NCBI GenBank assembly: GCA_965220565.1
Contig: CBDCQG010000001.1
Location: 691,473-755,472, forward strand
Source: Dehalococcoidia bacterium
GTDB taxonomy: Bacteria > Chloroflexota > Dehalococcoidia > UBA6926
Direction: 5' to 3'
Length of the DNA: 64,000 nucleotides
Shown here: one piece after another, positions 1 through 64,000 of the stretch
How the letters are laid out: each line of letters opens with the position of its first letter
Numbering within the stretch: position 1 is the first letter of the stretch
The notes under the pieces: generated by a model
What the model saw: only the letters and a program-made list of their open reading frames with translations
Told to the model about the DNA's origin: nothing
Database searches by the model: none
Position numbers and translations under genes: made by a program

Positions 1-22
1 CCAACCACCGAGGCTGGATGTC

Positions 23-1735
23 GTGGCAATCATCGGCGGGGTCGCGGCGGTCATTGCGCTATTGATTGCAGGCAACCTGAGTGGCGGGATACGGGGGCTG
101 ACGGAGGCGCTGTCGTTGGAGGGGGCGACGGGATTCAGCTTCTGGTGGTGGGATTCCACGCGCATCATCGAGGACCCGGGCGTGCTTTCTCCCATCGATG
201 AGTTCCCCGCGTTCAGCTTCCTGCTGGGCGATCTCCATCCGCATGTGATGTCGCTGCCGTTTGTCCTGCTTGCCCTCACGGTGGCGCTCGCGTGGCTGTG
301 CAAACCGGACGCCCCGGACATGACATGGCCTCGACAGCGCGCCGGTGAACTCTTCCTGACTGCTCTGATTATTGGCGCGCTTGGGTTCATCAACACGTGG
401 GACTGGTTGGCCTACATGTTGCTGCTGGTGGTTGCCATCATGGCGCGGCGGTTCCATGACGAGGGTTTTGGGCAGGCCCTGTTCAGCAAGCAGACGACTC
501 TTGACATCGTCGTACCGGCCGCGGCGATCGCCATCCTTTCGTTGGCTCTTTTCTCCCCGTTCTACCTGACCGTCAGCAGCGGCGTGCAGGGCGTTTTGCC
601 CGTCCATGCTTCGGGAACGGACCTCAGCCACTACGCGCGTATCTGGGGCCCGATGGCGCTGGCCACGCTCCCGCCGGCGGCGTTCGCCGTTATTCGTTTG
701 AGGCAAAAGGACGTTTCGAACTTATATTTGGGCGGCATCACGCTCCTGGCCGCCCTCCCGCTCATCCTCTGGACCCTCGTGGTGATCGGATGGAGCCTCC
801 TGCCTCATGACGCCCCCATCCCGGTCGACCCCCCGACAGTGGCCGATGTCGGCATTCGCTGGATCGTGGCCGTTCCCGCGATGGCGTTTGCCGCAATCGG
901 ATTCCTGGCCGTGCTGCCAACCGGACGGGAAGACGGCCCGCTGCCGCAGGGCGTCCAGTTCGCGTGCCTGCTGGTTGCCACGGCGGCGATGGGCATCGTC
1001 ATCACGGAGGCCTTCTACGTCTGGGACTCATTCGGCGTTCGTATGAACACCGTCTTCAAGGTGCATTACCAGGTGTGGACGCTGCTGGCAGTCGCGACGG
1101 GCATTGGCGCGGCGTGGGTTATTGCGCAGCGTCCGGCTCGCTTCTCTCCTGTGCAGGGTGGCCTCATTGTGACGGGGGCGGGTGGACTGCTCTTGCTGCT
1201 TGTCGGCGCCGCCTACGGCCCTCTTGGGGCTGTGGAGCGTGTCGAAGGCTCGCCGTCAACCAGCATTGCGTTGGACGGACTCACGACGTACCGGGAGCGA
1301 TTCCCCGATGACGCGGCGGCCATTGACTGGTTGCTGAACAATACAGAGCGTGGCGACCACGTTCTCGAAGCGTATGGAGACGACTATTCGGATTACGGCC
1401 GTGTTTCTGCGATTACGGGATTGCCGACGGCCATCGGCTGGCTTGGGCATGAGGATCAGTGGCGCGGTGACAGGGAACTGATTGGGCCGCGAATCGAATA
1501 CACCGAGGAGATCTATCGCGGACAAACCGTCGCCGAGGACGAAGAACTGACTGAGGATGAACTGAAACTCAGGCTGGAGTTCTACAGCATCGACTATATC
1601 TTCGTCGGCTCGCTGGAACGGAACGACTTTGGCGAGGACACGGCGGGCAGGCTGCTGGCCTCCATGCCAAACCGCCTTGAGGTGGCTTTTGAGTCGGGGA
1701 ATACAACAATCCTGCGGTACGTGCCCATCATCTGA
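23..1735 (+). CDS. DUF2298 (chlor_Arch_YYY) family polytopic membrane protein, probably 5'-partial (the frame is open to the window edge; GTG at 23 was called as the start)
   Basis: The 570-aa ORF has many TM segments and a C-terminal soluble region with Y/D-rich motifs (EAYGDDYSDYGRV, GWLGHEDQWRG) typical of DUF2298. There is no in-frame stop upstream back to position 2. Confidence 0.6.
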   Translation: MAIIGGVAAVIALLIAGNLSGGIRGLTEALSLEGATGFSFWWWDSTRIIEDPGVLSPIDEFPAFSFLLGDLHPHVMSLPFVLLALTVALAWLCKPDAPDMTWPRQRAGELFLTALIIGALGFINTWDWLAYMLLLVVAIMARRFHDEGFGQALFSKQTTLDIVVPAAAIAILSLALFSPFYLTVSSGVQGVLPVHASGTDLSHYARIWGPMALATLPPAAFAVIRLRQKDVSNLYLGGITLLAALPLILWTLVVIGWSLLPHDAPIPVDPPTVADVGIRWIVAVPAMAFAAIGFLAVLPTGREDGPLPQGVQFACLLVATAAMGIVITEAFYVWDSFGVRMNTVFKVHYQVWTLLAVATGIGAAWVIAQRPARFSPVQGGLIVTGAGGLLLLLVGAAYGPLGAVERVEGSPSTSIALDGLTTYRERFPDDAAAIDWLLNNTERGDHVLEAYGDDYSDYGRVSAITGLPTAIGWLGHEDQWRGDRELIGPRIEYTEEIYRGQTVAEDEELTEDELKLRLEFYSIDYIFVGSLERNDFGEDTAGRLLASMPNRLEVAFESGNTTILRYVPII

Positions 1736-1758
1736 TACCACTCTCGGTATAGTTAGAT

Positions 1759-4074
1759 TTGACCATGAATAAATCTCAGCGCAGGCGCAACCGTCGCCGT
1801 CGTTCGGCAACCAGCGGCAGCCCGGTAATCGATGCCGGACAGAATACTCAAACAACCGACGAAACGGAAGTTGCCGTATCCACGTCCGCCGACACTCTCG
1901 CCGTGGCGGAGGAGCACAGAACGCTGATACCACGCATAGCGTGGCAACAGACGTTTGACGACGCCAAGGCATGGGCGCGGCGACCTGAAGCCGGCGTTCT
2001 CGTAGCCATCGTGGTTCTTGCCGCCGTCCTGCGCTTCTGGGACCTTGGCACACGGGCCGTTCACCATGATGAGAGCCTGCACGGCTACTACTCCTGGTTC
2101 ATGGCGGAGGGCGGCGGATTCATTCACAACCCGCTCCTGCATGGCACCGTTCAATTCATCGCCACGAGCTTTGTGTTCGAGCTTTTCGGCGCATCGGACG
2201 CAACGCTCCGTCTGCTGCCCGCTCTACTGGGCACAATCGTCGTTGCGCTCCCGTATCTCCTCTTCCGTCACCGGATGGGCACGCTTGGCGCTCTCGCAGC
2301 GTCGGCGCTGCTGGCAATCTCGCCGGGCATCCTGTACTTCAGCCGGTTCGCCCGCAATGACATCTACATGATCCTCATCACGCTCGTCCTCTTCTGGACC
2401 ATGTGGGCATACATGGACTCCCGGAAACTCCGATACCTCGTCATCGCGTCGGCAACATTGGCGATCGGTTTTGCCACCAAGGAGATCATGTATCTTCTCG
2501 TGCTCGTGCCGCTCACATTCCTCTTTATTGCCCACGTGGGCGATGCGAAGCGGCTCATTCGCACGCCGCTGCGTGAATGGCCGCCCGCCGCCGTGTTTGG
2601 CCTGATCCTGACAACCCTCGTGCTGCCGATGGGCGCGGCGGGAGTCTCGCTCTTTCAGAACATCCTCGGTATCCACCTGGCGAATCCCGATTCAGGCGTA
2701 ACCGTTGGGGAAGGCGCGCTCGCGAATCTTCCGGGCCCGGTGGGCGCGCCGATCTCACAAGAACCGGGAGTGACGACGTGGATCATTGAGAGACTCTCCG
2801 GCTTGCCGGGGATCGGATTCGACCTGGCAAACCTGGATGAGATCCGGAATCCTGCTGCGGGCACGCTGTTCGGCATCCAGGCGCTGGACGTCGCCGTGTT
2901 CGTGCTGTTGGCGCTGTTTGGTGTTGGCGCGGGGCTGGGCATCATCTGGCACAGACGGCATTGGCTGATCATCGCCGGCGTGTTCTGGCTCCTCATCGCC
3001 GTGCTCTTTACTACGCTCTTCACGAACGGCATCGGCTTTGGCAGCGGCGTGTGGCAATCGCTGGGCTATTGGGTGGCGCAGCAGGAGGTCGGGCGCGGGA
3101 GTCAGCCCTGGTACTACTACTTCATGGTTCTGCCCGTGTACGAACTCTTGCCGCTTGTGGTGGCGCTCGTCACAGGGTTCTTCATCCTCAGGCGACGGCC
3201 TGCATTCATGACGTTTGACGTCTTTCTCATCTACTGGTTCGTCCTTGTGCTCGCGCTCCTGCTCATAGCCGGCGAGAAGATGCCGTGGCTGTCTATTCAC
3301 CTGACACTGCCGATCATCATGATCGCGGGACGGGGTCTGGGAGAATACCTGCCGCGCGCCGTCAACCGTATCCGTGAGTTGGCACAACGGGCTGATGCGC
3401 GCCATGTTGGTCATGCGGCAGTTGTTGGGGGGCTGGCCGTGCTCCTGATCCTCACGGCTTGGTCCTCGCTCCGCGCCAGTTTTGAGAACGGCGATGTTCC
3501 CGTGGAGATGCTTGTGTACACGCAGACCTCGCCCGCGATCGAGCAGGCCGTTGATGAGATCGACCGCTACGCAGCCGTCACGGGCAATGGACAGCAGCTG
3601 CCACTCACGATCGATACTGCGCACGGATTCTCATGGCCATGGCACTGGTATCTGCGTGACTATACCAACGTTGAATACCGGTGCATGGGCGGCGAGAGCG
3701 TGTGCGGGGAGGGATCGTCTGTCGTGACTGATGAGAATCCTCCGCTCGGCCTCATCATGGCTCTCAACACGGACAGCGCCTCCAACATTCAGACCGCTGA
3801 ATGGGGAGCGGACTCGGCGAACCGCGTTCGCATCCCACTTCGCTGGTGGTTCCCGGAGAGTGTCTACCGCGGCGAACAGTACTACGAAGGGCTGGGTGTC
3901 GGGGACATTGCGCGGGGTGTGATCGACCCGGGCGCGTGGTCGACCATCTGGACCTACTGGACGCTGCGGGAGCCGCCGCGACGGCTTGGCAGGTCTGACA
4001 TCTACGTCTATTTCTCGTCCGACTACACACCGGAGTTGAGCACGCCGCCTGATCCGGTCTACGGGCCCGTCTAG
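1759..4074 (+). CDS. TIGR03663/GT39-like (ArnT/PMT-type) membrane glycosyltransferase family protein
   Basis: The 771-aa polytopic membrane ORF has an HHDE..H.YYSW motif near the first loop and the FSRFARND motif typical of PMT_2/TIGR03663 proteins. It has an Arg-rich N-terminus. It is co-located with the DUF2298 gene, as is conserved in Chloroflexi and Archaea. Confidence 0.6.
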   Translation: MTMNKSQRRRNRRRRSATSGSPVIDAGQNTQTTDETEVAVSTSADTLAVAEEHRTLIPRIAWQQTFDDAKAWARRPEAGVLVAIVVLAAVLRFWDLGTRAVHHDESLHGYYSWFMAEGGGFIHNPLLHGTVQFIATSFVFELFGASDATLRLLPALLGTIVVALPYLLFRHRMGTLGALAASALLAISPGILYFSRFARNDIYMILITLVLFWTMWAYMDSRKLRYLVIASATLAIGFATKEIMYLLVLVPLTFLFIAHVGDAKRLIRTPLREWPPAAVFGLILTTLVLPMGAAGVSLFQNILGIHLANPDSGVTVGEGALANLPGPVGAPISQEPGVTTWIIERLSGLPGIGFDLANLDEIRNPAAGTLFGIQALDVAVFVLLALFGVGAGLGIIWHRRHWLIIAGVFWLLIAVLFTTLFTNGIGFGSGVWQSLGYWVAQQEVGRGSQPWYYYFMVLPVYELLPLVVALVTGFFILRRRPAFMTFDVFLIYWFVLVLALLLIAGEKMPWLSIHLTLPIIMIAGRGLGEYLPRAVNRIRELAQRADARHVGHAAVVGGLAVLLILTAWSSLRASFENGDVPVEMLVYTQTSPAIEQAVDEIDRYAAVTGNGQQLPLTIDTAHGFSWPWHWYLRDYTNVEYRCMGGESVCGEGSSVVTDENPPLGLIMALNTDSASNIQTAEWGADSANRVRIPLRWWFPESVYRGEQYYEGLGVGDIARGVIDPGAWSTIWTYWTLREPPRRLGRSDIYVYFSSDYTPELSTPPDPVYGPV

Positions 4075-4086
4075 GTCCGCGTTCCA

Positions 4087-5118
4087 ATGCTCATCAACAG
4101 GCGCACGCTCTTCGCGCTCGCAGTAAGCGTGGCCTTTCTTGCCCTTGTCTTCTGGAGCATCGATTTCGACGAATTTTTCGATGCGTTCGCGGAGGCGAAC
4201 TACCTCTGGCTGATTCCGGCAGTGATCGTCTACTTTCTCGCATTCACCCTGCGCGCGTGGCGCTGGCAAAGCTTGTTGGCGCACCTGGGCGAGGTGACAC
4301 TGGGGCGCTCGTATTTCGTGGCGACCATCGGCTATGCGGCAAACAACGTCCTGCCGCTCCGGTTGGGCGAATTCGTCAGGGCGTATCTGCTGCGCCGCAA
4401 CCCCGGGCTGGACATGACCGCCGGCCTGGCGACGATCGCCGTGGAACGCATCCTTGACGGCTTGACCCTCCTCCTGTGGCTCGGAATCGGCCTGCTGTTC
4501 TTCGCCTCCACGTGGACGCTCTCACCGCTGCTGACGCTTGCCGCGCAGGCGGCTGCAGTGGTGTTCATCAGCGCCGGTGTGGCCGTCATGCTCGCTGTGC
4601 TGTTCCCGGACGCTGCCCTGCGTGTGAGCCATGCCGTCACACGGCCGCTCCCTGATCGTTATGCCGCGCGCCTGATGGGCATTGCAGAGTCGTTGCTCCA
4701 CGGTTTCGCCGCTCTCAAGGACGCGCGCAAGATACCGTTCTGGTTCGTGGTCTCCAACGCCGTGTGGGCGGGCGAGGCCCTGGTCTATATCCTCGTGGCC
4801 GTGGCAATGGACGTGGACACGCCAATCATCGTGTTGTGTGTCGCGGTCGCCGCCTCCAACCTCGCCACCGCCGTACCGTCGTCATCAGGCGGCATCGGGC
4901 CGTTCGAGCTTCTGGCGAAAGAGACACTCGTCCGCGCCGGCGTGGGGGCAGGGCTGGCCACGGCATATGCGGTCGTCATCCACGCGACACTGTGGGTTCC
5001 CGTTACGATAGCCGGAGCGATCCTGCTCATCCTTGAGGGAGTGCCGCTGCGCGAGTTGCTGCGCCCCACAAGCGGGATGAACGGATCAGACATCGGGCAG
5101 GCAAAGGCAACTGAATGA
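4087..5118 (+). CDS. UPF0104 / flippase-like (lysylphosphatidylglycerol synthase TM region, TIGR00374) membrane protein
   Basis: The 343-aa ORF has about 8 TM segments, including a conserved RAWRWQ..L motif. Its stop overlaps the next start (ATGA at 5115-5118). Confidence 0.6.
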   Translation: MLINRRTLFALAVSVAFLALVFWSIDFDEFFDAFAEANYLWLIPAVIVYFLAFTLRAWRWQSLLAHLGEVTLGRSYFVATIGYAANNVLPLRLGEFVRAYLLRRNPGLDMTAGLATIAVERILDGLTLLLWLGIGLLFFASTWTLSPLLTLAAQAAAVVFISAGVAVMLAVLFPDAALRVSHAVTRPLPDRYAARLMGIAESLLHGFAALKDARKIPFWFVVSNAVWAGEALVYILVAVAMDVDTPIIVLCVAVAASNLATAVPSSSGGIGPFELLAKETLVRAGVGAGLATAYAVVIHATLWVPVTIAGAILLILEGVPLRELLRPTSGMNGSDIGQAKATE

Positions 5119-6431
5119 AGGTCGGAATCATTGGCGGCGGGGTAGGCGGCCTTGCGGCGGGCTATGAGTTCGCCAAGGCCGGTCACACCGTCGAACTCTT
5201 TGAGCGAGCGCCGTTCCTGGGCGGGCTGGCGTCCACGTTCGACGTTGGCGGCGGGCGGCTGGAGCGTTTCTACCACCACCTGTTCCTGTCCGATGTCACG
5301 ATCATCGACCTGCTGGACGAACTCGGCCTGAAGGACCGCCTTATCTGGGAAGACTCGAAAGTCGGCTATTTCACACACGGACGCATCTTCCCGTTCGCCA
5401 CGGCAACCGATCTCCTGCGATTCAGCCCCGTGAGTTTCTTCGACCGTATCCGCATGGGCCTGGTGACCTTGTACATTCAGCGCATCAAGAACTGGAAAAG
5501 GCTGGAGGACACCACGGCTGCGGCGTTCATGCGCAAATGGGCCGGGCGGCGCAACTACGAGGAGATATGGGAACCCTTGTTGCGCGGCAAATTCGGGCGC
5601 TATGCCGAGCAGATCGCCATGCCCTGGATGTGGAGCAAGTTCGCAACGCGCGTCGCCTCCCGCAAGGGGCTTCTTGGACGCGAGCAACTCGGCTATATCG
5701 AGGGCAGTTGGCAAGTGCTGGTCGACGCACTGGAACAGCGCATCAAGGAGATGGGCGGAGAGGTGCGGATGGGTGTCGGCGTGTCGCGCATCGAAACGAC
5801 GGACAACCGGGTGACAGGGCTGACGATTGTGGATGCGGATGGCACAGAAGAAAAGCGCGACTATGATGCCGTCCTCGCCACCGTCCCGAGTTTCCTCCTG
5901 CCGCGCCTTGTGGACTTGCCCGAGGACTATCTCAGCAAGGTGAGCACCATCGAGTACGAGGGCGCGATCGCCGTGATCTGGGTGATGAATCGCAGCCTCT
6001 CGCCCATCTACTGGCTCAACATCGCAGACGCGGACATCCCGTTCCTGCTCGCCCTGGAGCAGACCAACCTCGTCCCGCCGCCCGTCTATGGAGGCAAGCA
6101 CATCCTCTACACGGCGGACTACGTGACGTCCGACGATCCCCGCTGGTCGCTCTCGGATGAGGAGCTCATCGATAGCTACGTCGAGCACCTGCGGAAGATC
6201 AACCCGGAGTTCGACCTGTCATGGGTGGAGCGGACATACGTCCACCGCGAGGGAGCGGCGCAGCCGATCATGACCACGCATTTCAGCGAGAAGATACCGC
6301 CCAACAAGACGCCCGTCGACGGCCTCTGGCTCGCGGCCATGAGCCAGATCTACCCGGAGGATCGGGGAACCAATTACAGCATCCGCCAGGGGCAGGACGT
6401 TGCCCGCGCCATGATGGCGGAGGGGGACTAG
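5115..6431 (+). CDS. FAD/NAD(P)-binding oxidoreductase (amine oxidase / phytoene desaturase-like family)
   Basis: N-terminal Rossmann motif KVGIIGGGVGGLAAGYEFAKAGHTVELFERAPFLGG. 438 aa. Translationally coupled to the upstream UPF0104 gene. Confidence 0.7.
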   Translation: MKVGIIGGGVGGLAAGYEFAKAGHTVELFERAPFLGGLASTFDVGGGRLERFYHHLFLSDVTIIDLLDELGLKDRLIWEDSKVGYFTHGRIFPFATATDLLRFSPVSFFDRIRMGLVTLYIQRIKNWKRLEDTTAAAFMRKWAGRRNYEEIWEPLLRGKFGRYAEQIAMPWMWSKFATRVASRKGLLGREQLGYIEGSWQVLVDALEQRIKEMGGEVRMGVGVSRIETTDNRVTGLTIVDADGTEEKRDYDAVLATVPSFLLPRLVDLPEDYLSKVSTIEYEGAIAVIWVMNRSLSPIYWLNIADADIPFLLALEQTNLVPPPVYGGKHILYTADYVTSDDPRWSLSDEELIDSYVEHLRKINPEFDLSWVERTYVHREGAAQPIMTTHFSEKIPPNKTPVDGLWLAAMSQIYPEDRGTNYSIRQGQDVARAMMAEGD

Positions 6432-6889
6432 CGCACCTTGAAGTTCGTTTCCACCTCGACACAGGAACCGCGGGGCAGGGAGCCCATGCCGATGGCGTTG
6501 CGCGCGTGACGCCCCGCCTCGCCGAGGACCTCTACCAACAGATCAGAGGCCCCGTTCGCCACGACCGAGTGCTGATCGAAATCGGGCACGGCATTCACGA
6601 ACACCGTGATCCGCGTCACTGACTCAACGGCGTCGAGGCCGCCGTCAAGCGCGTTTTCCACCGCCGAAAGCGCATTGAGCGTCGCGATGCGGGCTGCGTT
6701 CGCGGCCTCCTCCACCGTCACCTCTGCTCCAACCTTGCCCGGTGAGATAAGTTCGCCGTCCTGCGTGGGGAGCTGTCCGGCAACGTAGAGGGTGTTGTGG
6801 ACGCGATTGGCGGGGGTGTAGTTGCCGCCGGGTGTGGCGGGTGGGGGAAGAGTGATTCCAAGTTCCTTGAGCCTGTCCGCTACTGTCAT
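6428..6889 (-). CDS. RidA/YjgF (Rid) family protein
   Basis: The 153-aa ORF matches the Rid family in size and sequence pattern (YVAGQLP ... NAR. . . IGM). Its end overlaps 4 nt with the upstream gene. Confidence 0.7.
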   Translation of the reverse strand: MTVADRLKELGITLPPPATPGGNYTPANRVHNTLYVAGQLPTQDGELISPGKVGAEVTVEEAANAARIATLNALSAVENALDGGLDAVESVTRITVFVNAVPDFDQHSVVANGASDLLVEVLGEAGRHARNAIGMGSLPRGSCVEVETNFKVR

Positions 6890-8175
6890 TGTTGATTGCC
6901 TCCTATGCGAATCTGCTGAGCGCTCGGTCGTTGAGTTTCGGGCCAGATGTTGTCAAGTTCAGAATACTGCGGATAGCGTCCGGCGAGCAGTGGCATATGA
7001 TCGGATGTCAGCAGGGCGAGCGGGAGGCCGTCCAACCCACCGCGCGCGCGGCTGATGACGATGTCGTCCACGCCGAACGGCTCGCCTGCCTCTGTGCCCG
7101 TGCTGTGGATGAGGACGCCGAACCCGCCGAACCCGCTCGGCTTGGTGAGCTCAAGGATGGCCATGCGGTTGGCCAGAATATCCTGCGGCGGCAGATCAAG
7201 CTCCCTCAGCGCATCGATGAACGCCTGCGATCCGAGCTTCTTGAGGAAACGTTGCTGTGTCAGCAGTCCCTCCGTTCGCAGCCCCGCCTCTTCCCCGGCC
7301 CATGCCAGCGACGTGAAATCCACGTGCGCCGTGATGTCCTGCTTGCCCAGCCGGATATAGGGGTTGGTGGAGGACGTGTGACGGTGGTAGCAGAGCAGGG
7401 TGCCCTCGCGGCGTGAGCCGTCGTACAGCGTGGCGGCAGGGAAGCCGTAATCAATCGTGAATATGAAACCGCGCCGCAGCCGCGATGCGCTTTCGCTCAG
7501 GTACGCGGTTCCCTCAAGGTCGATCTCCGCCTTGCTGCCATTCGGCAGCGTCACGTCTACCTGCCGCAGTCGCTCCGCCAATGCGGGCGTTGACGGTTCT
7601 GCAATCGTCTCGATGAATCCCGCGTCCGTTGCGTCCACCAGCAACTCGTAGAGCGTCTCGCCCTGTTGAATCACGCGATGACGCGGCATGGCGTCGTACA
7701 ACTCATTGGAGATGATGACGCCCGTTTCAATCTCATCCGGCAGCGCATCAACGTCCCAGTTGATGTCGATCTTCGCGTCATCGTCCTGTGACGGCGTCAC
7801 GCGCCCGTTTCGCCCAAACTCAACCATGCGGTAATCAACGGCCTGACAGAAATCCGTAGCCAGATGACGTACGTAGTTGAAAAAATCTTCGGCGAGGCGG
7901 CCCTTGCCGCCGCCCTCCTCGACAATCGTGAATGTCTGCGGTTTGTCGAGCAGTTCCCAGCATCGCTCAAGCTGTAAGGCGAGCAACGCCCCAAATGCGG
8001 GGTGCGTGGCGGGCGCGGTGTAGAAATCCCCCCCCGGCCCGATGCGCTCATCGAGGCTGCTGTAGTAGCCGCCGTCCGGGTCGTAGAGGACCACGCGCAT
8101 GAAATCGGCGAAGGGGATTGGACCCCTTCGCCGTATTTCGTCTCTAAGCCGGGCCTCCAGTTCCTGTGGGGCCAT
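6886..8175 (-). CDS. Class I SAM-dependent methyltransferase, MidA/NDUFAF7 (DUF185) family
   Basis: The 429-aa ORF begins with RGPIPFADFMRVVLYDPDGGYY and has the GPGGDFYTAP motif characteristic of the MidA family. Confidence 0.7.
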   Translation of the reverse strand: MAPQELEARLRDEIRRRGPIPFADFMRVVLYDPDGGYYSSLDERIGPGGDFYTAPATHPAFGALLALQLERCWELLDKPQTFTIVEEGGGKGRLAEDFFNYVRHLATDFCQAVDYRMVEFGRNGRVTPSQDDDAKIDINWDVDALPDEIETGVIISNELYDAMPRHRVIQQGETLYELLVDATDAGFIETIAEPSTPALAERLRQVDVTLPNGSKAEIDLEGTAYLSESASRLRRGFIFTIDYGFPAATLYDGSRREGTLLCYHRHTSSTNPYIRLGKQDITAHVDFTSLAWAGEEAGLRTEGLLTQQRFLKKLGSQAFIDALRELDLPPQDILANRMAILELTKPSGFGGFGVLIHSTGTEAGEPFGVDDIVISRARGGLDGLPLALLTSDHMPLLAGRYPQYSELDNIWPETQRPSAQQIRIGGNQQ

Positions 8176-8195
8176 GGGCGTATGTGTTTCCGCGT

Positions 8196-9065
8196 CTACT
8201 GGATTGCGAACGACGCGATCATCTCGTCCACGTCCCGGGAGCGCAGTCGGGAATTCAGGCTGCTGTAGCGCTCGTCGAGAGGCTCGGAGTTGTCCGCTGC
8301 GTACAGAACGCCAAGCGGCACGCCGGGATCCTGCGCAATCCTCAACGCCTCGGTGAAGTTGGTCGGATCATGGCTCTCCGGGATGTCATAGGTGAGCGGA
8401 TCGATGCCCTTCTTGGCGTTGCCGCGGAGGATGTCGTAGTTGTCGTTGTAGGTGGTGCAGGGGGACTGCACGTGGACGATGGAGAACCCGGGGTAGTCCA
8501 TGCCCTCGCGGATCATCTGCGCCATCTCGCGCGGCTTGCTGGAGAAGGCTGATGCGACGAACGACGCGCCCAGTGACAGATAGTACTGGAACGGCTTGAC
8601 CTCGCCCTCGATCTTGCCGCCCGGCGTGGTGCTGGTCACGACGCCGAACTGCGTGGTCGGGGAGCTCTGTCCCTTTGTCAGGCCGTAGACGCCGTTGTCC
8701 ATGATCACGCAGGTCACGTTCAGATTGCGCTGGGCGGCGGGGCCGATGTGCTCCGCGCCGATGCTCAGGAAATCGCCGTCGCCGGCGACAACCATGACCT
8801 CAAGGCTCGGGTTGCCGCTCTTGATGCCGAACGCGACCGGCAGGGTGCGCCCGTGAATGCCGTGAAATCCGAACGGCTGCGGGCCGTCCGTCAGGTGAAC
8901 CAGGTTGCCCGAGCAACCGATTCCGGCAACGATCACGTTGTTCTCGAACGGGATGTCCATTTCGGTTGTGCGTGCTGCGATCGTCAACTCGATGGCGCGC
9001 TTGACGCCGAAGTCGCCGCAGCCGGGGCACCACTTGAAATCGTACTCGGGGTTCCGCTTCGTCAT
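8196..9065 (-). CDS. korB: 2-oxoacid:ferredoxin oxidoreductase beta subunit (TPP-binding)
   Basis: The 289-aa ORF has the CPGCGDFG Cys motif and the TPP-binding GDGD...N region. It lies immediately downstream of korA. Confidence 0.85.
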   Translation of the reverse strand: MTKRNPEYDFKWCPGCGDFGVKRAIELTIAARTTEMDIPFENNVIVAGIGCSGNLVHLTDGPQPFGFHGIHGRTLPVAFGIKSGNPSLEVMVVAGDGDFLSIGAEHIGPAAQRNLNVTCVIMDNGVYGLTKGQSSPTTQFGVVTSTTPGGKIEGEVKPFQYYLSLGASFVASAFSSKPREMAQMIREGMDYPGFSIVHVQSPCTTYNDNYDILRGNAKKGIDPLTYDIPESHDPTNFTEALRIAQDPGVPLGVLYAADNSEPLDERYSSLNSRLRSRDVDEMIASFAIQ

Positions 9066-9108
9066 TGTCTGCTACCTCTCTCTTTCGACTTGGTCCGTGC
9101 GCAGGGCG

Positions 9109-10839
9109 CTAGACTCCGACCTTGCTGCCCGCCATGGCCTCGACCTCGGCGGTGATTCTCTCAACCAGGTCTGCCACCTTGAACGGCAGACCCGTGTACT
9201 GGGTAAGGGACTTCGCGTTCACGCCGTGCTGGCGCAGGATGGAGGACAACTGACCAAGGTAGTTGAGCTCCGGTACCAGCACGAGCTTCTTGGATCGCAG
9301 CTCATCCAGCAACTTGGGATTGAGCGGGGAGATGAACATGGTGTAGTACCAGCCCACCGGCACGCCGTTCTCCATCATCTGCTCATACGCCTCATGGGCC
9401 GGGCCCTTTTGGCCACCCCACGGCAGGATTGCGACATCATTTTCCGTGTTGCGCGCCTCGTACGGCGTGTCCTCAAGGAGCTTCAACTTGCCAAACCGGC
9501 GCTCCGTGCCGCGGACGTGATGAATCGGTAGGTGAGTTGTGTCGCCGATCGTATCGTGCTCGCTGGCGTTGGCGACGTATGCGCCGGGGCCGCCGGGCAG
9601 CGGCATGGGTGTAACGGTATCTCCCTCGTAGCGCTTGTACCCGTTCGTGCCAGTGTAAATCTGCCGCGCCTCCACCTCGACGAGGGCCGGATCCGGCTTG
9701 CGGATGTTCTGCACGCGCTCAGAGAGCATGTGGTCCGAAAGAACGATGACAGGGCCCTGGTAGCGCTCCGCCCAATTGAGAGCGTGCATGGCTGCGTAGA
9801 AGCACTCTTCGATGGTGCCGGGCGCAATAACCGGCAGCTGCGAGTCGCCGTGTGCCGGATGCATCGCCATGTACAGGTCGGACTGCTCTGACTTGGTTGG
9901 AAGTCCGGTGGCGGGCCCCCCGCGCTGAACGTCGACGATGACGCACGGAATCTCCATCATCCACGCCATGCCGAGCCCCTCACTCATAAGTGAGAAACCC
10001 GGTCCTGCGGTGGAGGTCATCGCCTTCTTGCCGACAAAGCCCGCGCCGACGATGGTGCTGATGGATTCAATTTCGGAACTTGCCTGGTAGACGAACGTGT
10101 CTTCGCCACGCAGGTTTTGCTCCATGAACACCAGGATGGATGTTGCGGGAGAAATCGGGTATCCAACGAAGAAGTTGACGCCCGCAGCGAGCGCGCCAAG
10201 CCCAAAGCTCTCGTTGCCCTTGATGATGATCTGCTCGTAATCGGGCGGATCGGGGGCGGCCAACTCGCCGAGCGAGAATCCACTGGCCCTTGCAGCATCG
10301 CGCCCAAGCCCGAGGCCCATGCTGTTGGCTGCGACGATCTCGGCGTCGTTTGGGCGCCCGCGCGTGAACCGCTGCACGTTGAAGTCCTCGAGGTATTGTT
10401 CCGGCCACTGAACAAACTGCGCGACGGCGCCGAGGATGACCATGTTGGCGGCTCGCGGGTTGCCGGTTGACTTTCCAAGCTCCTCGTAGGGCAGGGCCAC
10501 GATGTTCATCGAGCCCTTGTCTTCCTCCGGCACTTCAAAGACTGCCGAGTCATAGACGAGGATGCCGCCGTCGCGAAGCTCTTCCTTGTGAACCTGGTAG
10601 GCTTCCTCGTTGAACGCGACGAGCACATCGAGTGTGTCGCCGTTGCTGAGCGCCGGTGTCACGGAAATGCGACACTGGCTCCACGTGGGCCCGCCCATGA
10701 TCTGGGACGGGAAAGTAACGAACGTCATCACGTGGTATCCGACCTGCGCGGCTGCTGCGGCGAGGGCCTCGGATGCGGTCACCATGCCCTGTCCGCCTTC
10801 GCCCGCGAAGCGGATCACAAAGTCTCGTGTGGCTGCCAC
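9109..10839 (-). CDS. korA: 2-oxoacid:ferredoxin oxidoreductase alpha subunit (fused gamma-alpha type)
   Basis: The 576-aa ORF has an N-terminal FAGEGGQGMVTASE (gamma-like) domain followed by the pyrimidine-binding alpha domain. It is in an operon with korB. Confidence 0.85.
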   Translation of the reverse strand: MAATRDFVIRFAGEGGQGMVTASEALAAAAAQVGYHVMTFVTFPSQIMGGPTWSQCRISVTPALSNGDTLDVLVAFNEEAYQVHKEELRDGGILVYDSAVFEVPEEDKGSMNIVALPYEELGKSTGNPRAANMVILGAVAQFVQWPEQYLEDFNVQRFTRGRPNDAEIVAANSMGLGLGRDAARASGFSLGELAAPDPPDYEQIIIKGNESFGLGALAAGVNFFVGYPISPATSILVFMEQNLRGEDTFVYQASSEIESISTIVGAGFVGKKAMTSTAGPGFSLMSEGLGMAWMMEIPCVIVDVQRGGPATGLPTKSEQSDLYMAMHPAHGDSQLPVIAPGTIEECFYAAMHALNWAERYQGPVIVLSDHMLSERVQNIRKPDPALVEVEARQIYTGTNGYKRYEGDTVTPMPLPGGPGAYVANASEHDTIGDTTHLPIHHVRGTERRFGKLKLLEDTPYEARNTENDVAILPWGGQKGPAHEAYEQMMENGVPVGWYYTMFISPLNPKLLDELRSKKLVLVPELNYLGQLSSILRQHGVNAKSLTQYTGLPFKVADLVERITAEVEAMAGSKVGV

Positions 10840-11109
10840 TAATTTCCCCCTTGCGACTTCAATTCTCGGCAGGGCAGAAGTGCATGGCGATTGCTTGAAA
10901 GGCTGTAGTTCCCGAGCCCCCGCAAAGCGTCCGCCATAAACCTGCCCCGTGCATTATGACGCAACGCATTTGAGTATAACAAACGTTTGGATAGCGCGGC
11001 GAATCTATCGGCCAAGATTATGGAACGTTCAGAGACGATTTTAGCAGGGCTAAGGAACACGCCGACTGATATAATCGGCGGCAACATGGCATGAGATGCG
11101 CTCAAGCGC

Positions 11110-12276
11110 ATGAGAGGTACTTACGCAATGTCTGAATCCGTCAATGAAGTAGCCCCCGGTATCTTCCAGATGCGCATTCCCATGCCAGAGAATCCGCTTG
11201 GCTACACCCTCCCGTATCTCGTCACCGGCCCTGACAAACCCATCCTCATTGACACCGGCCTCCGTTCCGAGGATGGCATTGAAGCTCTGGAAGATCAGTT
11301 GGTAGGGCAGTTGGGGATCAAGCCCGGCCAGATCGATTTCATCCTCATTACGCACAACCACCCGGATCACTACGGCCTTGCCATCGACGCCAAGAAGCTC
11401 ACCGGCGGCCGCACGGCTATGCACCGCATCGACTGGGAGCAGAGCCCGTTCCGTGCAGCGATGGAGGCGATCAAGCGTGATCCTAGGGCGGCGCGAACAG
11501 ATGGTGACGACCGCATGAAGGCGTGGTATCGCCGACACGGTGTGCCGGACGAAGAACTGCAAGGCGAAATATTTGGAGGAAGGCGAGGTCGCCGCGCAAT
11601 TGACGAAGAAGAGCGGCGACAGGAGCACCCGGAAGGCATCCCGTCTCATGGCGACTCCGCAGAACGCAGCGCGGGAGAAGAACGCGAGGCGCAGCAGTGG
11701 GCGTTGTTCCGCGAGTTTGAGCCGCCTGATCTGCTGCTGGACGGCTCAGAGGTCTACAAGACCGGCACGTACAATCTGCGCGCGTTCTGGACACCCGGCC
11801 ACACCCCCGGTCACCTCTGCTGGGTGGATGAGGAAGCCCGGATCGTCTTCACCGGCGACCACATCCTGCCCATCATCACGTCCAACGTCTCCGTGCGGAT
11901 GACATCGGATGGGGACCCGTTGGGTGATTATCTTGATTCGGTTGCAAAGGTGGGCGAACTGGACGTTGATCTCGTCCTGCCCGCGCATGAACACCATTTC
12001 ACCGATCTCAAGGGGCGCGTGAATGAACTCCATAAACACCACGACGCTCGCCTGGATGCCGTCCTCAAAGCGGCGGACGGCCCGCCGCGTACCGCCTATG
12101 AGGTCGCGGCAGGCGTGCCGTGGGATGTCGGTTCATGGGAAGAGATGGATGAGTTCCTGCGCCGGGCCGCTGTTGGAGAGACGCTTTCGCACCTTGAACA
12201 CCTGAGCCGCAAGGGAACAACACAGCGTATCCGTGAAGAGGGGTCGCCACTCGTAAAGTGGCAATCACAGACGTAG
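11110..12276 (+). CDS. MBL-fold metallo-hydrolase
   Basis: It has the HxHxDH motif (ITHNHPDHYG) and a downstream His/Asp ligand set. The true start is possibly at MSESVNE (11128). Confidence 0.7.
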   Translation: MRGTYAMSESVNEVAPGIFQMRIPMPENPLGYTLPYLVTGPDKPILIDTGLRSEDGIEALEDQLVGQLGIKPGQIDFILITHNHPDHYGLAIDAKKLTGGRTAMHRIDWEQSPFRAAMEAIKRDPRAARTDGDDRMKAWYRRHGVPDEELQGEIFGGRRGRRAIDEEERRQEHPEGIPSHGDSAERSAGEEREAQQWALFREFEPPDLLLDGSEVYKTGTYNLRAFWTPGHTPGHLCWVDEEARIVFTGDHILPIITSNVSVRMTSDGDPLGDYLDSVAKVGELDVDLVLPAHEHHFTDLKGRVNELHKHHDARLDAVLKAADGPPRTAYEVAAGVPWDVGSWEEMDEFLRRAAVGETLSHLEHLSRKGTTQRIREEGSPLVKWQSQT

Positions 12277-13169
12277 GCGAGCAACGATGTAAACTGGTCG
12301 GACAAGCGCGGGGAGATGACATGGCGGACGTAGCGACTTCCGTACAGGCTCTCAAGGAAACGGCGTCGGCGCATGAAGGGCGCAATATCGTCGACCGCGC
12401 CTTTGCTCGCGAAGTCGAAACCCTTCTTGACGGCTTCTACGCGGATATCACCCAACTAAAACGGATTGAACTGCAGAGCCTGTTTGACCTGTTCCTCCTC
12501 AAGGCGCTGTACATCGACCGCCACAGCACCAGCATCGCCACGCTTGACTATCTTGGGGGCTTGCTCGCGCGCCACGTGCGGATGCGAGAAATCTTTCCGA
12601 TACCGGACCTCGCCGCCCACTTCGGCAACCTGCTGGAAAGCCTCATGGAAGAGGCGGAGCATGGCGCGGCGCGGGAGGCGCAGAATCTCTTTGAGGCCAA
12701 CCGCAACATCGCAGACAGCACCCTGTTCCTTATCGGCATCTTCCCCGCCAGCCTGACCGGTCGCCGCGGCAGGTGGCGCCGTCGCCGCCATCCCGCGATG
12801 CAGGCCATCCCCCGGCTGGACATCAGCTACTACACGCGGCTGGGGCGGAGTCACTATGCGCTCGCATCTGAACATGAGCTGGCGCGGTGGACGGGTCTGG
12901 ACCAAACTCTCTCACGCCTCGCGGCGAATTTTGAGTTGTACGCGGGCGTGCTGTCTGAGGTTGCGCAGACATTCATCCATGGCGTTGACGTGCAGCGTGT
13001 GACGAATCTCATGCTGGACAGCTATAACGCGTGGCGTCGGACGGGCGATCCGCAAAGGATGGAGGAGCTGCGCAAGTACGCGGCTCTGCTCGCCCTGGAT
13101 CCGAGGCGGGCATTCTCACGTTTGCGGCGTCGTCAGCGTTACGTTCTGCTCGATCCCGCCGGTCAATAG
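12258..13169 (+). CDS. Hypothetical protein (start possibly at 12321, MADVATS)
   Basis: The 303-aa ORF has no recognisable motifs. It overlaps the end of the MBL gene. Confidence 0.35.
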   Translation: MAITDVGEQRCKLVGQARGDDMADVATSVQALKETASAHEGRNIVDRAFAREVETLLDGFYADITQLKRIELQSLFDLFLLKALYIDRHSTSIATLDYLGGLLARHVRMREIFPIPDLAAHFGNLLESLMEEAEHGAAREAQNLFEANRNIADSTLFLIGIFPASLTGRRGRWRRRRHPAMQAIPRLDISYYTRLGRSHYALASEHELARWTGLDQTLSRLAANFELYAGVLSEVAQTFIHGVDVQRVTNLMLDSYNAWRRTGDPQRMEELRKYAALLALDPRRAFSRLRRRQRYVLLDPAGQ

Positions 13170-13173
13170 CCTG

Positions 13174-13683
13174 TCAGTCCTGTGACAGGGGCAGCGTAAA
13201 TTCGCGTCGCAGCCGCTCGTCGTTTTCCGGCGTCTCCGGCTTTGCTTCGTCCGCCCACAGACTGCCTGCAATTTCAGTAACAACCAGCACGGGCAGGGGG
13301 CCGCCGGCGGGTCCGGCAATCAGTTCGCCGAGGCGGTTGAAGATCGAAGCGTCGCGGGAACAGTAGAAGCGGCCGATTGAGGACAGGGCGTCCTCGGATT
13401 GATCATCGCCCCGCCACGCGATCAGTGCATCGTCATTTGGGCAGCGCGAACGCAGGGCGAGAATGCCGGTTTCCGTGCGGACGGCGTAGATGTCGGCACG
13501 ACGGGGTGATGCGACAACCTCGCCGACCGCCAGGTCACGCAGGCTTGCGATAGTGCCAAGGAGCACGAGATTCTCAGCGGCTGAAGGGCGTGACGGCTCC
13601 GTGGACGCAGCCGGATCATCCCGCCGCCATGACATGGTGAGGAAGGCGCGGCGGCTCAGTTCGTTCTCGTCGTTGCCAGTCAT
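13174..13683 (-). CDS. Hypothetical protein
   Basis: 169-aa ORF. The call rests on coding potential only. Confidence 0.3.
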   Translation of the reverse strand: MTGNDENELSRRAFLTMSWRRDDPAASTEPSRPSAAENLVLLGTIASLRDLAVGEVVASPRRADIYAVRTETGILALRSRCPNDDALIAWRGDDQSEDALSSIGRFYCSRDASIFNRLGELIAGPAGGPLPVLVVTEIAGSLWADEAKPETPENDERLRREFTLPLSQD

Positions 13684-13794
13684 TTCAAGCTCGTGGGCAT
13701 CATTCCGGCTGTCTCTTTGGCCTTTCCTGCAACCGTTGTATCATGGTGAACGCAGTGTAAACGAGGGTACTGGCCTCAGAACACGGCAATTCGC

Positions 13795-13888
13795 GGAGGG
13801 ATCGCATAGCCAGGTCTAGTGCGGCCGCCTGCTAAGCGGTTTGTCCTTTAATCGGGACACATGGGTTCGAATCCCATTCCCTCCGCCA
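13795..13888 (+). tRNA. tRNA-Ser (anticodon GCT), long variable arm, CCA encoded
   Basis: The acceptor stem GGAGGGA/TCCCTCC pairs, followed by discriminator G and CCA. The anticodon loop CTGCTAA and a long extra arm are visible. The T-loop reads GGTTCGAATCC. Confidence 0.85.
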
Positions 13889-13942
13889 TCGCATATAATC
13901 CGCCCGCAACGGGCAATCAAACGGGGATGGCGAGGGACGGGA

Positions 13943-15280
13943 ATGGCGAGTTATCACCTGTGGACGGTCGGTTGTCAGATGAACACGGCCGACTCAGACC
14001 GTCTCGGTCTCTCCCTTAACGAGTTGGGGTACGAGTCCGTCCAGAAGGCGGAGGATGCCGATATCGTCGTCCTCAATAGCTGCGTCGTGCGGCAGGGCGC
14101 GGAGGACAAGGTCGTCGGCAGGCTGGATTCCCTCAAGTCGTACAAGAAGAAGAACCCGGACGCGACCATTGCCCTGATGGGCTGCATGGTCGGCCCGCGA
14201 ACGGACGCCCTGCGCGAGAGATTCCCTCACGTGGATTTCTTCCTGCGCCCGCAGGACTTCACCGCGCTCGTCGAGTTCGCCGCGGATCGGCAGGGCATCT
14301 CCTGCGACACTGACCAGGCATTCCTCGTCCCGTCGCGGCCCACGGTGAGCACCTTCGTGCCCATCATCCAGGGCTGCGATGAGTTCTGCACCTATTGCAT
14401 CGTGCCCTATCGGCGGGGCAGGGAAACAAGCCGCCCCGTCGATGAACTGGTCAGGGAGGCCGAGATGCTGGCGGCGCGGGGCGCGAAGGAGATCACCCTC
14501 CTCGGTCAGATCGTCGACCGCTACGGCCACGACTTGCCTGACAAGCCTGATCTTGCCGATCTGCTGCGCGCCATCCATCCGGTGGAGGGATTGGAGCGTA
14601 TCCGGTTTCTGACGTCGCATCCGCGGGACATGACGCAGCGCATCCTCGATGCCGTCGCAGAACTCCCAAAGGCGTGTGAACACCTCAATCTGCCGTTCCA
14701 GGCCGGCTCGGACAAGGTCCTGGAGCGAATGCGCCGCCCGTACACCATCGCGCGCTATCTGGAGCTTATTGAGCGCGCGCGGGAAACGATCCCGGGCGTG
14801 GCCGTCAGCACGGACGTGATCGTCGGGTTCTGCGGTGAGACCGACGAAGAGTTCCAGCAGACGATGGACGTTCTGGAGCAGGTGAAGTTCGACATCGTAC
14901 ACGTCGCGCCGTACTCAACGCGCCCCGGAACCATCGCGGATCGCAAACTCGTGGATGATGTTCCGCCCAAGGTGAAGATAGAGCGGCGCAAGGCCGTTGA
15001 AGAATTGCAGGAGCGGATTGTCACGGAGTTGAACGCGCCATTGGCCGGTACTCGCCAGGAGATTCTCATCGAGCGGCGTGTGAAGGATGCGTGGACGGGA
15101 CGGACACGGACCAACAAGATCGTCCACGTGCAGGGCTCCGACGCCGATCTTGAAGGCCACGTTGTGGACGTTGATATCGTGCGCGCCGGCCCGTGGTCCC
15201 TGACGGCAGTCCTCCCGGGCGACAACCATTCCGGTTATGAGCCTGTGCAATCCAGGGAGTTCACGCTAACTCCTGTGTAA
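13943..15280 (+). CDS. miaB: tRNA-i6A37 methylthiotransferase MiaB (radical SAM)
   Basis: It has the MTTase N-terminal domain (YHLWTVGCQMN), the radical-SAM CxxxCxxC motif (CDEFCTYC) and a C-terminal TRAM domain. The ORF track extends the start to 13841, which runs into the tRNA-Ser. The ATG at 13943 is the more plausible start. Confidence 0.85.
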   Translation: MASYHLWTVGCQMNTADSDRLGLSLNELGYESVQKAEDADIVVLNSCVVRQGAEDKVVGRLDSLKSYKKKNPDATIALMGCMVGPRTDALRERFPHVDFFLRPQDFTALVEFAADRQGISCDTDQAFLVPSRPTVSTFVPIIQGCDEFCTYCIVPYRRGRETSRPVDELVREAEMLAARGAKEITLLGQIVDRYGHDLPDKPDLADLLRAIHPVEGLERIRFLTSHPRDMTQRILDAVAELPKACEHLNLPFQAGSDKVLERMRRPYTIARYLELIERARETIPGVAVSTDVIVGFCGETDEEFQQTMDVLEQVKFDIVHVAPYSTRPGTIADRKLVDDVPPKVKIERRKAVEELQERIVTELNAPLAGTRQEILIERRVKDAWTGRTRTNKIVHVQGSDADLEGHVVDVDIVRAGPWSLTAVLPGDNHSGYEPVQSREFTLTPV

Positions 15281-15369
15281 TTCCTCCCTCATTCCGGCGA
15301 ATCCGAAAGAAAAGGGGCGGCCATTTGGCCGCCCCTTCTGCTATCTGGGAAGTGGATCGCTTGGCGCGA

Positions 15370-16113
15370 TTACTCCATGCTCTCGACTTCGATGTCCTTG
15401 ATGGTGATCTCGCCGGCGGTCATATTGCCGGTGAACGTGAATTCCGCACCGAACACGGCGAAGTTGAAGGGCGCTGTACTTGGATCGAAGAACGTTGTGA
15501 ACTCGAAGCTGTCACCGGCGCCTCCGCCGCCCATGCCGCCGTCAACGGCCGTCACGCGGTAGCTGGCCGGTTCGGGGGCCGTGCGGCTGCCATGGACCGC
15601 CTTGAACTCCTCAGGCACCAGCGCATTCTCGGTGAGGTCGACTTCCGTGAAGCAGTCCAGCGTGCCCGTAAGGACGATCTGTGTCGAGCCATCGGCGTTG
15701 GTGGAGATTTCATAGCTGTCGACGCTATTGGAGGCCATGGCCATGTAGAACGTGTGGGCCTCAATCGGGATTTCACCCAGCCCATTCGTCGGCATCACGA
15801 AGTCCGTGAAGTTCGTGTCCACGCGGCACATGGCATATTCGGTGCTGAACGAGAAGACCTCGTCCATGACGTGGACGACGCTGCCGTCCAGCGTGGGCAT
15901 CGGCTTCTCATTGACGCCTCCGCCGAACGCGGTAATGGCCGCCAGTTCCTCAACCTGTCCGGCAAGAGCGCCCTTATCGCTCTCCAGCGCCGCATTGTCG
16001 TCTTCAAGCCCGCTGATTGTTCCCTGCTGCGAGAAATACGCCGCGCCGCCCGCGATGATCGCAAGCACCAATGCCGCAACCGCCGCAATTGAAAGTGGAA
16101 CGTTGTTGTTCAC
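15370..16113 (-). CDS. Hypothetical membrane-anchored protein (N-terminal TM, coiled-coil, Gly-rich C-terminal domain)
   Basis: The 247-aa ORF has the hydrophobic segment IAAVAALVLAIIAGGAAYF. No known motifs were recognised. Confidence 0.4.
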   Translation of the reverse strand: MNNNVPLSIAAVAALVLAIIAGGAAYFSQQGTISGLEDDNAALESDKGALAGQVEELAAITAFGGGVNEKPMPTLDGSVVHVMDEVFSFSTEYAMCRVDTNFTDFVMPTNGLGEIPIEAHTFYMAMASNSVDSYEISTNADGSTQIVLTGTLDCFTEVDLTENALVPEEFKAVHGSRTAPEPASYRVTAVDGGMGGGGAGDSFEFTTFFDPSTAPFNFAVFGAEFTFTGNMTAGEITIKDIEVESME

Positions 16114-16203
16114 GTAAACAGTCCTCCCCGGGAGAAGCCCCTTAACGCATGGCTAACATTGCCGTTTACTGTATCCCACTATTGCAAAACGGGAAAGCAA
16201 ATC

Positions 16204-16229
16204 TATAAATACGCATATGCGTATTTATA
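16204..16229. promoter_or_regulatory. Perfect 26-bp AT-rich palindrome TATAAATACGCATATGCGTATTTATA (candidate operator / factor-binding site)
   Basis: The palindrome is read directly from the sequence. It sits in an AT-rich intergenic region about 90 bp upstream of the start of the minus-strand gene at 16113 and downstream of the zinc-ribbon gene. Confidence 0.5.
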
Positions 16230-16248
16230 TCGGGCAGCGTTTAATCAC

Positions 16249-16434
16249 TTAAGAGTTTTGTATCGGCTCAAGCATCCACGCTGCCCACGCCCGCAACTGC
16301 TCCTCGATGTCATTGCCGCAGCGGGGACATTCGTAGTCGCCGTAGCGGATACGGGTCTTGCACTCGGGGCAGGAGATCGTGGCGGTGCTCATTGCCTGCA
16401 CCACGTGGGTGATCTGTTCTTCGGTGGCACTCAT
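16249..16434 (-). CDS. Small zinc-ribbon protein (CPxC...CPxC)
   Basis: The 61-aa ORF carries the CPECKTRIRYGDYECPRCGN four-Cys zinc-ribbon. Confidence 0.45.
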   Translation of the reverse strand: MSATEEQITHVVQAMSTATISCPECKTRIRYGDYECPRCGNDIEEQLRAWAAWMLEPIQNS

Positions 16435-16534
16435 ATCTGCTGAATCGGCATCATCCCTTCATAATGGTTGCCTACCGATGCTAGCACGGCACAGGCTATG
16501 TCACCGCTAACCCGGTGACAGAACGGGGAAAAGT

Positions 16535-18310
16535 CTAGGCGTCCCGCTCCGGCAGGAACTTCGCTTGCCGGTGTATCCCGGTTGCGCCGCTGGGCCTGTT
16601 GCCCATCTGCGCCTCGATCTGCGGCGTCCCATCGGCCTCGTAGCAGCGAACCCGCATGCTGTGATTGCCCGCGTCAAACGGCCAATCGTATCGCCAGAGC
16701 ACCCACGTTGTGTCCGAAAGCGGCTGGCGAAGCTCCGCCGGCTGCCATGCTCCATTGTCCACGCTGACCTCGACTCGCGAGATTCCGCGCGCGCCTGCAT
16801 AGGCGATGCCGCCAACCGGCACCAGCGTCTGGCCGTCGCGTTCGAATGCCGCCTGGTCCGAGATCGTGTCCACGACGGACGTGGCGCGCACCCGCGCGAC
16901 CTCATCCCACCGCCGTGATACCCAGTACCCCTCCGTGTATTCTTCCTGCACCGTCATATTCGTTATCCACTTCGGCTGCTTCATGCCGTACCGGTCAGGC
17001 AGCCAGATGCGGAGCGGGAAGCCGTGCTCCACGGGTATCGGCCTCTCATCCCACGCATAGGCGAGCATGATGCGCTCGTCCTGGTCGATGAGTTCGAGAT
17101 CAACAATCTCGTGGAAGCCGTCCCCGCTCTCGATGTTCACGTACCGGGCCCCCGGCAGCGGCTGAACATCCGCCAGAATGTCCTTGAAGCTTGCACCCGT
17201 CCATTGCGTCGTGCTGATCAGCGGCCCGCCAACACGATTGGAGATGCACGAGAGCGTGACAAACTGGCTGCGAGGCTCGTAATTGTTGCGGATGTCCTCG
17301 ATCGACAACTCGACGGGATTCCCCACCAGGCCGCTGATGGGCAGCACCCATGATGCCCCGTCGATAACCGTCGGCGTCGTCCGGATGAAGATGCGATAGT
17401 GATCCTCAACGGCAGTGTACTCGGCTCGCGTGCCCGGAGCGGGCATCACCGGATCGCCATCGTTCGGGAACGACGTAATGCCCCCTGCCATCAGCTCCTC
17501 ATCCATCCCCTCAGGCATGGTGACTGAGGACCCGCCGCTGCCCGCGTTGCCGATGAGATTTCCTGTCACTGATCCCGCGACCGTGATAACCGCCGCGGCG
17601 CCTCCCACCCGGACGATGAACTCGCGGCGGTTCATCCCGCCGTCCACACCCCACGTCGGTTGTGCCGAGGCCTCCTGGTATTGCCGTGTGTGAACCACCG
17701 GAGGCGGCTCCTCAACACCCTCCATGTCCTCCGGGACGTCCTCAGGCATAGTGGGCTCAACCGGCGAATCGAGGCCGGCCGCCATCGGTGAGGGCAGGGG
17801 CTCGTCCGCCGTGCGCGGCAGCACACCCTCAAGAACATGACCTGAGGCATAGCCCCACAACGCATATGCTCCTGTGATCCACACCACGCTCACGACTGCC
17901 GGCAGCGTTGATCCGCCAATGGCAAGAGACACGAACGTCAGAGCAAGGCCGTTGACAATGCCCGCGTAGAGGGCAACCCGGCGAAGGTTGAGCGTGAGGG
18001 CAGGGGCAATGACCGCCACGAGTGTGATCAGCGCCACGCCCATGCCGAAGAACTGCAGGAGGGCGATGGCCAACTCGGCCGTCTTCGCCGTATCCGCCAC
18101 GTCCAGCCCGACAAGGATCATCCCGTCGATGAACAGGTCCAGCCCGAATGTGACAAGCGGCCCCGGCAGAACGCGTGTTATCCAGTCGAAGAAGTCATAA
18201 GGGGGGAAGGGAAGTTCAAATAGCTTGTTGGCCAGATAAAACAGCGCCATCAATGGCGCCGTTACCATGGCTCCCGCCGCCGCTCCGCCGATTATCCGTG
18301 ACCAGGGCAT
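16535..18310 (-). CDS. Molybdopterin-dependent oxidoreductase (sulfite-oxidase family) with N-terminal polytopic membrane extension and internal twin-arginine motif
   Basis: The C-terminal two-thirds has the Oxidored_molyb core (FVTLSCISNRVGG, HGFPLRIWLPDRYGMKQPKWI) and a dimerisation/Ig-like end. An RREFIV Tat-like motif lies at about residue 235, after 4-5 TM helices. The translation start is ambiguous. Confidence 0.65.
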   Translation of the reverse strand: MPWSRIIGGAAAGAMVTAPLMALFYLANKLFELPFPPYDFFDWITRVLPGPLVTFGLDLFIDGMILVGLDVADTAKTAELAIALLQFFGMGVALITLVAVIAPALTLNLRRVALYAGIVNGLALTFVSLAIGGSTLPAVVSVVWITGAYALWGYASGHVLEGVLPRTADEPLPSPMAAGLDSPVEPTMPEDVPEDMEGVEEPPPVVHTRQYQEASAQPTWGVDGGMNRREFIVRVGGAAAVITVAGSVTGNLIGNAGSGGSSVTMPEGMDEELMAGGITSFPNDGDPVMPAPGTRAEYTAVEDHYRIFIRTTPTVIDGASWVLPISGLVGNPVELSIEDIRNNYEPRSQFVTLSCISNRVGGPLISTTQWTGASFKDILADVQPLPGARYVNIESGDGFHEIVDLELIDQDERIMLAYAWDERPIPVEHGFPLRIWLPDRYGMKQPKWITNMTVQEEYTEGYWVSRRWDEVARVRATSVVDTISDQAAFERDGQTLVPVGGIAYAGARGISRVEVSVDNGAWQPAELRQPLSDTTWVLWRYDWPFDAGNHSMRVRCYEADGTPQIEAQMGNRPSGATGIHRQAKFLPERDA

Positions 18311-18355
18311 GACAGACTCCTACTACTCACACCCAATAATACTCATTTCGCCAAC

Positions 18356-19276
18356 CTATGCGGCCAGACGCCGGTCCTCCTCCAGCGCTCCTTCCAGTGC
18401 CCTGATTGCCACCTCGATCTGGTCATCGTCCGGTTGGCGCGTCGTCAGGGACTGGAGCAGCAGATTCGGCCAGATGATTGCCTTCACCAGGATGTTATTG
18501 GCATGGAACCCGCTGAATCGGATGATCTCGTAGCTCAACCCCGCAATCAACGGCAGCACCACGACCCGTGAGATCACGCGGTCCACCAACCCGGGCGGCG
18601 TCCAAAACACGTGAACGATGATCGCGACCACCAGCACCACCAGGATGAAGGCCGTCCCGCACCGCGGATGAGCCGTGCCGAATTGTCGAATCGAGCCCAC
18701 GTCAAGCGGCTGCCCGTGTTCCCGCGCATGGATCGTCATATGTTCTGCGCCGTGGTAGGCGAATACGCGCCGTATGTCCGGCATTAGACCGATAAGCCCG
18801 ATGTACCCCACGAACATGAGAAGACGAATCACGCCCTCGATCACGTTGCTCCAGATGTTAGTCGTGTCCAGCCACGAATCAAGCAGCCGTGTCGCGAAGA
18901 CCGGCGTTGCAAAGAAGATTGCGATGGCCAGCAGCAGACTGACCGCCACGGAACTGGCAACCGCCCACGATGACAAGCCCCCGGGCCCTTCGTTCGTGTC
19001 TCCCTTGTTCTCTTCCTCGGAGGCAACGTTGGCGGAGAAGATCAGCGCCCGCGTCCCCACCACGAGCATCTCGCTCAGGACAATCACGCCCCGAACGAAA
19101 GGAATACGGCGAATCGTCCGCGCCCAGCGCCACCCGATGGGCTGTGTTTCGACAAGGATCTCGCCGTTGGGGCGGCGCACCGCCATGCTCACGCACCTCC
19201 GGCCGCGGATCATCACGCCCTCGATGAGCGCCTGACCCCCATACGTGCTTGCCGTCGGTTGGCCCGCCTCAGTCAT
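18356..19276 (-). CDS. DUF1385 domain membrane protein
   Basis: The 306-aa ORF has the YGGQALIEGVMIRG N-terminal motif. It has the conserved synteny next to rpmE. Confidence 0.65.
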   Translation of the reverse strand: MTEAGQPTASTYGGQALIEGVMIRGRRCVSMAVRRPNGEILVETQPIGWRWARTIRRIPFVRGVIVLSEMLVVGTRALIFSANVASEEENKGDTNEGPGGLSSWAVASSVAVSLLLAIAIFFATPVFATRLLDSWLDTTNIWSNVIEGVIRLLMFVGYIGLIGLMPDIRRVFAYHGAEHMTIHAREHGQPLDVGSIRQFGTAHPRCGTAFILVVLVVAIIVHVFWTPPGLVDRVISRVVVLPLIAGLSYEIIRFSGFHANNILVKAIIWPNLLLQSLTTRQPDDDQIEVAIRALEGALEEDRRLAA

Positions 19277-19303
19277 CGCCGTGTGGCGACCGCGTACTGA
19301 AGG

Positions 19304-19537
19304 CTAATCCTGGCCCTCTTGTCGGCCCTGCCGCTGCGACGCCTGCGCGTAGCGGCGGCGCAGCCGCTCAACACGACCAAGCGTATCGACAATGCGCTGC
19401 TGTCCCGTGAAGAACGGATGGCACGTGTTGCACACGTCCACGCGAATCTCGGGCGTCGTTGCGCCCGTTGTCCACGTGGTCCCGCACGCGCAGGTCACCT
19501 GTGTCTGGTAGTACTCAGGATGAATTCCGGGCTTCAT
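19304..19537 (-). CDS. rpmE: 50S ribosomal protein L31
   Basis: MKPGIHPEYY...C..C...C..C with a zinc ribbon. 77 aa. Confidence 0.9.
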   Translation of the reverse strand: MKPGIHPEYYQTQVTCACGTTWTTGATTPEIRVDVCNTCHPFFTGQQRIVDTLGRVERLRRRYAQASQRQGRQEGQD

Positions 19538-19567
19538 GGTTATACTCTCCGCGCGTGAAGGGCGTTG

Positions 19568-19828
19568 CTACGCTTCGACGGGATAGACGCTGACGCGCTT
19601 CTTGGCGCGAGTCTGATGCTCGAATTTGACCGTGCCGTCGATCAGGGAGTAAAGGGTGAAATCACGACCGCGCCCGACGTTGGTTCCCTCGAAGATCCTG
19701 GTCCCGCGCTGCCGCAGGATGATTGTTCCTGCCCGCACGGTCTCGCCGTCGTAGCGCTTCACGCCCAGCCGCTGTCCCTGGCTGTCGCGGCCGTTTCGAG
19801 TGGTTCCGCCGCCCTTCTTATGCGCCAT
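19568..19828 (-). CDS. rpmA: 50S ribosomal protein L27
   Basis: [29 protein letters not shown] is the classic L27 N-terminus. Confidence 0.92.
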
Positions 19829-19867
19829 TGCTGTTTTACCTTTTCTCTTTGCGTCCGGGATGCCGGG

Positions 19868-20224
19868 CTAGGCGGGAACGATCTCCCGCACGAGCAGTTC
19901 CGTGATCGGCTGCCGATGCCCACGCTTGCGTCGATAGCGCACCTTGGACTTGTACTTGAAGACGACGATCTTCTTGTCCTTGCCCTGCTTCTCTACCTCC
20001 GCGATCACCTTCGCCCCCTCGATTGTGGGCGTTCCAACGGCGATGTCGTCATCGTTGGTAATCATCAGAACCTGGTCAAGCTCAATGAGTTCCCCTTCCT
20101 CGGCGTCGAGTTTCTCCACGGAAACCCGCTGGCCGGGGGACACGCGATACTGCTTGCCGCCCGTCTGGACGATTGCGTAATTGATGGAAACACCTCGTGG
20201 ATCGTGTGGCGAAAGTGGCATCAA
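19868..20224 (-). CDS. rplU: 50S ribosomal protein L21 (true start probably downstream of the called ATG)
   Basis: [17 protein letters not shown] is the L21 signature. The called 118-aa ORF carries an approximately 15-aa N-terminal extension. Confidence 0.85.
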
Positions 20225-20272
20225 TCATACGTGCCGCCCCTGCCTGCGGTCAAGGAGACAGCCCGAGTATCC

Positions 20273-20896
20273 CTATCTGACGCTCCACCATTTCACAGGG
20301 TTGTCCATGTCCAGTTCCTCCAGCGTTTCAAGCCGGATGATCCGGATCTTTGGCTCCTCCCCGCGATTCACCTCAAGCAGCCCCACTGTCCCGACAAGAT
20401 GATCAAGGTTGTGGGGCAGGGTAGGGCTTCCCGGGTTCACGCACAGCACGTCCCTGACCGTAACGACCTCCTCCGTGTGCGTGTCTCCGAAGACGATGAT
20501 GTCCACGGCACGTCCGAACTCGTGACCCATCACGGATTCGATGGTGCGATGCGGTGGAAACTCCGGAATCGCCAACCCGTGCGTCAATCCGATGGAGAAT
20601 CCCTCAACCTCCATCACGCGTGTGCGTTCGATGCGCGGGTCCGTGATCTTCCGGAAGAAATCACCATTCCCCTCGCACGCGTACACGGGCGCGGCGCGTT
20701 CCAGATCATCGAGGCATGACGGGCTGTAGATGTCGCCCGCATGGAGGATGAACTCTGCCCCCGCGCCGGAGAAAATCTCCAACGCGCTCTCCGGCAGCGC
20801 CAACGGCGCCTCCGGCACGTGCGTATCGGAAATCAGGCCGATGATCAAAAGGGTGTCTCGGTCACTTCCTGAGGGTGACGCGGGCGTCCTTCTCAC
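20273..20896 (-). CDS. YfcE-like metallophosphoesterase (calcineurin-like phosphodiesterase)
   Basis: It has the GLISDTH and GD...HGH motifs. 207 aa. Confidence 0.7.
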   Translation of the reverse strand: MRRTPASPSGSDRDTLLIIGLISDTHVPEAPLALPESALEIFSGAGAEFILHAGDIYSPSCLDDLERAAPVYACEGNGDFFRKITDPRIERTRVMEVEGFSIGLTHGLAIPEFPPHRTIESVMGHEFGRAVDIIVFGDTHTEEVVTVRDVLCVNPGSPTLPHNLDHLVGTVGLLEVNRGEEPKIRIIRLETLEELDMDNPVKWWSVR

Positions 20897-22103
20897 CGAC
20901 GACTATTCGTGATACCCCCAGCAGCACCACGTCACGCAGAAGGGAATGAAGCGCCATGTCCTCATCCGCCAATTGCAGAAGAGACTCGATTGCTGCCGTT
21001 GCGCTCCCGTGCGTCCGTGTCGCGTCTCGCAGCCGCCCCGCCTCGTGGAAGAGCAGTTGCGCCGCCGACCGAATATCCTGCGCCGGAAGTCGGCCCTTCG
21101 ACGCCTCCCGGGCCAGGCTGCTTATCCGCAGATCCACTGCTGCCTCGATCCGTGAGGCGATCCCGTCGAGGCCGACCCGTGCCAGCACCGCCGCGTCCAA
21201 CTCTCGTGAACGCCGTGTGTGGTACGAGCAGCGCCCCTGGTTCGTCGCAGCCTCGCACTGGTAGTAGCGGTATGTGTTGGACCCTGACGACCCGTCATTT
21301 CGCGTCCATGATTGGCGGCGTGTCACGCCCACCATATTGCTGCCGCATGCGCTGCAGATCGCCGTGCCGGACAGGAGGTACGGCCTTCCTGCGCCGTATC
21401 CTGCGCGTTTTGCCCGCTCGTCAAGCCGATCCTGGATCTCCCTGAACAACGGAGTTGACACGAGGGCAGGATGGTTTCCGGCAACGCGCGCGCCCAACCG
21501 GTTGTAGGCGCCGGTGTAGACGCGGTTTCGCAGCATGTCACGGATCGTGACGATGCTCCACGCGCCTCCCCGGCGTGTTCGCAGCCCGCGGGAATTCAGT
21601 TCCGCCACAATGGCGCGAATGCCTTTGCCCTGTGCCGCAAGCCCAAAGATGATCTTGACGACGGTCGCTTCCTCGGGGTGTTCTTCCAACTGACCGCGGT
21701 CGCCCGTCTTGTATCCATACGGAATCCGGCCCAGAACGACGCCGCGCAACGCCTTGCGCGCCATGCTCTGCCGGATCATCTCTCCCCGGTCTGAAGGCGC
21801 TGTGCCATTTTCGGGCGTCAGGGCGATCTCAAGCGGATGCCCCTGCGCTTCCACGGAGATCAGCTCAACGCCCATCGCTTCCAGGCGCAGCAGCTCTTCA
21901 ATGAGCCGGACCCGGGGAATACGATCCCCCGGTGAGATCATCACGGAGACCCCGGCCGTCTCTTTTTCCTCGATGAGTCGTTGGCGCAGAGCCCAAAAGC
22001 CGTCCTCGGTTGCCGCGTACATCCCGTCGAACGGCGCGTTGCCCTTTTCAGCCGCGCGATCAAGATCGCGGCGGTCTCCCACGCCAAATATGATACTTGC
22101 CAC
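20862..22103 (-). CDS. Large serine recombinase family protein (resolvase domain + recombinase domain + zinc ribbon), N-terminal catalytic motif apparently degenerate
   Basis: It has the resolvase-like VMISPGDRIPR block and a recombinase domain (IPYGYK...GAWS...IRDMLRNRVYTG). A C..C....C zinc-ribbon region is present. The expected N-terminal (Y)ARVST(D/E)Q nucleophile motif is absent, replaced by IIFGVGDRRDL. It overlaps the downstream gene by 35 nt. Confidence 0.6.
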   Translation of the reverse strand: MASIIFGVGDRRDLDRAAEKGNAPFDGMYAATEDGFWALRQRLIEEKETAGVSVMISPGDRIPRVRLIEELLRLEAMGVELISVEAQGHPLEIALTPENGTAPSDRGEMIRQSMARKALRGVVLGRIPYGYKTGDRGQLEEHPEEATVVKIIFGLAAQGKGIRAIVAELNSRGLRTRRGGAWSIVTIRDMLRNRVYTGAYNRLGARVAGNHPALVSTPLFREIQDRLDERAKRAGYGAGRPYLLSGTAICSACGSNMVGVTRRQSWTRNDGSSGSNTYRYYQCEAATNQGRCSYHTRRSRELDAAVLARVGLDGIASRIEAAVDLRISSLAREASKGRLPAQDIRSAAQLLFHEAGRLRDATRTHGSATAAIESLLQLADEDMALHSLLRDVVLLGVSRIVVGEKDARVTLRK

Positions 22104-22230
22104 GGATCGCTGCTCCCCACCTTAATCCGCCGCTTTGTGCTTCGTAAATGTTAGCACACTGTGCCAAGTTCGGCGTCGCCTCCCTTTCCTTGCCCCCCGT
22201 TTATGCGGCCGCTACCCTAATTCCGAGACG

Positions 22231-24252
22231 ATGAAAGCCAGCAGAAAGAAACACCGCCGCTTTCCTCCGCGAAGCGGCAAGACCCCCACTCCTGACAGCC
22301 CGCCGCAGCGACTCACGCTTGAACTTGAGCGCCCAGGCCATCAGGGTGAGGCCGTCGGACGCCGTGACGACGGGAAGATCGTCCTGGCCGCGTATGGCAT
22401 TGCGGGCGAGCGTGTCGTCGTTGACGTACGTGAGGAGCATCCGACGTACATCGTTGCCGAAGTCGTAGAAGTCCTGCGGTCGTCGCCGGAGCGCGTAGAG
22501 CCACGCTGCCCGCACTTCGGCGCGTGCGGCGGGTGCCAGCTCCAGCACATCTCATATGACGAGCAGGGCAGGATCAAGAGACGTGTCGTTGCCGATCAAC
22601 TCCGCCGTATCGGGCATATCGTCGATCCGCCCGTTCGTCCCATCCTTGCCGCTGAAGACCCCTGGAATTACCGCAACAATGCGCGATTTACGGTGCGGAG
22701 AGAAGGCGCAACCGGATTCACTCATTGGCACACCCACCGGTTCGAGCCCATCGATGAGTGCCTGATCATGGACCCGCGCATCAACGATATCAAGCGCAAG
22801 CTGGATGGCGCGCTAACCAACCGCGAGCGTCAGCTTGCCGTCCGCATCGGCCGCAACACGGGAGACACGCTTATCCATCCCGCCCTCAACGGCCGCAGCG
22901 ATGAACGAGGTGTCGAAACCGGCCAGGGTTCGTATGAGGAGCGGCTGTTCAACGTGCCGTTCAGGGTGTCCGCCGCCTCCTTCTTCCAGGTCAACACCGT
23001 CCAGGCAGAGCGCATGATGGCTCTCGTCCGGGATCGCCTCCAACCCACGTCGTCTGGCGTCATCGTTGACGCCTATGCAGGTGTCGGCACGATTGCCGCT
23101 CTTATTGCCCCGATGGTCGGGCGCGTCATCGCCATCGAGGAATCCGCCGCCGCTGTCCGCGATGCCGAAGTCAATCTCGCGCCGTTCCCCAACGTTGAAA
23201 TGGTTCTGGCCAAGACGGAAGAGGCCCTGCCGGAACTTGATGAGCGCGTCGATGCCGTTATCCTCGATCCGCCGCGCGCCGGCTGCTATCCCGAGGTCAT
23301 CGATGCGCTGCGGCGACTCCGACCCCGCCGCGTCGTCTACGTTTCCTGCGACCCCGCCACCCTCGCCCGCGACCTGAACCGCCTGATCCTCTACGGCTAC
23401 ATGCTGACCGACGTCACACCCGTCGATATGTTTCCCCACACCTATCACATCGAGAGCGTTTCGACGCTGGAGCGGATGCCGCCGGACGGCTTCATCCTGG
23501 CCTCCACCTCGGCCCGCCGCCGTGAGATCCTCACCCACCACAACACACCCTTCGCCGCCCTGGCCCCCGCCGCCAACATTGAGCCGGACATTGCGCAACC
23601 GAACCCGGAAACGTTCGCAGACCCCATCTCCTACACCCGGCACCTCGCCCTCAGAAAAGCCCAATCCGTGGCGAGTGAAAGCGCAACTGTCCCAATCGTT
23701 GGCGCGGACACCGTCGTTGTCGCCCCGGATGGCCGCATCCTCAACAAACCACAAGACGCTGATGAGGCCCGCCGGATGCTCCGGACGCTTCGGGAGGGAG
23801 ACCACCAGGTCATCACCGCGATCGCCGTCATCCCACCTCAAATTCTCCGTCATTCCCACATCCCCGCCAGCCATTCCCGCGAAGGCGGGAATCTGAATCC
23901 CGATTTGCCAACCCCACCGCCTATCGTCGACCATCTTGTGACCACAGGCCGGATGCGCGACTACACCGACGCGGAAATCGAGGACTACATCGCCACCGGC
24001 GACCCGTTCGATAAGGCAGGCGCGTACGGCATCCAACACCCGGAATTCCGACCCGTCGCAGAACTCAGCGGCTGCTATCTGAACGTCGTCGGCCTCCCCC
24101 TCTGCCTGCTGGATCGATTACTGACCCAGGCAGGAACCCGCGCATCTTTCCCGCATTCCGGCGAAAGCCGGAATCCATCCGTCCCCGAACCCCGTGATGG
24201 CCACTGCGACTACTGCGCCCAACGCACGCCGCCACATCTCAGGATGCCCTGA
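22231..24252 (+). CDS. In-frame fusion: 23S rRNA (uracil-5)-methyltransferase RlmD/RumA (TRAM + MTase, 4Fe-4S Cys cluster) fused to Maf nucleoside-triphosphate pyrophosphatase
   Basis: The RumA motifs are CPHFGACGGCQ, the SAM site DAYAGVGT, and DPPRAG...VYVSCDP. The Maf motifs follow with no stop: FILASTSARRREIL ... GADTVV ... DKAGAYGIQ. The called ORF starts at 22135. MKAS at 22231 is more plausible. The C-terminal approximately 25 aa are encoded by an interspersed repeat. Confidence 0.7.
   Translation: MKASRKKHRRFPPRSGKTPTPDSPPQRLTLELERPGHQGEAVGRRDDGKIVLAAYGIAGERVVVDVREEHPTYIVAEVVEVLRSSPERVEPRCPHFGACGGCQLQHISYDEQGRIKRRVVADQLRRIGHIVDPPVRPILAAEDPWNYRNNARFTVRREGATGFTHWHTHRFEPIDECLIMDPRINDIKRKLDGALTNRERQLAVRIGRNTGDTLIHPALNGRSDERGVETGQGSYEERLFNVPFRVSAASFFQVNTVQAERMMALVRDRLQPTSSGVIVDAYAGVGTIAALIAPMVGRVIAIEESAAAVRDAEVNLAPFPNVEMVLAKTEEALPELDERVDAVILDPPRAGCYPEVIDALRRLRPRRVVYVSCDPATLARDLNRLILYGYMLTDVTPVDMFPHTYHIESVSTLERMPPDGFILASTSARRREILTHHNTPFAALAPAANIEPDIAQPNPETFADPISYTRHLALRKAQSVASESATVPIVGADTVVVAPDGRILNKPQDADEARRMLRTLREGDHQVITAIAVIPPQILRHSHIPASHSREGGNLNPDLPTPPPIVDHLVTTGRMRDYTDAEIEDYIATGDPFDKAGAYGIQHPEFRPVAELSGCYLNVVGLPLCLLDRLLTQAGTRASFPHSGESRNPSVPEPRDGHCDYCAQRTPPHLRMP
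23848..23902. repeat. Interspersed palindromic repeat (family A: CGTCATTCCCGCGAAAGCGGGAATC-like), in-frame inside the maf coding region
   Basis: ccgtcattcccacatccccgccagccattcccgcgaaggcgggaatc encodes an extra 'SHIPASHSREGGNLNPD' segment, absent from canonical Maf proteins. Confidence 0.7.
24147..24186. repeat. Interspersed palindromic repeat, family A copy (forms the 3' end of the rlmD-maf ORF)
   Basis: tttcccgcattccggcgaaagccggaatccatccgtcc. Confidence 0.6.
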
Positions 24253-24275
24253 TAGAAATCCCCCAGGAACTGTGT

Positions 24276-25163
24276 TTAGCGTCGGGCGCGAGGGCCAAAG
24301 GGCTCCGGCTGGAATGGGGCGTCGCGCGTCTCGATATAGCTGCGGAGTCCGCCCTTTTCGTTTGCATCGTCCAAGTGTCGCTTGAAATCCTCCCGCTGGG
24401 ACGTGTGGGCGAGGGCGGCAAGCTCCGCGTTCAGGCTCCACGCCTTGTCCAGCCCCATCATCTCCAGCCCCATCGTCGCGACATGCAGGTTGATCTTGAC
24501 GGTCTCCGGCGACACAAGCGCGATGCGCTCGCCGATGTAGAAACACTCCTCCAGCAGGTCATCGTGCGGCACAACCTTGTTGACAAGGCCGATGCGCAGC
24601 GCCTCTTGCGCGTCGATGTGGTCGCCGGTGAGGGCGTATCGCAGGGCGTTCTTGTAGCCCGCCAGCAGCACCCAGATGAAGTTGGTGTTGGAGATGTGGC
24701 GCACCTCCGGCTGGCCGAAGACGGCGTTCTCCGATGCGATGGTGATGTGAGTTGTGAGCGCGAGCCATGAGGCCGCGCCGAGCGCCCAGCCGTTGATTGC
24801 GCCGATGATGGGTTTGGGATACTCCCAGCGCCGCATCTGGTCGCGGATGCCGTTGCGGTCGCCATCACGCCACGAATCCAGGAATTCGGCGATGGACTGC
24901 CCCTCGCGCAGGCCATAGGGCCAGACGACCGGCGGCAGTGAGCCGTCACGGGAGCCGCGCATATTCGCGCCGGCGGAGAAGGCTCGCCCCGCGCCGGTTA
25001 GGATGATGTAGCGAACCTCATCATCCTGTTCGGCGTCATCCAGTGCAGCGTTCAGGTCGGCGCGCAGCTCGACGCTGAGCGAGTTCATCGCCTCAGGCCG
25101 GTTCAGGGTGATCAACGCGCCCTTCCGCTGCTTCTCATACAGGATATTTTCGTATGTGGTCAT
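24276..25163 (-). CDS. Enoyl-CoA hydratase/isomerase (crotonase) family protein
   Basis: It has the crotonase fold motifs LTGAGRAFSAGANM and the oxyanion-hole region. 295 aa. Confidence 0.75.
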   Translation of the reverse strand: MTTYENILYEKQRKGALITLNRPEAMNSLSVELRADLNAALDDAEQDDEVRYIILTGAGRAFSAGANMRGSRDGSLPPVVWPYGLREGQSIAEFLDSWRDGDRNGIRDQMRRWEYPKPIIGAINGWALGAASWLALTTHITIASENAVFGQPEVRHISNTNFIWVLLAGYKNALRYALTGDHIDAQEALRIGLVNKVVPHDDLLEECFYIGERIALVSPETVKINLHVATMGLEMMGLDKAWSLNAELAALAHTSQREDFKRHLDDANEKGGLRSYIETRDAPFQPEPFGPRARR

Positions 25164-25193
25164 TGGGTGCCTCCTTGTATTTCCGTTGTCGAT

Positions 25194-26231
25194 TCACCTA
25201 CCCTTAGCCGCTCTGAGAGCGTCCATGAATCGGTCGATTTCTTGTGTGCTAGTGAAATAGCCCTTGTAACCGATTGCTTCCGACTGATGGACACCGATCG
25301 TCTTCCCCCAATCCGTGACCGCCTCAGTGCCTTCGACTTCGTCAGGAAGCAGCTGCTCCACTTCATCCACTTCAATTCCAAAGAACTCTTGGATTCGCGT
25401 GGCGTGGACTATGAAGGGCAGGCCGACTTTGTCTCCATCTCGCGCGGCGTCAACCGTCATTAGACGCCGCCACCGGCCATCATCAGCCTTGAGCTCGCAA
25501 ACCACACCCTTGCGGTAGTTCGTGTGGGTGAATATTCCACTCATTCGTTCGCGGAAATGGTCATATACTTCGCCGATACCATTGTCAATGGCCATCTGAC
25601 GGAGCCCCTCGACCGTCTGTGACGCTCGCTTGGAGGTTCTGCGAGCATTTGCCTCCGCGACTTGGGGCTCGACCAAGTAAACTTGCGCAAGCATCCGCTT
25701 GTCGTCTTTATCTACAAATTGTTGGACTGTAGCGACATTTATCGGAACCCCCAAGTCCGCCAAGTACTTCACGATCCGTTCTGTGCCGTCGTCCATAGAT
25801 TCCGCCACAATGAGACTGCGATGGCTTTCATTCAGGACTGCGGGTAATTCTGTTTCGAATCTGGCTTCAAAGGCGGCCTCAAGGGAGTCCCATCCAGGTA
25901 TCTTGTGGCCGGCATTCTTGAGAAGCTGATCGCGCGAAAGCTTGCTGACCCAAGATGCATAGTCCAGAGCTTGGGCTGTGGCGTCCCGCGGTGTTTGCCC
26001 TTTCTTTAGCTCTATTGCGACTGTATTGCCTTCTCTATCGAGACAAAGAAGATCTATGTAACCCCCGTAATCGGTTCGCACCTGTCTTCCAATGACCAAG
26101 AGGTTCCGCTCTAGGAGATCAATGTCGTCAACGAGCCATTGCTCTAAATCGATTTCCAATGGGATCTCGTGTTGAGGTATGGAAACGGGCCGCCCCTCCC
26201 GTATCTCCCAAAGGCGGATTTTCTGGGTCAA
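25194..26231 (-). CDS. NucS/RecB-like PD-(D/E)xK nuclease domain protein (N-terminal nuclease core, C-terminal domain of unknown function)
   Basis: GYIDLLCLDREGNTVAIELKKG followed by QALDYASW is the D...D/E.K + QxxxY pattern of RecB/NucS-type nucleases. The remaining approximately 230 aa are unrecognised. Confidence 0.5.
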   Translation of the reverse strand: MTQKIRLWEIREGRPVSIPQHEIPLEIDLEQWLVDDIDLLERNLLVIGRQVRTDYGGYIDLLCLDREGNTVAIELKKGQTPRDATAQALDYASWVSKLSRDQLLKNAGHKIPGWDSLEAAFEARFETELPAVLNESHRSLIVAESMDDGTERIVKYLADLGVPINVATVQQFVDKDDKRMLAQVYLVEPQVAEANARRTSKRASQTVEGLRQMAIDNGIGEVYDHFRERMSGIFTHTNYRKGVVCELKADDGRWRRLMTVDAARDGDKVGLPFIVHATRIQEFFGIEVDEVEQLLPDEVEGTEAVTDWGKTIGVHQSEAIGYKGYFTSTQEIDRFMDALRAAKGR

Positions 26232-26278
26232 TTTCGTTGTTTCTCCTTACCTTGCTGTCGAGAGTCTAATGAGTTCTG

Positions 26279-26325
26279 GATTCCCGCTTTCGCGGGAATG
26301 ACGGGTAGGGCGGCGGGAATGACGC
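26279..26325. repeat. Interspersed palindromic repeat, family A copy (inverted orientation), intergenic
   Basis: ggattcccgctttcgcgggaatgacgggtagggcggcgggaatgacg. Confidence 0.65.
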
Positions 26326-26332
26326 TGGTTGG

Positions 26333-28816
26333 TCACACCAGCGCTCCGCTCTCCGTGAGGTTCTTGATTTCGTCGTCGCTCAAACCGATGACGTTGCGGT
26401 AGATGTCGTCACTGTGTTGGCCGGAGGTTGGGGCAGGGATGTCTGACTGCCCGGGAGTGTCGGACAGGCGCGCGCTGAGAGCGGGGTGTGTAAGCGGCGG
26501 CGACGCGTCCCACGGCGCGGGGGGTTGAACGGTGACGACGGAGCCGCGTTCTCGCAGGTGCGGGTCCCACACCAGCTTGTCCGGCCCCTGGTCCATTCCC
26601 GCCGGGACGCCGTGGCGATGGAGCCGGTCGAAGACCTGCTGCGGGTTCATCCCGGCCGTCCATTCACCGATGCGGCTGTCAAGTTCCTCCTTGTTCGCTA
26701 ACCGGCCCTCCAGCGTGTCCCATTTGCTGTCCTGCGCCCATGCGGGCGACTCCATGGCCACAACGAGCCGCCGCCAATCGTCGTCGTCGCGGCAGACGAT
26801 GGCGCACCACGCATCATGGCCGATGCACGCATAGACCTCGTGCGGGGCAAATCGCTCTGAGTTGTTGCCGTTCGCGACGGCGTCCACGCCGTTGATCGTG
26901 TAGTCCATGTAGAGCACACCCAGCGTGGAGGCAAGACCCTCAAGCTGGGCCACTTCGATGAACTGACCCTCGCCGGTCTGCGTCCGGTGTTCAAGCGCGG
27001 TCAGGATCGCGCCAACGGTGGCGGAACCGGCGACGTAGTCGGTATAACCGAGCTTTGGACGGGTGGTCATAGTGCTGTCTTTGTGACCCCAGATGTAACC
27101 GAGCCCGCAGAAGCCGAAGATCATCTGGCCATAGGTGATGTAGTGGTGCGCCGGGCCGGTCAGGCCCAAGCCGGGCATCTGGACGGCGATGATGTCCGAT
27201 TTCACCTTTTGCAGATCATCGTATCCGAGACCCATGCGATCCATGACGCCCGCGCGCCAGTTATCGATGACAACGTCTGATTCGGCAATGAGCCGCTTGA
27301 CGACGTCCAGTCCCTCGGGGTGCTGGGCGTTGATGGTCACGCTGCGCTTGGCGCGATTGAGTTCCGCGAATCCGCCGGTGTCCGGCCTGCGCGGCTGCGG
27401 GTGAGCATCCGTCTCCACCTTGATGACATCCGCGCCCAGGAAGGCGAGGAAACCGGTGGCAACGGGCCCAGCAACGGCCTGCGTGAAATCGACAACGCGG
27501 ACTCCATCCAGAGGCTTGGGAACGTGGGCGTTTGAGACACCGTTCTGTGCGCCGGCGGGGACGGCCGCCTGCTGCCCTCTCTCCTCTTGGGAGAGGGTTG
27601 GGGTGAGGGCCTCCGCCAAAACGTCGTCGGTGTGTTGGCCGACGGAGGGCGCAGGGCGGCGGACGCCCCACGGCGTGCGTGACATGCGGAACGGCGCGCC
27701 GGCAGTGCGATACGTGCCGATAACAGGATGCTCAAGGTTCTCGAACCAGTCGCGAGAGTTCGGGTGCGGATGATTCATGAAGTCGGAAATCTTGTGGATG
27801 GCCGTTGAGGGAATGCCGCGCCGCTGACCTTCGTCCACGAAGTCTTCGGTGTCTAACTGGGCAATGAAGTCCACCATCACGGCGTCGATCAGGTCGATGT
27901 TCTCGCGCCGCCAGACGGGATCGAGCATGTTCTCCGGCGTAACGTCATCCGACTCCATCCAGTCCGCGAGACGCGTGTAATGCCGATCCATATAGGTTGA
28001 GGTCTGGACAAAGCCGCCGTCTTTCGTTTCAAAGATGGACACGCCGGGGTTGCTTGGCGCGGAACCGGCGCGCCTCCTGATGTACTGGGAGAACGAATAA
28101 TCGCCCAGCACGATCATCAGCTGCCACAGGCCCACGTCCTGCAATGAGATGTCCACCTGCTGCCCACGGCCTGTAAGGTGACGGGCGCGCACGGCGGCCA
28201 TAACACCGAGAACCGTATGGAACCCCGCAACGCGGTAGAGCTGCTCCACCGGAACGAGGCATGGGCGCTCCTCGCTGTCGCCGTGGATATACATGACGCC
28301 CGTCATGGCCTGCACGGTCAGCTCCGTGCCGACATGGTCCTTGCGCGGGCCGGTGCGGCCATAGGGACTGATTGCCGCGTGAATCAGGCGGGGATTGGCG
28401 GCTGAGAGGTCTGCGTAGCCGATGCCAAGATCATCGAGGTAGGTCCTGTTGAAGCATTCAACGACCACGTCCGCTGTGGCGGCGAGGCGGCGGAGGGACT
28501 CGCGGCCATCGTCCGTTTCAAGATCGAGGACAACGCTGCGCTTGTTGTGGTTATCGGAAATGAACGGGATGCTCCGCTCAGGATCAGGCGTGTTGCCGGC
28601 AAACGGGGCCCGGTTGCGGAGGGGATCGCCGCCGGGCGGCTCTATCTTGATGACGTCCGCGCCGAGGTCGCCAAGCAGGCGCGTAGCGAACTGCGGCGTT
28701 GGGCCGCCGAGGTCGAGGACCCGCAGGTGTCCAAGCGCTGCGGCGTCGCGTCCATCCTGGTCAGTCATGACAGTCTCCCCCTGTTCTGCCACATCTGCCG
28801 ATTGTGCGCGTATCAT
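26333..28816 (-). CDS. Tandem (duplicated) family III CoA-transferase (CaiB/BaiF-like), two complete domains in one 827-aa polypeptide
   Basis: Domain 1 is LRVLDLGGPTPQFATRLLGDLGADVIKIE. Domain 2 is VRVVDFTQAVAGPVATGFLAFLGADVIKVE. They are joined by the linker ALTPTLSQEERGQQAAVPAG, which is encoded by a family-B interspersed repeat. Confidence 0.75.
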   Translation of the reverse strand: MIRAQSADVAEQGETVMTDQDGRDAAALGHLRVLDLGGPTPQFATRLLGDLGADVIKIEPPGGDPLRNRAPFAGNTPDPERSIPFISDNHNKRSVVLDLETDDGRESLRRLAATADVVVECFNRTYLDDLGIGYADLSAANPRLIHAAISPYGRTGPRKDHVGTELTVQAMTGVMYIHGDSEERPCLVPVEQLYRVAGFHTVLGVMAAVRARHLTGRGQQVDISLQDVGLWQLMIVLGDYSFSQYIRRRAGSAPSNPGVSIFETKDGGFVQTSTYMDRHYTRLADWMESDDVTPENMLDPVWRRENIDLIDAVMVDFIAQLDTEDFVDEGQRRGIPSTAIHKISDFMNHPHPNSRDWFENLEHPVIGTYRTAGAPFRMSRTPWGVRRPAPSVGQHTDDVLAEALTPTLSQEERGQQAAVPAGAQNGVSNAHVPKPLDGVRVVDFTQAVAGPVATGFLAFLGADVIKVETDAHPQPRRPDTGGFAELNRAKRSVTINAQHPEGLDVVKRLIAESDVVIDNWRAGVMDRMGLGYDDLQKVKSDIIAVQMPGLGLTGPAHHYITYGQMIFGFCGLGYIWGHKDSTMTTRPKLGYTDYVAGSATVGAILTALEHRTQTGEGQFIEVAQLEGLASTLGVLYMDYTINGVDAVANGNNSERFAPHEVYACIGHDAWCAIVCRDDDDWRRLVVAMESPAWAQDSKWDTLEGRLANKEELDSRIGEWTAGMNPQQVFDRLHRHGVPAGMDQGPDKLVWDPHLRERGSVVTVQPPAPWDASPPLTHPALSARLSDTPGQSDIPAPTSGQHSDDIYRNVIGLSDDEIKNLTESGALV
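27575..27610. repeat. Interspersed repeat, family B (CTCTTGGGAGAGGGTTGGGGTGAGGGC-like), inside the CoA-transferase inter-domain linker
   Basis: ccctctctcctcttgggagagggttggggtgagggc. A near-identical copy is at 53410-53444, and a related one at 44590-44620. Confidence 0.65.
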
Positions 28817-28852
28817 CCCGCGATGGGAATAATCTGTCTAGTTTTGGGCGAG

Positions 28853-29368
28853 CTACCCACCTACAAACCGCAGCAGCAGGCCGAGCAGGATGACGATCGG
28901 GCCGAGGACGAACAGGATGTTGGTGGGGGAGGCGAGGCGAGCCAGCGATGATCCGGCATCTGCAACGAGCCGTGTGAGAGGCCCGGGCAGGATCTCACTC
29001 CAAAGTCCTTCAACAGGGGACGAGCGACGACGGGGGCCTCTTCTGCTGAGCGAGATGGCGATGAGAAACATGGCTGCGGAGAGGACGAGCTTGACGGCCA
29101 GAATCACCGCGTAACCAAGGCCGATTTCCTGCGTGAGACGGTCATAGATAAGCAGCGCGCCGGTGATGATCAGCACCCACATCGAGAGATCGACAGTCTG
29201 CTTGAATCGTTCTCCAATCAGGCGGGGAAGATCGGGAGAGCCGACCCCGCTCTGCCGCATGGCAGGCCGCAACGCTGCCAGGTAGAAGATGTTGCCGCCC
29301 ACCCACGCGACGGTTGCGATGACGTGCGCCCACCGCGTGACAAGGACGGTCACTTCAAGAAAAGTCAT
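28853..29368 (-). CDS. Small polytopic membrane protein (DUF4149/CopD-like fold)
   Basis: 171-aa ORF with 4 predicted TM helices. Confidence 0.4.
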   Translation of the reverse strand: MTFLEVTVLVTRWAHVIATVAWVGGNIFYLAALRPAMRQSGVGSPDLPRLIGERFKQTVDLSMWVLIITGALLIYDRLTQEIGLGYAVILAVKLVLSAAMFLIAISLSRRGPRRRSSPVEGLWSEILPGPLTRLVADAGSSLARLASPTNILFVLGPIVILLGLLLRFVGG

Positions 29369-29440
29369 GGAGACAGTGTACGGGGAGGCGTGCAGAACCC
29401 GCGGACGGACCGCTAATCGTGTAACGACCGAAGCAGAACC

Positions 29441-30592
29441 CTAGACGCCAAGCGGTCGTCGGGCGTGTTCCAGATGTCCGACGTGGTGGCTTTCCTCATC
29501 GCATAGCTGAGTGGAGCGTTCGAGCTGCACGGTTACGTGGTCAATGCCATATCTTTGCTTGACAATGTCCTGCATCTGCTGAAGAAGTTCCTGATCGGAG
29601 CCCGGGTGCTCAGGTTCGATGAGCACGTGCGCGGTGAGCACCTCGTTGCCGGACGTAATCGTCCACACGTGCACGTCATGAATGACGGTCACCCCCGGCA
29701 GTTCTTCGATATCGGAGCAGAGTTTGTAAACGTCGATGTGCTCCGGCACTCCTTCCAGCAGCACGCGGAAGACCTGCATCACCAGGCTCCATGAGCTATA
29801 GAGAATGAGGAGGCCGATGACCACGCTGAGGATGGGGTCGATCAGCGTCCAGCCCGTCAGGATGATGACGATGCCTGAAATGACGACACCCACGGAACCC
29901 ATCAGGTCTGCCAGCACGTGCTGGAATGCGCCCTCCACGTTGATGCTGTGGCCGGATGAGCGGTGGAGAATCCATGCGGCGACAATGTTGACCAACAGAC
30001 CGCCGATACCGACGAGCAGAACCGGCCAGCCGTCCACATGGTGTTCGTCACGGATGAATCTGTGGTACGCCTCCCAGAAGATCCACCCGACGATCAGCCA
30101 CAGCGCCAGGGCGTTCATCAACGCCGCGAGTATCTCCGTTCGGTAGTAGCCGTACGTGCGCTCGATGGTGGCGCCGCGCTCCGCGATCCACATGGCGAAC
30201 AGCGCCATGCCGATTGCCGCGGCGTCCGTGAGCATGTGCCCGGCATCCGCGATGAGCGCCAGGCTTCCTGAAACGACGCCCCCGATAACCTCCGCGACCA
30301 TATAGGTCGAGATGAGGATCAGCGCAAAGAAGAGATTGCGGCGGCTTGCTCCCCGGAGATCGTGGGCGTGATCGTGGCCCGCGTGGCCGTGTCCATGGTC
30401 ATCATGGTCGTGGTCGTCGTGGCCGTCATGATCGTGGCCATCGTGGGTGTCATGGTCGTGGTCATCATGGGCGTCATGGTCGTGGTCATCATGGGCGTCA
30501 TGGTCGTGGTCATCATGAGCGTCATGATCATGATCTGCGTGTCGATGGTCTTCCTGGTCACTGCGAGCCATGGCGCTTCCGTCCCCTCTCAC
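29441..30592 (-). CDS. Cation diffusion facilitator (CDF) family metal efflux transporter with long His/Asp-rich N-terminal tail
   Basis: It has the CDF TM core (IADAGHMLTD, HVWTITSG) and the C-terminal cytoplasmic domain. The N-terminus carries about 60 aa of (H-D-D-H-D-H-D-A)n. Confidence 0.85.
   Translation of the reverse strand: MRGDGSAMARSDQEDHRHADHDHDAHDDHDHDAHDDHDHDAHDDHDHDTHDGHDHDGHDDHDHDDHGHGHAGHDHAHDLRGASRRNLFFALILISTYMVAEVIGGVVSGSLALIADAGHMLTDAAAIGMALFAMWIAERGATIERTYGYYRTEILAALMNALALWLIVGWIFWEAYHRFIRDEHHVDGWPVLLVGIGGLLVNIVAAWILHRSSGHSINVEGAFQHVLADLMGSVGVVISGIVIILTGWTLIDPILSVVIGLLILYSSWSLVMQVFRVLLEGVPEHIDVYKLCSDIEELPGVTVIHDVHVWTITSGNEVLTAHVLIEPEHPGSDQELLQQMQDIVKQRYGIDHVTVQLERSTQLCDEESHHVGHLEHARRPLGV
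30355..30540. repeat. 24-bp tandem repeat within the CDF gene (catggtcgtggtcatcatgggcgt x3 plus degenerate copies) encoding the HDDHDHDA repeats
   Basis: There are three perfect copies at 30451-30522, with decayed copies on both sides. Confidence 0.8.
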
Positions 30593-30714
30593 AGGACATC
30601 ACGTCCGCACTATAGGATCAACTATGTGTTCCGGAGTCTCTGCCTGGCCGTCCGGCAGCCATTGAACCGGATAGAAAACTCCGTGGCGCTCTGCTGGCGT
30701 GATTGGTCGGGTTG

Positions 30715-30762
30715 AGCCCCCGGGCCAAAAAACGAATAGCCACCGGAATCGGCGGCTATTCA
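30715..30762 (-). terminator. Rho-independent terminator downstream of the small His/Cys-rich peptide gene
   Basis: On the minus strand the hairpin GAATAGCCGCCG-attc-CGGTGGCTATTC is followed by GTTTTTTGG. Confidence 0.6.
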
Positions 30763-30780
30763 CTCAGTCGGCGGATGAAA

Positions 30781-30909
30781 CTAGCTGCCGTCCGCGTGGT
30801 GCTCGTGTTCATCGCACTCGTGCGGGTCATGCACGTGATTCGGCTCGTCTGCATGGTGCTCGTGCTCGTCGCACTCATGCTGATCGTGCTGATGTGCTGC
30901 GCTCGTCAT
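30781..30909 (-). CDS. 42-aa His/Cys/Glu-rich putative metal-binding peptide (internal duplication HECDEHEHHAD x2)
   Basis: The ATG at 30909 has a GGGAGG RBS 7 nt upstream. The product is MTSAAHQHDQHECDEHEHHADEPNHVHDPHECDEHEHHADGS. The gene has its own terminator. The ORF track's 108-aa version extends upstream without a plausible RBS. Confidence 0.6.
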   Translation of the reverse strand: MTSAAHQHDQHECDEHEHHADEPNHVHDPHECDEHEHHADGS

Positions 30910-31100
30910 CGCAACCTCCCATTTCCTTACGGCTGTCGGTTGTTCTGAATCCACTCTGTGCACGATGTAGATATGTGGCAAGGGTTTCGTGATACAAAGT
31001 ATCGCAATAGTCACTGACTGATATGAGGTATCCATAGGACAACCGAGGTTGCCGCAGGCCCCGCAAAGGGCGCGGCCCAGCCTGACTCCCCGCCCCCGTC

Positions 31101-31140
31101 CGCTCACCCTGAGCCTGTCGAAGGGCGAACGGACGGGCAG
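31101..31140. repeat. Interspersed repeat, family C (CTCACCCTGAGCCTGTCGAAGGGCGAACGG-like), intergenic
   Basis: cgctcaccctgagcctgtcgaagggcgaacggacgggcag. It resembles the widespread 'SLSKGE' type of small interspersed element. Confidence 0.5.
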
Positions 31141-31160
31141 GTTTTCTTACGGCTCTCCCG

Positions 31161-32072
31161 CTATGTCCGCGAGAGGCTTTGGACGTATTCCCGCACTGAC
31201 GCGGCGCACTCCTCAGGTCTCTCGAAGATCATGAAGTGGGAAGCTTCGGGCATGAAATCGTAGTTGATGCTGAGGATGTCGCTGAGGTCCATCGTCGGCA
31301 GATACGAGTAGGGCAGAGTGGGGTCGGCTCCCACCACCTTGACCGGACACACGATCTTGTCAAAGTCCACGGACACGGCGAAAACACCGGCATACTCAAC
31401 AACCTGCGCCTCATACTCGCGGGGGCACCGAAGTTCAAAGCCCTGTCCGTCGGCGGACTCGCCAAGAGTGGTCTCGGCCACGAGGGATGCGATTCCCGGG
31501 ACGACATTCTTGAATGTCGGCATAAACGGCAGCACGTCCGCAAAATCGGAACGCGTCTTGTATCGCTCAGTGCGCGTCCTGGTCAGATTGGCGGCGCGAG
31601 TCGCGGCAACCTCAAATTCTTCGTAGGACACACCCGGCCTGCAGACTGGCGGGTCGAACAGGTAGAGGCCGGATAGTCCATCCCCTCTTTGAGCGGATAG
31701 CAGGGCGACCAGCGCCGAGATGGAGTGGAAAACGCCAAAAGTAGGCTTGTCTCCATACTCCTCACGGATCGCGTCCAGCACCCGATCGTAATCACGGATG
31801 AACGTTGGGAGGTTGTGATTTGCAATGTCGCCCACGCTGTTCCAGCCATGATTTCTCAGGTCGTAGATGATGATGTCAAAGTCGTCCAGCAGGTTTGACC
31901 AGAACGGATAGTACAGGTCGATGGCCAGGCCGTTGCCATGGCACAGAATGAGTCGCGGCCCCTGGGGGTTGCCATGGCGTCTCAGCCGGATGACTGTGTT
32001 CTCATCGACCGTCACGTCATGGACGGACGTCGGCTCAGGAACCTGCCAGACAGGCTGGGGCGTTTCGGTCAC
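31161..32072 (-). CDS. Alpha/beta hydrolase (candidate chain-release thioesterase/hydrolase of the PKS operon)
   Basis: It has an HGNG oxyanion region and a GxSxG-like nucleophile elbow (VFHSISALV). 303 aa. It overlaps the PPTase gene by 4 nt. Confidence 0.65.
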   Translation of the reverse strand: MTETPQPVWQVPEPTSVHDVTVDENTVIRLRRHGNPQGPRLILCHGNGLAIDLYYPFWSNLLDDFDIIIYDLRNHGWNSVGDIANHNLPTFIRDYDRVLDAIREEYGDKPTFGVFHSISALVALLSAQRGDGLSGLYLFDPPVCRPGVSYEEFEVAATRAANLTRTRTERYKTRSDFADVLPFMPTFKNVVPGIASLVAETTLGESADGQGFELRCPREYEAQVVEYAGVFAVSVDFDKIVCPVKVVGADPTLPYSYLPTMDLSDILSINYDFMPEASHFMIFERPEECAASVREYVQSLSRT

Positions 32073-32866
32073 GCGAGCGCGTCCTCAATCCGGGACGACG
32101 GCACCGCTTCAATGGCGAGCGCGCCGACGAAATCGCCGGCGCTGAACCTGTGCAGCCGCCAGCACACATCCGGGAACTCCGGCAGTCGGACCTGGCCGGT
32201 GACTGCGCCTCCGCGCATGGCGGCCGGTGTTTCTATGCACTGCAGGTTCGCGGAGAGACCGATGCCGGTGGCCTTGATGATTGCCTCCTTGAGGGTCCAT
32301 ATCTCAAAGAATGCTCGTGCGTCAAAGTCTCTGTCCGTGCTTGAAACCGCAGCCTGCTCCTTCGTACTGAAAGTCGATTCGATGATTGCATCAAATCGGA
32401 ATTCCTGGTTGATCTCTTCGATATCGATGCCAACCTGGTGATCCGGCGAAATGGCTAGGACGCCATGGTCGCCGCTATGACTCACATTAAAGTGGAGCGG
32501 TGCGGGGACCCCGTCGACGTATGCCCGCGGCTTGCCTCGTTCCACCCAGCCAAACTCAAGCTCCTCATTGTCGCAGTTGAGAGTGTCGCAGAGAACCGCT
32601 CGCAGCGCGGCGCGGCTGAGCGCAAAACGCCGCCTCGGAGCCCCGGGGTGATAGCGTGTCCATCGTTCGCGTTCCCAGTCGTTCAGGAACTGCAAAGCCC
32701 CGGACTCTCGCGCCGCGTCCGGCGACAGATCGACATGAGTAACATCGACGCCGTCAAACTGCGCGAAGCAAGACCACCACTGATTGGCTGTGTTGGTGCC
32801 CATCGCTTCAATTGTATGCGGATAATTGCGATTCGGACTAATTGACGCCAAGAGGGAGCAGCCCAT
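32069..32866 (-). CDS. Sfp-type 4'-phosphopantetheinyl transferase
   Basis: It has the FNVSHSGDHGVLAIS and GIDIEEI motifs. 265 aa as called, so the start is uncertain. Confidence 0.75.
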   Translation of the reverse strand: MGCSLLASISPNRNYPHTIEAMGTNTANQWWSCFAQFDGVDVTHVDLSPDAARESGALQFLNDWERERWTRYHPGAPRRRFALSRAALRAVLCDTLNCDNEELEFGWVERGKPRAYVDGVPAPLHFNVSHSGDHGVLAISPDHQVGIDIEEINQEFRFDAIIESTFSTKEQAAVSSTDRDFDARAFFEIWTLKEAIIKATGIGLSANLQCIETPAAMRGGAVTGQVRLPEFPDVCWRLHRFSAGDFVGALAIEAVPSSRIEDALA

Positions 32867-32933
32867 GACTGCTCCCTCTCGCTTTGGCGCCCTTATTTCA
32901 AGTGGCCGCTTCTTGAAAGTGTGGGTGCGTGAA

Positions 32934-33179
32934 TCACGCAGCCTTCGATTCGATATAACCGATCAGATCGCCGACATTGGAGAAATTAGCGAAATCTTCA
33001 GGCGCAAGTGTGATGTTGAATTCGTCAGCCACGAGCTTGGCGAACGCAACCACCTGTGCCGACGCGACACCCGCGTCCGCAAAATTCAGTCCCATATCGA
33101 CGGGGCTGTTGGCTTCGCGCCCCTCGATCTCCAGGTTCTCGTCAATCAGCTTGCGAACCCTCTCTTCGGTTGTTGCCAT
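32934..33179 (-). CDS. Discrete acyl carrier protein (ACP/PCP-like)
   Basis: The 81-aa product starts from the ATG at 33179 with an AAGGAG RBS 8 nt upstream. It has a four-helix carrier-protein pattern. The region around the expected phosphopantetheine Ser is atypical (LNFADAGVAS). Confidence 0.55.
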   Translation of the reverse strand: MATTEERVRKLIDENLEIEGREANSPVDMGLNFADAGVASAQVVAFAKLVADEFNITLAPEDFANFSNVGDLIGYIESKAA

Positions 33180-33240
33180 TTTCAGGCTCCTTTCTCGTAA
33201 GCGAATCGCGACCAATTCTCATCCAATCGTTACGTAGAGT

Positions 33241-36200
33241 TTATCGTTTTACGGCTTTCTTCTCCACCCAGAACCGTCGACGCTGGAACGGGTAGCCGGG
33301 CAGCCTGATCTTTCGTCGTTCCTCCCCGGTGAATAGCCTGCTGAAGTCCACGTCATGCCCCGCCTCATAGGCCCGGGCCATGGCGTCCACCGTGCCAGAA
33401 TCCGTGTCGCCTGTGCTATCCACTGCCGCTGACTCGCTATCCCGGGTACCCGTTTCCTGTCCGGTGTCACCGGACGGAGAACCGGCATCCACAAGGCGTT
33501 CGAGGCCGCTCCGCAGCTCGTCTTGGTCTCTGAAAATCACGCACGCACGATGTGTAAAGTGACTTCGGCCGATGGACGCCGTCCACGCCATGTCTGCGAG
33601 CATGTCCGCAGTTGAGGCGCCGTCTTGGCCGCCATTGTCCAGCCACTCCAGGTAACTCGCTGCGAGGTCGCTCAGCGCGGCAGGATTCTTTGCCGAAAGG
33701 GGCAGAAGGCGTGCCGGCGGCTTTGTGGTCGCTTGCAGGTCGTCGGGGTTCAAACCGTTCTCAGCCGTGTAGCCTTCCACAATGACGTGCGCATTCGCGC
33801 CCGTCATGCCAAAGGTATTGATCCCGGCAATAGGGGCACGCGCGCCGTTGCCCGGCCACTCCTCCGCGTCCAGGGCAATCTGCAAAGGCATCTTCTTCCA
33901 ATCAATCTCCGGGCTTGGCGTGCTGAAATGGAGATGCCTGGGGATGAGATTGCGATTCATGGACAGCACGACCTTGATGAGGCTGGCCATGCCGGAGGCC
34001 GCTTCAAGGTGACCCACGTTCGTCTTGACTGATCCAAGGGTCAGCGGTTGGTCGCCGGGCCTGTCCTTCCCGTACACGTTTGCAATGGCATTCGCCTCAA
34101 TCGAATCGCCAAGTGGCGTCCCGGTCCCGTGAGCCTCAAGGTAATCAACGTCGGACGCAGAGATGCCGGACCTCTCCAGCGCCTCTCGCATAACCTTTTC
34201 CTGCGCCACGCCATTGGGGCTCGTGAAACTGAATCCCGCGCCATTCTGGTTGACTGCGGAACCCCGTACGACGCCCCAGATGCGATCCCCGTCTCTCTCC
34301 GCGTCGCCAAGCCGCTTGAGTATGACGAAACCGCAACCCTCGCCGCGCACGTAACCGTCGCCGGACGCGTCGAAGCTCGCCGTCTTGCCGCTCAGAGACA
34401 GCACGCCCAATTCCGCAAGGAACGTTGACGTTGACTGCGACAGCGCGATGTTCACGCCTCCCGCCAGGGCAAGATCAACCTCTCCGCGCTGCAGGGAGAC
34501 CACGCCCTGGTGCACTGCGGCGAGCGATGACGTGCAGGCAAGGTCGATCGGCACGGCAGGCCCTTGCAGCCCGAACGTGAACGCGATCCGGCCGACGGCC
34601 ATGCTTGGAATGGTTCCAAAGATGTCCTGGCCGCCGTTCATGGCAAGCACACTGCGGTACTCGCTGCCGCTGATGCCGGCATAGACGCCGGTTTGGCTTC
34701 CGCGCAATGCGTCCGGGTCGATCCCCGCATCCTCCAGCGCCTGCCACGCTGTTTCGAGGAGTAGGCGCTGCTGCGGGTCCATGGTGCGGGCCTCGATAGG
34801 CGCAATGCGGAAGAATCGGGCGTCGAATTCGTCAATATGATCCAGGAACGCGCCAAGACGCTCATAGGTGTTCTGCGCGGCGGGATCCCCAAAAACGCCC
34901 CTGTAGTCGCCGCCGTCCGTGCGCCCGTCCGTAACGGCGGACTCGCCGTTCTCAAGCAGACGCCAGAAGGCATCGAGGTTCTCTGACCCCGGGAAACGAC
35001 AGGCCATGCCGACGATGGCGATCGCATCGTCACCCGGACGCGGGCGCGGAGGCGACTCCGGCGTCCGCTCGTCTGCGGCGGCAACAGTTGTCGTGCTGCC
35101 GGCAGCCGCCCCCGGTTCACCGACTTCCTCGGCCAGATAAACTGCCAGCCGCGTGATGCTTGGGTAGTCAAAGACCACGGTGTTGGGCGCGACATAGAGA
35201 CCTTTGAGAGCGCTGTTGATGTTGTTCCTCAAAGCCACCGCCATGAGTGAGTCCATGCCAAGATCGGAGAACTCTGCTCCCGGGTTTGGTTGGGAGGGCA
35301 TGCGCATGATCGCCTGCAATTCATGCTGCAGAAACTCGGTAAACACGCTTTCGCGCTGCTCCAACGGCACGCCGCTGAGGCGGGCAGGCAAGTCATCCAT
35401 GGAGTCACCCGCCGAGGCAGAATCAGACTCGTCGGCAGCCGTGAATCTCTGCAGCATCGCCGGCGGATTCTGCATGTTTGACCGTATTGATTCCCAGTCG
35501 ATGGCGACGGCAACCGAATTGGTCCAGTCCTGCTTGATCAGGAACTCCAGCGTTTCAATGCCGCGTTCCGGCGTGATCCACCGGGAGCCTCTCTCTGCAA
35601 GCAGCTCGCCGATCCTCTCCCGCTGCTCCTCTGCCTCGCCAACCTCCGACCATGCGCCCCACGCGATCGCCTGGCCGGTCAGCCCCAGAGCCCGGCGATG
35701 TCGAACCAACTGGTCAAGGAATGTGTTGGCCGCGGCGTGATTCGACTGCCCCGGGTTCCCGAGGATTCCCGCCGCGCTTGAGAAAAGCACAAAGAGATCG
35801 AGGTCTCGATCCATCGTGGCGCGATGCAGATGCCATGCGCCCAAAACCTTTGGCCGGAGAATCTGCTCGAATCGCTCCCACGTTTGATTGCCGACCACGC
35901 CGTCCGAAAGCACACCAACGCTATGGATGACACCCGCGAGCGGCGGCAGTGATTGGTCGATACGCGTGAGCATTGCGTCGATTGCAGTGCTGTCCGTCAC
36001 GTCTGCAATCTCAACCTGTACGGTGACGCCGCGGGCGCGCAACTCGTCTATCGCATCCTGCGCTTCCGGGTCAGGATCACGCCGGCCGTTGAGCACGATT
36101 GCTCCTGCGCCCTTGTCCGCGAGCCAGCGCGCGACGGTGATGCCAATTCCGCCCAGTCCGCCGGTGATGAGGTATGTGCCGTCTTCTCGCAGGCGTTCAG

Positions 36201-39200
36201 TCTGGAGAGGAGAGTTGGCCAGCGCGATCTTGCCGATGTGCCGGGTATCGCGCATGTACGTGATTGCAGCCGGTGCCTCAGACAATGACCAGCGGGTGTG
36301 CGGGATGGGGGCGAGTGTGCCTGCCTCCATGTCCCGCAGCACCGTCTTCAGTGCCGCGCCGGGTATTTCCGGCTCTTCTCTCTTCAGCCGATCGAGCATG
36401 ATGATGTGGTAATCGACGTCGGGACGCTGTTCGGCCATCTCCTCTTCGGTCAGGATGCCCTCGCGGGCCAACTCGATGAAGCGGCCATTCTGCGCCAGGC
36501 AGGACAGGCTGGCGTCGATGAATCCCTCGCCGGTCAGGCTGTTGAGTACGACGTCGACGCCTTTGCCGCCGGTGTCGCGGAGTATCTCTTCCGCAAACTC
36601 TGTCGAGCGGCTGTTGTAGACGTGCGTGATTCCGAGTGACCTGAGGTACGGCTGCTTGCCGATGCTTGCCGTCGTATAGATCTCCGCGCCTACAGCCTTC
36701 GCCATCTCGATGGCTGCCAGACCCACGCCCCCGGAACCCGCGTGGATGAGCACCGTGTCGCCGGCCTGTAGACGCGCGAGGTCATAGGAAAGGGCGACGG
36801 TCACGAATGCGGTTGGTGCGGAGCCAAGACCCGTCTTCGATATGTTGGGCGGGGCGGAAGCGACAAGTGCCTCCTTGGTGATGATCTCCGGCCCAAACGT
36901 GCTGAACCCGATCCCGGCGACGCGATCCCCAACGGAGACGGAAGAAACGCCATCTCCGATTTCAATGATCTTGCCGACAAATTCCAGTCCGAGGTTGTCT
37001 TCACGTTCGATGCCAATGCTGATGAGCACGTCACGGAAATTGACGCCCACGGCCTCCATTGCGACACGAACCTCATGTGTTTCCAGTTCACGATGTGACT
37101 CAGGCTGCGGATGGACACGGCCGGGGTCGCCTGTTTCATCCGGCATAAGGAACCATTGGCCTTCGTCGGGCAGGGTGAGCCTTTCCGGTACATCGTCTGT
37201 GCGCGCCAACCGGGCAACCAGTCGATAGCCTGATCGGAGCGCGATGTGATTTTCGCCATCGGGCCGCAGCAGTTCATCAACAAGGTCGGCCAGGCGCGGG
37301 CTGTCGCCATCCAGGTCAACAACCTTGGGCTGAAGATCCGCAAGTTCCCTGATGATGACTCTGCCAAATCCCCAGAGGATCGCGCCGGCGGGCTGCGTGA
37401 ACTGCTCCCGTCGGGTGTCTTGCGCGCCTCGTGTCACAAGCCAGGCGCCGCTCTTTGGTTCCGAATTAGAGTCCAGGAGGCCCTGAACCATGGCCAGCGC
37501 GCTCGAACCAACTCGCCGGATGTCATCAGCGAGCCCGTCGGCGTCGATGTCTGACCCGTTCCCGCTCGTGGCAGCCAGGTGGACAACTCCTCGCAGCGGA
37601 ACGTCCTCTGGCAGACTCGCAAAGATCGATCCCCACGCCTCGCGGTCTCCCCTGTCAACGGCTATGCGTGAAACACCGTCAACGGAGCCATCCTCATGTG
37701 GCGCGCCTGCGCCTTTCTCGGTCACAACCAGGACGAGTTGGCTCCGAGACGCCAGTTCAGCCGCCAACTCGTCGGCCATGCCGTCGTCATCCGCGGCGAG
37801 CACCCAGGAACCCGGCTGCTCGACGATCTCGGCAGGGGCAGCGGCGATGATGACGGCGCGGTCAGGACGCTCCGACGAGTCACTCGTCCTGAGGCCGAGA
37901 ACCTGCGGGTCCTCAAAGGCCGTGTCCAGCAGCGCCTGTTCCCAGACGTCAGCGCCCGCAACACCGTGATTGGGCCGATAATGATCGGCAAATCGCCACC
38001 ACCCGTCCAGCGTTCCGAATGTCACGTCCTGCCATCCCTGGCCCTGGATCGACTCAATCGCGACGAGGTGGCCGGACGGCGCGAGAAGTGTCAGACAGTT
38101 CTGCAGGGTCTCGCTGAGAGAGATGGTGTCATGGAGCACGTTGGAGGCGATGACAAGGTCATAGCCGTGAGCGTCAAATCCCTGCTCGGCGGGATCGAGT
38201 TCGATGTTGAGAGGCATGTACGTTATCGCGCCGTCGGCAGTCCCAAATTGTGACTCCGCCTCCGCGAAGAATCCGGCGGAGATATCCGTGTACACGTACT
38301 CAAACCGGCCCTCAGGAAGCTGCGGCAGCACGGACATCGTGGCTGAGCCCGTGCCCGCTCCCACCTCGACAATGCGCAGTGTTCGCGTCTCGGGCAGATT
38401 CTCCAGCAGCGCGGCAATTGTGTCGCGAAGCATGTTGTTGACTGCGCGGGATGCGGGCGTTCGTATGAAGATGTCGGCGGGTGTAGGATCGCCGCTCCCG
38501 AACAACACCGTCAGCGGATCAGCCTGCCCGCGCAGAATATCCGCCAACTCTCCCGCAGCTCGACGGCACAGCGCCACCTCGATGGAGCCGTGAGGATAAC
38601 GCTCCAGCATCTCTGCGGCGAAGGCGTCCGGGTCAGTCGGCAGTTCACCCGGCAGAGAATCCTCTGGGCCAACCAGAACGTGGAAAGCGTCACCGGATTC
38701 TTGCAGGACGCCCGCCCGCGCAAGCAGCTCAAGGATTCTCCTGAACAGCTTGCTGTGCTCGTCCGTGACGCCCAATTCCCGCCTCAGGGTTTCCGGCTCG
38801 ATAACCGCGCCTGCCGTCTGTTGCCAGCCGAGCTTGGTCAGGGTGTCAAGCGCGAATGACCACGAAAGTCGTTCAAGATCGCGCAAAAGCGCGGTTCGAT
38901 CGCTCCAGTCCACGCCTTCCTGCGACAGATACTCCGCGAACGCCGGTGTAGTGGCCTGGATGGAGGACGGTTCCGGCAGGAAATCGGCGGGCTGCACGGG
39001 AGGCAACGGGCAGTCCTCCCAGACGATGTCGTACAGGAGGTCCTGCACGCTCTCCTCCGTCGAGAGCACGCTATCGCGGCTTGCCCGCTTAGCTGTAAAT
39101 CCTGTGATTCCTCCGAGCCGCTCACCTTCCGTCGAATAGATCTCAAGGTCCGCTGCGATGACCTCCGGCACAGTCCGTGCGCCGGAGGCGTCTGCCTGAT

Positions 39201-42200
39201 TGGCGGCTCTCAAGGTTGCGCGGCAGACAACCCTCTCGGGCAAGCCGCCGCTGAGCCACAATCGGTCCCATGCAAAGGGGAGATATGTCGTGCCGCTTGC
39301 CGTCTCATGCGTGGCGCGAGCCGCCGAAACGACCTGCAAGCATGCGTCAAGCAGGATGGGGTGGACGGCCAGGCCGGTGTTGCTCAGTCCCTCCGGCAAG
39401 CTGACCTCTCCGACTGCCATGCCGTTGCCCGTGAATGCCGAATCCACCGTGCGGAACAGGGGACCGAAGTCCAGGTTTGCCTCGCGCTTTGCCCGGTAGA
39501 ACTCTGAAATATCAAGCGATTCCAGGCCGGCCTTCAGGTCGTCAATGGTCACGCGCTCCGCAGCATCAGTGTTATCTGTTGCCGACGACAGCGTGCCCCG
39601 CGCGTGCAGAGTCCACGATTCCTCGCCGCTTCCCTTGCTGTAGATTTCAAACTCGCGAGCGCCTGAGTCGTCCGGAGCCTGCACCATGATTTGCACGGCG
39701 CGCGCACTATCGTCAGGCGAACTCTCCTCATCGGCCTCGCTGAACAGCAGCGGCGCCTGCATCTGCATGTCGTCGATGACGACTCCGCCGGACTCCTCCG
39801 CCCGGAACGCCTCCACAGCCATGACGCCATAGAGGGCCCCTGGCGCGATAACCCGGCCATACACACGGTGGTCGCTCAGCCAGGCGGGATCGTCTGGCAA
39901 CAACTCAGTCTCGAAATAAATCTCTCCGCGCGGCGATTCATGGCGCGTTCCGAGCAGTGGATGATCCGTTGAGGCTCTCTGCCGACGAGGCTCTTCGACC
40001 CAATGGCGATACCGCTGGAACGGATACTCCGGTACGGGAACCCGTCGCCGCGTCTCACCCGCATAGAGGTCACGGAAATCGATAGAAAGCCCGGCCTCGT
40101 ATGCAGCCTTAACCGCGGAGATGAAACCGCGAGTCTGGTCGATTGGCGGCTCGGTTTCATCGTGCGGCGGCCTGACCATGCTGGCAATAACCGGGGGGTC
40201 CTTGGCCGGAGCGCCCGGCGGCCAGCACATGGAGACAATCGCCCCAATGACTGCGCCCGGCCCGATCTCGATGACAAAATCGACTCCAAGTTCTGCCAGC
40301 GATTCAACGCTGGTTCGATACAGGACCTTCTCCCGTGAATGACGCATCCAATAGGCGGCATCGATGGGGACATCCGGATCAACCGGCTTGCCCGTCGCGC
40401 CGCAAATGAACTCGATCTGCGGTGCTCTAGGCTCCTTGACAATTTCACGGACTCTCTCCCCGAGCGGTTCGAGCATCGGCTCCAGCAGACTGCTATGGAA
40501 TGCCGGGCTGGGCGGCATACGCCTAACCCGAACTTCCTTAGCCTCGAATTTCTCGAGGACTGCCTCAACATCCGGTTCAGGCCCGCTGACGACGTGGTTG
40601 ATGCCGTTGTCAACGGCAATCGTCAGCCGGTTGTCGCCGGAGACCTGCTGTTGTTCCGCGATGGCCTCCTGCACGGCGGCCTCTGGAGCGAATACCACGC
40701 CCATTGCCGCACCAAGCGGGAGTCCGCTCATCAACTCTCCGCGCGCAGCAGTGAGGCGGATACCCTCTTCCAGGGTGAACACGCCGGCTGCTTGCGCCGC
40801 CGCGTATTCTCCGAGGCTGTGACCGGCGACCACGGCGGGCGTGACGCCGATGCTCTTCCAGAGGGCAGTGAGCGCGCACTCCACCGCGTAGATAGTGGGC
40901 ATGGCCCATCTCGAATCATCGAGGTCATCTGCCTTGCCGAACATGACATCGAGCAGGGAGACCCCGCGCTCTTTTTTGATGATGCGATCACAGCGGTCGA
41001 GCACGTCTCGCGCAACAGGCTCCGTCTCGTAGAGCGCTTGCGCCATACCCACCCACTGGCTGCCCTGTCCGGTGTAGACAAATCCGATCCTGGCGGGGCT
41101 GCCGACGGGAGATTGAGGAGTCGATTCAATAAGGTTGCTGAGGCCATCCCTCAGTGAGGCGGCTTCGCGGAACGGGATAGCGGCCCGGTAACGGAAATGG
41201 CTGCGGCCGATGCTTGCGGTCCAGGACATATCAGATAGGGCAGGGTCGGATGCCGCAGTCTCCGGAGGCGGGCCTCCCGATGTTTCGTCCAGCGCATTGA
41301 GGTAACGCTCTGCCAGTTCTTGCAGGCTCTCCGGCGACCGTGCGGAAAGCGGCAGCAATCGTGTCGGGCGCTGTGTGACATCCGCAGTGTCGTCAGAAAG
41401 TTGGGTCTCCACCTCGACAGCGGCGCCCACTGGCCACATCGTTGCTGCGCGTGATGCCGGTGCGCTGGCGGGCGCGCCGTACCCCTCGACGATGATGTGC
41501 GCGTTCGTGCCCGACCATCCGAAACCGCTGACACCGGCGCGTGGCGGCCTGCCATCAACTTTCGGCCACTCGGTTGCCTCGGTCGGCACGCGCAGATTGG
41601 CGTTCTCCCAGTCGATCGCCGTTGTGGGGTTCTCAAAATTCAGGTGCTTGGGGATGACGCCGCGCCGCATTCCCAGCACGACCTTCATGACGCCCGCGGC
41701 TCCCGACGCAGGTTCAAGGTGCCCGAAATTCGTCTTGACGGAGCCGATGAACATTGGTTGATCGGCCGGTCGCTGATTTCCATATGCGGCGGTGGCTGCG
41801 CTCAACTCCGCCGGGTCGCCCACCGGCGTGGCGGTTCCGTGCGCCTCCAGGTAGTCCACGTCCACCGGTGTAAGGCCGGCCGAGGACAGCGCATCGCGGA
41901 TGACATTCTCTTGTGACGACGCGCTCGGCACGGTGATGCCCTGGCTCGCGCCGTCCTGGTTGATGGCGGAGCCGCGGATCACACCCCAGATGCGGTCGCC
42001 GTCCCGCTCGGCGTCGCTCAGGCGCTTGAGAACAAGAACCCCGCAGCCCTCGCCGCGGAGGTAGCCGTCCGCGGCCTCGTCAAAGGTGCGGCACACGCCG
42101 TTCGGCGACAGCATCCCTGCTTGCCTGCGCAGATTCATGACCCTCGCGGAAAGGATGGCGTTGACGCCTCCGGCCAGGGCCAGGTTCGCCTCTCCGCGAT

Positions 42201-42813
42201 TCAGGGCGATTACAGCCTGGTGCATGGCAACCAGGGACGATGAGCACGCTGTATCTATGGAAATCGCGGGTCCTTCAAGTCCCAGCGCGTATGACACGCG
42301 GCCAATGGCGGTGTTGAGACTGCTTCCGCTGGCCGCATAGAGGCTGGTGGCAGGATCGTCCGCTTCAATGGACGCGATGGCCGCATACCGGTATTCGGCG
42401 TTGCTTATGCCGCCATAGACGCCGGTGCGCGTTCCCCTGAGACTCTCCGGATCGATGCCCGCGTCTTCAAGGGCACGCCAGCTGGTTTCGAGCATCAGGC
42501 GCTGCTGCGGGTCCAGCAGCTGCGCCTCTACCGGTGAGATTCTGAAGAATTCCGCATCGAACTTGTCGATATCCTCAATGAAAGCCGCGTAGTGCGTGGT
42601 GTCGCTCTGCGTCGGTGGAAGTTCCAGGAACTGACCCATGCGGCCGGGGCTGCCGGAGCCGATCATGCCCTCCGTCCGCACCATCGTCCCGGAGGCCAGC
42701 AAACGCCAGTAAGCGTCGTAGTCCTCGGCTCCGGGAAAGCGGCATGCCATGCCGATGATAGCGATGGGTTCGTTTGCTGCCATACCGCCTCCGAGTTTCA
42801 GGTGGGCTGACAT
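33241..42813 (-). CDS. Type I highly reducing polyketide synthase, 3190 aa: KS-AT-DH-cMT-(psiKR)-ER-KR-ACP-KS(AT-less)
   Basis: KS1 has DTACSSSL / EAHGTAT / NFGHLE. The AT has GHSLGE. The DH has HRVYGRVIAPGA. The C-MT has VEVGAGTGS. The ER has LIHAGSGGVGLAAIEMA. The KR has ITGGLGGIGITVARWL. The ACP has DLGMDSLMAV. KS2 has DLACTSSL / EAHGTGT / NVGHLE. After KS2 come the KS-AT linker and the post-AT YPFQRRRFW linker, but no AT core. Confidence 0.9.
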   Translation of the reverse strand: MSAHLKLGGGMAANEPIAIIGMACRFPGAEDYDAYWRLLASGTMVRTEGMIGSGSPGRMGQFLELPPTQSDTTHYAAFIEDIDKFDAEFFRISPVEAQLLDPQQRLMLETSWRALEDAGIDPESLRGTRTGVYGGISNAEYRYAAIASIEADDPATSLYAASGSSLNTAIGRVSYALGLEGPAISIDTACSSSLVAMHQAVIALNRGEANLALAGGVNAILSARVMNLRRQAGMLSPNGVCRTFDEAADGYLRGEGCGVLVLKRLSDAERDGDRIWGVIRGSAINQDGASQGITVPSASSQENVIRDALSSAGLTPVDVDYLEAHGTATPVGDPAELSAATAAYGNQRPADQPMFIGSVKTNFGHLEPASGAAGVMKVVLGMRRGVIPKHLNFENPTTAIDWENANLRVPTEATEWPKVDGRPPRAGVSGFGWSGTNAHIIVEGYGAPASAPASRAATMWPVGAAVEVETQLSDDTADVTQRPTRLLPLSARSPESLQELAERYLNALDETSGGPPPETAASDPALSDMSWTASIGRSHFRYRAAIPFREAASLRDGLSNLIESTPQSPVGSPARIGFVYTGQGSQWVGMAQALYETEPVARDVLDRCDRIIKKERGVSLLDVMFGKADDLDDSRWAMPTIYAVECALTALWKSIGVTPAVVAGHSLGEYAAAQAAGVFTLEEGIRLTAARGELMSGLPLGAAMGVVFAPEAAVQEAIAEQQQVSGDNRLTIAVDNGINHVVSGPEPDVEAVLEKFEAKEVRVRRMPPSPAFHSSLLEPMLEPLGERVREIVKEPRAPQIEFICGATGKPVDPDVPIDAAYWMRHSREKVLYRTSVESLAELGVDFVIEIGPGAVIGAIVSMCWPPGAPAKDPPVIASMVRPPHDETEPPIDQTRGFISAVKAAYEAGLSIDFRDLYAGETRRRVPVPEYPFQRYRHWVEEPRRQRASTDHPLLGTRHESPRGEIYFETELLPDDPAWLSDHRVYGRVIAPGALYGVMAVEAFRAEESGGVVIDDMQMQAPLLFSEADEESSPDDSARAVQIMVQAPDDSGAREFEIYSKGSGEESWTLHARGTLSSATDNTDAAERVTIDDLKAGLESLDISEFYRAKREANLDFGPLFRTVDSAFTGNGMAVGEVSLPEGLSNTGLAVHPILLDACLQVVSAARATHETASGTTYLPFAWDRLWLSGGLPERVVCRATLRAANQADASGARTVPEVIAADLEIYSTEGERLGGITGFTAKRASRDSVLSTEESVQDLLYDIVWEDCPLPPVQPADFLPEPSSIQATTPAFAEYLSQEGVDWSDRTALLRDLERLSWSFALDTLTKLGWQQTAGAVIEPETLRRELGVTDEHSKLFRRILELLARAGVLQESGDAFHVLVGPEDSLPGELPTDPDAFAAEMLERYPHGSIEVALCRRAAGELADILRGQADPLTVLFGSGDPTPADIFIRTPASRAVNNMLRDTIAALLENLPETRTLRIVEVGAGTGSATMSVLPQLPEGRFEYVYTDISAGFFAEAESQFGTADGAITYMPLNIELDPAEQGFDAHGYDLVIASNVLHDTISLSETLQNCLTLLAPSGHLVAIESIQGQGWQDVTFGTLDGWWRFADHYRPNHGVAGADVWEQALLDTAFEDPQVLGLRTSDSSERPDRAVIIAAAPAEIVEQPGSWVLAADDDGMADELAAELASRSQLVLVVTEKGAGAPHEDGSVDGVSRIAVDRGDREAWGSIFASLPEDVPLRGVVHLAATSGNGSDIDADGLADDIRRVGSSALAMVQGLLDSNSEPKSGAWLVTRGAQDTRREQFTQPAGAILWGFGRVIIRELADLQPKVVDLDGDSPRLADLVDELLRPDGENHIALRSGYRLVARLARTDDVPERLTLPDEGQWFLMPDETGDPGRVHPQPESHRELETHEVRVAMEAVGVNFRDVLISIGIEREDNLGLEFVGKIIEIGDGVSSVSVGDRVAGIGFSTFGPEIITKEALVASAPPNISKTGLGSAPTAFVTVALSYDLARLQAGDTVLIHAGSGGVGLAAIEMAKAVGAEIYTTASIGKQPYLRSLGITHVYNSRSTEFAEEILRDTGGKGVDVVLNSLTGEGFIDASLSCLAQNGRFIELAREGILTEEEMAEQRPDVDYHIIMLDRLKREEPEIPGAALKTVLRDMEAGTLAPIPHTRWSLSEAPAAITYMRDTRHIGKIALANSPLQTERLREDGTYLITGGLGGIGITVARWLADKGAGAIVLNGRRDPDPEAQDAIDELRARGVTVQVEIADVTDSTAIDAMLTRIDQSLPPLAGVIHSVGVLSDGVVGNQTWERFEQILRPKVLGAWHLHRATMDRDLDLFVLFSSAAGILGNPGQSNHAAANTFLDQLVRHRRALGLTGQAIAWGAWSEVGEAEEQRERIGELLAERGSRWITPERGIETLEFLIKQDWTNSVAVAIDWESIRSNMQNPPAMLQRFTAADESDSASAGDSMDDLPARLSGVPLEQRESVFTEFLQHELQAIMRMPSQPNPGAEFSDLGMDSLMAVALRNNINSALKGLYVAPNTVVFDYPSITRLAVYLAEEVGEPGAAAGSTTTVAAADERTPESPPRPRPGDDAIAIVGMACRFPGSENLDAFWRLLENGESAVTDGRTDGGDYRGVFGDPAAQNTYERLGAFLDHIDEFDARFFRIAPIEARTMDPQQRLLLETAWQALEDAGIDPDALRGSQTGVYAGISGSEYRSVLAMNGGQDIFGTIPSMAVGRIAFTFGLQGPAVPIDLACTSSLAAVHQGVVSLQRGEVDLALAGGVNIALSQSTSTFLAELGVLSLSGKTASFDASGDGYVRGEGCGFVILKRLGDAERDGDRIWGVVRGSAVNQNGAGFSFTSPNGVAQEKVMREALERSGISASDVDYLEAHGTGTPLGDSIEANAIANVYGKDRPGDQPLTLGSVKTNVGHLEAASGMASLIKVVLSMNRNLIPRHLHFSTPSPEIDWKKMPLQIALDAEEWPGNGARAPIAGINTFGMTGANAHVIVEGYTAENGLNPDDLQATTKPPARLLPLSAKNPAALSDLAASYLEWLDNGGQDGASTADMLADMAWTASIGRSHFTHRACVIFRDQDELRSGLERLVDAGSPSGDTGQETGTRDSESAAVDSTGDTDSGTVDAMARAYEAGHDVDFSRLFTGEERRKIRLPGYPFQRRRFWVEKKAVKR

Positions 42814-42887
42814 CTCTGGCTACACTATAGTCACTTTAACCTGACGCCTGTGGCCTGAATAAAGCGGGGTACACAATCAGAACACCA

Positions 42888-44504
42888 TTGACCGGCCGGC
42901 TTAGCTACAGTTGGGGACTACTCCGCGGCGATGTTCTTGGCGGCCTGACCTCCGGCAGCATCGTTCTTCCTGCGGCAATAGGCTACGGCGTGATCTCCGG
43001 GCTTGGCCCCGTTGCGGGTCTGTACGGCGCGGTGGCTGTCAGCTTCTTCGGAGCCATCTTTGGCGGAACACGGGGCATGATCTCCGGCCCGAACATCCTG
43101 GTGACGCTGACGATGGCAGTGACCGTATCGCATTACGCGACGAGCCTCGGCGAAGCATTTCTCGCCGCGATCCTGGCGGGGCTCATCCAGATCGGTTTCG
43201 GCGCTCTGAAGATCGGCCGGTACGTGTCCTACATTCCATACTCGCTTATCGCGGGTTTCTTCACGGCCTTCGGCATCATATTGATCCTGAAGCAGTTCCT
43301 GCTTGGGCTTGGCGCATCAGTGGCCGGCAGCGCCCTGGACAACATCCGCGCATTGCCGGATGCGTTTAGAGAGCCCAACGTGGAAGCCGTTATCGTCACC
43401 GTCCTCAGTGTTGCGCTGGGGGTAGCGTGGCGAGGAAGGCTCCTGAAGATCGCTCCCTCCCAATTCGCCGTGTTGGTTTGCGGAACCGTCACGGCGATTC
43501 TCCTCTTCCAGGGAGCGCCGACGATCGGAGAGATCCCCCGAGAACTCCCCGCGCCGCAACTGCCCGCGCCTGACGTGGACACGCTTCTGCGGATTGCCCA
43601 GCCCGCCTTTGCCATGGCGCTGCTCAGTTCCCTGTCCACGCTCATCGTCGCGCTGCCCCTGGACACCATTACCGGCACGCAGCACAAACCAAACAGGGAA
43701 TTGATTGCTCAAGGCATGGGCAATATCGGCGCGGGACTCATCGGCGGCTTGCCGGGCGGCGTATCCTCCGGCACGTTCGCCGGCGCCTTCAGCGGGGCGC
43801 GAACCCAGGTAGCCGGGCTGACCGTCACGGTACTCATCATCTCCATCATCTTCGTCCTTGGGCCGATTGCGGAGCGCATTCCTCTTGCCGTCCTTGCGGG
43901 CATCCTCATCATCAACGGCTGGAGCATCATCGATTGGCGATTCATCAAGCGGCTGCATCGCGTGCCCGTCGACTACACAATCGTCATGGCCCTGACCTGC
44001 CTCCTTGTGCTCTTTGTGGACATCACTCTCGCCGTGTTTGTTGGCTTTGTCGTGTCATCCCTGGCCGGCGCGCGGCGACGTGGAGAACTGGAAACCCAGG
44101 ACCTCATCTCAATCCCGGTCCTTGACAGCGTGCTGCTTGACGGCGACGAGGCAGACCCGTTTGAGGCGCGCGCCGGCATCGTCATCTTCCCAGATCGCGT
44201 CACGGTGGCCTCAACCCGTGAGGTGAGCCGCATCGTCCGCTCCGACATCCTTGGGCATCAGATCGTCATCTTCGATATGTCCCGCACGTACTTCATTGAC
44301 GATTCCGCGGCCGTGGCGATAGGGGACCTGATCAGGATTGCGGCCGTTCGCCGGCCGGGACGTGTTGTCATCACGGGATTGACGAGGCCGGTCACGGAAA
44401 CCCTCGATGCGTTCGGCCTGCGCGCTGCGATGCCGGACGGGTTGATTATTCCGGACATGGACGCCGCGAGAGCCAGGGTGCGCGACCTGCTGACGAGCAA
44501 GTAA
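42888..44504 (+). CDS. SulP family anion (sulfate/bicarbonate) permease with C-terminal STAS domain
   Basis: It has the SulP TM core (GMISGPN...) and a STAS domain at the C-terminus. It is divergent from the PKS gene. Confidence 0.75.
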   Translation: MTGRLSYSWGLLRGDVLGGLTSGSIVLPAAIGYGVISGLGPVAGLYGAVAVSFFGAIFGGTRGMISGPNILVTLTMAVTVSHYATSLGEAFLAAILAGLIQIGFGALKIGRYVSYIPYSLIAGFFTAFGIILILKQFLLGLGASVAGSALDNIRALPDAFREPNVEAVIVTVLSVALGVAWRGRLLKIAPSQFAVLVCGTVTAILLFQGAPTIGEIPRELPAPQLPAPDVDTLLRIAQPAFAMALLSSLSTLIVALPLDTITGTQHKPNRELIAQGMGNIGAGLIGGLPGGVSSGTFAGAFSGARTQVAGLTVTVLIISIIFVLGPIAERIPLAVLAGILIINGWSIIDWRFIKRLHRVPVDYTIVMALTCLLVLFVDITLAVFVGFVVSSLAGARRRGELETQDLISIPVLDSVLLDGDEADPFEARAGIVIFPDRVTVASTREVSRIVRSDILGHQIVIFDMSRTYFIDDSAAVAIGDLIRIAAVRRPGRVVITGLTRPVTETLDAFGLRAAMPDGLIIPDMDAARARVRDLLTSK

Positions 44505-44529
44505 TCCTTCAACTCCGCTCAGCGCGAAC

Positions 44530-44625
44530 CCCACTCCGTCATTCCCGCTCCCACTCCGTCATTCCCGCGAAAGCGGGAATCCAGAATCCCCTCCCCCTTG
44601 ATGGGGGAGGGCTAGGGTAGTGTTA
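44530..44625. repeat. Composite interspersed repeat locus: two family-A half/full copies followed by a family-B-like palindrome (CCCCTCCCCCTTGATGGGGGAGGG)
   Basis: ccactccgtcattcccgctcccactccgtcattcccgcgaaagcgggaatccagaatcccctcccccttgatgggggagggctagggtag. Confidence 0.7.
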
Positions 44626-45735
44626 CCCCCAGACGTTCTGAGCGGTCTCAGCGACTAGCCGGAGTTTTGCGTTCTGCTCTTCGATCGTGAGTCGGTTGCC
44701 GACGATGGACGTGCCGAATCCACACTGGGGGCTGATGGCCAGCTGTTCGTGGGGGAAGTGCTGGGCGGCCTCGGTGATCCTGGCCGCAAGCTCCGGCGGT
44801 GTTTCCGGGCGCGGCGACTTGGTGGTGACCAGCCCAAGCGCCACGGTCTTGTCGTCGGGCACGCCGCGCAAAGGCTCGAATGAGCCTGAGCGCTCGTCGT
44901 CGTACTCCAGCATGAGACGATGCGCGTTGATCTGTTGGAGCACCGGTTCGACGATCCGATCGTAGCCGCCCTCGGCCAGCCAACGGCTGCCCTGGTTGCC
45001 TCGTCAAAGGTGGAACGCGAACGTCGTCTCCGTGAAGCCGTCCATCACTGCGTTGTCCAGTTCAATCCCCTGGGAGATCCAGTCCTCTCCGGACCGGCCC
45101 TGGGACTCATAGAATGCCGCCCACGTCGGATCGAGTATGAGCGGGTAGTGTGGAGCGTCGAGTTGGATGTAGGTCGCGCCAAGCCTGGTTAGCTCTTCGA
45201 TCTCCTCGCGGATGATCTGCGCGACATCCCCCAGGAACGCGTCGAGCGTGGGATAGGCCTCGATGGATCTGCTTGGCGACCAGAAATTGGCGAACAGGCT
45301 TGGACTCGGAAGCGTCACCTTCGGCATGCGTGTTGTTCGGCTGCGGAGGTAGGTGAATTCCTCTGCTGACAGGTGACGTTTGCGCCGGAGCTTGCCGACG
45401 ACGCCAAGGGTTGCCGGGCGCTCCGTCGGCGCGTTTCCTACCCGCTCGTCGCCCCGCCAATCACCCCAGAGGAACGCGTTGATGTCGAACTCGCCGAAGC
45501 CTTCCACTGCCTCAGGCATCTGGCTCTGGAAGGACAACCGCCGCATCTCGCCGTCCGTGAGAACCTCGAATCCGGCATCTTCCTGGGCGGTCACTGCGCT
45601 ATCGACGGCGGCATCCTCAACACGCTTGAACTCCGAGGGCGTGATTCGTCCGGCCGCGATGTCCTCGCGCGCGGCGAGCAACTCGGGCGGCCTGATCAGG
45701 CTCCCAACCACGTCGGCATGCGGCAAGTTCAACAT
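44623..45735 (-). pseudogene. MetE-like (cobalamin-independent methionine synthase family, short form) methyltransferase interrupted by one in-frame TGA (45004-45006) at the Zn-ligand Cys of the H-x-C motif. It is either a nonsense pseudogene or a selenocysteine (U) gene
   Basis: The two ORFs 45004-45735 and 44623-44943 are in the same frame and separated only by TGA: ...TETTFAFHL*RGNQGS.... The downstream ISPQCGFG motif (second Zn Cys) is intact. A hairpin (44974-44991) begins 12 nt after the TGA. Confidence 0.6.
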
Positions 45736-45796
45736 GTTGCAGAGCCTCTCATATCCTCAGTGCGTGGACGCGATGGATCCCGTTGCGCGGCTGTCA

Positions 45797-48370
45797 TCAC
45801 TCCAGGATCGGTTCTCGCGTCACCTCAATCTCTGCGCTGCGAAGCCAAACCCCGGCCGGGATGTTCGTCGACAGGTAGCGGATCTCAGGCACAATTTCCT
45901 CGCCGGTGGCATCCATAAAGCCGATCTCCACGCGCCCGTCATCCAACCGGCGTGATCGGACCCGTCCGATGGGGTTCTCGTTCACCTCAATGTCGCTGCT
46001 GATCTGCCAGACCCCGGCAGGGCTGTCGGCTGAAAGGTGACGCCGGGAAGGCAGTATCTGCTCCCCGCCGGAGATTTCAACGCCGTGCTCGATCCGGCCG
46101 TCCACATCCAGCTTGGCAATGATGCGCAGTCGGTATGGCGGCAGGGCATCCGTCGTGGCCGTCGGCTCTTCGTATCCCAACAGTTCAAGAATGTCGCTGT
46201 TGTCAGAAATTGACAGCCCCTGCAGGAACAGCGTGTTATCGTGATCCGCGCCCACCATGGCGCACAGCACCGCGTCCTTTGCAAAACCGTAGGCCGGCAA
46301 CGCCGCGCGCATCTCGGCATCGAGCAGGAGCATCTGATCGAGGTCTGTCGTTCCCATCTCCTCCAGGACCTCGCGCAGCTCTCCGCCCGGATTGCGACAG
46401 GATGCCTGCATCGCGAGTGAGTCGACCATTTCCTGGACACCGGCATCCTGCCAGCCCATACCGGCTGCCCGGGCTCCCTCAACAACCCGACCGGCCGCTA
46501 CCGCCGGAGAGATAACCCTTTCGGCGTAGACGAGTTCGGTATAGAGGGCAATTGCGTTTTCGAAGGAGAGCGTTTCACCGCCATCGATCCGGCTCTGGAG
46601 CCCACTCCATGAGGATGCCAGAGACACGTACTCCATCGATGCCGTATCAGACAGGACAACGACAACGCTCTCGATGGCCGCTGGGTTCAGGGCCTCCTTC
46701 GCTGCCAGCGCGTCGCTCAAACCGAACGCGGTAATCGTGTCCGTGTACCGGTCTGCAAAGTGCTCTAACAGGACGCGGGATGATGGATTTTCCACGTCGA
46801 CTGATACGGACGCTCCCGTGACTGACAGATCGGCGATTGCCGGCCGCTCGAAGATCCCGTCCAGCACCTGTGTGCGGACGCCTGCCGTGTAGATCGCTTT
46901 CGCGCGGAGCGAGGAATCCACGTCTGCCTCCGGGTCGGCAACGGAACTAACCGTGGTTGTAACCTCCCCTTCGGAATCGGCAACCGCTTCGACCAGGTAG
47001 TCGGCCCCGTCCACGCTTACCGTGACCTCGTCGAACGTCGTGCTGCTCAGCACCATCAGGTTGTGCCACTGACCGTGGAATCCCCTTTCATTTCCGGCCG
47101 CGTCGTCGGTGACGACTCCGACGAAGATCCACGACGGGCCGGGGTTTCTGAGCGTTGCTTCAAATGGCGTGATTGCTCCCAGGGTGACGCTTGTCTCGTT
47201 CGCGGTCTGCGCGCCTGTATGATAGGAGGCTCCGGCTGCCCAGACCTCCTCTGACGCGTATATCGGGGCATTGATGGAGCGCACACGCGGGCCCACCACA
47301 TAGGTCAGCGCGCTTCCACCAATATCCGCCAGATCGCCGCCCCCGAGGTTGCCCACGCGATAGTGAACGTCAAAAGGCTGCCCGGCCACTACCTGATCCG
47401 GTGTCTGAACATCTTCGATCTTTATCAGGAAGCTGGCCTGGTCCGCCTCCTCATCCACAAGATGGACAACAAGAGTAAAGTCGGCCATCAGGGGCTGATA
47501 GTCGCGTTCCAGGTAGGTGGTTGCCTCCAGCAGGTAGGCGCCCGGCGCGAGGTAGCGGTTGATGCGGGCATTGCGCCGCTCACCGCCGTCGTCGTTCGCG
47601 GCGATCAAGCCGTCGGTAATGGAGACGAGCGACAGCACGGAGTCGCCGTTTTCCGACATCAGGTCCACGCGTACGTGGGCGGCCTGCTCCAGGTTGAACA
47701 GGTAGCTGTGGGCCGGGTGTTCAACAACGAAGCGCGAGCCGCATGTGTCGAGCGACCATGACCCGGATGCGGTCAAATCAACGCCGGACCGCAGTGTGCC
47801 CAGGGGAACGGGATCACAACCCGTGACCCGGCTGATGGAAAGGGTGAAGTCGGCCGGGCCGCGGCTGCGCCCGCCGACCGTGGCTGCCTCTACGACATAG
47901 ACGCCCGGCATCAGGTCGCGCTCGATTCGCGCGTCCAGGCCGGCGCCGCCGTCATCGTTGTCCGTCAGGCGGCGCCCATCGTCAGTTAGCAGATAAAGGA
48001 AGGAGTCTCCCTCTGCGGAATCGAGGTCGATCCTGATCCGGCCCGCATCGACCACCTCAAAGCGATAGCTATGGGCATCACTGCCGGCCCGAAAACGAGA
48101 ATCGCAGTCTTCCGTGGTCCAGCGTCCGGTGCCCGTCAATTCCATATCCGGGTCGGCGCTGAGCGTGCCGAGGTCGGTTGCCTCGCACGTTGCCTCTCCC
48201 TGCGCCCATGCTGAGCCGCTCCACCCCAGGGCCAGTAAACCGACGGCCAGCGCAGCGATAACGCCCGCCAGTGTCAATGCTCGCACCCTGAGGCTGACCG
48301 ACGGCAAGGCAAGGGCCTGAACGTACTTGAGATGCTTCACGGGAACCATGTCCTCCTTCCAGCTGACCAA
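45797..48370 (-). CDS. Secreted/anchored protein with two tandem pre-peptidase C-terminal (PPC, bacterial collagenase-type) domains and a large uncharacterised C-terminal region
   Basis: An N-terminal signal/TM segment is followed by two repeats with the pattern Y.F......V.IDL....DS.L.L....G..IA.NDDGG......I...L.PG.Y..EA.T. 857 aa as called. The start is possibly MVPVKHL (48349). Confidence 0.55.
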   Translation of the reverse strand: MVSWKEDMVPVKHLKYVQALALPSVSLRVRALTLAGVIAALAVGLLALGWSGSAWAQGEATCEATDLGTLSADPDMELTGTGRWTTEDCDSRFRAGSDAHSYRFEVVDAGRIRIDLDSAEGDSFLYLLTDDGRRLTDNDDGGAGLDARIERDLMPGVYVVEAATVGGRSRGPADFTLSISRVTGCDPVPLGTLRSGVDLTASGSWSLDTCGSRFVVEHPAHSYLFNLEQAAHVRVDLMSENGDSVLSLVSITDGLIAANDDGGERRNARINRYLAPGAYLLEATTYLERDYQPLMADFTLVVHLVDEEADQASFLIKIEDVQTPDQVVAGQPFDVHYRVGNLGGGDLADIGGSALTYVVGPRVRSINAPIYASEEVWAAGASYHTGAQTANETSVTLGAITPFEATLRNPGPSWIFVGVVTDDAAGNERGFHGQWHNLMVLSSTTFDEVTVSVDGADYLVEAVADSEGEVTTTVSSVADPEADVDSSLRAKAIYTAGVRTQVLDGIFERPAIADLSVTGASVSVDVENPSSRVLLEHFADRYTDTITAFGLSDALAAKEALNPAAIESVVVVLSDTASMEYVSLASSWSGLQSRIDGGETLSFENAIALYTELVYAERVISPAVAAGRVVEGARAAGMGWQDAGVQEMVDSLAMQASCRNPGGELREVLEEMGTTDLDQMLLLDAEMRAALPAYGFAKDAVLCAMVGADHDNTLFLQGLSISDNSDILELLGYEEPTATTDALPPYRLRIIAKLDVDGRIEHGVEISGGEQILPSRRHLSADSPAGVWQISSDIEVNENPIGRVRSRRLDDGRVEIGFMDATGEEIVPEIRYLSTNIPAGVWLRSAEIEVTREPILE

Positions 48371-48460
48371 CTGAGGCAGTGTAGTGATGCCAAGTAGTAG
48401 TTACGTATTTGATAGTGATGACGCAAACGTAACAACTCCGAAGGTCTGTAACACTCGTTA

Positions 48461-48535
48461 TGGTACCCCTGCCGGGACTCGAACCCGGGCCACCAGCTCC
48501 GGAGGCTGGTGCTCTATCCGCTGAGCTACAGGGGC
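48461..48535 (-). tRNA. tRNA-Arg (anticodon CCG), CCA encoded
   Basis: The reverse-complement reads GCCCCTGTAGCTCAGCGGATAGAGCACCAGCCTCCGGAGCTGGTGGCCCGGGTTCGAGTCCCGGCAGGGGTACCA. The cloverleaf folds with anticodon loop CTCCGGA. Confidence 0.85.
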
Positions 48536-48581
48536 ATGATTACGCGTTGCGGCGCCCCTCCATCATACTCTGCTCAGTTCG

Positions 48582-49904
48582 CTAAACCTGGCTCTTCATC
48601 GCCTGCTCCCTGCGCAGGCCCGGGGCGTTGTTGCGGAACGCGCGCACCAGGACGACGGGCGCGACGAGCGTTGTCGCAATTGTCATCAGGATTGCCACGC
48701 CGAAGAGGTCCTGGCCGATCAACCCCTCTGAGACGCCGATTCCCGCCACAATGAGCCCCACCTCGCCGCGCGGCGCCATCCCCACGCCCACGCGCCACGC
48801 GCCGATGCGGCTGAATCCCGCTGCCAGTGCCGGGATGCCCGATCCTGCCACCTTGCCGATGATGGCCAGCACGACGACGACCAAACCGAACCCGAGAGCA
48901 TCAACCATGGCCTGAATGTCGACCATCGCGCCCATCACGACGAAGAAGATTGGCACCATCGCATGGTAGAGGCCGTTCAAGGGCTGATGGAGTTGATTGC
49001 GGAGTTCCGTCTGCGACAGGGCCAGACCCACCGAGTACGCGCCGATGATCATCGCCAGCCCGAACATCTCCGCCAACGCGGCGGCAAACAGGCCAATGCC
49101 GAACACCATCGCGATTGCCGCGCCCTCCACACGGACGCTGTTGATCGCGCGGACGATGTACTTCGCGCCCAGTATTCCGCCCACCGTCAGCACAAGCCAG
49201 AACCCGATCGCCTTGGCGCCAACGATCGCCACCTCGGTCCACTCGAACGAAGCCGCCTCCGTGGCCGCCTCAATGGACTCGCCTGCCGTCACGCCCACAA
49301 CGACCGTTAAAATCAGAATCCCGAGCACGTCGTCCACAACGGCAGCGCCCAGGATGGTCACGCCCTCCGGTGAGTCCAAACGTCGTAAGTCATCCAGCAC
49401 ACGGGCGGTGATGCCGACGGATGTCGCCGTCATGATGGTGCCGACGAACAGGGCAGGGGCCGAGAAGAAGGAATCTGCAAAGCCAAAGAGAACTGTCGCG
49501 TATGCGCCGAGCGCGAATGGGATAACCACCCCGCCGATGGCCACGAGACTTGCTTGCGGCACGAACCGCAGGAATGCCTTGAGATCGGTATTCAGTCCGG
49601 TTTCGAGCAGCAGGATGATTGCCGCCACCTGCCCGAACACAAAAAGCGTCTTGGGGACGGGAATGACCGCCCCCTCCTCAGGTGGCTCAAATATCTCTTC
49701 AAAAAGCCCGATGGGTTCATAGCCGAGCAGCTCGAATCCATGAATCGCCACCGTGCCGATGATGATGCCCGCGACCAACTCCCCAATGACGGCCGGCTGC
49801 CGCAGAAAACGCTCAGTAAACTCACCCGCAAGCTTGGCGGCTACCAGGATGATGCCCACTTGCATAGCAAGAATGACGGCCGAGTGGGTAAAATCTTCGC
49901 CCAA
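48582..49904 (-). CDS. Cation:proton antiporter (CPA family, Na+/H+ or K+/H+ exchanger) membrane protein
   Basis: The 440-aa ORF has about 12 TM segments. Its N-terminus (AVIGELVAGIIIGT) is typical of Na_H_Exchanger family proteins. Confidence 0.7.
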   Translation of the reverse strand: MGEDFTHSAVILAMQVGIILVAAKLAGEFTERFLRQPAVIGELVAGIIIGTVAIHGFELLGYEPIGLFEEIFEPPEEGAVIPVPKTLFVFGQVAAIILLLETGLNTDLKAFLRFVPQASLVAIGGVVIPFALGAYATVLFGFADSFFSAPALFVGTIMTATSVGITARVLDDLRRLDSPEGVTILGAAVVDDVLGILILTVVVGVTAGESIEAATEAASFEWTEVAIVGAKAIGFWLVLTVGGILGAKYIVRAINSVRVEGAAIAMVFGIGLFAAALAEMFGLAMIIGAYSVGLALSQTELRNQLHQPLNGLYHAMVPIFFVVMGAMVDIQAMVDALGFGLVVVVLAIIGKVAGSGIPALAAGFSRIGAWRVGVGMAPRGEVGLIVAGIGVSEGLIGQDLFGVAILMTIATTLVAPVVLVRAFRNNAPGLRREQAMKSQV

Positions 49905-49971
49905 TATCTCCTCCTGGCTGAATATGGCGCGATAGCCACATTAGTATAAGGGATACGCATAGGACGAAACC

Positions 49972-50376
49972 GTGCAGAACAAGGATCGACAGACAGGCCC
50001 AACCACCCGCTCCAGGCGCGGGCTGCATGCCCAAAACCTCGCCCGCCGCCGCCTCGAAACCGAGGGCTTTAACGTCCTGGCGGAGAATGTCCGCTATCGT
50101 GCCGGGGAACTCGATATCGTCGGTGTCATCGACGAGACGCTTGTGGCCGTCGAGGTTCGCAGCCGCTCCACGCCCAACGTCGGCACCCCGGAGGAATCCG
50201 TCACTCCCGCCAAGGCCGCCCGTCTCGCGCGCTTGATTGAGATATACCGGCAGCGCCACGAGGCAGAGGGATTGCCTGAGAACACGCGCATCGACGTGGT
50301 TGCCGTCGTCTTCGACCGGCGGGGCAGGGTGATGCGGCTCACCTGGCACAAGAACGCAATTGAGGATACCAGTTGA
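49972..50376 (+). CDS. YraN (UPF0102) family endonuclease-like protein
   Basis: It has the GELDIVGV...LVAVEVRSR PD-(D/E)xK-like core typical of UPF0102. 134 aa. Confidence 0.7.
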   Translation: MQNKDRQTGPTTRSRRGLHAQNLARRRLETEGFNVLAENVRYRAGELDIVGVIDETLVAVEVRSRSTPNVGTPEESVTPAKAARLARLIEIYRQRHEAEGLPENTRIDVVAVVFDRRGRVMRLTWHKNAIEDTS

Positions 50377-50406
50377 CTACTCTCCCTCTGTTAGACTGAC
50401 CACGCC

Positions 50407-50670
50407 ATGCCGATCTATGAATTCAGGTGCGAGGAGTGTGGGCGGGACACGAGCGTGTTCACGCGCTCCGTCTCCGCGCCCATCGGCGAGCCGACCTGCC
50501 GTCACTGCGACAGCACGTCTCTGCGCCGCAAGGTCTCACGGGTTGCTGTCGTTCGCTCACGGCAGGACCTGTACCGCGACTATGACCGCCTCTCCGCGTT
50601 TGATGACGCGCCAAGCGATGATGATTACGATGGGATGGATGACGGCTACTTCGATGACGGGTACGATTAA
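50407..50670 (+). CDS. FmdB-family zinc-ribbon protein with acidic Tyr/Asp-rich tail
   Basis: MPIYEFRCEECG...CRHCDS is the FmdB CxxC...CxxC ribbon. 87 aa. Confidence 0.75.
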   Translation: MPIYEFRCEECGRDTSVFTRSVSAPIGEPTCRHCDSTSLRRKVSRVAVVRSRQDLYRDYDRLSAFDDAPSDDDYDGMDDGYFDDGYD

Positions 50671-50708
50671 CGGTGTTATGAGGGCACGGCAGAGAGGGCG
50701 GTGACACG

Positions 50709-51065
50709 ATGCCCATTTACGAGTACACGTGCAAGGATTGCGACAAGCGCTCCACCACCTTCTATAAGGTCATCCCGGAGGAACTGCCCACGGAGCAGGA
50801 ATGCGCCCACTGCGGTTCCACCAAGACCGAGAAGGTCATGTCCCGCGCCGCCTACGTTCGCTCAACCGCCTCTCGGCATGAGGCCTCCGGTGATCCCGAC
50901 GCCCCCGGCTACGATTACTGGCGCGACCCCTCGAACATCGGACGATGGGCAGAGAAGCGCATGGACGAGGCGGGCATTGAGATGCCCGACCGCGTCAAGG
51001 AGATGATCGGCCAGGCCCGCGAGGGCGAAGTCGACAAGATCCTCGACAAGCGCGGCCTGGACTAG
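50709..51065 (+). CDS. FmdB-family zinc-ribbon protein (paralog, longer C-terminal tail)
   Basis: MPIYEYTCKDCD...CAHCGS. 118 aa. Confidence 0.75.
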   Translation: MPIYEYTCKDCDKRSTTFYKVIPEELPTEQECAHCGSTKTEKVMSRAAYVRSTASRHEASGDPDAPGYDYWRDPSNIGRWAEKRMDEAGIEMPDRVKEMIGQAREGEVDKILDKRGLD

Positions 51066-51069
51066 CCCC

Positions 51070-51094
51070 CAGTCATTCCCGCGAAAGCGGGAAG
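51070..51094. repeat. Interspersed palindromic repeat, family A copy
   Basis: cagtcattcccgcgaaagcgggaag. Confidence 0.65.
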
Positions 51095-51107
51095 AGGAGA
51101 AACCGGA

Positions 51108-51938
51108 ATGTCCTTGATCCCGCCTACATTCCTGGACAAGGTCGTCGCGCTGGGCACGCCGGACAAGGACGGAAACATACGGTACGCCGCCTCCGGCTTC
51201 TTGTACGGGCAGCCTTCAGGGAACCAGGGTCGATACTACGTTTACCTGGTCACGAATCGGCACGTTGTGAAAGGGATACGCAGCCCGCAGATACGCTTCA
51301 ATGCGCTTGCCGGGACTGCTCCGAAGATACTGCCTTTGCCTCCAAATGATGACGGACCGAACGATCACTGGATCTTTCATCCTGACCCGGATGTCGACGT
51401 TGCCGTTCTGCTGATAGACTCACTTGGTCAAGCCCTGAAAGATGTGAAGATGGCGTTCTTCACGGGAAACGTGCAGACGGAACGCCTGGAGTCCATGAAG
51501 AGCGGTTCCGTTTCAGAGGGAGACGAAGTCTATGTGCTCGGTTTCCCTCTTGGACTGGCCGGCGCTGAACAGAACTATGTGATCGTGCGGCAGGGAGTCA
51601 TCGCCCGGATTCAGGACTGCTATGAGCAGCGCTCCAAGGAATTCCTGATTGATTCGTTTGTCTTTCCGGGCAATAGCGGAGGCCCGGTCATTCTCAAGCC
51701 AACCATGTTCTCGTATGGCCAGACGCGCCCGGACCCCAAGTTGATAGGCGTTGTGGCTGCTTATCAGCCGTTCGTTGACGTCGCTCTCAGTGAGCAGACC
51801 GGAACTCCCAGGCTGATCGTCCAGGAGAACTCCGGACTTGCCACGGTGATTCCCGTCGATCTGATCCAGGAGACCGTTGAATTGGCGGCGGAACGGTATG
51901 GGATTACCCAACCATCCCCGTCCGTCATTCCCGCGTAA
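51108..51938 (+). CDS. Cytoplasmic trypsin-like (S1/Trypsin_2 type) serine peptidase, no signal peptide
   Basis: The catalytic triad context is LVTNRHVV (His), DVAVLLI (Asp) and GNSGGPV (Ser). 276 aa. It is flanked on both sides by family-A repeats. Confidence 0.65.
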   Translation: MSLIPPTFLDKVVALGTPDKDGNIRYAASGFLYGQPSGNQGRYYVYLVTNRHVVKGIRSPQIRFNALAGTAPKILPLPPNDDGPNDHWIFHPDPDVDVAVLLIDSLGQALKDVKMAFFTGNVQTERLESMKSGSVSEGDEVYVLGFPLGLAGAEQNYVIVRQGVIARIQDCYEQRSKEFLIDSFVFPGNSGGPVILKPTMFSYGQTRPDPKLIGVVAAYQPFVDVALSEQTGTPRLIVQENSGLATVIPVDLIQETVELAAERYGITQPSPSVIPA

Positions 51939-51947
51939 GCGGAAACC
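51921..51947. repeat. Interspersed palindromic repeat, family A copy (degenerate)
   Basis: tccgtcattcccgcgtaagcggaaacc, overlapping the protease stop. Confidence 0.55.
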
Positions 51948-52104
51948 TGGCACGGATTAACTAACCCAACCCGCTACACCACCCTCCCTCCTGTATCCTT
52001 ATAGCTGAGCGTCGCTGGCACTCCCGGTGTCGCTTGCCGCGCAGTATTCACCCTGATTGCAATGGAGGCCTCGCCACGTGACCATTGAGCCGACGCTGAC
52101 TGAT

Positions 52105-53400
52105 ATGAACACGATTGTGTCGCTCGCCAAGCGGCGCGGGTTCGTGTTCCCCGCCAGCGAGATCTACGGCGGAATCGGCTCGTCGTGGGACTATGGCCCC
52201 CTCGGCGTGGAACTCAAACGCAACGTGCGGGATGCATGGTGGCGCGCGATGGTGCAGGAGCGCGATGATGTCGTCGGCCTTGACAGCGCCATCATCCAGA
52301 GTCCCCTCGTCTGGGAGGCGAGCGGCCACGTCGCTGGATTCACGGATCCGCTTATCGAGTGCCGTACCTGCCATCGCCGCTATCGCGCCGACCATATTGA
52401 GAACAAGACCTGCCCCGACTGCGGAGATGTGGACGAATTCACGGAACCGCGGCAGTTCAACCTCATGTTCAAGACGTTCCTTGGGCCCGTGGAGGAGGAC
52501 GCAGCAGTCGCTTTCCTGCGGCCGGAGACGGCGCAGGGCATCTTCACAAACTTCGACAACGTGCGGACGGCCACGCGCAAGAAGGTCCCGTTCGGTATTG
52601 CGCAAACAGGAAAATCGTTCCGAAACGAAATCACAACCGGAAACTTCATCTTCCGCACCCGTGAATTTGAACAGATGGAGATGGAGTACTTCGTCCGGCC
52701 TGAGGACGGCTTTGCATCCCTGGAATACTGGCGAAATGAGCGGATGAATTGGTACACGGACCTCGGCATCAACCCGGAGCGGCTGCGCTTCCGCCAGCAT
52801 GAGCAGGATGAACTCGCCCATTACGCCGCCGCCGTTTATGACATTGAGTACCTTTTCCCCATCGGCTGGTCGGAATTGGAGGGCATCGCCTACCGCGGCG
52901 ACTTTGACCTCCGCCAGCACCAGGACAGCTCCGGGCGCAAGCTGGAGTACTTTGATGACGAGCGGCAAGAGCGGTTCATACCCCACGTTGTGGAGCCCGC
53001 CAGCGGCGTCGATCGCTGCCTGCTCGCCTTCCTCGTTGACGGCTACACGGAAGAGGAGGTGAACGGGGAGAGTCGCACCGTGCTCAAGCTGCACCGTGAT
53101 CTTGCTCCGTACAAGATCGCCGTGCTCCCTCTCTCCCGCAACGAGAAGCTTCTGCCCAAGTCGCGGGAGGTCTATGACATCGTCCGCCGCCGCTGGATGA
53201 CCGACTATGATGATTCCCAATCCATCGGCCGCCGCTACCGCCGACAGGACGAGATCGGCACGCCGTACTGCGTCACCATCGATTTCCAGACCGTGGAAGA
53301 GGACGACGCCGTGACCGTTCGTGACCGCGACACGATGGAGCAGGTGCGCGTCCCCATCGCTGAGCTGGGCGCGCTCCTGGAGGAACGCCTTGCCCGCTAG
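52105..53400 (+). CDS. glyQS: Glycine--tRNA ligase (alpha2 dimeric class II type)
   Basis: IVSLAKRRGFVFPASEIYGG ... class II motifs and a C-terminal anticodon-binding domain. The ORF track starts at 52057. The ATG at 52105 (MNTIVSLAK) matches the family's N-termini better. Confidence 0.85.
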   Translation: MNTIVSLAKRRGFVFPASEIYGGIGSSWDYGPLGVELKRNVRDAWWRAMVQERDDVVGLDSAIIQSPLVWEASGHVAGFTDPLIECRTCHRRYRADHIENKTCPDCGDVDEFTEPRQFNLMFKTFLGPVEEDAAVAFLRPETAQGIFTNFDNVRTATRKKVPFGIAQTGKSFRNEITTGNFIFRTREFEQMEMEYFVRPEDGFASLEYWRNERMNWYTDLGINPERLRFRQHEQDELAHYAAAVYDIEYLFPIGWSELEGIAYRGDFDLRQHQDSSGRKLEYFDDERQERFIPHVVEPASGVDRCLLAFLVDGYTEEEVNGESRTVLKLHRDLAPYKIAVLPLSRNEKLLPKSREVYDIVRRRWMTDYDDSQSIGRRYRRQDEIGTPYCVTIDFQTVEEDDAVTVRDRDTMEQVRVPIAELGALLEERLAR

Positions 53401-53409
53401 ACCGATTAT

Positions 53410-53444
53410 CCCCTCTTCTGACGGGAGAGGGTTGGGGTGAGGGC
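53410..53444. repeat. Interspersed repeat, family B copy, intergenic between glyQS and the sbcD-like gene
   Basis: cccctcttctgacgggagagggttggggtgagggc. Confidence 0.65.
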
Positions 53445-53446
53445 AG

Positions 53447-55225
53447 ATGCGAATTATCCACTTTGCCGACGCGCACATCGGCGTTGAGACACACAGTCGC
53501 CCCGTTACGTCGGACGACCTTAGCGCGCTGCCTGAATCTTTCGCTCCGGGCGTCAACCGCGCCGCCACGTATACGGGGATGCCGTCCCGCCTCATTGATT
53601 CTCTGCGCGCTTTCGACGAACTCGTTGAGTTCGCCCTGACTGAACCCCGCGCCGATCTTGTCGTCTTTTCCGGTGACGCCTATCGTTCACGAGACCCTTC
53701 CCAGACCCACCAGCGGGAGTTCGCCCGCCGCGTCAGCCGCCTCGCACTCGCGGGCATCCCTGTGTTTCTCCTCACCGGCAACCATGACGTGCCCAACACG
53801 GAGGGCAGGGCGACTGCGCTGGACATCTTTGACGCGCTCGCGGTGGATAACGTGACGGTTGCCTCCCGCCCCGGTGTTCACCGCATTGAGACGGCGGCCG
53901 GCCCCGTCCAGATGCTGGCCGTCCCGTGGCTGCGGCGCAGTTCCGCCGCGGCGCGCGCTGAATTGCACGGCAAGAGCTCCGCTGAGGTCAACGAGTGGAT
54001 GCAGAGTTTCCTCAGCAATGAGATAACGCGCATGGCGGGTGAACTCGATCAAACTGTGCCGTCCATCCTGTCAGCCCACGCCACCGCCACGACGGCCACC
54101 GTCGGTCACGAACGCAGCATGATGATGGGCAACGACTACCTGCTGCTGCCCAGCGCGTTCCAGACGCATCCCGTCGACTATGCTGCCCTCGGCCACATCC
54201 ACCGCCATCAACTGGTTGCAGACGCCCCGCCCACCGTCTATCCCGGCAGTCTCCACCGCGTTGATTTCTCCGAAGAGAATGACAGCAAGGGATTCTGTGT
54301 GGTGGACATTGATCCTGCTCTGCCCCCGGGACGCCGCGTTGCCTCATGGTCGTTTCGCCCCGTCTGGGCTCGTCCGTTCAGGACGGTCAAGGTCGCCGTC
54401 CATGCAGGCGAGCAGGACGTGATGGGAACGATTACAAGCCGCCTTGCCGCCGCGGATGTGCGCGATGCCGTAGCCCGTGTGGAGATTCAGGCTCCCGCCG
54501 AACTTGCGGGCGACATCGACCGTGTCCGTATTCGAAATGTGTTGCGGCAGGCCGGAGCGCACGTCGTTTCGGGCGTCACGGTGCAGGCCGACTCGTCGGA
54601 TAGAACGCGAACGCGTCTTGACCGCGGCATGGCAATTGAGTCGCTTGAGCCTGAACAAGCCCTTAGCTTGTATATGGAAAAATCATCCGTTGCCACCGAG
54701 CGTCGCGTGGTGCTCCTGCAGGCGGCACGTGAGATTATCAACACGGATCAGATGGGGCAGGGAGCTGGCGTGGATGATGACACGGGCGTGGTAGTCCGCA
54801 TCGCCGGAGAGGCTGACATGGAAGCGATCTTCGCCCTCCGCCGCGTCGTGTTCATCGATGAACAGAATGTTGATGCCGACGAAGAATGGGACGGGCGCGA
54901 TGAGGACGCCGTCCATGCCGTGGCGCTCCTGGAGGATGAGGTTGTTGGCACTGGCCGCCTCCTAACGGACGAGGGCGAGGAAACGTGCCGCATTGGGCGC
55001 ATGGCCGTCCGGCAGGACCTCAGGCGGCACGGAATCGGAGACAGGATTCTGGCACTGCTGGAGGACGCCGCTCAGGAACGGGGTTTTGCACAGGCCCTGC
55101 TCCACGCGCAGACCTACGTCAAAGACTTTTACGCGCAGGCGGGCTACAGGGAGCAGGGCGAGATATTTCTGGAAGCCGGCATCGAGCACGTGGCCATGAC
55201 GAAGGACCTATCCGGCGCCCCGTAG
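53447..55225 (+). CDS. SbcD/Mre11-like DNA-repair exonuclease (calcineurin-like metallophosphoesterase) fused in-frame to a C-terminal GNAT N-acetyltransferase domain
   Basis: The N-terminus MRIIHFADAHIG ... GDAYRS ... LTGNHD ... GHIHRH gives the Mre11/SbcD motifs I-V. The C-terminal approximately 150 aa carry GNAT motifs (RRVVFIDEQ...VHAVALLEDEVVGTGRLL...CRIGRMAVRQDLRRHGIGDRIL). No sbcC is adjacent. Confidence 0.7.
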   Translation: MRIIHFADAHIGVETHSRPVTSDDLSALPESFAPGVNRAATYTGMPSRLIDSLRAFDELVEFALTEPRADLVVFSGDAYRSRDPSQTHQREFARRVSRLALAGIPVFLLTGNHDVPNTEGRATALDIFDALAVDNVTVASRPGVHRIETAAGPVQMLAVPWLRRSSAAARAELHGKSSAEVNEWMQSFLSNEITRMAGELDQTVPSILSAHATATTATVGHERSMMMGNDYLLLPSAFQTHPVDYAALGHIHRHQLVADAPPTVYPGSLHRVDFSEENDSKGFCVVDIDPALPPGRRVASWSFRPVWARPFRTVKVAVHAGEQDVMGTITSRLAAADVRDAVARVEIQAPAELAGDIDRVRIRNVLRQAGAHVVSGVTVQADSSDRTRTRLDRGMAIESLEPEQALSLYMEKSSVATERRVVLLQAAREIINTDQMGQGAGVDDDTGVVVRIAGEADMEAIFALRRVVFIDEQNVDADEEWDGRDEDAVHAVALLEDEVVGTGRLLTDEGEETCRIGRMAVRQDLRRHGIGDRILALLEDAAQERGFAQALLHAQTYVKDFYAQAGYREQGEIFLEAGIEHVAMTKDLSGAP

Positions 55226-55885
55226 CCACTCGGAACCGCCGTCCCACACCTCGCGTTTCCAGACCGGCGCCAGCGCTTTCACCTTCTCCACGGCCTCCCG
55301 GCACGCGTCAAAGGCTGCGCGGCGATGCGGTGAGGCCACAGCAATGACCAGTGAGGTCTCTCCGATCTCAAGCCGTCCCGTTCGGTGCCACAACGCGATG
55401 CTGCCGATGTCGAAATCGTCGAGCGTCTCGCGCCCAATCTTTCGCAGCACACCCTCAGCCATCTCCGGGTACGCCTCGTATTCAAGGAAGAGCACATGCC
55501 GCCCGAGGTTGTTGTCCCGGACGATGCCCTCAAACGTCAGTACGGCCCCATCGGTTGAGGACTTGAGGGACTCCGCGATTCTGTGGGTGTCAAGTGGCTC
55601 AGGCGTCACGCCAACCTGCACGGCCTCCGCCTCAGAGACGGCTCCTCCGCTCACGGGCGGGATCAGCGCAACTTCGTCGCCTGCGGAGATGGTGGTTGAC
55701 TGATCGACGTACTCCTGGTTGATAGCCACAACAACACCCGCGCAGCGATTCGCCAGCGCAGGATGCTGCCGCTGCGCCTCGCCTAACAGGCGTGAAACCG
55801 GCTCACCCTCGGGAATCTCAACGCTGATCTCCGAGGCGCCCACCGCCTCTCGCAGCGCTGCAAACAGTCGTACGCGAACGTCCAT
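55208..55885 (-). CDS. MoaD-MoaE fusion (molybdopterin synthase sulfur-carrier + catalytic subunit, MoaX-like)
   Basis: The MoaD part ends ...IPPVSGG and is directly followed by the MoaE domain (LTFEGIVRDNNLGRHV...). The start is at MDVRVRLF (55885) with a GGGAG RBS upstream. The ORF track's longer N-terminus is unlikely. Confidence 0.75.
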   Translation of the reverse strand: MDVRVRLFAALREAVGASEISVEIPEGEPVSRLLGEAQRQHPALANRCAGVVVAINQEYVDQSTTISAGDEVALIPPVSGGAVSEAEAVQVGVTPEPLDTHRIAESLKSSTDGAVLTFEGIVRDNNLGRHVLFLEYEAYPEMAEGVLRKIGRETLDDFDIGSIALWHRTGRLEIGETSLVIAVASPHRRAAFDACREAVEKVKALAPVWKREVWDGGSEWLRGAG

Positions 55886-56064
55886 GTGGCCATTATAGGC
55901 TCCCCGGTCACTCTTCCTAAATGCAGTAGAGAATCCGGTGATTTCATACTTGCGGCTCCGCTTGTGACGCTTGACACAAATTCGGCCAGACAGATAGACT
56001 CGCACTGTCGCGGCTGCGACCCAACGTTAACTGTTGAGGTATTGCTCTGAACAGGCTCAAGCGC

Positions 56065-57192
56065 ATGGGGAAAGGGACTCAACTCATCGGAGTGCTGACG
56101 GTTTTTATGGCCGTCGTTCTCCTCTCAGGCTGCCAGTTGGCGTTGCCGCAGAGCACGCTCCACCCGGCAGGTGACGTAGCCCAGAGTCAACAGGATCTCT
56201 TCGTCTTTATCTTCTGGATCGCCGTCGTTATCTTTATCGGCGTCCAGGGTTTCCTGATTATCGCGGTGCTCAAGTATCGTGCGAGGCGCGGCCACGAGAA
56301 TGACATCCCTCCGCAGACTCACGGCAACACGCCGCTTGAGATCGGATGGACCATCGCGCCCTCTCTGATTGTTATCGCCATTACTATCCCAACGGTCGCT
56401 GGCATCGGCGCCACGTATGACGCTCCGTCCCAATACGCCGATGACCCGTCACTCACTATTGAGGTCGTCGGCCACCAATGGTGGTGGGAGTACCGCTACC
56501 TCGATGAGAACGGCGACCTTGATTTCATCACCGCCAATGAACTGCACATTCCCATCGATACCGTCATCAACCTCAAACTCTCCTCGAATGACGTTATCCA
56601 CAGCTTCTCCGTTCCGCGCCTTGCAGGCAGCCGTGACGTCGTGCCCGGCCGCGTCAACCGTATGTGGCTGAACGCGACGGAAACCGGTGTGTACGCGGGG
56701 CAGTGCAAGGAGTTCTGTGGAGATTCCCACGCCTTGATGCGAACCGTCGCCTTTGCGCGCGAGCTCGATGATTACGAGGCATGGGCCGCGAATGAGCGCC
56801 AGCCGGCGGTGGACAGAACTGCGGCGATGGAAGCGGGCTGGGTCGTGTTCCAGGAGAATGCCTGCCGCGGCTGCCACACCATTGAGGGCTCAACCGAGGA
56901 CGAGTATGAGTTGGCCATTGGTGTGACCGGCCCCAACCTCTCGCACTTTGGGTCGCGTGTCACCATTGCGGCCAACACACTGCACAAGGGCCCGGCGGAT
57001 ATGAACATGGGCGCTTTCTTCGATGACGTGCCGACTGATCCGGACTTCATGCAGCGCGATCCGGAGGCTGAAAACCTCAAGCGGTGGCTCAACAACGCGC
57101 CGGATGTGAAGCCCGGCACGGAGATGCCTGATCTTAACCTCACTGACCAGCAGCTTGATGATCTCGTATTCTTCCTGGAGAGCCTGAAGTAA
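56065..57192 (+). CDS. ctaC: Cytochrome c oxidase subunit II with C-terminal cytochrome c domain (caa3-type)
   Basis: It has two TM helices, the CuA site H...CKEFCGDSHALM, and the C-terminal heme-c site CRGCH. Confidence 0.9.
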   Translation: MGKGTQLIGVLTVFMAVVLLSGCQLALPQSTLHPAGDVAQSQQDLFVFIFWIAVVIFIGVQGFLIIAVLKYRARRGHENDIPPQTHGNTPLEIGWTIAPSLIVIAITIPTVAGIGATYDAPSQYADDPSLTIEVVGHQWWWEYRYLDENGDLDFITANELHIPIDTVINLKLSSNDVIHSFSVPRLAGSRDVVPGRVNRMWLNATETGVYAGQCKEFCGDSHALMRTVAFARELDDYEAWAANERQPAVDRTAAMEAGWVVFQENACRGCHTIEGSTEDEYELAIGVTGPNLSHFGSRVTIAANTLHKGPADMNMGAFFDDVPTDPDFMQRDPEAENLKRWLNNAPDVKPGTEMPDLNLTDQQLDDLVFFLESLK

Positions 57193-57215
57193 CGGGCGGC
57201 AGGCTGAAGGAGTAG

Positions 57216-59078
57216 ATGACGATGGCTATGCTAGGGGGCTTGCTCGAGAGACCCACCGGGACAACCGGTATCTGGAGTTGGCTGACGACGATCGATCACA
57301 AGAGGATCGGTACGCTCTACCTTGTCACGGCGTTCTTCTTCTTCATTGTCGGCGGCATTGAGGCCAGCCTGATGCGGCTGCAGCTGGCGGTTCCGGATTC
57401 GACCATCATCAGCGCCAATGTGTTCAGCCAGCTGTTCACGATGCATGCGCTGACCATGATCTTCCTGGCCATCATGCCGCTCAGCGTGGCGTTCTTTAAC
57501 TGGATTGTCCCGCTGCAGATTGGCGCGCGGGACGTTGCATTCCCACGCCTGAACGCCCTCAGCTACTGGGTGTTCCTCTTTGGCGCGATCATCCTGAACC
57601 TTGGCTGGTTCACCATGACCGCTCCGGCGGCCGGCTGGTTTGCCTACGCCAACCTGACCAACACCACCTTCTCTCCCACCAGCGGCATGGACTTTTACGT
57701 CCTCGGCCTGCTTGTGCTGGGAACGTCCTCACTGCTGGGCGCGTTCAACTTCGTTGTGACCATCATCAATCTGCGCGCCCCCGGCATGTCGCTTATGCGA
57801 ATGCCGATCTTCACGTGGATGGCGTTCATCACGTCCTTCCTGCTGGCCCTGGCCATGCCCGTCATCACGATCGGCCTGGTCGAGTTGGGCTTCGACCGGT
57901 TCTTTGGCACAAACTTCTTCGTGTTTGAGCGCGGCGGTGATGTGCTTCTCTGGCAGCACCTGTTCTGGGTGTTCGGCCATCCGGAGGTATACATCCTCAT
58001 CCTGCCGGCCATGGGAATCGTTTCCGAGATCCTGCCCACGTTTTCCCGCAAGCCGCTCTTCGGCTTCCCGGTCGTCGTCTTCTCCGGCCTGACCATCGCA
58101 TTCCTTGGATGGTCCGTGTGGGCGCACCACATGTTTGCCGCCGGTCTCGGCCCCGTGCCGGACGCCGTTTTCGCGACGACAACAATGGCGATTGCCATCC
58201 CCACCGGCGTCAAGGTGTTCAACTGGCTGGCAACGTTATGGGGAGGCAACATACAGCTCAAGACGCCGATGTACTTTGCAATCGGGTTCATTGCGCTGTT
58301 CACCATCGGCGGACTGAGCGGCATGACACACGCCGCCGCCCCGTCCGACCTACAACAGACGGATACCTACTACATCGTTGCCCACATTCATTACGTGCTC
58401 TTTGGCGGCTCGATCATGGCTATCCTGGGCGGAATCTTCTACTGGTTCCCGAAGATGTCCGGCCGCATGATGAGCGAATACCTGGGCAAGTGGAGCTTCT
58501 GGCTTGTCTTCATCGGCATGAACATGACGTTTGGTCCGATGCACTACCTGGGCCTCGTCGGGATGCCGCGGCGGAACTTCACGTTCCCTGAAGGCATGGG
58601 CTGGGACGTGTGGAACCTGGTGGCATCGCTTAGCGTGCTGTTCATGATCTTCGGAGTCGGGGTGTTCGTGTACAACGCGCTTCGCAGCGCGCGCAGCGGC
58701 GCGGTTGCCGGGAATGACCCGTGGGATGCCCGCACGCTGGAATGGGCGATGTCATCCCCGCCGCCGCACTATAACTTTGCCGAGATTCCGGTCGTCCATG
58801 GCCGTGACGCCCTCTGGGAGCAGAAGTACCCGGATGAGGAGCATGCCGCTCCGCAACCCGTTCCCGCCGGCGGCGCTGATGAGGCAGATGAGCACCATGA
58901 CATCCACATGCCGAGCCCATCCTACTTCCCGTTGATTGTCGCGCTTGGCATCTTTGCTCTGGGCATCACGATGCTGCTCTATCAGGCCTCTCCCATCGCC
59001 GGTTATGTCGCAGGCGCGATCGGCCTGATCCTCCTGCTCTGGGGCTCATACGGCTGGATCTTCGAGCCAACGGACTGA
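57216..59078 (+). CDS. ctaD: Cytochrome c oxidase subunit I (heme-copper oxidase catalytic subunit)
   Basis: WLTTIDHKRIGTLY, the 12-TM core and the conserved His ligands. 620 aa. Confidence 0.95.
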   Translation: MTMAMLGGLLERPTGTTGIWSWLTTIDHKRIGTLYLVTAFFFFIVGGIEASLMRLQLAVPDSTIISANVFSQLFTMHALTMIFLAIMPLSVAFFNWIVPLQIGARDVAFPRLNALSYWVFLFGAIILNLGWFTMTAPAAGWFAYANLTNTTFSPTSGMDFYVLGLLVLGTSSLLGAFNFVVTIINLRAPGMSLMRMPIFTWMAFITSFLLALAMPVITIGLVELGFDRFFGTNFFVFERGGDVLLWQHLFWVFGHPEVYILILPAMGIVSEILPTFSRKPLFGFPVVVFSGLTIAFLGWSVWAHHMFAAGLGPVPDAVFATTTMAIAIPTGVKVFNWLATLWGGNIQLKTPMYFAIGFIALFTIGGLSGMTHAAAPSDLQQTDTYYIVAHIHYVLFGGSIMAILGGIFYWFPKMSGRMMSEYLGKWSFWLVFIGMNMTFGPMHYLGLVGMPRRNFTFPEGMGWDVWNLVASLSVLFMIFGVGVFVYNALRSARSGAVAGNDPWDARTLEWAMSSPPPHYNFAEIPVVHGRDALWEQKYPDEEHAAPQPVPAGGADEADEHHDIHMPSPSYFPLIVALGIFALGITMLLYQASPIAGYVAGAIGLILLLWGSYGWIFEPTD

Positions 59079-59116
59079 ATAAGAGACCGACCAGGAAACG
59101 CTAAAGGACATCGTAC

Positions 59117-59719
<603 letters not shown>

Positions 59720-59757
59720 GGCGGGCTAAGAGGACACGCAAAGCGAGGAACGGCAAC

Positions 59758-60069
59758 ATGGCGACAGCAGAGCAACAGGCGCACACGGAAGATCACCCAA
59801 CTCCGCGTACCTATGTCCAGGTCGCGATCCTCCTCACGGTCATCACGATCATTGAGGTTGCCATCGTCATCGTTGACGTGCCTGCAGTCATCCTCATTTC
59901 ATCGTTGCTCGCCTTATCCGCCGTCAAATTCGCCTTCGTCGTCGGCTGGTTCATGCATCTCAAGTTCGACGCAAAACTGTACCAGGCCCTTTTCCTCGGC
60001 GGCCTCTTCCTGGCGATAGCCGTCCTGCTGGCATTGGTCGCGCTCTTCGAGAACTTCACCCTCCCATGA
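59758..60069 (+). CDS. ctaF: Cytochrome c oxidase subunit IV (prokaryotic caa3 CtaF-like)
   Basis: The 103-aa ORF has 2-3 TM helices, including the HLKFD motif. Its position is directly after ctaE. Confidence 0.7.
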   Translation: MATAEQQAHTEDHPTPRTYVQVAILLTVITIIEVAIVIVDVPAVILISSLLALSAVKFAFVVGWFMHLKFDAKLYQALFLGGLFLAIAVLLALVALFENFTLP

Positions 60070-60118
60070 GAGACGGAACGAGAGATTAGTAGAGGAACCG
60101 GGAAAAGGTAGGACAAGC

Positions 60119-60400
60119 ATGGCGGCGGACCACGACGAACACACAGGAACGAACAACGTCATGGATCGGCTTATTGTTCCGATCATGTTGCCGGTTGTCG
60201 CCCTCATCGTCACCGTCGTGCTGATTGTTGCAATCGGACAACTCCTCTATGCCGTCGTCCCGCATGACTATGTGAAGCTGGCCGGCGAAAAGGTCTACTA
60301 CTCAGTGCCCGTCGCGCTTGGCCTGGCGCTCATCTTTCTCATCGGATTCGCTTTCCTGGCGGCCCGCGCGCCGGACGACGACGGCGGCGACTCCCAGTAG
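60119..60400 (+). CDS. Small hypothetical membrane protein within the oxidase cluster
   Basis: 93-aa ORF with 2 TM helices. Confidence 0.4.
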   Translation: MAADHDEHTGTNNVMDRLIVPIMLPVVALIVTVVLIVAIGQLLYAVVPHDYVKLAGEKVYYSVPVALGLALIFLIGFAFLAARAPDDDGGDSQ

Positions 60401-60494
60401 CTTGTCGCCGCTGAGTCACGGCGGCCCAACCGCTTTGGCACATTTACAGCGCGTCGGCATCCGCAACGCGCCGGAAAAGGCGTAGGATTGCGGC

Positions 60495-61385
60495 ATGAAT
60501 GACCTCGGTGATTACCTGCTCGTGTGGTCGTGGGAGCCGCTGACGCTGTTCTTCGTCGGCCTCCTTGGACTCGCCTACGTTAGGGGACTGCGCGGGCTGA
60601 ATCCGCTCAAGGTTCGCGTGGTCACCAACTGGCGTGCGGCATCGTTCGCCGTCGGGCTGCTAGTGCTGCTTCTTTCCCTCATCTCGCCGATTGACACGCT
60701 CGGGGGGCGGCTCTTCGCTTTCCACATGGCGCAGCACATGCTCCTCACGCACGTCGCCGTGCCGTTGATTCTCCTCGGCGCGCCGGTTCTCCCCGTCGCG
60801 CGCGGCATGGGATACGGCATCCGCCGCCTGACCGTCATCAAACTTGCCAGGGCGCCGCAAGTGCGCTACGTCTTTCACATCCTCATCCATCCGCTGTTCA
60901 GCCTGGCTGTCTTCGTGACTGCGATCTGGGCGTGGCACGTCCCGGGGGCGTACGCTGCCGCCGTCACCAATGATCTCGCCCACATCGGCCAGCACGCCAG
61001 TTTCATCACCGCCGCAACGATCTTCTGGTGGGCCATCATCGACCCGACGCCCATCCGCGGCAAGGTTCCGTACCTCGGCAGGCTCGTTATCGTCGTTATG
61101 GCGCTTTCCTTGACGTTCCCCTTGGCCGCGATGCTGACATTTGCGGCCGACCCCTGGTACGCGCCCTACATCGGGCAGGAGCCGCTATGGGGCATCGACG
61201 CGATGACCGATCAGCAGATTGGCGGACTCATCATGTGGGTTGGCGGCATCGCGCCGTACTTCCTCGCGATTGCGGGGCTGTTCATCGTTGCGGTTCGCCG
61301 TGATGAAGAGGATACCCGCCGCTCGCGTGCCGCGCTCTACAGGAACCCGCCAAATCATGCCCCGCAGAGTCCGGCGACCACATGA
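60495..61385 (+). CDS. ctaG: Cytochrome c oxidase caa3-type assembly factor CtaG (Caa3_CtaG family)
   Basis: Polytopic ORF with the conserved FHMAQHMLL motif. It has operon context with cta genes. Confidence 0.7.
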   Translation: MNDLGDYLLVWSWEPLTLFFVGLLGLAYVRGLRGLNPLKVRVVTNWRAASFAVGLLVLLLSLISPIDTLGGRLFAFHMAQHMLLTHVAVPLILLGAPVLPVARGMGYGIRRLTVIKLARAPQVRYVFHILIHPLFSLAVFVTAIWAWHVPGAYAAAVTNDLAHIGQHASFITAATIFWWAIIDPTPIRGKVPYLGRLVIVVMALSLTFPLAAMLTFAADPWYAPYIGQEPLWGIDAMTDQQIGGLIMWVGGIAPYFLAIAGLFIVAVRRDEEDTRRSRAALYRNPPNHAPQSPATT

Positions 61386-63286
61386 TGTCCACTACGTCGT
61401 CTAGTGCCGACCTGCGCTACCGCAAATCTCTGTTGGGACTTGCGCTGGCGGCGGCAATCACAACCGTCTTTCTGATCAGCCTTGGCAGCTTCGTGCGCGT
61501 CACGGGCTCCGGCCTCGCGTGCCCGGACTGGCCGCTGTGCCATGGCAGCATCATCCCGCCGTTTGAGTACCACATCCTCATCGAATACTCTCACCGGCTG
61601 ACGGCGGCCATTGTTGGGCTGCTTGTGGCCGCCATGTTCGTCGTGGCTTTCCTCGCCTCACGCGCTGATGAACAGCCAACCCGGCGGGCGCTTATCCCTT
61701 CCGCGATCACCCTCGTCGTCATGCTGACGCAGGCGGGGCTGGGCGGCGTCGCCGTGATCACTGAACTCCCACCGCCAATTGTCACGCTGCACCTCTTCCT
61801 TGCCGAGGCCATCCTCGCGCTGCTCATCGTGACCATGATGGCCGCCGCGCCCGGCCGGACGACGCCCACAGACGGGCAGGGCATCTCTCGCCGGGATGCA
61901 AGACGACTCTACCTCTGGGCTGTCATTGCCGCCGTCATAACATTGGTGATGATCCTCTCCGGCTCATACGTCGTGGCTGAGGAGGCGACGCTTGCCTGTG
62001 GCAGTGGATTCTCCGCGTGGCCGTTGTGCGACGGCGCGATCATGCCGAGTGGATTCGACCCGAATATCCACATGGGGCATCGCTGGATGGTTGTCATCGG
62101 AACCATCACCACCGGCTACGTTGCATTCCTCGCGTGGCGGCAGAAAGAGAATGACCGAATGATCAGCCGGGTGGGGCAGGCCACGCTTCACCTGCTGGCT
62201 GTGCAGATCGTCGTCGGCGCGCTTGTGCCGTGGACGGAGTTCCACCATGCAGCGCGCGTTGCGCACATCACGCTTGCCTCGCTGACGTGGGCTGCCGCCG
62301 TCCTGCTGGTGATTCTCGCCGCGCGGGCGCGTGCTGACGCGACCGACGATGAGGCGGCGAACCGGCAAACACAGATGCCGCCCGCTCCCGCCGGAGGCTC
62401 GGGCATGGCGGCGACCTCGACGCTCAGGGTGACTGCGTCCGATTACTTCTGGCTGACCAAGCCGCGCGTCATGGTGCTGTTGCTGCTGACGGCGCTGGGA
62501 GGAATGGTCCTTGCCGCGCAAGGCTTGCCGACCCTGACCGTTGCCGTGGCGGTCTTGCTGGGCGGCGCGTTGGCATCCGGCGGCGCAGGGGCTATCAATC
62601 AAGGCCTTGAGGGGAACATCGACTCTGCGATGATGAGGACGCGCCATCGCCCCGTCGCAAGCGGCCGCATCAGCCCCCGGATGGCGATCGCCTACGGCAT
62701 CGTCCTCAACGTGATGGCGTTCGTCGTACTGGCAGGCGGAGCGAACGTCCTCGCTGCGTCAATAACCCTCAGTGGATCGCTCTTCTATGTCTTTGTCTAC
62801 ACACTTTGGCTCAAGCAGACCACCGTGCAGAACATCGTCATTGGCGGGGCGGCGGGCGCCGTGCCGCCCCTCGTGGGTTGGGCGGGCGTGACCGGAGACC
62901 TGGGCCTGCCCGCAATCTACCTGTTCCTGATCATCTTCTTCTGGACGCCGCCGCATTTCTGGGCGCTCTCGCTGATGATCAAGGACGATTATGAGCGGGC
63001 CAGCGTGCCGATGATGCCGGTCATCCTCGGGGAAGAAAGCACGCGCATCAGCATCTTCCTCTATACGATCCTGGTGAATATCCTCGCCCTGCTGCTCTAC
63101 ATATCAACGGTGCGGCTCAGCGCCGTCTACCTCGCGGGCGCAATCGCCTTGGGGGGAATGTTCACCTACTACGCGTACCGACTGCTCAAGGAGAAGGATC
63201 GCGCCGCTGCCCTGCGCCTCTACAAGTACTCTCTGCTGTACCTGGCCTTGCTGTTCCTAATGGTGATGGTCGACCAGATCGTCTGA
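61382..63286 (+). CDS. Fused heme A synthase (CtaA/COX15) - protoheme IX farnesyltransferase (CtaB/CyoE)
   Basis: The N-terminal half has FVRVTGSGLACPDWPLCHG and His-pair TM motifs (CtaA). The C-terminal half is the UbiA-family CtaB (YFWLTKPRVMVLLL..., NQGLEGNIDSAM). 634 aa. It overlaps ctaG by 4 nt. Confidence 0.85.
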   Translation: MMSTTSSSADLRYRKSLLGLALAAAITTVFLISLGSFVRVTGSGLACPDWPLCHGSIIPPFEYHILIEYSHRLTAAIVGLLVAAMFVVAFLASRADEQPTRRALIPSAITLVVMLTQAGLGGVAVITELPPPIVTLHLFLAEAILALLIVTMMAAAPGRTTPTDGQGISRRDARRLYLWAVIAAVITLVMILSGSYVVAEEATLACGSGFSAWPLCDGAIMPSGFDPNIHMGHRWMVVIGTITTGYVAFLAWRQKENDRMISRVGQATLHLLAVQIVVGALVPWTEFHHAARVAHITLASLTWAAAVLLVILAARARADATDDEAANRQTQMPPAPAGGSGMAATSTLRVTASDYFWLTKPRVMVLLLLTALGGMVLAAQGLPTLTVAVAVLLGGALASGGAGAINQGLEGNIDSAMMRTRHRPVASGRISPRMAIAYGIVLNVMAFVVLAGGANVLAASITLSGSLFYVFVYTLWLKQTTVQNIVIGGAAGAVPPLVGWAGVTGDLGLPAIYLFLIIFFWTPPHFWALSLMIKDDYERASVPMMPVILGEESTRISIFLYTILVNILALLLYISTVRLSAVYLAGAIALGGMFTYYAYRLLKEKDRAAALRLYKYSLLYLALLFLMVMVDQIV

Positions 63287-63301
63287 ACGTGCTCCGGCAG
63301 C

Positions 63302-63526
63302 CTAGAGTTGTTGTAGGGTCAACACGCCCATCAACCCGACAAGCGCGACCAGGATGGCGATCAACGCGCCAGTGACCCGCCATGCCAATTGGCTTCCCAT
63401 CCGTGCGATGTCCGCCCGCAATTCTCCGCGTAGAGATTCCAGGTCCGCCTTCGTAGCCAGGTGCCTCTGGGATTCTTCGAGCCGCGCAAGGCGGTCATAA
63501 ACATCATCGACAGTTGCCATATACAC
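63302..63526 (-). CDS. Small hypothetical protein with C-terminal TM helix
   Basis: 74-aa ORF. The call is weak. Confidence 0.3.
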   Translation of the reverse strand: MYMATVDDVYDRLARLEESQRHLATKADLESLRGELRADIARMGSQLAWRVTGALIAILVALVGLMGVLTLQQL

Positions 63527-63562
63527 TCTCCAACTACTGCCATTATAGGCAGACCGACCCGG

Positions 63563-63757
63563 CTATTGCTCGCCGGAATCCGATTCGTCTTTTTCGTCTT
63601 GCCCGGCTTCTCTGAGCGCGTCGATCTGGGATCGGATATCGGACTGCCGTCTGGCCATGTAGTAGAGATAACCGAAAAACACAATCCACACCGCGGCGTA
63701 GGCCACGAACACAAAGATTGGGCTGAAGTCCCCGAAATCGTTCTCCACGTCTAACAA
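63563..63757 (-). CDS. Small hypothetical membrane protein
   Basis: 64-aa ORF with one TM helix. The call is weak. Confidence 0.3.
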   Translation of the reverse strand: MLDVENDFGDFSPIFVFVAYAAVWIVFFGYLYYMARRQSDIRSQIDALREAGQDEKDESDSGEQ

Positions 63758-63764
63758 TCCCTCC

Positions 63765-63989
63765 CTACAAGACGTCGTGTTCTGCCCGCAGCTCGTTCAG
63801 TTCACGCTGTGATTCCTCAACGCGCATGCGGAATGACATCAGGTAGGCGTACAGGAGCGTGAATGCCAGCATTCCGAACAGGAACGGCACCAATATCGAG
63901 CCCTCCGGCCTGTCAGTGGACGATTGCAGCGTCGGCACAGGATGGAGGACGTTCGTCCACAGCCAGATGGAGAAATAGGAGAGGGGCAC
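63765..63989 (-). CDS. Hypothetical membrane protein, probably 5'-partial at the window end
   Basis: ORF truncated by the window edge. Confidence 0.3.
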   Translation of the reverse strand: MPLSYFSIWLWTNVLHPVPTLQSSTDRPEGSILVPFLFGMLAFTLLYAYLMSFRMRVEESQRELNELRAEHDVL

Positions 63990-64000
63990 ACTGACGAAGC

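Follow-up and report, generated by a model that had tools for sequence, protein, structure and literature searches.

Does the unbroken reading frame that joins an rRNA methyltransferase to a nucleotide pyrophosphatase at this locus represent one real gene, and what are the palindromic repeats that lie inside it? We addressed this question in the window, the whole 64-kb stretch of DNA from an uncultured Chloroflexota lineage that we analysed. Named relatives of the protein, at 46–47% identity, indicate a Dehalococcoidia-like placement of the source within Chloroflexota. The gene is a single uninterrupted frame from ATG 22231 to TGA 24250–24252, encoding 673 amino acids arranged as an RlmD/RumA-type module, a five-residue linker, a YhdE-type Maf module and a Cys-containing tail (Table 1).

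Table 1. Positions of the fused gene, its modules and the repeat copies in the window.
Feature	Position	Strand	Basis
Whole fused gene, 673 codons + TGA	22231..24252	+	ORF listing, sequence
RlmD/RumA-type 23S rRNA m5U methyltransferase module (predicted), aa 1–415	22231..23475	+	TIGR00479, PF05958, Foldseek
Five-residue junction R-M-P-P-D, including ATG 23485 (Met419)	23476..23490	+	Frame continuous in all aligned relatives
YhdE-type Maf nucleoside-triphosphate pyrophosphatase domain (predicted), aa 421–636	23491..24138	+	Pfam, PDB, Foldseek
Insertion 1: in-frame, 66 nt (22 codons), boundaries ambiguous by ~7 nt	23838..23905	+	Orthologue alignment
Insertion 2: second in-frame NTS-type unit, variant ATTCCGGC-GAAA-GCCGGAAT	24151..24178	+	NTS match, fold
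Conserved C-terminal tail, C659-x2-C662, + stop codon	24190..24252	+	Conserved in repeat-free relatives
Intergenic reference copy, perfect NTS (28/28); half-site CGTCATTCCC 21 nt upstream	26276..26303	-	
Intergenic reference copy, perfect NTS (28/28); half-site before it	44557..44584	+	
Degenerate copy (23/28), directly after stop of ORF 50709–51065	51071..51098	+	
Copy (25/28) inside end of ORF 51108–51938	51923..51950	+	

A conserved fusion of two enzyme modules

The N-terminal half scored 294.6 bits against the NCBIfam model TIGR00479 (rumA, 23S rRNA U1939 m5U methyltransferase), above the curated equivalog cutoff of 183.55, and 247 against the alternative model NF009639, below that model's own cutoff of 458. 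Pfam tRNA_U5-meth_tr (PF05958) spans residues 242–415, and a TRAM-like barrel is found at aa 27–79, where the Pfam TRAM score is sub-threshold (18.4 vs 21). This half also contains a SAM motif (DAYAGVGT), and its N-terminal peptide (MKASRKKHRRFPPR) is basic and conserved. Residues C93, C99, C102, C177, C373 and E408 are invariant in an alignment of 102 sequences; from the established RumA structures 1UWV and 2BH2, we take them to be four [4Fe-4S] ligands, the catalytic Cys and the Glu base. Foldseek matched this half to RlmCD (5zq0) and RumA (2bh2/1uwv), in line with the RumA fold of three domains (TRAM, central and catalytic), with target TM-scores of 0.80–0.83 and E-values of 1e-38 to 1e-41. 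The N-terminal half is thus predicted to be an RlmD/RumA-type Fe-S, SAM-dependent 23S rRNA uracil-C5 methyltransferase. Because the best structural matches are to RlmCD, it may have dual specificity of the RlmCD type.

In the C-terminal half, Pfam Maf (PF02545) covers residues 421–633 (E = 2.5e-43), the best PDB sequence match is YhdE (4p0e, E = 1.1e-23), and Foldseek alignments to Maf structures gave target TM-scores of 0.77–0.90. The Maf signature S-R-E-K-D-K is present as S427, R430, E451, K476, D493 and K506, aligned to the YhdE residues, and its members are invariant in the 102 sequences, the Glu excepted. Maf subfamilies are distinguished by the motifs R-T-Q (YhdE) and W-Q-E (YceF; PMC3899018), and we found R-T-Q, as R429, T494 and Q602, in agreement with an assignment to the YhdE type. 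We infer from these family signatures a catalytically intact YhdE-type pyrophosphatase, with activity predicted accordingly; enzymes of this subfamily have been shown to hydrolyse m5UTP, dTTP, UTP and pseudo-UTP, and dTTP and UTP are the suggested in vivo substrates of E. coli YhdE (PMC3899018). C659 and C662 of the tail make up four Cys residues together with C615 and C625, and the pattern of ligands shows covariation within the family. Public annotation of these ~600–700-aa proteins names one half only, either 'RlmD' or 'Maf'.

The RumA-type part, ending in ...HIESVSTLER, continues directly into MPPDGFILASTSARRREIL, giving the junction-spanning peptide ..STLERMPPDGFILASTSAR. The first-pass annotation had described the RumA frame as running without a stop into a complete Maf domain, and comparison with relatives supports that description: PF05958 and PF02545 occur together in 116 of the 120 best database matches, which come from independent assemblies and are 43–90% identical to the fused protein, and the junction STLER-xPxDGF[IV]LASTS reads through, with no stop after RumA, in every sequence of a 25-member and a 102-member alignment. 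P0001 in the public protein collection is 100% identical to the fused protein, and the junction is spanned by representatives of 50%-identity clusters (~7 full-length, ~8 truncated). AlphaFold modelled the whole protein with a pLDDT of 89 and a pTM of 0.90, with a confident junction (pLDDT ~96 for residues 411–430). We found no second maf or rumA copy within the 64-kb window, and a literature search for an RlmD/RumA–Maf fusion returned nothing relevant. We conclude that the RlmD–Maf fusion is genuine and conserved across a Chloroflexota lineage.

Gene neighbourhood and possible role of the fusion

We next consider the surroundings of rumA at 80 listed loci; close relatives (>70% identity) fall outside this set and were fetched individually. 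Among the 80 loci, rumA is followed by maf as a separate ORF at 16 Chloroflexota species-representative loci, including that of the isolate Ktedonobacter robiniae, and the two are fused at five. They are same-strand neighbours in several Chloroflexota classes, where the stop of one and the start of the other often overlap or lie close together, and the adjacent pair is retained in classes as far apart as Dehalococcoidia/SAR202 and Ktedonobacteria. No maf was detected within 3 kb of rumA at any of the 32 listed loci not labelled Chloroflexota, nor at the listed Anaerolineae/Thermoflexia-type Chloroflexota loci. Across the 80 loci, rumA–maf linkage is therefore confined to Chloroflexota. Some of the 'separate' states in metagenome-assembled genomes could be frameshift errors. 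Since rumA and maf are adjacent yet separate in other Chloroflexota, the Rosetta-stone logic invoked in the first-pass annotation is applicable to this gene.

These arrangements suggest that the intervening stop codon was lost in parts of the Dehalococcoidia-like lineages and that the fusion was then retained over deep divergence. An m5U rRNA writer would be co-expressed one-to-one with an enzyme of an m5UTP/dTTP/UTP/pseudo-UTP-hydrolysing subfamily, and m5U nucleotides from rRNA turnover would thereby be barred from the NTP pool. The fusion could instead be real but a functionally neutral accident of translationally coupled neighbours, with a Maf half whose work is unrelated to m5U, such as general dTTP/UTP house-cleaning or a cell-division-related role. 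On a rough neighbour-joining tree of RumA, fused sequences are interspersed with unfused ones, suggesting easy gain and loss; given this interleaving, and linkage in one phylum only among the 80 loci, the fusion may be nearly neutral rather than a selected coupling. YhdE-type enzymes also hydrolyse the canonical nucleotides dTTP and UTP (PMC3899018). However, the pair has been kept adjacent from Dehalococcoidia/SAR202 to Ktedonobacteria, the fusion is maintained down to ~43% identity among the best 120 matches, and the pTM of 0.90 suggests a fixed arrangement of the two domains. Association of Maf with methyltransferases also arises independently in eukaryotes, as fusions that include human ASMTL, and in archaea, as gene neighbours (PMC3899018). 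We regard a neutral accident as somewhat unlikely, although it deserves serious weight, and a coupling of m5U synthesis to m5UTP hydrolysis as plausible from the family assignments of the two halves. What Maf proteins do physiologically is still debated, with cell-division arrest set against house-cleaning of modified NTPs. The conserved rumA–maf operon and fusion provide a concrete, testable genomic argument for a role of Maf in m5UTP clean-up, and the fused gene a natural bifunctional protein with which to test that role.

The separate rumA and maf neighbours at 16 of the listed loci could also be taken to mean that the true state is two genes, the rumA stop having been erased here by a one-off lesion or a sequencing or assembly error. 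A GGAG located 3 nt 5' of ATG 23485, an ATG that had been put forward as a possible internal start, would fit that reading. However, relatives encode Leu, Ile or Ala at this position, ruling out Met419 as a conserved internal start, and the GGAG is there because of the conserved L-E-R codons. Together with the identical read-through in independent assemblies and in both alignments, and with the confidently modelled junction, this leaves a lesion or error hardly credible and, in effect, already refuted.

CGTC-tagged repeats inside the Maf half

The repeat designated "family-A" in the first-pass annotation is, judged by its sequence, the known CGTC-tagged REP, alias dRS3/NTS; the CGTC-tag family comprises dRS3 and RPE-6. 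The dRS3/NTS repeat is found in Neisseria, and NTS is the recognition site of the SsnA single-stranded DNA nuclease (PMC3733652, PMC11893778). Ssn nucleases belong to the GIY-YIG family (cd10448), and their gene is often flanked by the repeat; a crude regular-expression scan, which gives a weak negative, detected no ORF with a GIY-YIG motif (ssnA-like) in the 64-kb window. A 22-mer of the repeat occurs six times in the window with up to three mismatches, against 0.00 expected, and two copies match the 28-nt NTS consensus CGTCATTCCCGCGMAVGCGGGAATCYRG perfectly. The three intergenic copies are situated right past stop codons and are co-oriented with the upstream gene, the one at 44557 being ~50 nt past the stop of ORF 42888–44504. 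The copy at 51923 provides ORF 51108–51938 with its last codons (..SVIPA) and with its TAA stop, which lies in the repeat loop. Tag half-sites are arrayed with a ~21-nt period.

Insertion 1 has the composite structure of the intergenic copies, with a tag half-site, ~21 nt, and then a tag plus hairpin. Its CGTC tag half-site, CGTCATTCCCAC, is at 23848–23859, and its NTS-like unit, at 23869–23896, matches the consensus at 25/28 positions and forms the hairpin ATTCCCGC-GAAG-GCGGGAAT, with all 8 bp intact (-16 kcal/mol). It encodes ..QILRHSHIPASHSREGGNLNPD.. within the peptide ..EGGNLNPDLPTPPPIVDHLVTTGR. The insertion is absent as a single 66-nt block from the three nearest syntenic orthologues (L001, L086 and L084). 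The earlier description of an in-frame repeat within Maf is consequently correct as to the insertion but not as to its size, which is 22 residues relative to these orthologues rather than about 16. MAFFT split the insertion into 45 + 21 nt; this is an artefact, as in a single-block test the fit of one 66-nt block was as good or better. The break in the HMMER alignment to YhdE falls exactly at insertion 1, which takes the place of a 1–2-residue hairpin turn of YhdE. In the AlphaFold model it lies between strands 524–534 and 565–575 with a pLDDT of 50–57, consistent with a disordered loop at a beta-hairpin turn. The frame is kept and the protein is otherwise intact, with the catalytic residues of both halves invariant across the 102 sequences, apart from the Maf Glu noted above.

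Insertion 2 encodes ..PHSGESRNPS.. and matches NTS at 23/28 positions, with two of the mismatches forming a compensating C>G/G>C pair; its hairpin has a folding energy of -15.4 kcal/mol (z -3.0). This insertion is common to L001 (P0002), L086 (P0003) and P0013, and is absent from P0012, P0016, P0022 and others. The first-pass annotation had assigned the last ~25 codons and the stop to this second repeat copy. We found the tail consensus, ...G-x-C-x-Y-C-x-x-R-T-P-P-x-L-R-x-P followed by the stop, in the repeat-free P0012, P0016 and P0022, and that assignment has to be abandoned: insertion 2 is therefore an internal segment of the linker before the tail (residues 641–655, pLDDT <50), and the tail is, by this comparison, host sequence rather than repeat.

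In close relatives, three Maf loops recurrently host repeats. All of these run forward, an orientation free of stop codons in every frame. Insert presence is patchy on the gene tree, even between sister sequences, with three hot spots, of which site B is occupied in the window gene, L082 and L083, and insert lengths and families vary; fused homologues of <70% identity have no inserts at all. Both inserts of the window gene are modelled as coil (pLDDT 44–57) between confidently modelled strands and helices. No report of peptides derived from such repeats (IPAFAGMT and similar) turned up in a literature search. We propose that CGTC-tagged dRS3/NTS-type repeats colonised the Maf half in the close clade of the window gene, occupying three length-tolerant loops in which selection would spare frame-preserving insertions only. 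Insertion 1 would be private to the window gene, and insertion 2 would be older and shared with relatives. Most probably, both intragenic copies are passengers that the protein tolerates and bring no function of their own.

Alternatively, the repeat segments might be functional, either as interaction loops or as Ssn-nuclease sites that modulate recombination at the gene. In both intragenic copies the 8-bp hairpin is intact and the trailing C is present, and the upstream GTC has been lost; in Neisseria, SsnA binding depends critically on the C that follows the palindrome, and the GTC directly upstream governs SsnA cleavage. Moreover, the hairpin of insertion 2 is preserved through a compensatory double change, and the same three sites have been struck repeatedly. 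However, the compensated variant ATTCCGGC..GCCGGAAT is a propagating subfamily that is seen at other sites, and hairpin conservation therefore need not mean selection in the rumA–maf gene. The patchy distribution between sister sequences, the differing lengths and families, the absence of inserts from distant fused homologues, and the predicted disorder of the segments also argue against function, which we consider very unlikely for these copies. That the segments are instead ordinary low-complexity loop expansions with a chance resemblance to the repeat, as the Pro/Ser-rich and length-variable loops of all relatives might suggest, has almost no likelihood and is effectively refuted by DNA-level matches, namely the sixfold occurrence of the 22-mer core, the full composite architecture of insertion 1, and the same DNA motif at these loops of relatives in two reading frames (HSRE/HSGE and VIPANAGI).

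Overall, we consider it likely, on the combined genomic and modelling evidence, that the gene encodes a bifunctional methyltransferase–Maf protein, derived by fusion of neighbours, that would serve in m5UTP clean-up and carries NTS-type repeats as passengers. A further-reaching pair of proposals is, taken together, doubtful. The first is that m5U-nucleotide clean-up is the role of YhdE-type Maf: m5U nucleotides from rRNA turnover would be its physiological substrate, as marked by rumA–maf linkage and repeated fusion, and real mechanistic coupling would lie behind the rigid arrangement of the two domains, which is modelled with confidence, and behind the Cys4/Cys3His tail specific to the family, for example with Maf working at or near the site of ribosome assembly. 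The second is that, in these Chloroflexota, NTS/CGTC repeats remain active and home in on host mimics of their own CGTCAT(T)CCC tag, such as the AVIPP codons at site B (GCC GTC ATC CCA) and, at site A, the SVIP codons. The repeats would enlarge by tag units with a period of ~21 nt (7 codons), so the reading frame would be kept. If this second proposal is true, the repeat would be a mobile hairpin compatible with coding and a source of diversity in protein loops.

Comparison with known systems

The fusion and its in-frame hairpins are assembled from components of familiar types. E. coli RlmD (RumA) and S. pneumoniae RlmCD share with the window protein the TRAM-like domain, the four Fe-S cysteines, the SAM motifs, the nucleophile Cys in an SCDP motif and the Glu base, but lack the C-terminal Maf domain and the conserved basic peptide MKASRKKHRRFPPR; by comparison with these enzymes, the candidate target of the window protein would be U1939, U747 or both. 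E. coli YhdE and B. subtilis Maf (BSU28050) share S-R-E-K-D-K and R-T-Q with the Maf domain (PMC3899018), with target TM-scores of 0.83–0.90 in Foldseek. By contrast, they have no methyltransferase fusion, no additional tail bearing a putative Cys(His) site of four ligands, and no repeat-derived loop insertions, which in the window protein amount to 22 and ~8–10 residues. Human ASMTL has the opposite domain order, with Maf N-terminal, and its partner is an O-methyltransferase-like domain rather than one of the rRNA m5U methyltransferase type; the two fusions are of independent origin.

The dRS3/NTS repeats of Neisseria have the same CGTC tag and the same ATTCCCGC/GCGGGAAT stem as the window copies, and in both cases the repeats are oriented and are found mostly just past genes, although the hosts are Neisseria in one case and an uncultured Chloroflexota lineage in the other. 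A 2013 survey reported CGTC repeats in five other phyla only, Chloroflexota not being among them (PMC3733652), and the main text of a 2025 paper does not mention Chloroflexota (PMC11893778). The window copies extend the dRS3/NTS (CGTC-REP) family, which has only recently been tied to Ssn single-stranded DNA nucleases, to uncultured Chloroflexota. The locus brings together three loops of one gene, repeats of several subfamilies and sister alleles free of inserts, and offers a compact comparative series on the entry of hairpins into coding sequence and their persistence there.

Rickettsia already provides examples of in-frame CGTC repeats, RPE-4 and RPE-6, in the account of Ogata et al. (2000) as relayed in PMC3733652. 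As far as that account extends, these are likewise short palindromic CGTC-tagged repeats in frame in genes for conserved proteins, where they add 20–30 residues, at times twice per gene, to a protein presumed to be functional. The window differs from the Rickettsia elements so described in organism and lifestyle, in that one orthologue has been hit repeatedly at three loops, and in that several repeat subfamilies are involved across closely related genomes.

The fused frame and its distribution

The first-pass annotation described a RumA (RlmD, 23S rRNA m5U methyltransferase) frame that runs without a stop into Maf, an NTP pyrophosphatase. We found this frame to be open throughout, as a single ORF in which ...HIESVSTLER continues by way of MPPDG into FILASTSARRREIL. 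Pfam placed tRNA_U5-meth_tr at aa 242–415, Maf at aa 421–633 (E 2.5e-43) and a sub-threshold TRAM match at aa 27–79, and two NCBIfam models scored above their cutoffs (TIGR00479, the rumA equivalog, 294.6 bits vs 183.55; TIGR00172, maf, 122.5 bits vs 117.15). In a 5.8-billion-protein collection, PF05958 and PF02545 occurred together in 116 of the 120 best matches (43–90% identity, many independent assemblies); named fused matches were Dehalococcoidia or Chloroflexi MAG proteins whose label covers one half, 'RlmD' or 'Maf'. The junction, STLER-xPxDGF[I/V]LASTS, was uninterrupted in alignments of 25 and 102 sequences, and ~7 full-length and ~8 truncated representatives spanned it in a library clustered at 50% identity. 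The RlmD-Maf fusion is real: co-occurrence of both domains and conservation of the junction exclude a sequencing error or one-off lesion as its source. The internal start considered at ATG 23485 is not conserved: Met419, the residue in question, gives way to Leu, Ile or Ala among relatives. The GGAG 3 nt upstream, a potential RBS, corresponds to the conserved L-E-R codons.

We scanned 80 listed GTDB species-representative loci, a set outside which the >70%-identity relatives lie, with profiles of each half. The genes were fused in 5 loci (Chloroflexota, SAR202 and Dehalococcoidia MAGs) and separate, rumA then maf on the same strand, in 16 (Dehalococcoidia, SAR202, an 'Anaerolineaceae' MAG, a 'Chloroflexia' MAG, Ktedonobacteraceae MAGs and the cultured Ktedonobacter robiniae SOSP1-30). 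The absence of a stop after RumA, noticed at first pass, is thus shared by the 5 fused loci and not by the 16 separate pairs. In 15 of the latter, maf overlapped rumA or started at most ~120 nt after it; in the other (L010) it lay ~500 nt downstream. No maf was found within 3 kb in the remaining 59 loci, 27 from Chloroflexota (Anaerolineae, Thermoflexia and others) and 32 from other phyla (Bacillota and others) or unassigned to phylum. Based on this distribution over the 80 loci, we conclude that the rumA-maf pair is a Chloroflexota-specific linked unit, fused in some lineages. A rough NJ tree built from the RumA part mixes the two states: the fused protein P0054, for instance, adjoins the separate loci L007 and L008. 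This suggests that fusion or fission happened several times, although frameshift artefacts could account for some 'separate' MAG loci.

The two enzyme halves

All residues expected of RumA are kept: the Fe-S cysteines C93, C99, C102 and C177, the SAM motifs DAYAGVGT and DPPR, the SCDP nucleophile C373 and E408, whose roles we take to be those in established RumA structures, were invariant in 102 sequences. Unlike E. coli-type RumA, the RlmD half begins with a strongly basic peptide, MKASRKKHRRFPPR, kept down to ~44% identity as MKSSRKKHRRF and disordered in the model (pLDDT 37–50). Immediately upstream lies a divergently oriented serine-recombinase-like gene of 413 aa, whose relatives have Recombinase and Zn_ribbon_recom domains; its position was the same in 6/6 close relatives examined, so it did not arrive recently as a mobile element. 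The Maf half keeps the S-R-E-K-D-K signature (S427, R430, E451, K476, D493, K506) and, in alignment to YhdE 4p0e, the R-T-Q triad (R429, T494, Q602) that distinguishes the YhdE subfamily from YceF; substrates of this subfamily are dTTP, UTP, CTP, m5UTP, pseudo-UTP and m5CTP (PMC3899018).

An AlphaFold2 model built from the 102-sequence alignment (pLDDT 89, pTM 0.90; junction residues 411–430 at pLDDT ~96) matched RlmCD/RumA over the RlmD half in Foldseek (target TM 0.80–0.83) and YhdE, B. subtilis Maf and ASMTL-Maf, among others, over the Maf half (0.77–0.90); the search returned no solved chain covering both halves. Pairing of an m5U writer with an m5UTP sanitiser is plausible and compatible with all of these observations, and a specific coupling to m5UTP clean-up would, within this reading of the locus, have slightly less than an even chance of being right. 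The Maf-methyltransferase theme itself is known, as the two are fused in eukaryotes (ASMTL) and their genes are linked in archaea (PMC3899018); literature searches did not find RlmD as the Maf partner in this domain order.

The Maf half also contains four conserved cysteines (C615, C625, C659, C662) in the context G-C-Y-L-N-V-V-G-L-P-L-C plus a C-x2-C tail, a set not found in ordinary Maf proteins such as YhdE and B. subtilis Maf. Among aligned relatives and loci L002–L045 the ligand set co-varies: C-x2-H replaces C-x2-C in ~20 sequences, C625 to Trp is accompanied by a new Cys (G-C-Y-C), and Ktedonobacteria have C-P-C-C or C-x5-6-C instead. The pattern resembles a structural Zn (or Fe-S) site, one that would be particular to Maf proteins of Chloroflexota, fused or not.

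Hairpin repeats in the Maf loops

The palindromic repeat recognized at first pass is genuine: in the window we counted six occurrences of its 22-mer core at ≤3 mismatches (expected 0.00), two of them inside the fusion ORF. We scored copies, here in a Chloroflexota host, against the Neisseria Transformation Sequence (NTS) consensus, CGTCATTCCCGCGMAVGCGGGAATCYRG. The NTS embeds dRS3 (ATTCCC-N8-GGGAAT) and is an ssDNA binding and cleavage site of SsnA, a GIY-YIG nuclease (PMC11893778). Earlier work listed the same family under the name CGTC-tagged REPs, where CGTC-1 is dRS3 (Neisseria) and RPE-6 (Rickettsia conorii); these occur in frame within genes, had no dedicated transposase, and were reported in 2013 from five phyla, Chloroflexi not among them (PMC3733652). 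A crude scan detected no ssnA-like gene in the 64-kb window. In Neisseria, SsnA cleavage is governed by a GTC upstream (PMC11893778), which both intragenic copies have lost. All six copies share the orientation of the gene they occupy or directly follow (three just 3' of stop codons, one at a gene end, two within RlmD-Maf), and the intergenic copies also bear one half-site upstream at a spacing of 20–21 nt.

Features of the window related to the fusion gene and its repeats
Feature	Coordinates	Strand	Description
RlmD-Maf fusion gene	22231-24252	+	one ORF, 673 codons, TGA stop
Repeat copy, intergenic	26276-26303	-	reads CGTCATTCCCGCGAAAGCGGGAATCCAG; NTS 28/28
Repeat copy, intergenic	44557-44584	+	reads CGTCATTCCCGCGAAAGCGGGAATCCAG; NTS 28/28
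Repeat copy in insertion 1	23869-23896	+	NTS 25/28
Repeat copy in insertion 2	24151-24178	+	variant, NTS 23/28
NTS-type repeat copy	51071-51098		co-oriented with local gene
NTS-type copy at gene end	51923-51950		last codons and stop of ORF 51108-51938
Serine-recombinase-like gene	20862-22103	-
Basic N-terminal peptide	22231-22272
Four-Cys region	24073-24216
Tandem repeat	30360-30554
Repeat D5	27576-27610, 53410-53444

The last codons and stop of the ORF at the gene-end copy come from the repeat. This ORF, which its GNSGGPV motif identifies as a trypsin-like serine protease, ends in ...PSPSVIPA inside the NTS copy, with its TAA in the hairpin loop (GTAA vs GAAA). The dense tandem repeat has 9/15-nt (24-nt period) GTGGTC/ATCATG-type units and probably encodes a low-complexity stretch, His/Asp- or Val/Met-rich by strand.

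Insertion 1 lies at site B, one of three repeat-hosting Maf loops (A, B, C). Compared with the syntenic loci L001 (87% nt identity), L086 and L084, all of which lack it, the extra block is 66 nt long (boundaries within 23838–23910); the in-frame repeat insertion claimed at first pass thus stands, but comprises 22 codons, not ~16. It consists of a tag half-site, CGTCATTCCCAC, and, 21 nt on, a tag-plus-hairpin unit whose 8-bp stem and tetraloop are intact, the same composite build as the intergenic copies. Host codons 22 nt ahead of the first inserted half-site, GCC GTC ATC CCA CC (A-V-I-P-P), are themselves tag-like. The insertion is modelled as coil (pLDDT 50–57) between strands 524–534 and 565–575, and coincides exactly with the break in the HMMER alignment to YhdE (query 122 to 150 vs YhdE 112 to 114), where YhdE has a 1–2-residue hairpin turn. 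The more distant L082 (P0012) and L083 (P0016) carry same-family insertions at the identical position, orientation and frame; their sisters, like those of the window, have none there.

Two of the NTS mismatches in insertion 2, ATTCCGGC-GAAA-GCCGGAAT, compensate each other and preserve the hairpin. The variant forms a propagating subfamily, as it also occurs at site A in L086 and L083. Insertion 2 is common to relatives P0002, P0003 and P0013 and absent from P0012, P0016, P0022, P0024, P0025 and others. With or without it, these proteins keep the stop and the conserved tail G-x-C-x-Y-C-x-x-R-T-P-P-x-L-x-x-P, so the second copy does not supply the last ~25 codons and stop, as had been proposed; it expands the linker ahead of that tail (residues 641–655, pLDDT <50) by ~8–10 residues.

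Across the clade with ≥70% identity to the window, repeat-derived insertions occur patchily after residues ~454, 536 and 644; fused homologues below 70% identity had none. Inserts read, among others, HSGESRNPS or HSRE(G/S)GN in frame 3 and VIPANAGIS in frame 1; other types are VIPSAAEESK, from a related GTCATT..GGAATC family, and Gly-rich. The hairpin TGTCATT(C/T)CGAGCGCAGCCGAGGAATC encodes VIPSAAEESK in the same loops of relatives (L084, at gene ~1476 and site C, P0010; also P0013, P0014 and P0020), and the Gly-rich type, LPPGGGRPGLGG in P0018 and P0019, may relate to repeat D5. Every repeat-derived insert seen in orthologues was in forward orientation; the forward repeat has no stop codon in three frames, and the reverse strand has one. 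At site A, L085 (P0025) carries within its Maf coding sequence (gene ~1368–1497, locus ~2368–2497) 5–6 tandem 21-nt tag units (CCGTCATTCCCACCACCCCCT, PSVIPTT) and then a complete NTS hairpin; because each unit is a whole number of codons, the array can lengthen or shorten without shifting the frame.

Overall reading and known systems

Overall, we consider it very probable that the window encodes a predicted bifunctional RlmD-YhdE/Maf protein, in whose origin the stop codon between the linked neighbours rumA and maf would have been lost, and whose Maf loops would tolerate in-frame NTS/CGTC hairpin copies, filtered by selection. The Maf-methyltransferase association, the CGTC/dRS3/NTS repeats and in-frame REP/RPE insertions are already known from other systems. 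By comparison, three features appear to be new: RlmD joined to Maf, with the pair distributed as operon or fusion across Chloroflexota; NTS units in this phylum that match the consensus perfectly; and a single orthologue in which repeats have colonised three loops again and again.

Follow-up and report, generated by a model that had tools for sequence, protein, structure and literature searches.

Hpn and Hpn-like of Helicobacter are very small, very His-rich, Cys-containing cytoplasmic proteins which buffer or store metals. Hpn, not known outside Helicobacter, is a Ni-binding protein with poly-His runs and paired Cys residues. In the CopZ/CopA system the N-terminus of the pump carries a metal-binding module which is also made as a small protein of its own, encoded beside the pump. 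CopZ serves P-type ATPases; to our knowledge no CopZ-like partner protein is known for bacterial CDFs, nor has a dedicated chaperone been described for any of these exporters, and the route by which cytosolic zinc reaches them is, as far as we know, not settled. Literature searches on His-rich partners or chaperones of CDFs retrieved nothing specific. The zinc sensor of S. coelicolor governs both zinc import and export, and zitB is activated by Zn-Zur from a box located 8 nt before the -35 (PMC5472717). The metallothionein gene bmtA of Synechococcus sp. WH8102 is activated by Zur, the sensor that represses znuABC, and its promoter carries two Zur boxes (PMC9337993). The RcnA loop of cable bacteria is a lineage-specific His-rich expansion (PMC11247825).

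The window (the whole stretch of DNA analyzed, 64,000 nucleotides from a Dehalococcoidia bacterium) includes a gene encoding a 42-aa peptide next to a gene encoding a CDF exporter (Table 1). The peptide is probably a Zur-controlled, metallothionein-like buffer or donor of zinc for the ZitB/CzcD-type exporter, and is regarded here as a putative one.

Table 1. Coordinates and main traits of the elements of the micro-gene/CDF locus in the window.
Feature	Position	Strand	Traits
CDF exporter	29441..30571	minus	376 aa, ZitB/CzcD-like; transport site H112/D116 + H218/D222
Repeat core of the N-terminal His/Asp tail	30398..30541	minus	six 24-bp units encoding H(D/A)(D/G)HDHD(A/T/G/D)
Candidate CDF promoter/leader elements	30594..30614	minus	-10-like TATAGT (30614..30609) and small palindrome GGACGTGATGTCC (30606..30594); function predicted
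Intrinsic terminator of the micro-gene	30727..30764	minus	stem 14-16 bp, loop 4-6 nt depending on stem closure, U6 tract
Micro-gene (stop included)	30781..30909	minus	42 aa; ATG at 30909, TAG at 30783..30781; two HxHDxHECDEHEHH modules, linker ADEPN
Shine-Dalgarno GGGAGG	30915..30920	minus	5 nt upstream of the micro-gene ATG; read from sequence
Candidate micro-gene promoter	30953..30981	minus	-35 TTGCCA (30981..30976), 17-nt spacer, weak -10 CAGAGT (30958..30953); predicted
Proximal Fur-family (Zur-like) box	30990..31004	minus	CGATACTTTGTATCA
Distal Fur-family (Zur-like) 7-1-7 box	31019..31033	minus	GGATACCTCATATCA; 2 mismatches to TGATAC-N3-GTATCA

The 42-aa ORF is a genuine gene under purifying selection. 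Its product, MTSAAHQHDQHECDEHEHHADEPNHVHDPHECDEHEHHADGS, contains 12 His, 2 Cys and 13 Asp/Glu residues, has no His run longer than two residues and no CC pair, and carries the HECDEHEHHAD module twice, the internal duplication pointed out in the initial annotation. Across orthologues pN/pS ranges from 0.02 to 0.12, and variable sites number 3, 3 and 25 at codon positions 1, 2 and 3, respectively. GGAGG is found at the matching position in the orthologues, as upstream of most family members, and the string GGAGG-TTGC(A/G)-ATG marks the start of the gene in all relatives. The ribosome binding site GGGAGG had been placed 7 nt from the start codon; it is present, at a distance of 5 nt. The 108-aa version of the ORF, already deemed implausible, is not supported, given the stop codons which relatives carry upstream and the conservation of the start of the short ORF. 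Nearly all the elements initially described are indeed found on the minus strand, and strong selection, together with conservation of ribosome binding site, start codon and terminator, bears out the view that the micro-ORF is a real gene with its own signals. Neither a signal peptide nor a hydrophobic stretch is discernible in the sequence. AF2, run on a 16-sequence alignment, yields no stable fold for the peptide (pLDDT 52, pTM 0.14), an expected outcome if the peptide is metal-dependent.

A hairpin followed by a T-tract had been noticed past the gene on the minus strand. The element (GAATAGCCGCC-GATTCC-GGTGGCTATTC, then GTTTTTT) begins about 16 nt past the micro-gene stop, and spans about 30764..30727. 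On the transcribed strand it features what defines an intrinsic terminator, a GC-containing hairpin with a U-tract directly behind it. The hairpin folds with an energy of -29.5 kcal/mol (z = -6.1), which none of 200 shuffled sequences equals. The plus-strand RNA folds more weakly and lacks the T-tract. The stem is kept in 6 orthologous loci, where changes are one-sided or, in some instances, two-sided and compensatory. Stem conservation and the strong fold with its U6 tract assign the terminator to the micro-gene transcript, as had been supposed. A simple promoter/terminator scan reported nothing in the region, this terminator included.

The micro-protein represents a conserved, unnamed small family in sponge-associated Dehalococcoidia. 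The duplicated module is kept in all 20 homologues of the 42-aa peptide, and the invariant columns of the family alignment are occupied by His, Glu, Cys and Asp. An exhaustive search of 1.84 billion proteins led to 31 family representatives, all built on the module HxHDxHECDxHEHH, which is present in 2-9 copies (2, 4, 6, 8 or 9 in single members); the longest gene product noted measures 144 aa. The family recurs in two phyla, across which the amino-acid sequence is conserved. No family was matched by the peptide and longer members in Pfam, NCBIfam and PDB sequences. Pfam comparisons at E <= 1 of the window peptide and four other members gave no match, the bacterial metallothionein model included, and the same held for the 42-aa peptide searched against PDB sequences. 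Literature searches with the module motif string retrieved nothing specific. It had been anticipated that standard annotation would miss the gene or call it wrongly. Members are called as genes in many metagenome assemblies, so the gene is not generally missed; miscalling does occur, in the form of false N-terminal extensions (P0001, P0013, P0014), and no source among the gene calls examined gives the members a name. Members of one subfamily (P0004, P0015) reside among resolvase/transposase genes, the nearest 5 kb being devoid of CDF genes, and Pfam searches on their flanking genes were uninformative. P0022, grouped in the P0004 cluster, was discarded as an unrelated protein of 419 aa.

The neighboring CDF protein starts at a conserved ATG (MARSD..., 30571), and the GTG start given in the ORF list was set aside. 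Exact look-ups of the protein, in versions of 376 and 383 aa, retrieved no record. The protein matches the Pfam domains Cation_efflux (PF01545, 4e-46) and ZT_dimer (PF16916, 2.9e-11), and scores 295 bits against TIGR01297 (cut-off 82), which places it in the CDF family. The best specific model is that of ZitB (NF002923), matched with 285 bits, under the equivalog cut-off of 408; the match to the DmeF model is partial (107 bits). The protein is thus ZitB-like, not a ZitB equivalog. The HxxxD motifs of TM2 and TM5, typical of zinc-type CDFs (ZitB, CzcD, ZnT), are recognizable as H112-MLT-D116 and H218-VLA-D222, an assignment made by motif. The HD-HD site, as the His and Cys ligands of the peptide, is compatible with Co, Ni or Cd as well.

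The first 74 residues of the CDF protein include 25 His and 27 Asp, and form a tail presumed to be cytoplasmic, as in solved CDF structures. TRF detects in the tail DNA a period of 24, with 5.5 copies and 88% matches (30394-30526); read in register, the array consists of six octapeptide units (30541..30398). The 24-bp array had been correctly spotted, and only the term perfect is an overstatement, because units 2 and 3 alone share identical DNA, unit 4 differing by 1 nt. The predicted variability in copy number is real: orthologues in species-level relatives carry 2.8-8.2 copies, and their tails accordingly measure 50-93 aa, which makes the repeat a natural tail-length series for structure-function work. 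A -10-like TATAGT lies 37 nt upstream of the CDF ATG. Orthologous loci keep both a TATACT, TATAAT or TATAGT hexamer and the palindrome GGAC-N5-GTCC before the CDF gene.

Of the 46 closest CDF loci, 23 have a separate family gene at <=4 kb from the CDF gene, in line with the suggested conservation of the pair in related genomes; among 34 CDF loci of more distant, actinobacterial origin there is none with such a gene. Both tandem and convergent (L007, L013, L026, L029, L081, L086) arrangements were observed, and family genes also stand alone at other loci. In L008, L023 and L041 the CDF protein itself includes one or two modules, joined in frame and placed before its His/Asp tail, and two of these three loci carry a separate family gene as well. 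In L010 the genes for peptide, CDF, a fur-family regulator, znuA, znuC and znuB follow one another, and similar rows are present in L026, L031 and L035; the ZnuA proteins feature long acidic/His loops. A functional tie to the adjacent PKS/SulP island, as had been suggested, found no support. Synteny with the PPTase and hydrolase genes is confined to the closest clade (L001-3, 5, 6), in which a divergent VOC-like gene sits between hydrolase and micro-gene, and the neighbors in more distant loci are unrelated. A 171-aa CopD-like membrane ORF located downstream of the CDF gene was considered as part of the module and rejected, as it is not conserved beside the pair. Rfam searches of the interval 29300-31300 at a permissive threshold gave sub-threshold noise only, and metal riboswitches, of the NiCo/czcD or any other type, did not show up; in 16 related loci, searched at the gathering threshold, the sole hits were a tRNA and a TPP riboswitch located elsewhere.

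The candidate promoter of the micro-gene, conserved in orthologous loci, is separated from the ATG by 43 nt; a consensus scan was silent on it because the -10 fits the consensus at 3 of 6 positions only. Two discrete boxes, 29 bp apart, precede it. The 13-nt core of the proximal box, GATACAAAGTATC, matches the palindrome perfectly, and the box is separated from the -35 by exactly 8 nt in six loci (the window, L001, L002, L003, L005, L006). The distal box is kept in L001, L002, L003 and L006, and adjoins the point (31036) at which homology with relatives restarts despite the deletion of a gene further upstream. Each half-site of the motif TGATAC-N3-GTATCA deviates by a single position from the Fur-family consensus TGATAATNATTATCA. 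Boxes of this type occur within 250 nt upstream of the gene in 11 of 28 peptide loci; random windows give a mean of 0.6, and none of 5000 trials reached 11. The fur-family/znuA genes of L035, L010, L031 and L026 share the same type of box. At znuA of L010, L031 and L035 it overlaps the start codon, so that its conservation could be partly coding. A search of the 210 nt that precede the CDF gene revealed no Fur-family box. The Fur-family regulators score below every NCBIfam equivalog cut-off, models for Fur, PerR and Zur being all weakly matched, and the label Zur is therefore drawn solely from the znuACB neighborhood. The boxes upstream of the micro-gene may bind Zur.

A cytoplasmic protein dense in His, Cys and carboxylate ligands, and probably unfolded without metal, the 42-aa product would bind more than one divalent metal ion, Zn(II) being the likeliest. 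Zinc is suggested by the ZitB/CzcD-like CDF with its HD-HD site, by the zur-like and znuACB neighbors, and by the Fur-family boxes. The Zn/Ni/Co-buffering module initially envisaged thus remains the best reading as far as metal handling is concerned, and gene context favors zinc over the generic choice of metals. The micro-gene would have its own monocistronic transcript, running from a weak, activator-type promoter to the conserved terminator, and, by analogy with the Zur-activated genes mentioned above, Zn-Zur bound at the two boxes would activate rather than repress it. At zinc surplus the peptide would buffer cytosolic zinc, and might pass the metal to the (HDDHDHDA)n tail of the exporter, or work in parallel to the tail. 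It would be the free-standing counterpart of the metal-capturing domain fused to the exporter in some relatives.

Zur usually acts as a repressor (PMC6103462, PMC5472717), and the micro-gene could be repressed by Zn-Zur, the peptide being made at zinc limitation as a reservoir, scavenger or delivery factor, as are Zur-repressed COG0523 or His-rich chaperones. Repression is expected at the znuA/fur-family genes carrying the same type of box, and would fit the geometry of the L016/19/20/23 clade, in which the distance between boxes and best -35 is about 50 nt and the proximal box is bordered by a -10-like hexamer (directly adjoining TATACT or TATAAT in L019, L020 and L023). In the clade of the window, however, neither box extends into the best -35/-10 pair, which follows downstream at the 8-nt spacing of the Zur-activated zitB; an exporter rather than an importer is the partner that is conserved, modules being fused to its N-terminus in three loci; and a strong cytosolic chelator has no obvious benefit during zinc starvation. 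Repression is therefore held to be unlikely. Storage or detoxification of Ni/Co (or Cd) by a peptide akin to Hpn/Hpn-like, with the CDF as Co/Ni exporter, seems more improbable still. His-rich proteins often bind Ni, and HD-HD CDFs such as CzcD also transport Co and Cd; the peptide is 29% His and has Cys, and the DmeF model is partially matched. The score of the ZitB model is nevertheless far higher (285 vs 107 bits), the window region and 16 related loci revealed neither Ni enzymes or Ni chaperones nor a NiCo riboswitch, and the recurrent neighbors are fur-family and znuACB genes, the latter including ZnuA with acidic/His loops.

The arrangement of a short ORF with a ribosome binding site, a terminator 16 nt past its stop and a CDF gene 210 nt further on the same strand also recalls a regulatory leader peptide, by which His/Cys-tRNA charging or metal-dependent stalling would gate the terminator and read-through into the CDF gene. 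Thr_leader is matched very weakly (16.8 bits vs a gathering score of 55, E = 5.6). We give very little credit to this explanation, as a leader should precede, on the same strand, the gene it controls, and the gene is convergent with CDF in six loci and stands alone in others; what is conserved across phyla is the amino-acid sequence, beyond codon content, in genes encoding up to 144 aa, and modules are also part of CDF proteins. Moreover, the sole alternative upstream hairpin (GAUGAA/UUCAUC) is absent in L001, no conserved alternative pairing was found, and the CDF gene has its own conserved -10-like element. Partial read-through into CDF may occur as a side effect. A chance low-complexity ORF devoid of function might be suspected from the strongly biased composition, the lack of an AF2 fold and of database matches, yet is refuted to near certainty by comparative data: purifying selection, conserved ribosome binding site, start codon and terminator, and repeated occurrence across two phyla, the linkage being kept.

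The reading as a Zur-controlled zinc buffer or donor is thus the most probable one. If true, it would provide a second case of a Fur-family zinc sensor controlling a storage/buffer protein, this time in a phylum and with a chemistry unrelated to the first. Because modules are found both free beside the CDF and fused to it, the family is a directly testable candidate for a CDF partner; the peptides are short enough to be synthesized, so binding stoichiometry, affinity and transfer can be measured although the hosts are uncultured. It is tentatively conceivable, and on balance doubtful, that HECD-module proteins are dedicated trans-acting zinc donors for CDF, a detachable pump domain switched on by Zn-Zur, and would thus be both the first metallochaperone-like partner described for a bacterial CDF and a new class of His-based zinc buffers, spread among sponge symbionts of two phyla.

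As the bacterial metallothioneins SmtA/BmtA, the peptide is proposed to be a small, cytoplasmic, ligand-dense protein which stores or buffers zinc, and the two Zur-like boxes recall those of bmtA in Synechococcus sp. WH8102. In contrast to SmtA/BmtA, to which it bears no sequence relation (no Pfam, no PDB match), the peptide relies in its chemistry chiefly on His and carboxylates, has a single Cys in each module (two among its 42 residues) in place of a Cys9His2 cluster, and belongs to a modular family (2-9 repeats) tied to an exporter gene. It resembles Hpn in its small size, high His content, presence of Cys and proposed role as a cytoplasmic buffer or store of metal, and is set apart from Hpn, as described, by the strictly periodic HxHDxHECDxHEHH, the zinc context and the CDF partner. 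With S. coelicolor zitB (PMC5472717) the locus shares a 7-1-7 box 8 nt before a TTGCC(A/C) -35, a weak -10, and a presumed role in zinc export; here, however, the promoter with the boxes serves the micro-gene, a terminator precedes the CDF gene, and the boxes, which are predicted, are two discrete elements. The (HDDHDHDA)n tail is by itself an ordinary feature, as His-rich tails and loops of exporters go (CzcD/ZitB N-termini, ZnT loops), from which the locus differs for the 24-bp array with its variable copy number and the separate HECD-module protein. The CopZ/P1B-ATPase domains offer the parallel of a module which occurs free beside an exporter and fused to its N-terminus, as the HECD module does, in spite of fold, ligands, metal and transporter class being all different.

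The micro-gene of the window encodes the 42-aa peptide MTSAAHQHDQHECDEHEHHADEPNHVHDPHECDEHEHHADGS, in which 27 residues (12 His, 2 Cys, 6 Asp, 7 Glu) are potential metal ligands. It belongs to a family of modular His/Cys micro-proteins that lacks annotation and has a narrow distribution. Five orthologous loci (L001, L002, L003, L005, L006) were located via the neighbouring CDF exporter gene and compared with the window. Variable sites in the micro-gene number 3, 3 and 25 at codon positions 1, 2 and 3, and pairwise pN/pS values range from 0.02 to 0.12. Given also the 20 homologues described below, the ORF is, on comparative grounds, a genuine gene, as claimed in the initial annotation on less support than is now available. 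The ATG, a GGAGG and the terminator hairpin are kept in all five loci, and stops break the frame 5' of the ATG in some of them; therefore the 42-aa version is right, and the 108-aa version of the ORF track, rightly doubted earlier, an artefact. The GGGAGG ribosome-binding site is present, closer to the ATG than the 7 nt first reported. The hairpin (-29.5 kcal/mol, z = -6.1 in folding against shuffles) escaped a simple terminator scan. Its opposite-strand form folds more weakly and has no T-tract, hence the terminator is assigned to the micro-gene transcript, as had been proposed.

Features of the window, and genes of a deviant subfamily in fetched loci (window positions unless a locus is named)
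Feature	Position	Strand	Remarks
Distal palindrome GGATACCTCATATCA	31033..31019	minus	common to window and relatives
Proximal palindrome CGATACTTTGTATCA	31004..30990	minus	common to window and relatives
Ribosome-binding site GGGAGG	5 nt 5' of micro-gene ATG	minus	
42-codon micro-ORF	ATG 30909, TAG 30783..30781	minus	read from sequence
Terminator hairpin GAATAGCCGCC / GGTGGCTATTC, then GUUUUUU	starts ~16 nt past micro-gene stop	minus	
CDF -10-like hexamer TATAGT	30614..30609	minus	TATACT or TATAAT in relatives
Small palindrome GGAC-N5-GTCC	30594-30606		CDF leader, between -10-like hexamer and RBS; GGACTTGATGTCC in relatives
CDF start, conserved ATG (MARSD...)	30571	minus	210 nt 3' of micro-gene stop
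Alpha/beta hydrolase	31161-32072	minus	
PPTase	32069-32866	minus	
93-aa ACP-like ORF	32934-33215	minus	
Single 3190-aa PKS	33241-42813	minus	KS-AT-DH-MT-ER-KR-ACP-KS
SulP permease	42888-44504		divergent
GDKELVAAG-tail subfamily genes	L087-L090 5001-5162; L083-L085 5001-5153		

A word-indexed search for homologues of the micro-protein found 20 proteins of 35–69 aa, all carrying the duplicated module; the invariant columns of their alignment are His, Glu, Cys and Asp. The repeat unit, HxHDxHECDxHEHH, occurs 2, 4, 6, 8 or 9 times per member, and units are joined alternately by short AH(V/E)HD and longer GDEPGHVHD linkers. Only 31 representatives (E <= 0.001) were found by a profile search of all 1.84 billion cluster representatives. 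Family peptides gave zero matches in sequence searches of Pfam, NCBIfam and PDB; no source looked up names the members, and the motif string was found in no paper of the literature searched. AF2, run with the family alignment, predicted no secondary structure (pLDDT 52), which may denote a peptide folding only around metal, though an uninformative alignment would give the same result. Hosts are Dehalococcoidia MAGs and one Acidimicrobiia MAG (family Candidatus Spongiisociaceae); the names of several resemble, we presume, those used in sponge-microbiome studies. Members of a deviant subfamily (P0004, P0015 and similar proteins) feature a C-terminal tail of the GDKELVAAG type, and reside amid genes for resolvases and transposases, lacking a CDF gene in the surrounding 5 kb; P0004 occurs on 41 contigs, and subfamily neighbours received no Pfam assignment. 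In L007 (5122-5260, minus) the peptide gene, probably in decay, is stopped at MQ-TAA, against MQK in L015 (3280-3406), and its last module is degenerate. In L007 and L015 alike, a leader of ~100 nt with the hairpin ATAGAAG...CTTCTAT is conserved 3' of a TTGACA promoter; this leader has no match in Rfam.

The CDF contains Cation_efflux and ZT_dimer domains. Its best specific NCBIfam model is ZitB (285 bits, under the 408-bit cut-off), DmeF and MntE scoring 107 and 79 bits. Two motifs, H112xxxD116 and H218xxxD222, mark the transport site; such an HD-HD arrangement typifies the Zn/Co/Cd group of CDF families. Residues 1–74 include 25 His and 27 Asp; the octapeptide H(D/A)(D/G)HDHD(A/T/G/D) is repeated six times, each copy coming from a 24-bp unit in register. 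The tandem repeats described earlier are therefore present, but are not all perfect: only units 2 and 3 have the same DNA sequence, from which unit 4 departs at a single base. A 24-bp array encodes the tail in every CDF orthologue, in 2.8 (L001), 2.9–3.8 (L004), 3.5 (L005), 5.5 (window), 6.7 (L002), 7.5 (L006) or 8.2 (L003) copies. Since copy number and tail length (50–93 aa) vary, and the remainder of the protein is 79–91% identical, the tail, earlier called hypervariable, is rightly so named where related species are compared. Directly 3' of the CDF lies a 171-aa membrane ORF (28853-29368, minus) with weak, sub-threshold similarity to CopD, UPF0093 and Urate_ox_N; none of the 80 CDF loci analyzed contains an equivalent. 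A large serine recombinase gene (20862-22103, minus; Recombinase and Zn_ribbon_recom domains) ~7 kb from the CDF hints at a mobile region nearby.

Six-frame scanning of 80 genome loci fetched around CDF relatives identified a separate family gene at most 4 kb from the CDF in half of the 46 closest loci (23; CDF identity 46–91%), and in none of 34 more distant actinobacterial ones; conservation next to CDF genes, suggested as a check on the micro-gene, is thus found. In 18 loci the gene precedes the CDF on the same strand, which is the arrangement of the window; in one it follows the CDF, again on the same strand, and in L007, L013, L026 and L029 it is convergent, as for P0017 and P0009. The CDF N-terminus carries one or two in-frame fused modules, before the His/Asp tail, in L008, L023 and L041, the latter two retaining a separate gene, so that separate or fused modules mark 24/46 loci. 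By gene order and fusion, the family is genetically coupled to a zinc-type CDF. Neighbourhood kept in either orientation and repeated fusion argue that peptide and pump may act jointly at the cytoplasmic face, where the CDF N-terminus is presumed to lie from solved CDF structures. The Acidimicrobiia MAG carries a CDF with two fused modules (L041 3695-5186) and a separate 4-module gene just 3' of it, a hint that the pair has moved from one phylum to another within a common habitat. In L010 (2951-8836) a 6-module peptide, CDF, FUR-family regulator, znuA, znuC and znuB follow in a row, as a putative complete zinc island.

The palindromes 5' of the micro-gene are of the type TGATAC-N3-GTATCA, a 7-1-7 15-mer that is one position per half-site off TGATAATNATTATCA, the classical box of the Fur family. 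In L010, L031 and, as a perfect match, L035, the same box separates a FUR-family gene from a znuA-znuC-znuB operon, and additional copies sit where the FUR-family gene begins; in L026 it is just 5' of znuA. ZnuA proteins of box-bearing loci feature a long acidic/His loop, typical of zinc-specific members. A box occurs <=250 nt 5' of the peptide start in 11 of 28 family loci, which make up about four lineages (window clade, L016/19/20/23, L017, L009); random windows give a mean of 0.6 loci, and 0/5000 random placements reach 11. The other 17 loci have no box, znuA boxes overlap the start codon, and none of the FUR-family regulators of relatives attains an NCBIfam equivalog score. With these caveats, and because of the shared box, the ZnuA loops, the enrichment at peptide genes and the L010 gene row, the boxes are taken as putative operators of the Zur type, and zinc as the likely metal.

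In the window clade a putative promoter, good in its -35 and poor in its -10, follows both boxes. The proximal box is followed by 8 nt, TTGCCA, 17 nt, CAGAGT, 43 nt and the ATG; the 8-nt gap is the same in the window and the five orthologous loci, and L091 matches by eye, with ATGCCA for TTGCCA. Relatives carry 5' of the micro-gene a divergent gene for a 154-aa VOC-like (3-dmu-9_3-mt) protein (L001 2811-3443). This was lost from the window, where ~110 nt of GC-rich sequence remain (31037-31160), homology restarting at 31036, adjoining the distal palindrome. The CDF has a conserved -10-like hexamer of its own. Micro-gene and CDF are concluded to be transcribed as separate units, with passage of RNA polymerase beyond the terminator possible.

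In Streptomyces coelicolor the CDF gene zitB has a box 8 nt 5' of the -35 TTGCCC and is activated by Zn-Zur (PMC5472717); the metallothionein gene bmtA of Synechococcus WH8102, also activated by Zur, has two Zur boxes in its promoter (PMC9337993). By analogy with these promoters, induction of the micro-gene under zinc surplus is favoured. Zn-Zur would then occupy the two boxes and activate the weak promoter; the short terminated transcript would yield abundant peptide, holding several Zn(II) via His, Cys and carboxylate ligands. The peptide would buffer the cytosol, and feed the His/Asp tail of the exporter or work in parallel to it, the HD-HD CDF exporting zinc.

The same peptide might be repressed by Zur, and serve as a reserve for zinc limitation. 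Boxes placed otherwise in the L019/L020/L023 clade, one abutted by a -10-like hexamer, would fit repression, but those of the window clade stand 5' of the -35 at the spacing of activated zitB, and a Zur-repressed reserve is held unlikely. An Hpn-like peptide for Ni, Co or Cd is less credible still: ZitB outscores DmeF, znuACB genes provide the context, and neither Ni genes nor NiCo riboswitches were found in the window region and 16 related loci. The Zn/Ni/Co module proposed initially is best read as metal-handling, narrowed towards zinc by these same scores and context. An attenuator acting through a leader peptide is very improbable, and was rejected, as family copies may be convergent or stand-alone, conservation is at the protein level, with growth to 144 aa, modules are fused to the CDF, and a conserved antiterminator was not found. 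A chance ORF deserves practically no credit.

The proposed link of micro-gene and CDF to the PKS/SulP island found no support. In layout the island (31161-44504) may resemble the 'sup' type of small PKS cluster known from symbionts of sponges. PPTase and hydrolase genes are 5' of the micro-gene only in the five orthologous loci, where the VOC-like gene sits between hydrolase and micro-gene, and more distant loci have unrelated neighbours; the adjacency reads as clade-level synteny, not as a functional module.

Metal-binding units existing in free and fused forms are known from CopZ and from P1B-ATPases with their N-terminal domains, and the free and CDF-fused forms of the micro-proteins are alike in this respect. 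In kind, the family resembles metallothioneins, Hpn and the His-tails of exporters; its sequence, module design and CDF partnership are new.

Follow-up and report, generated by a model that had tools for sequence, protein, structure and literature searches.

The window analysed here (64,000 nucleotides of contig CBDCQG010000001.1 from a Dehalococcoidia bacterium) carries on its minus strand an operon of four genes, called from the open reading frames, in the order type I PKS, free-standing carrier protein, Sfp-type PPTase, and alpha/beta hydrolase (Table 1). The arrangement agrees with the original prediction that ACP, PPTase, and hydrolase genes follow the PKS in the same direction, and both the open reading frames and the Pfam matches confirm it. 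The 4-nt overlap claimed for the downstream genes is found only between the PPTase and hydrolase genes (GTGA), whereas the PKS and ACP genes are separated by 61 nt. Two gene starts differ from the initial calls: (i) the ACP frame was called at 32934-33215, and its orthologues place the true start at the ATG at 33179, giving 81 aa; (ii) comparison with orthologues of 238-245 aa indicates that the PPTase probably starts at M22 (position 32803) and has 244 aa. Scans of positions 30300-33400 found no promoters and a single weak terminator-like site, located in the ACP gene, which is fewer than expected by chance. As originally described, the neighbors are housekeeping genes for transporters and core metabolism. 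The tRNA and Rfam scans revealed two tRNAs only and no taxonomic marker. The proteins encoded in the window are acidic, and one NucS-like match was observed; a haloarchaeal or actinobacterial origin, considered on these grounds, was rejected because the relatives proved to be Dehalococcoidia. Judged from these sequences, the four-gene operon is real and apparently encodes a working lipid or polyketide synthase.

Table 1. Genes of the sup-like locus and domains of its PKS
Feature	Position in window	Strand	Length or residues	Evidence and characteristic residues
supA-like type I PKS	33241..42813	-	3190 aa	ORF, Pfam, NCBIfam NF045894 above cut-off
KS1	41479..42771	-	aa 15-445	Pfam 15-445; catalytic C190, H325 (HGTAT), H365
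AT1	40231..41082	-	aa 578-861	Pfam 578-861; GHSLGE S666, R691, PAFHS
DH	39070..39963	-	aa 951-1248	Pfam 951-1248; HxxxGxxxxP H982, DxxxQ D1156
C-methyltransferase (cMT) with N-terminal lid	37909..38994	-	aa 1274-1635	Pfam Methyltransf_12 1482-1583; VEVGAGTG motif, H1561, E1587
psiKR (KR structural half), predicted	37144..37647	-	about aa 1723-1890	alignment with MAS 5bp4
ER	36220..37140	-	aa 1892-2198	Pfam 1913-2198; NADPH motif HAGSGGVG
KR	35494..36180	-	aa 2212-2440	Pfam 2212-2390; TGGLGGIG, K2322, S2346, H2359, N2363
In-line ACP1	35137..35328	-	aa 2496-2559	Pfam PP-binding 2496-2559; LGMDSL, S2522
KS2	33769..35022	-	aa 2598-3015	Pfam ~2598-3015; C2760, H2895 (HGTGT), H2935
C-terminal tail	33244..33768	-		Pfam KS-AT linker domains 3036-3109; post-AT linker (YPFQRRRFW); no AT core
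supB-like free-standing carrier protein	32934..33179	-	81 aa	Pfam PP-binding; 81-aa orthologues
supC-like Sfp-type PPTase	32069..32866	-	ORF 265 aa	Pfam ACPS and AASDHPPT_N
supD-like alpha/beta hydrolase	31161..32072	-	303 aa	Pfam Abhydrolase_6
Divergent SulP/BicA-type permease	42888..44504	+		Pfam Sulfate_transp and STAS

The PKS has the domain order KS-AT-DH-cMT-psiKR-ER-KR-ACP-KS and keeps the usual catalytic motifs in all domains except the KR. The animal-FAS/MAS-like order proposed originally, with a second KS after the ACP, is borne out by Pfam and by the best solved match, mycocerosic acid synthase (MAS) of M. tuberculosis (9d2y). The psiKR has no Pfam match and is predicted from the alignment of residues 1723-2429 with the modifying region (psiKR-ER-KR) of MAS (5bp4). 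The cMT, described before as apparently intact, does look so: it matches the CurJ C-MT over its full length (5thy, E 6e-64), and the alignment includes the GAGTG motif, the His of NVLH, and a Glu 26 residues downstream. The specificity motif of AT1 is xAFH (PAFHS), not YASH, and under established AT specificity rules it is read as malonyl-type. Since AT1 is of this type and the cMT has its catalytic dyad, methyl branches would come from SAM. The motifs of the ER, DH, and AT are intact. Of the cMT, ER, and KR, for which degeneration was raised earlier as a concern, the KR departs from the usual motif: its H2359 stands opposite the catalytic Tyr of the MAS and AmphB KRs. This Tyr is present in all characterized PKS and FAS KRs aligned here, and the His replaces it in all 67 related loci in which the motif was found. 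With His at the Tyr site, full reduction by the module is an assumption.

The second KS appears competent for condensation, as its three catalytic residues are jointly retained in 71 or more of the 73 related copies (the Cys in all 73, and each of the two His in 72). The region behind it contains no AT and retains only linker remnants, and the segment of residues 2596-3186 matches over its full length the KS and flanking subdomain of the AT-less PKSs 4na1, 4qyr, and 7zma. Comparison of the loci revealed that about 235 aa present after KS2 in a related locus (L002) are missing from the window. In most loci the AT after KS2 lacks its serine, and in the clade of the window the AT is deleted; the AT-less layout of KS2 arose inside the family, where a cis AT decayed and was deleted. 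In this respect the system differs from the trans-AT PKSs that KS2 and the tail resemble, and its cluster has no dedicated trans-AT gene. Assignment to the trans-AT PKSs was rejected because module 1 has a cis AT (GHSLGE) and no discrete AT gene lies in the neighborhood. Loading of the carrier protein has to take place in trans.

The phosphopantetheine-site serine, whose absence would have cast doubt on the free-standing carrier protein, is present as S40, though in the non-canonical context GVAS, where G-x-x-S replaces the usual DS motif. The pattern G-[VIL]-x-S is invariant across 74 carrier-protein sequences. The PPTase is HetI-like among NCBIfam models, below the cut-off. In the hydrolase, H116-S117 in the FHSIS elbow, D250, D272, and H279 are invariant; more than 2200 homologs were found, of which the best 120 are 59-91% identical, and a look-up of the exact protein returned no record. 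The structure model of this protein is of moderate quality (pLDDT 66.6), a Foldseek search with it returned a generic lidded alpha/beta-hydrolase fold and no specific family, and in ten clusters of hydrolase homologs the members are named only as generic alpha/beta hydrolases.

Taken together, the architecture and distribution make it quite probable that the cluster belongs to the sup (sponge symbiont ubiquitous PKS) family, is inherited vertically in a Dehalococcoidia lineage of small genome size, and acts by the mechanism outlined below. In this family supB, supC, and supD reportedly encode an ACP, a PPTase, and a hydrolase, which we take to correspond to the three accessory genes of the window, and an MT domain is said to be part of the sup definition. 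The comparison with the published SupA-D proteins is one of described features. Reports of sup clusters in bacteria associated with sponges go back to 2007, and the clusters occur independently of taxonomy, in Chloroflexota as well as in further phyla; their PKSs are small, monomodular, dominant in sponge metagenomes, and proposed to make mid-chain-branched fatty acids. The window shares with them (i) a small FAS-like PKS with one full reducing module and a cMT, (ii) the carrier protein, PPTase, and hydrolase, and (iii) a spread across unrelated phyla, with relatives in at least 582 species-level genomes; as in the described systems (supA-E; Fieseler et al. 2007; Hochmuth et al. 2010), no product is characterized. 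It differs from them in that its clade no longer has the serine-less second AT and, in place of the usual SupE-type permease, carries a SulP permease upstream.

SupE, encoded next to sup clusters, is a permease of roughly 557 aa, and it has no counterpart beside the cluster in the window. A 554-aa Xan_ur_permease gene lies beside the hydrolase gene in about 50 of 80 related loci, and neither the window nor its close relatives have it. The permease is a variable accessory gene, and we do not count its absence against membership. The earlier statement that there are no tailoring genes holds at this locus, but a permease usual for the family is missing from the clade. Homologs of the SulP protein adjoin the hydrolase gene in two other loci (L013 and L030), and the upstream SulP/BicA-type permease, which is not the usual sup permease, is a possible functional partner of the cluster. 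A search with the amplicon region of KS1 gave no sponge- or Sup-named matches, the nearest KS matches being metagenome or MAG proteins; a sponge-specific KS clade described in the literature has no representative in MIBiG.

In the proposed pathway, the PPTase would turn the two carrier proteins into holo proteins and AT1 would load malonyl units. The single KS1-AT1-DH-cMT-ER-KR-ACP1 module would then work iteratively, as fatty acid synthases do, with the cMT adding a SAM-derived methyl branch in some cycle or cycles, and would leave a saturated methyl-branched acyl chain on ACP1. KS2 would take over this chain for one further condensation, with malonyl bound to the free carrier protein, which AT1 or the housekeeping malonyl transferase would load in trans, and the alpha/beta hydrolase would release or transfer the product. 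The domain order is also that of the fungal highly reducing PKS LovB, which is among the structural matches (7cpx); the window system differs in being bacterial, in its intact ER, and in having one more KS as well as a free-standing carrier protein. The LovB product is released by LovG, a trans-acting serine hydrolase, and we use this pair as a working analogy for release by a separate serine hydrolase, although the window hydrolase belongs to another alpha/beta-hydrolase subfamily. A last module that is non-reducing would yield a 3-oxoacyl compound and no plain fatty acid, which does not fit neatly with the fatty acids proposed in the literature.

In another version of the sup pathway, the last module would serve as a bridge, with KS2 and the free carrier protein feeding the housekeeping type II FAS. 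A 3-oxoacyl carrier protein made from a short methyl-branched primer would be elongated by FabG, FabZ, FabI, and FabF, the early branch would end up mid-chain in membrane lipids, and the hydrolase would be an acyltransferase or editing enzyme rather than a releasing thioesterase. Such a role is consistent with the top scores of the carrier protein against AcpP-type NCBIfam models, with a KS2 that has neither reductive partners nor an AT, and with the literature that ties the sup family to mid-chain-branched fatty acids, including MBFA abundance. It also agrees with the hydrolase, for which no close characterized relative was found, the nearest solved structures being lipases and esterases (E about 2e-4). 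However, the GVAS motif differs from that of AcpP and the system has its own PPTase, which together suggest insulation, and no fab genes lie around the cluster in the window. We consider this version of the sup pathway unlikely.

The His in the KR, the deleted second AT, and the odd carrier-protein motif could also be the marks of a decaying or silent relic. Selection speaks against it: all tested domains evolve under purifying selection (dN/dS 0.03-0.45), with 0.03-0.27 in the catalytic and carrier domains, the lowest values of all in the KR itself (0.03-0.06 against the four closest relatives), and the most relaxed ones in the C-terminal tail. Moreover, the His, the carrier motif, and the serine-less AT2 are states conserved across the family and not private lesions, and the reading frames are intact. 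A relic is thus very unlikely.

Among other characterized systems, MAS and the MAS-like mycobacterial PKSs share the iterative KS-AT-DH-psiKR-ER-KR-ACP layout, and MAS is the best solved match over both KS-AT-DH and psiKR-ER-KR; the NCBIfam Pks2 and Pks13 models match below their cut-offs. MAS, in contrast, lacks a cMT and draws its branches from methylmalonyl-CoA, has no second KS, free ACP, or hydrolase partners, and has Tyr in its KR. Sponge symbionts also have another monomodular reducing PKS/FAS, swf (sponge widespread FAS), with the order KS-AT-DH-ER-KR-ACP, no MT, DPQ[IV]R/HATGT motifs in the KS, and the partners SwfB (reductase-sulfotransferase) and SwfC (radical SAM). We rejected both, the former on the PAFHS motif in place of YASH, the intact cMT, and the lack of FAAL, PapA, or Mmpl genes nearby, and the latter on the MT, DPQQR in both KSs, HGTAT/HGTGT, and the lack of SwfB and SwfC genes, and a synthase of either type is extremely improbable here.

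Equally hard to credit is a unique orphan island, recently acquired, that makes a novel polyketide unrelated to described systems, even though no product is characterized, the best KS2 matches are only ~59% identical, and NCBIfam offers a generic PKS model and no specific equivalog. The cluster had originally been called an orphan and a compact accessory island with no recognizable relationship to a known pathway, and none of these three descriptions survived. Its hydrolase has relatives in the 582 or more genomes mentioned above, all of them uncultured MAGs, from Dehalococcoidia/Chloroflexota, Latescibacterota, Acidobacteriota, Gemmatimonadota, Acidimicrobiia, Binatia, Thermodesulfobacteriota, and others. 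These are typical sponge-symbiont phyla, and the bin names suggest a sponge origin of the MAGs; a sponge provenance of the window and its nearest relatives is not documented. The gene set itself occurs in hundreds of genomes, distant ones included, with the accessory genes in most of the 80 related loci. Among close relatives within the Dehalococcoidia, 8 distinct ones (L001 and L011, being one contig, are counted once) have the cluster beside the same CDF, 171-aa, and CoA-transferase genes. The GC content of the cluster (0.60-0.63) is that of its flanks, and together with the conserved position it marks the cluster as a stable trait of the lineage. The architecture, which was originally said to lose novelty if it proved to be a known conserved pathway, fits a family that is known and named and has a matching profile; its product is what stays uncharacterized, and we know of no proof of it or demonstration of methyl-branched fatty acid synthesis by a sup system.

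As a discovery by itself the cluster is ordinary, being a further member of an already known family. Published accounts rank sup clusters with the most abundant biosynthetic genes of high-microbial-abundance sponges, and after nearly two decades their product is still an inferred one. The window provides a clean, complete, and compact sup-like copy from a Dehalococcoidia lineage with a genome of roughly 1.9 Mb, which may serve as an expression template, and the comparison of 80 loci yields testable features: H2359 of the KR, C2760 of KS2, S40 of the carrier protein, S117 of the hydrolase, and the serine-less or deleted second AT. The His in the KR, the KS2 without reductive partners, and the non-canonical carrier protein with its dedicated hydrolase, all three conserved across phyla, might even point to an end chemistry distinct from plain methyl-branched fatty acid synthesis, which we regard as rather unlikely. 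If it were true, sup systems could, for example, make a 3-oxo or methyl-ketone lipid, perform a Claisen-type coupling, or hand their chains over to membrane lipid synthesis in a gated manner, and the His-containing KR would add a new catalytic variant to the PKS ketoreductases.

Four co-directional genes were found by ORF calling on the minus strand of the cluster (31161-42813), encoding (i) a type I PKS, (ii) a free-standing carrier protein, (iii) an Sfp-type PPTase, and (iv) an alpha/beta hydrolase. The Pfam domains of the PKS are ordered KS, AT, DH, Methyltransf_12, ER, KR, and PP-binding, followed by a second KS (KS2) and KS-AT linker domains; no second AT was found after KS2 by Pfam in this protein. 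The psiKR has no Pfam match of its own in the window PKS and is supported by residues 1723-2429, which align to the psiKR-ER-KR part of mycocerosic acid synthase (MAS). Thus, the ORFs and Pfam domains confirm the operon described in the original prediction, and its reading of the architecture was right, with the psiKR recovered via the MAS alignment. The 4-nt overlap that it ascribed to the genes holds for the PPTase/hydrolase junction, whereas the remaining junctions are short gaps. Comparison with orthologs suggests M22 as the probable start of the PPTase.

Features of the cluster, its PKS domains and the surrounding genes in the window
Feature	Position	Strand	Description
Type I PKS	33241-42813	-	3190 aa, largest of the four genes
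KS1			C190/H325/H365, catalytic residues kept
AT1			GHSLGE (S666), R691, malonyl-type PAFHS motif
DH			HxxxGxxxxP and DxxxQ both present
cMT			GAGTG SAM motif; NVLH His H1561; Glu E1587 26 residues later
ER			HAGSGGVG motif
KR H2359	35737-35739		GQSNHAAAN
ACP1			LGMDSL motif
KS2			C2760/H2895/H2935
Free-standing carrier protein	downstream of PKS, ATG at 33179	-	81 aa (ortholog comparison); Pfam PP-binding
Sfp-type PPTase	downstream of PKS	-	Pfam ACPS and AASDHPPT_N
Alpha/beta hydrolase	downstream of PKS	-	Pfam Abhydrolase_6
42-aa ORF MTSAAHQHDQHECDEHEHHADEPNHVHDPHECDEHEHHADGS	30781-30909	-	rich in His, Cys, Asp, Glu; HECDEHEHHAD twice
CDF gene directly beside 171-aa gene	28853-30592
827-aa protein	26333-28816	-	two CoA-transferase family III stretches; next come a NucS_C-like gene and an enoyl-CoA hydratase gene
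Further part of this gene group	24276-25163	-	after the 827-aa protein gene
ORF	22813-24039	-	no Pfam match
Large serine recombinase	20862-22103	-	Recombinase and zinc-ribbon domains
ORF	19565-20719	+	no Pfam match
SulP/BicA-type permease	42888-44504	+	adjoins cluster

The cluster had been considered an orphan, and its distribution contradicts this. The hydrolase has more than 2200 homologs, the best 120 of which are 59-91% identical to it and equal in length; the gene contexts checked, around two homologs, contain the PKS-ACP-PPTase-hydrolase set. A hydrolase profile scan using one genome per species revealed relatives in at least 582 genomes, all of them MAGs, from Dehalococcoidia/Chloroflexota, Latescibacterota, Acidobacteriota, Gemmatimonadota, Acidimicrobiia, Binatia, and Thermodesulfobacteriota/Dadabacteria. 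Judged by name alone, the bins COS, RHO, IRC, SB06xx, and Plut look like products of sponge or coral projects. Of the 80 loci kept (handles within L001-L083), most have, by domain-by-domain tblastn, the domain order of the window and usually the accessory genes, with some gene orders rearranged. The closest relatives, Dehalococcoidia MAGs ~1.9 Mb in genome size, show 87-97% identity over most domains; the nearest genomes include DAOUJJ01, OZ241912.1, and CAZZAN01.

Nor is the cluster a recent island: its GC content of 0.60-0.63 is no different from the flanks, and downstream genes are shared with close Dehalococcoidia relatives. There, a set of genes comes after the cluster, in whole or in part: a small His-rich ORF, a CDF transporter, a 171-aa gene, and a CoA-transferase. 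The CDF gene and downstream genes are present in L004 and L007-L010, where the CDF and 171-aa genes are ~6 kb further apart than in the window. Only the 171-aa and CoA-transferase genes of this set were seen in L001 and L005, and L001, lacking the CDF gene, has genes for AddAB-type helicase-nucleases in the equivalent place. The wider neighborhood is of the housekeeping type, as originally described (cytochrome oxidase, MoaE, POR, and a MiaB-like gene). The 827-aa CoA-transferase, NucS_C-like, and enoyl-CoA hydratase genes are syntenic with close relatives. The 42-aa ORF, with the hydrolase gene on one side and the CDF/ZitB-like transporter gene on the other, has nearly identical counterparts in L004 and L006-L009, there also just upstream of the CDF gene. 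The N-terminus of the transporter is His/Asp-rich, and the ORF product seems to be a metal-binding peptide that goes with the transporter, not with the PKS. The serine recombinase and the two ORFs flanking it may form a small integrated element ~9 kb from the cluster.

The cluster most likely adds a member to a family that is already named but biochemically uncharacterized, the sup (sponge symbiont ubiquitous PKS) family. The PKSs of this family, described as 'unusual, small monomodular' enzymes, predominate among the KS amplicons of high-microbial-abundance sponges, and mid-chain-branched fatty acids have been proposed as their product. SUP cluster families are known from Chloroflexota, Spirochaetota, Proteobacteria, and Acidobacteriota, regardless of taxonomy, and MIBiG contains no member of a sponge-specific KS clade. 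Membership, though short of proven, is well supported by architecture and distribution. Fieseler et al. in 2007 are said to have described FAS-like ORFs whose architecture suggested methyl-branched fatty acids, with supB-D reportedly encoding an ACP, a PPTase, and a hydrolase, a gene content that agrees with the cluster. The family permease, SupE, whose gene on the sponge clone pAPKS18 encodes ABE03914, has ~557 aa, and a 554-aa Xan_ur_permease gene adjoins the hydrolase in ~50 of the 80 loci. A SulP/BicA-type permease 62-64% identical to that of the window adjoins the hydrolase in two Dehalococcoidia loci, L013 and L030, and most other loci have the unrelated Xan_ur_permease gene in its place; the SulP/BicA-type permease may have taken over from the transporter of the cluster.

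In most loci, KS2 is followed by ~410-450 residues, including an AT-like segment (AT2) with a Pfam match. The AT2 serine is gone, since the nucleophile motif reads GQGPGE, GHGLGE, or GQGLGE. The AT2 core has been deleted in the clade of the window and in a number of Dehalococcoidia and Acidimicrobiia loci, leaving 160-197 residues; KS2 with this tail can be aligned along its whole length with structures of AT-less KSs. The cluster would represent an AT2-deleted, permease-less sub-variant of the sup family. All 73 KS2 copies have the Cys; for each His the count is 72. The KS2 of the window PKS, which has no AT or reductive domains, is predicted to be competent. The free carrier protein always has G-[VIL]-x-S, with Ser, Pro, or Ala where Asp is usual. 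The hydrolase keeps H116-S117, H279, D250, and D272 across homologs and resembles solved lipases and esterases only weakly. Similarity to the window is mosaic in some loci: in L012, identity is 90% for KS1 and AT1 and 49-77% for other parts, and in L001, L008, L009, and L011 the values are 83% for KS2, 85-90% for the hydrolase, 62% for AT1, and 48% for DH. These identities suggest that recombination between sup alleles may have occurred within the PKS gene.

The cMT looks intact, as predicted: the CurJ C-methyltransferase structure is matched over its full length (E 6e-64), and GAGTG, H1561, and E1587 are retained. Of the cMT, ER, and KR, whose possible degeneration had been raised, the first two keep their key motifs, whereas the KR has His for its catalytic Tyr. 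This is the only departure among the PKS domain motifs. The KR retains its Rossmann motif, Lys, Ser, and Asn, and H2359 aligns opposite the catalytic Tyr of MAS and AmphB. The window has this substitution in the YxxxN motif, GQ[AS]NHAAAN, and so does every one of the 67 related loci in which the motif could be located. In pairwise comparisons of the window with four close relatives (L004-L007), dN/dS was 0.03-0.06 for KR, ~0.07-0.08 for ER, 0.06-0.11 for KS2, ~0.10-0.12 for cMT, and ~0.17-0.20 for DH, peaking in the C-terminal linker tail (0.25-0.45). Since these values are low, and lowest in KR, the PKS gene is maintained by selection, most strongly in this domain. The His-bearing KR is also the most conserved domain between the window and related loci. 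Such selection argues that the KR is probably functional rather than dead.

The system comprises a complete reducing module with a SAM-dependent C-methyltransferase and a malonyl-type AT, a second KS, two carrier proteins, a PPTase, and a serine hydrolase; the PKS, both carrier proteins, the PPTase, and the hydrolase are all conserved and under selection. We infer a pathway in which (i) the first module would iterate in a FAS-like manner, methylating in selected cycles, (ii) KS2 would carry out a condensation between the chain and malonate bound to the free carrier protein, itself loaded in trans, and (iii) the hydrolase would release the product. Read strictly, this scheme would yield a 3-oxoacyl product, either released or passed to FAS II for elongation, and in the latter case the branch would be placed mid-chain.
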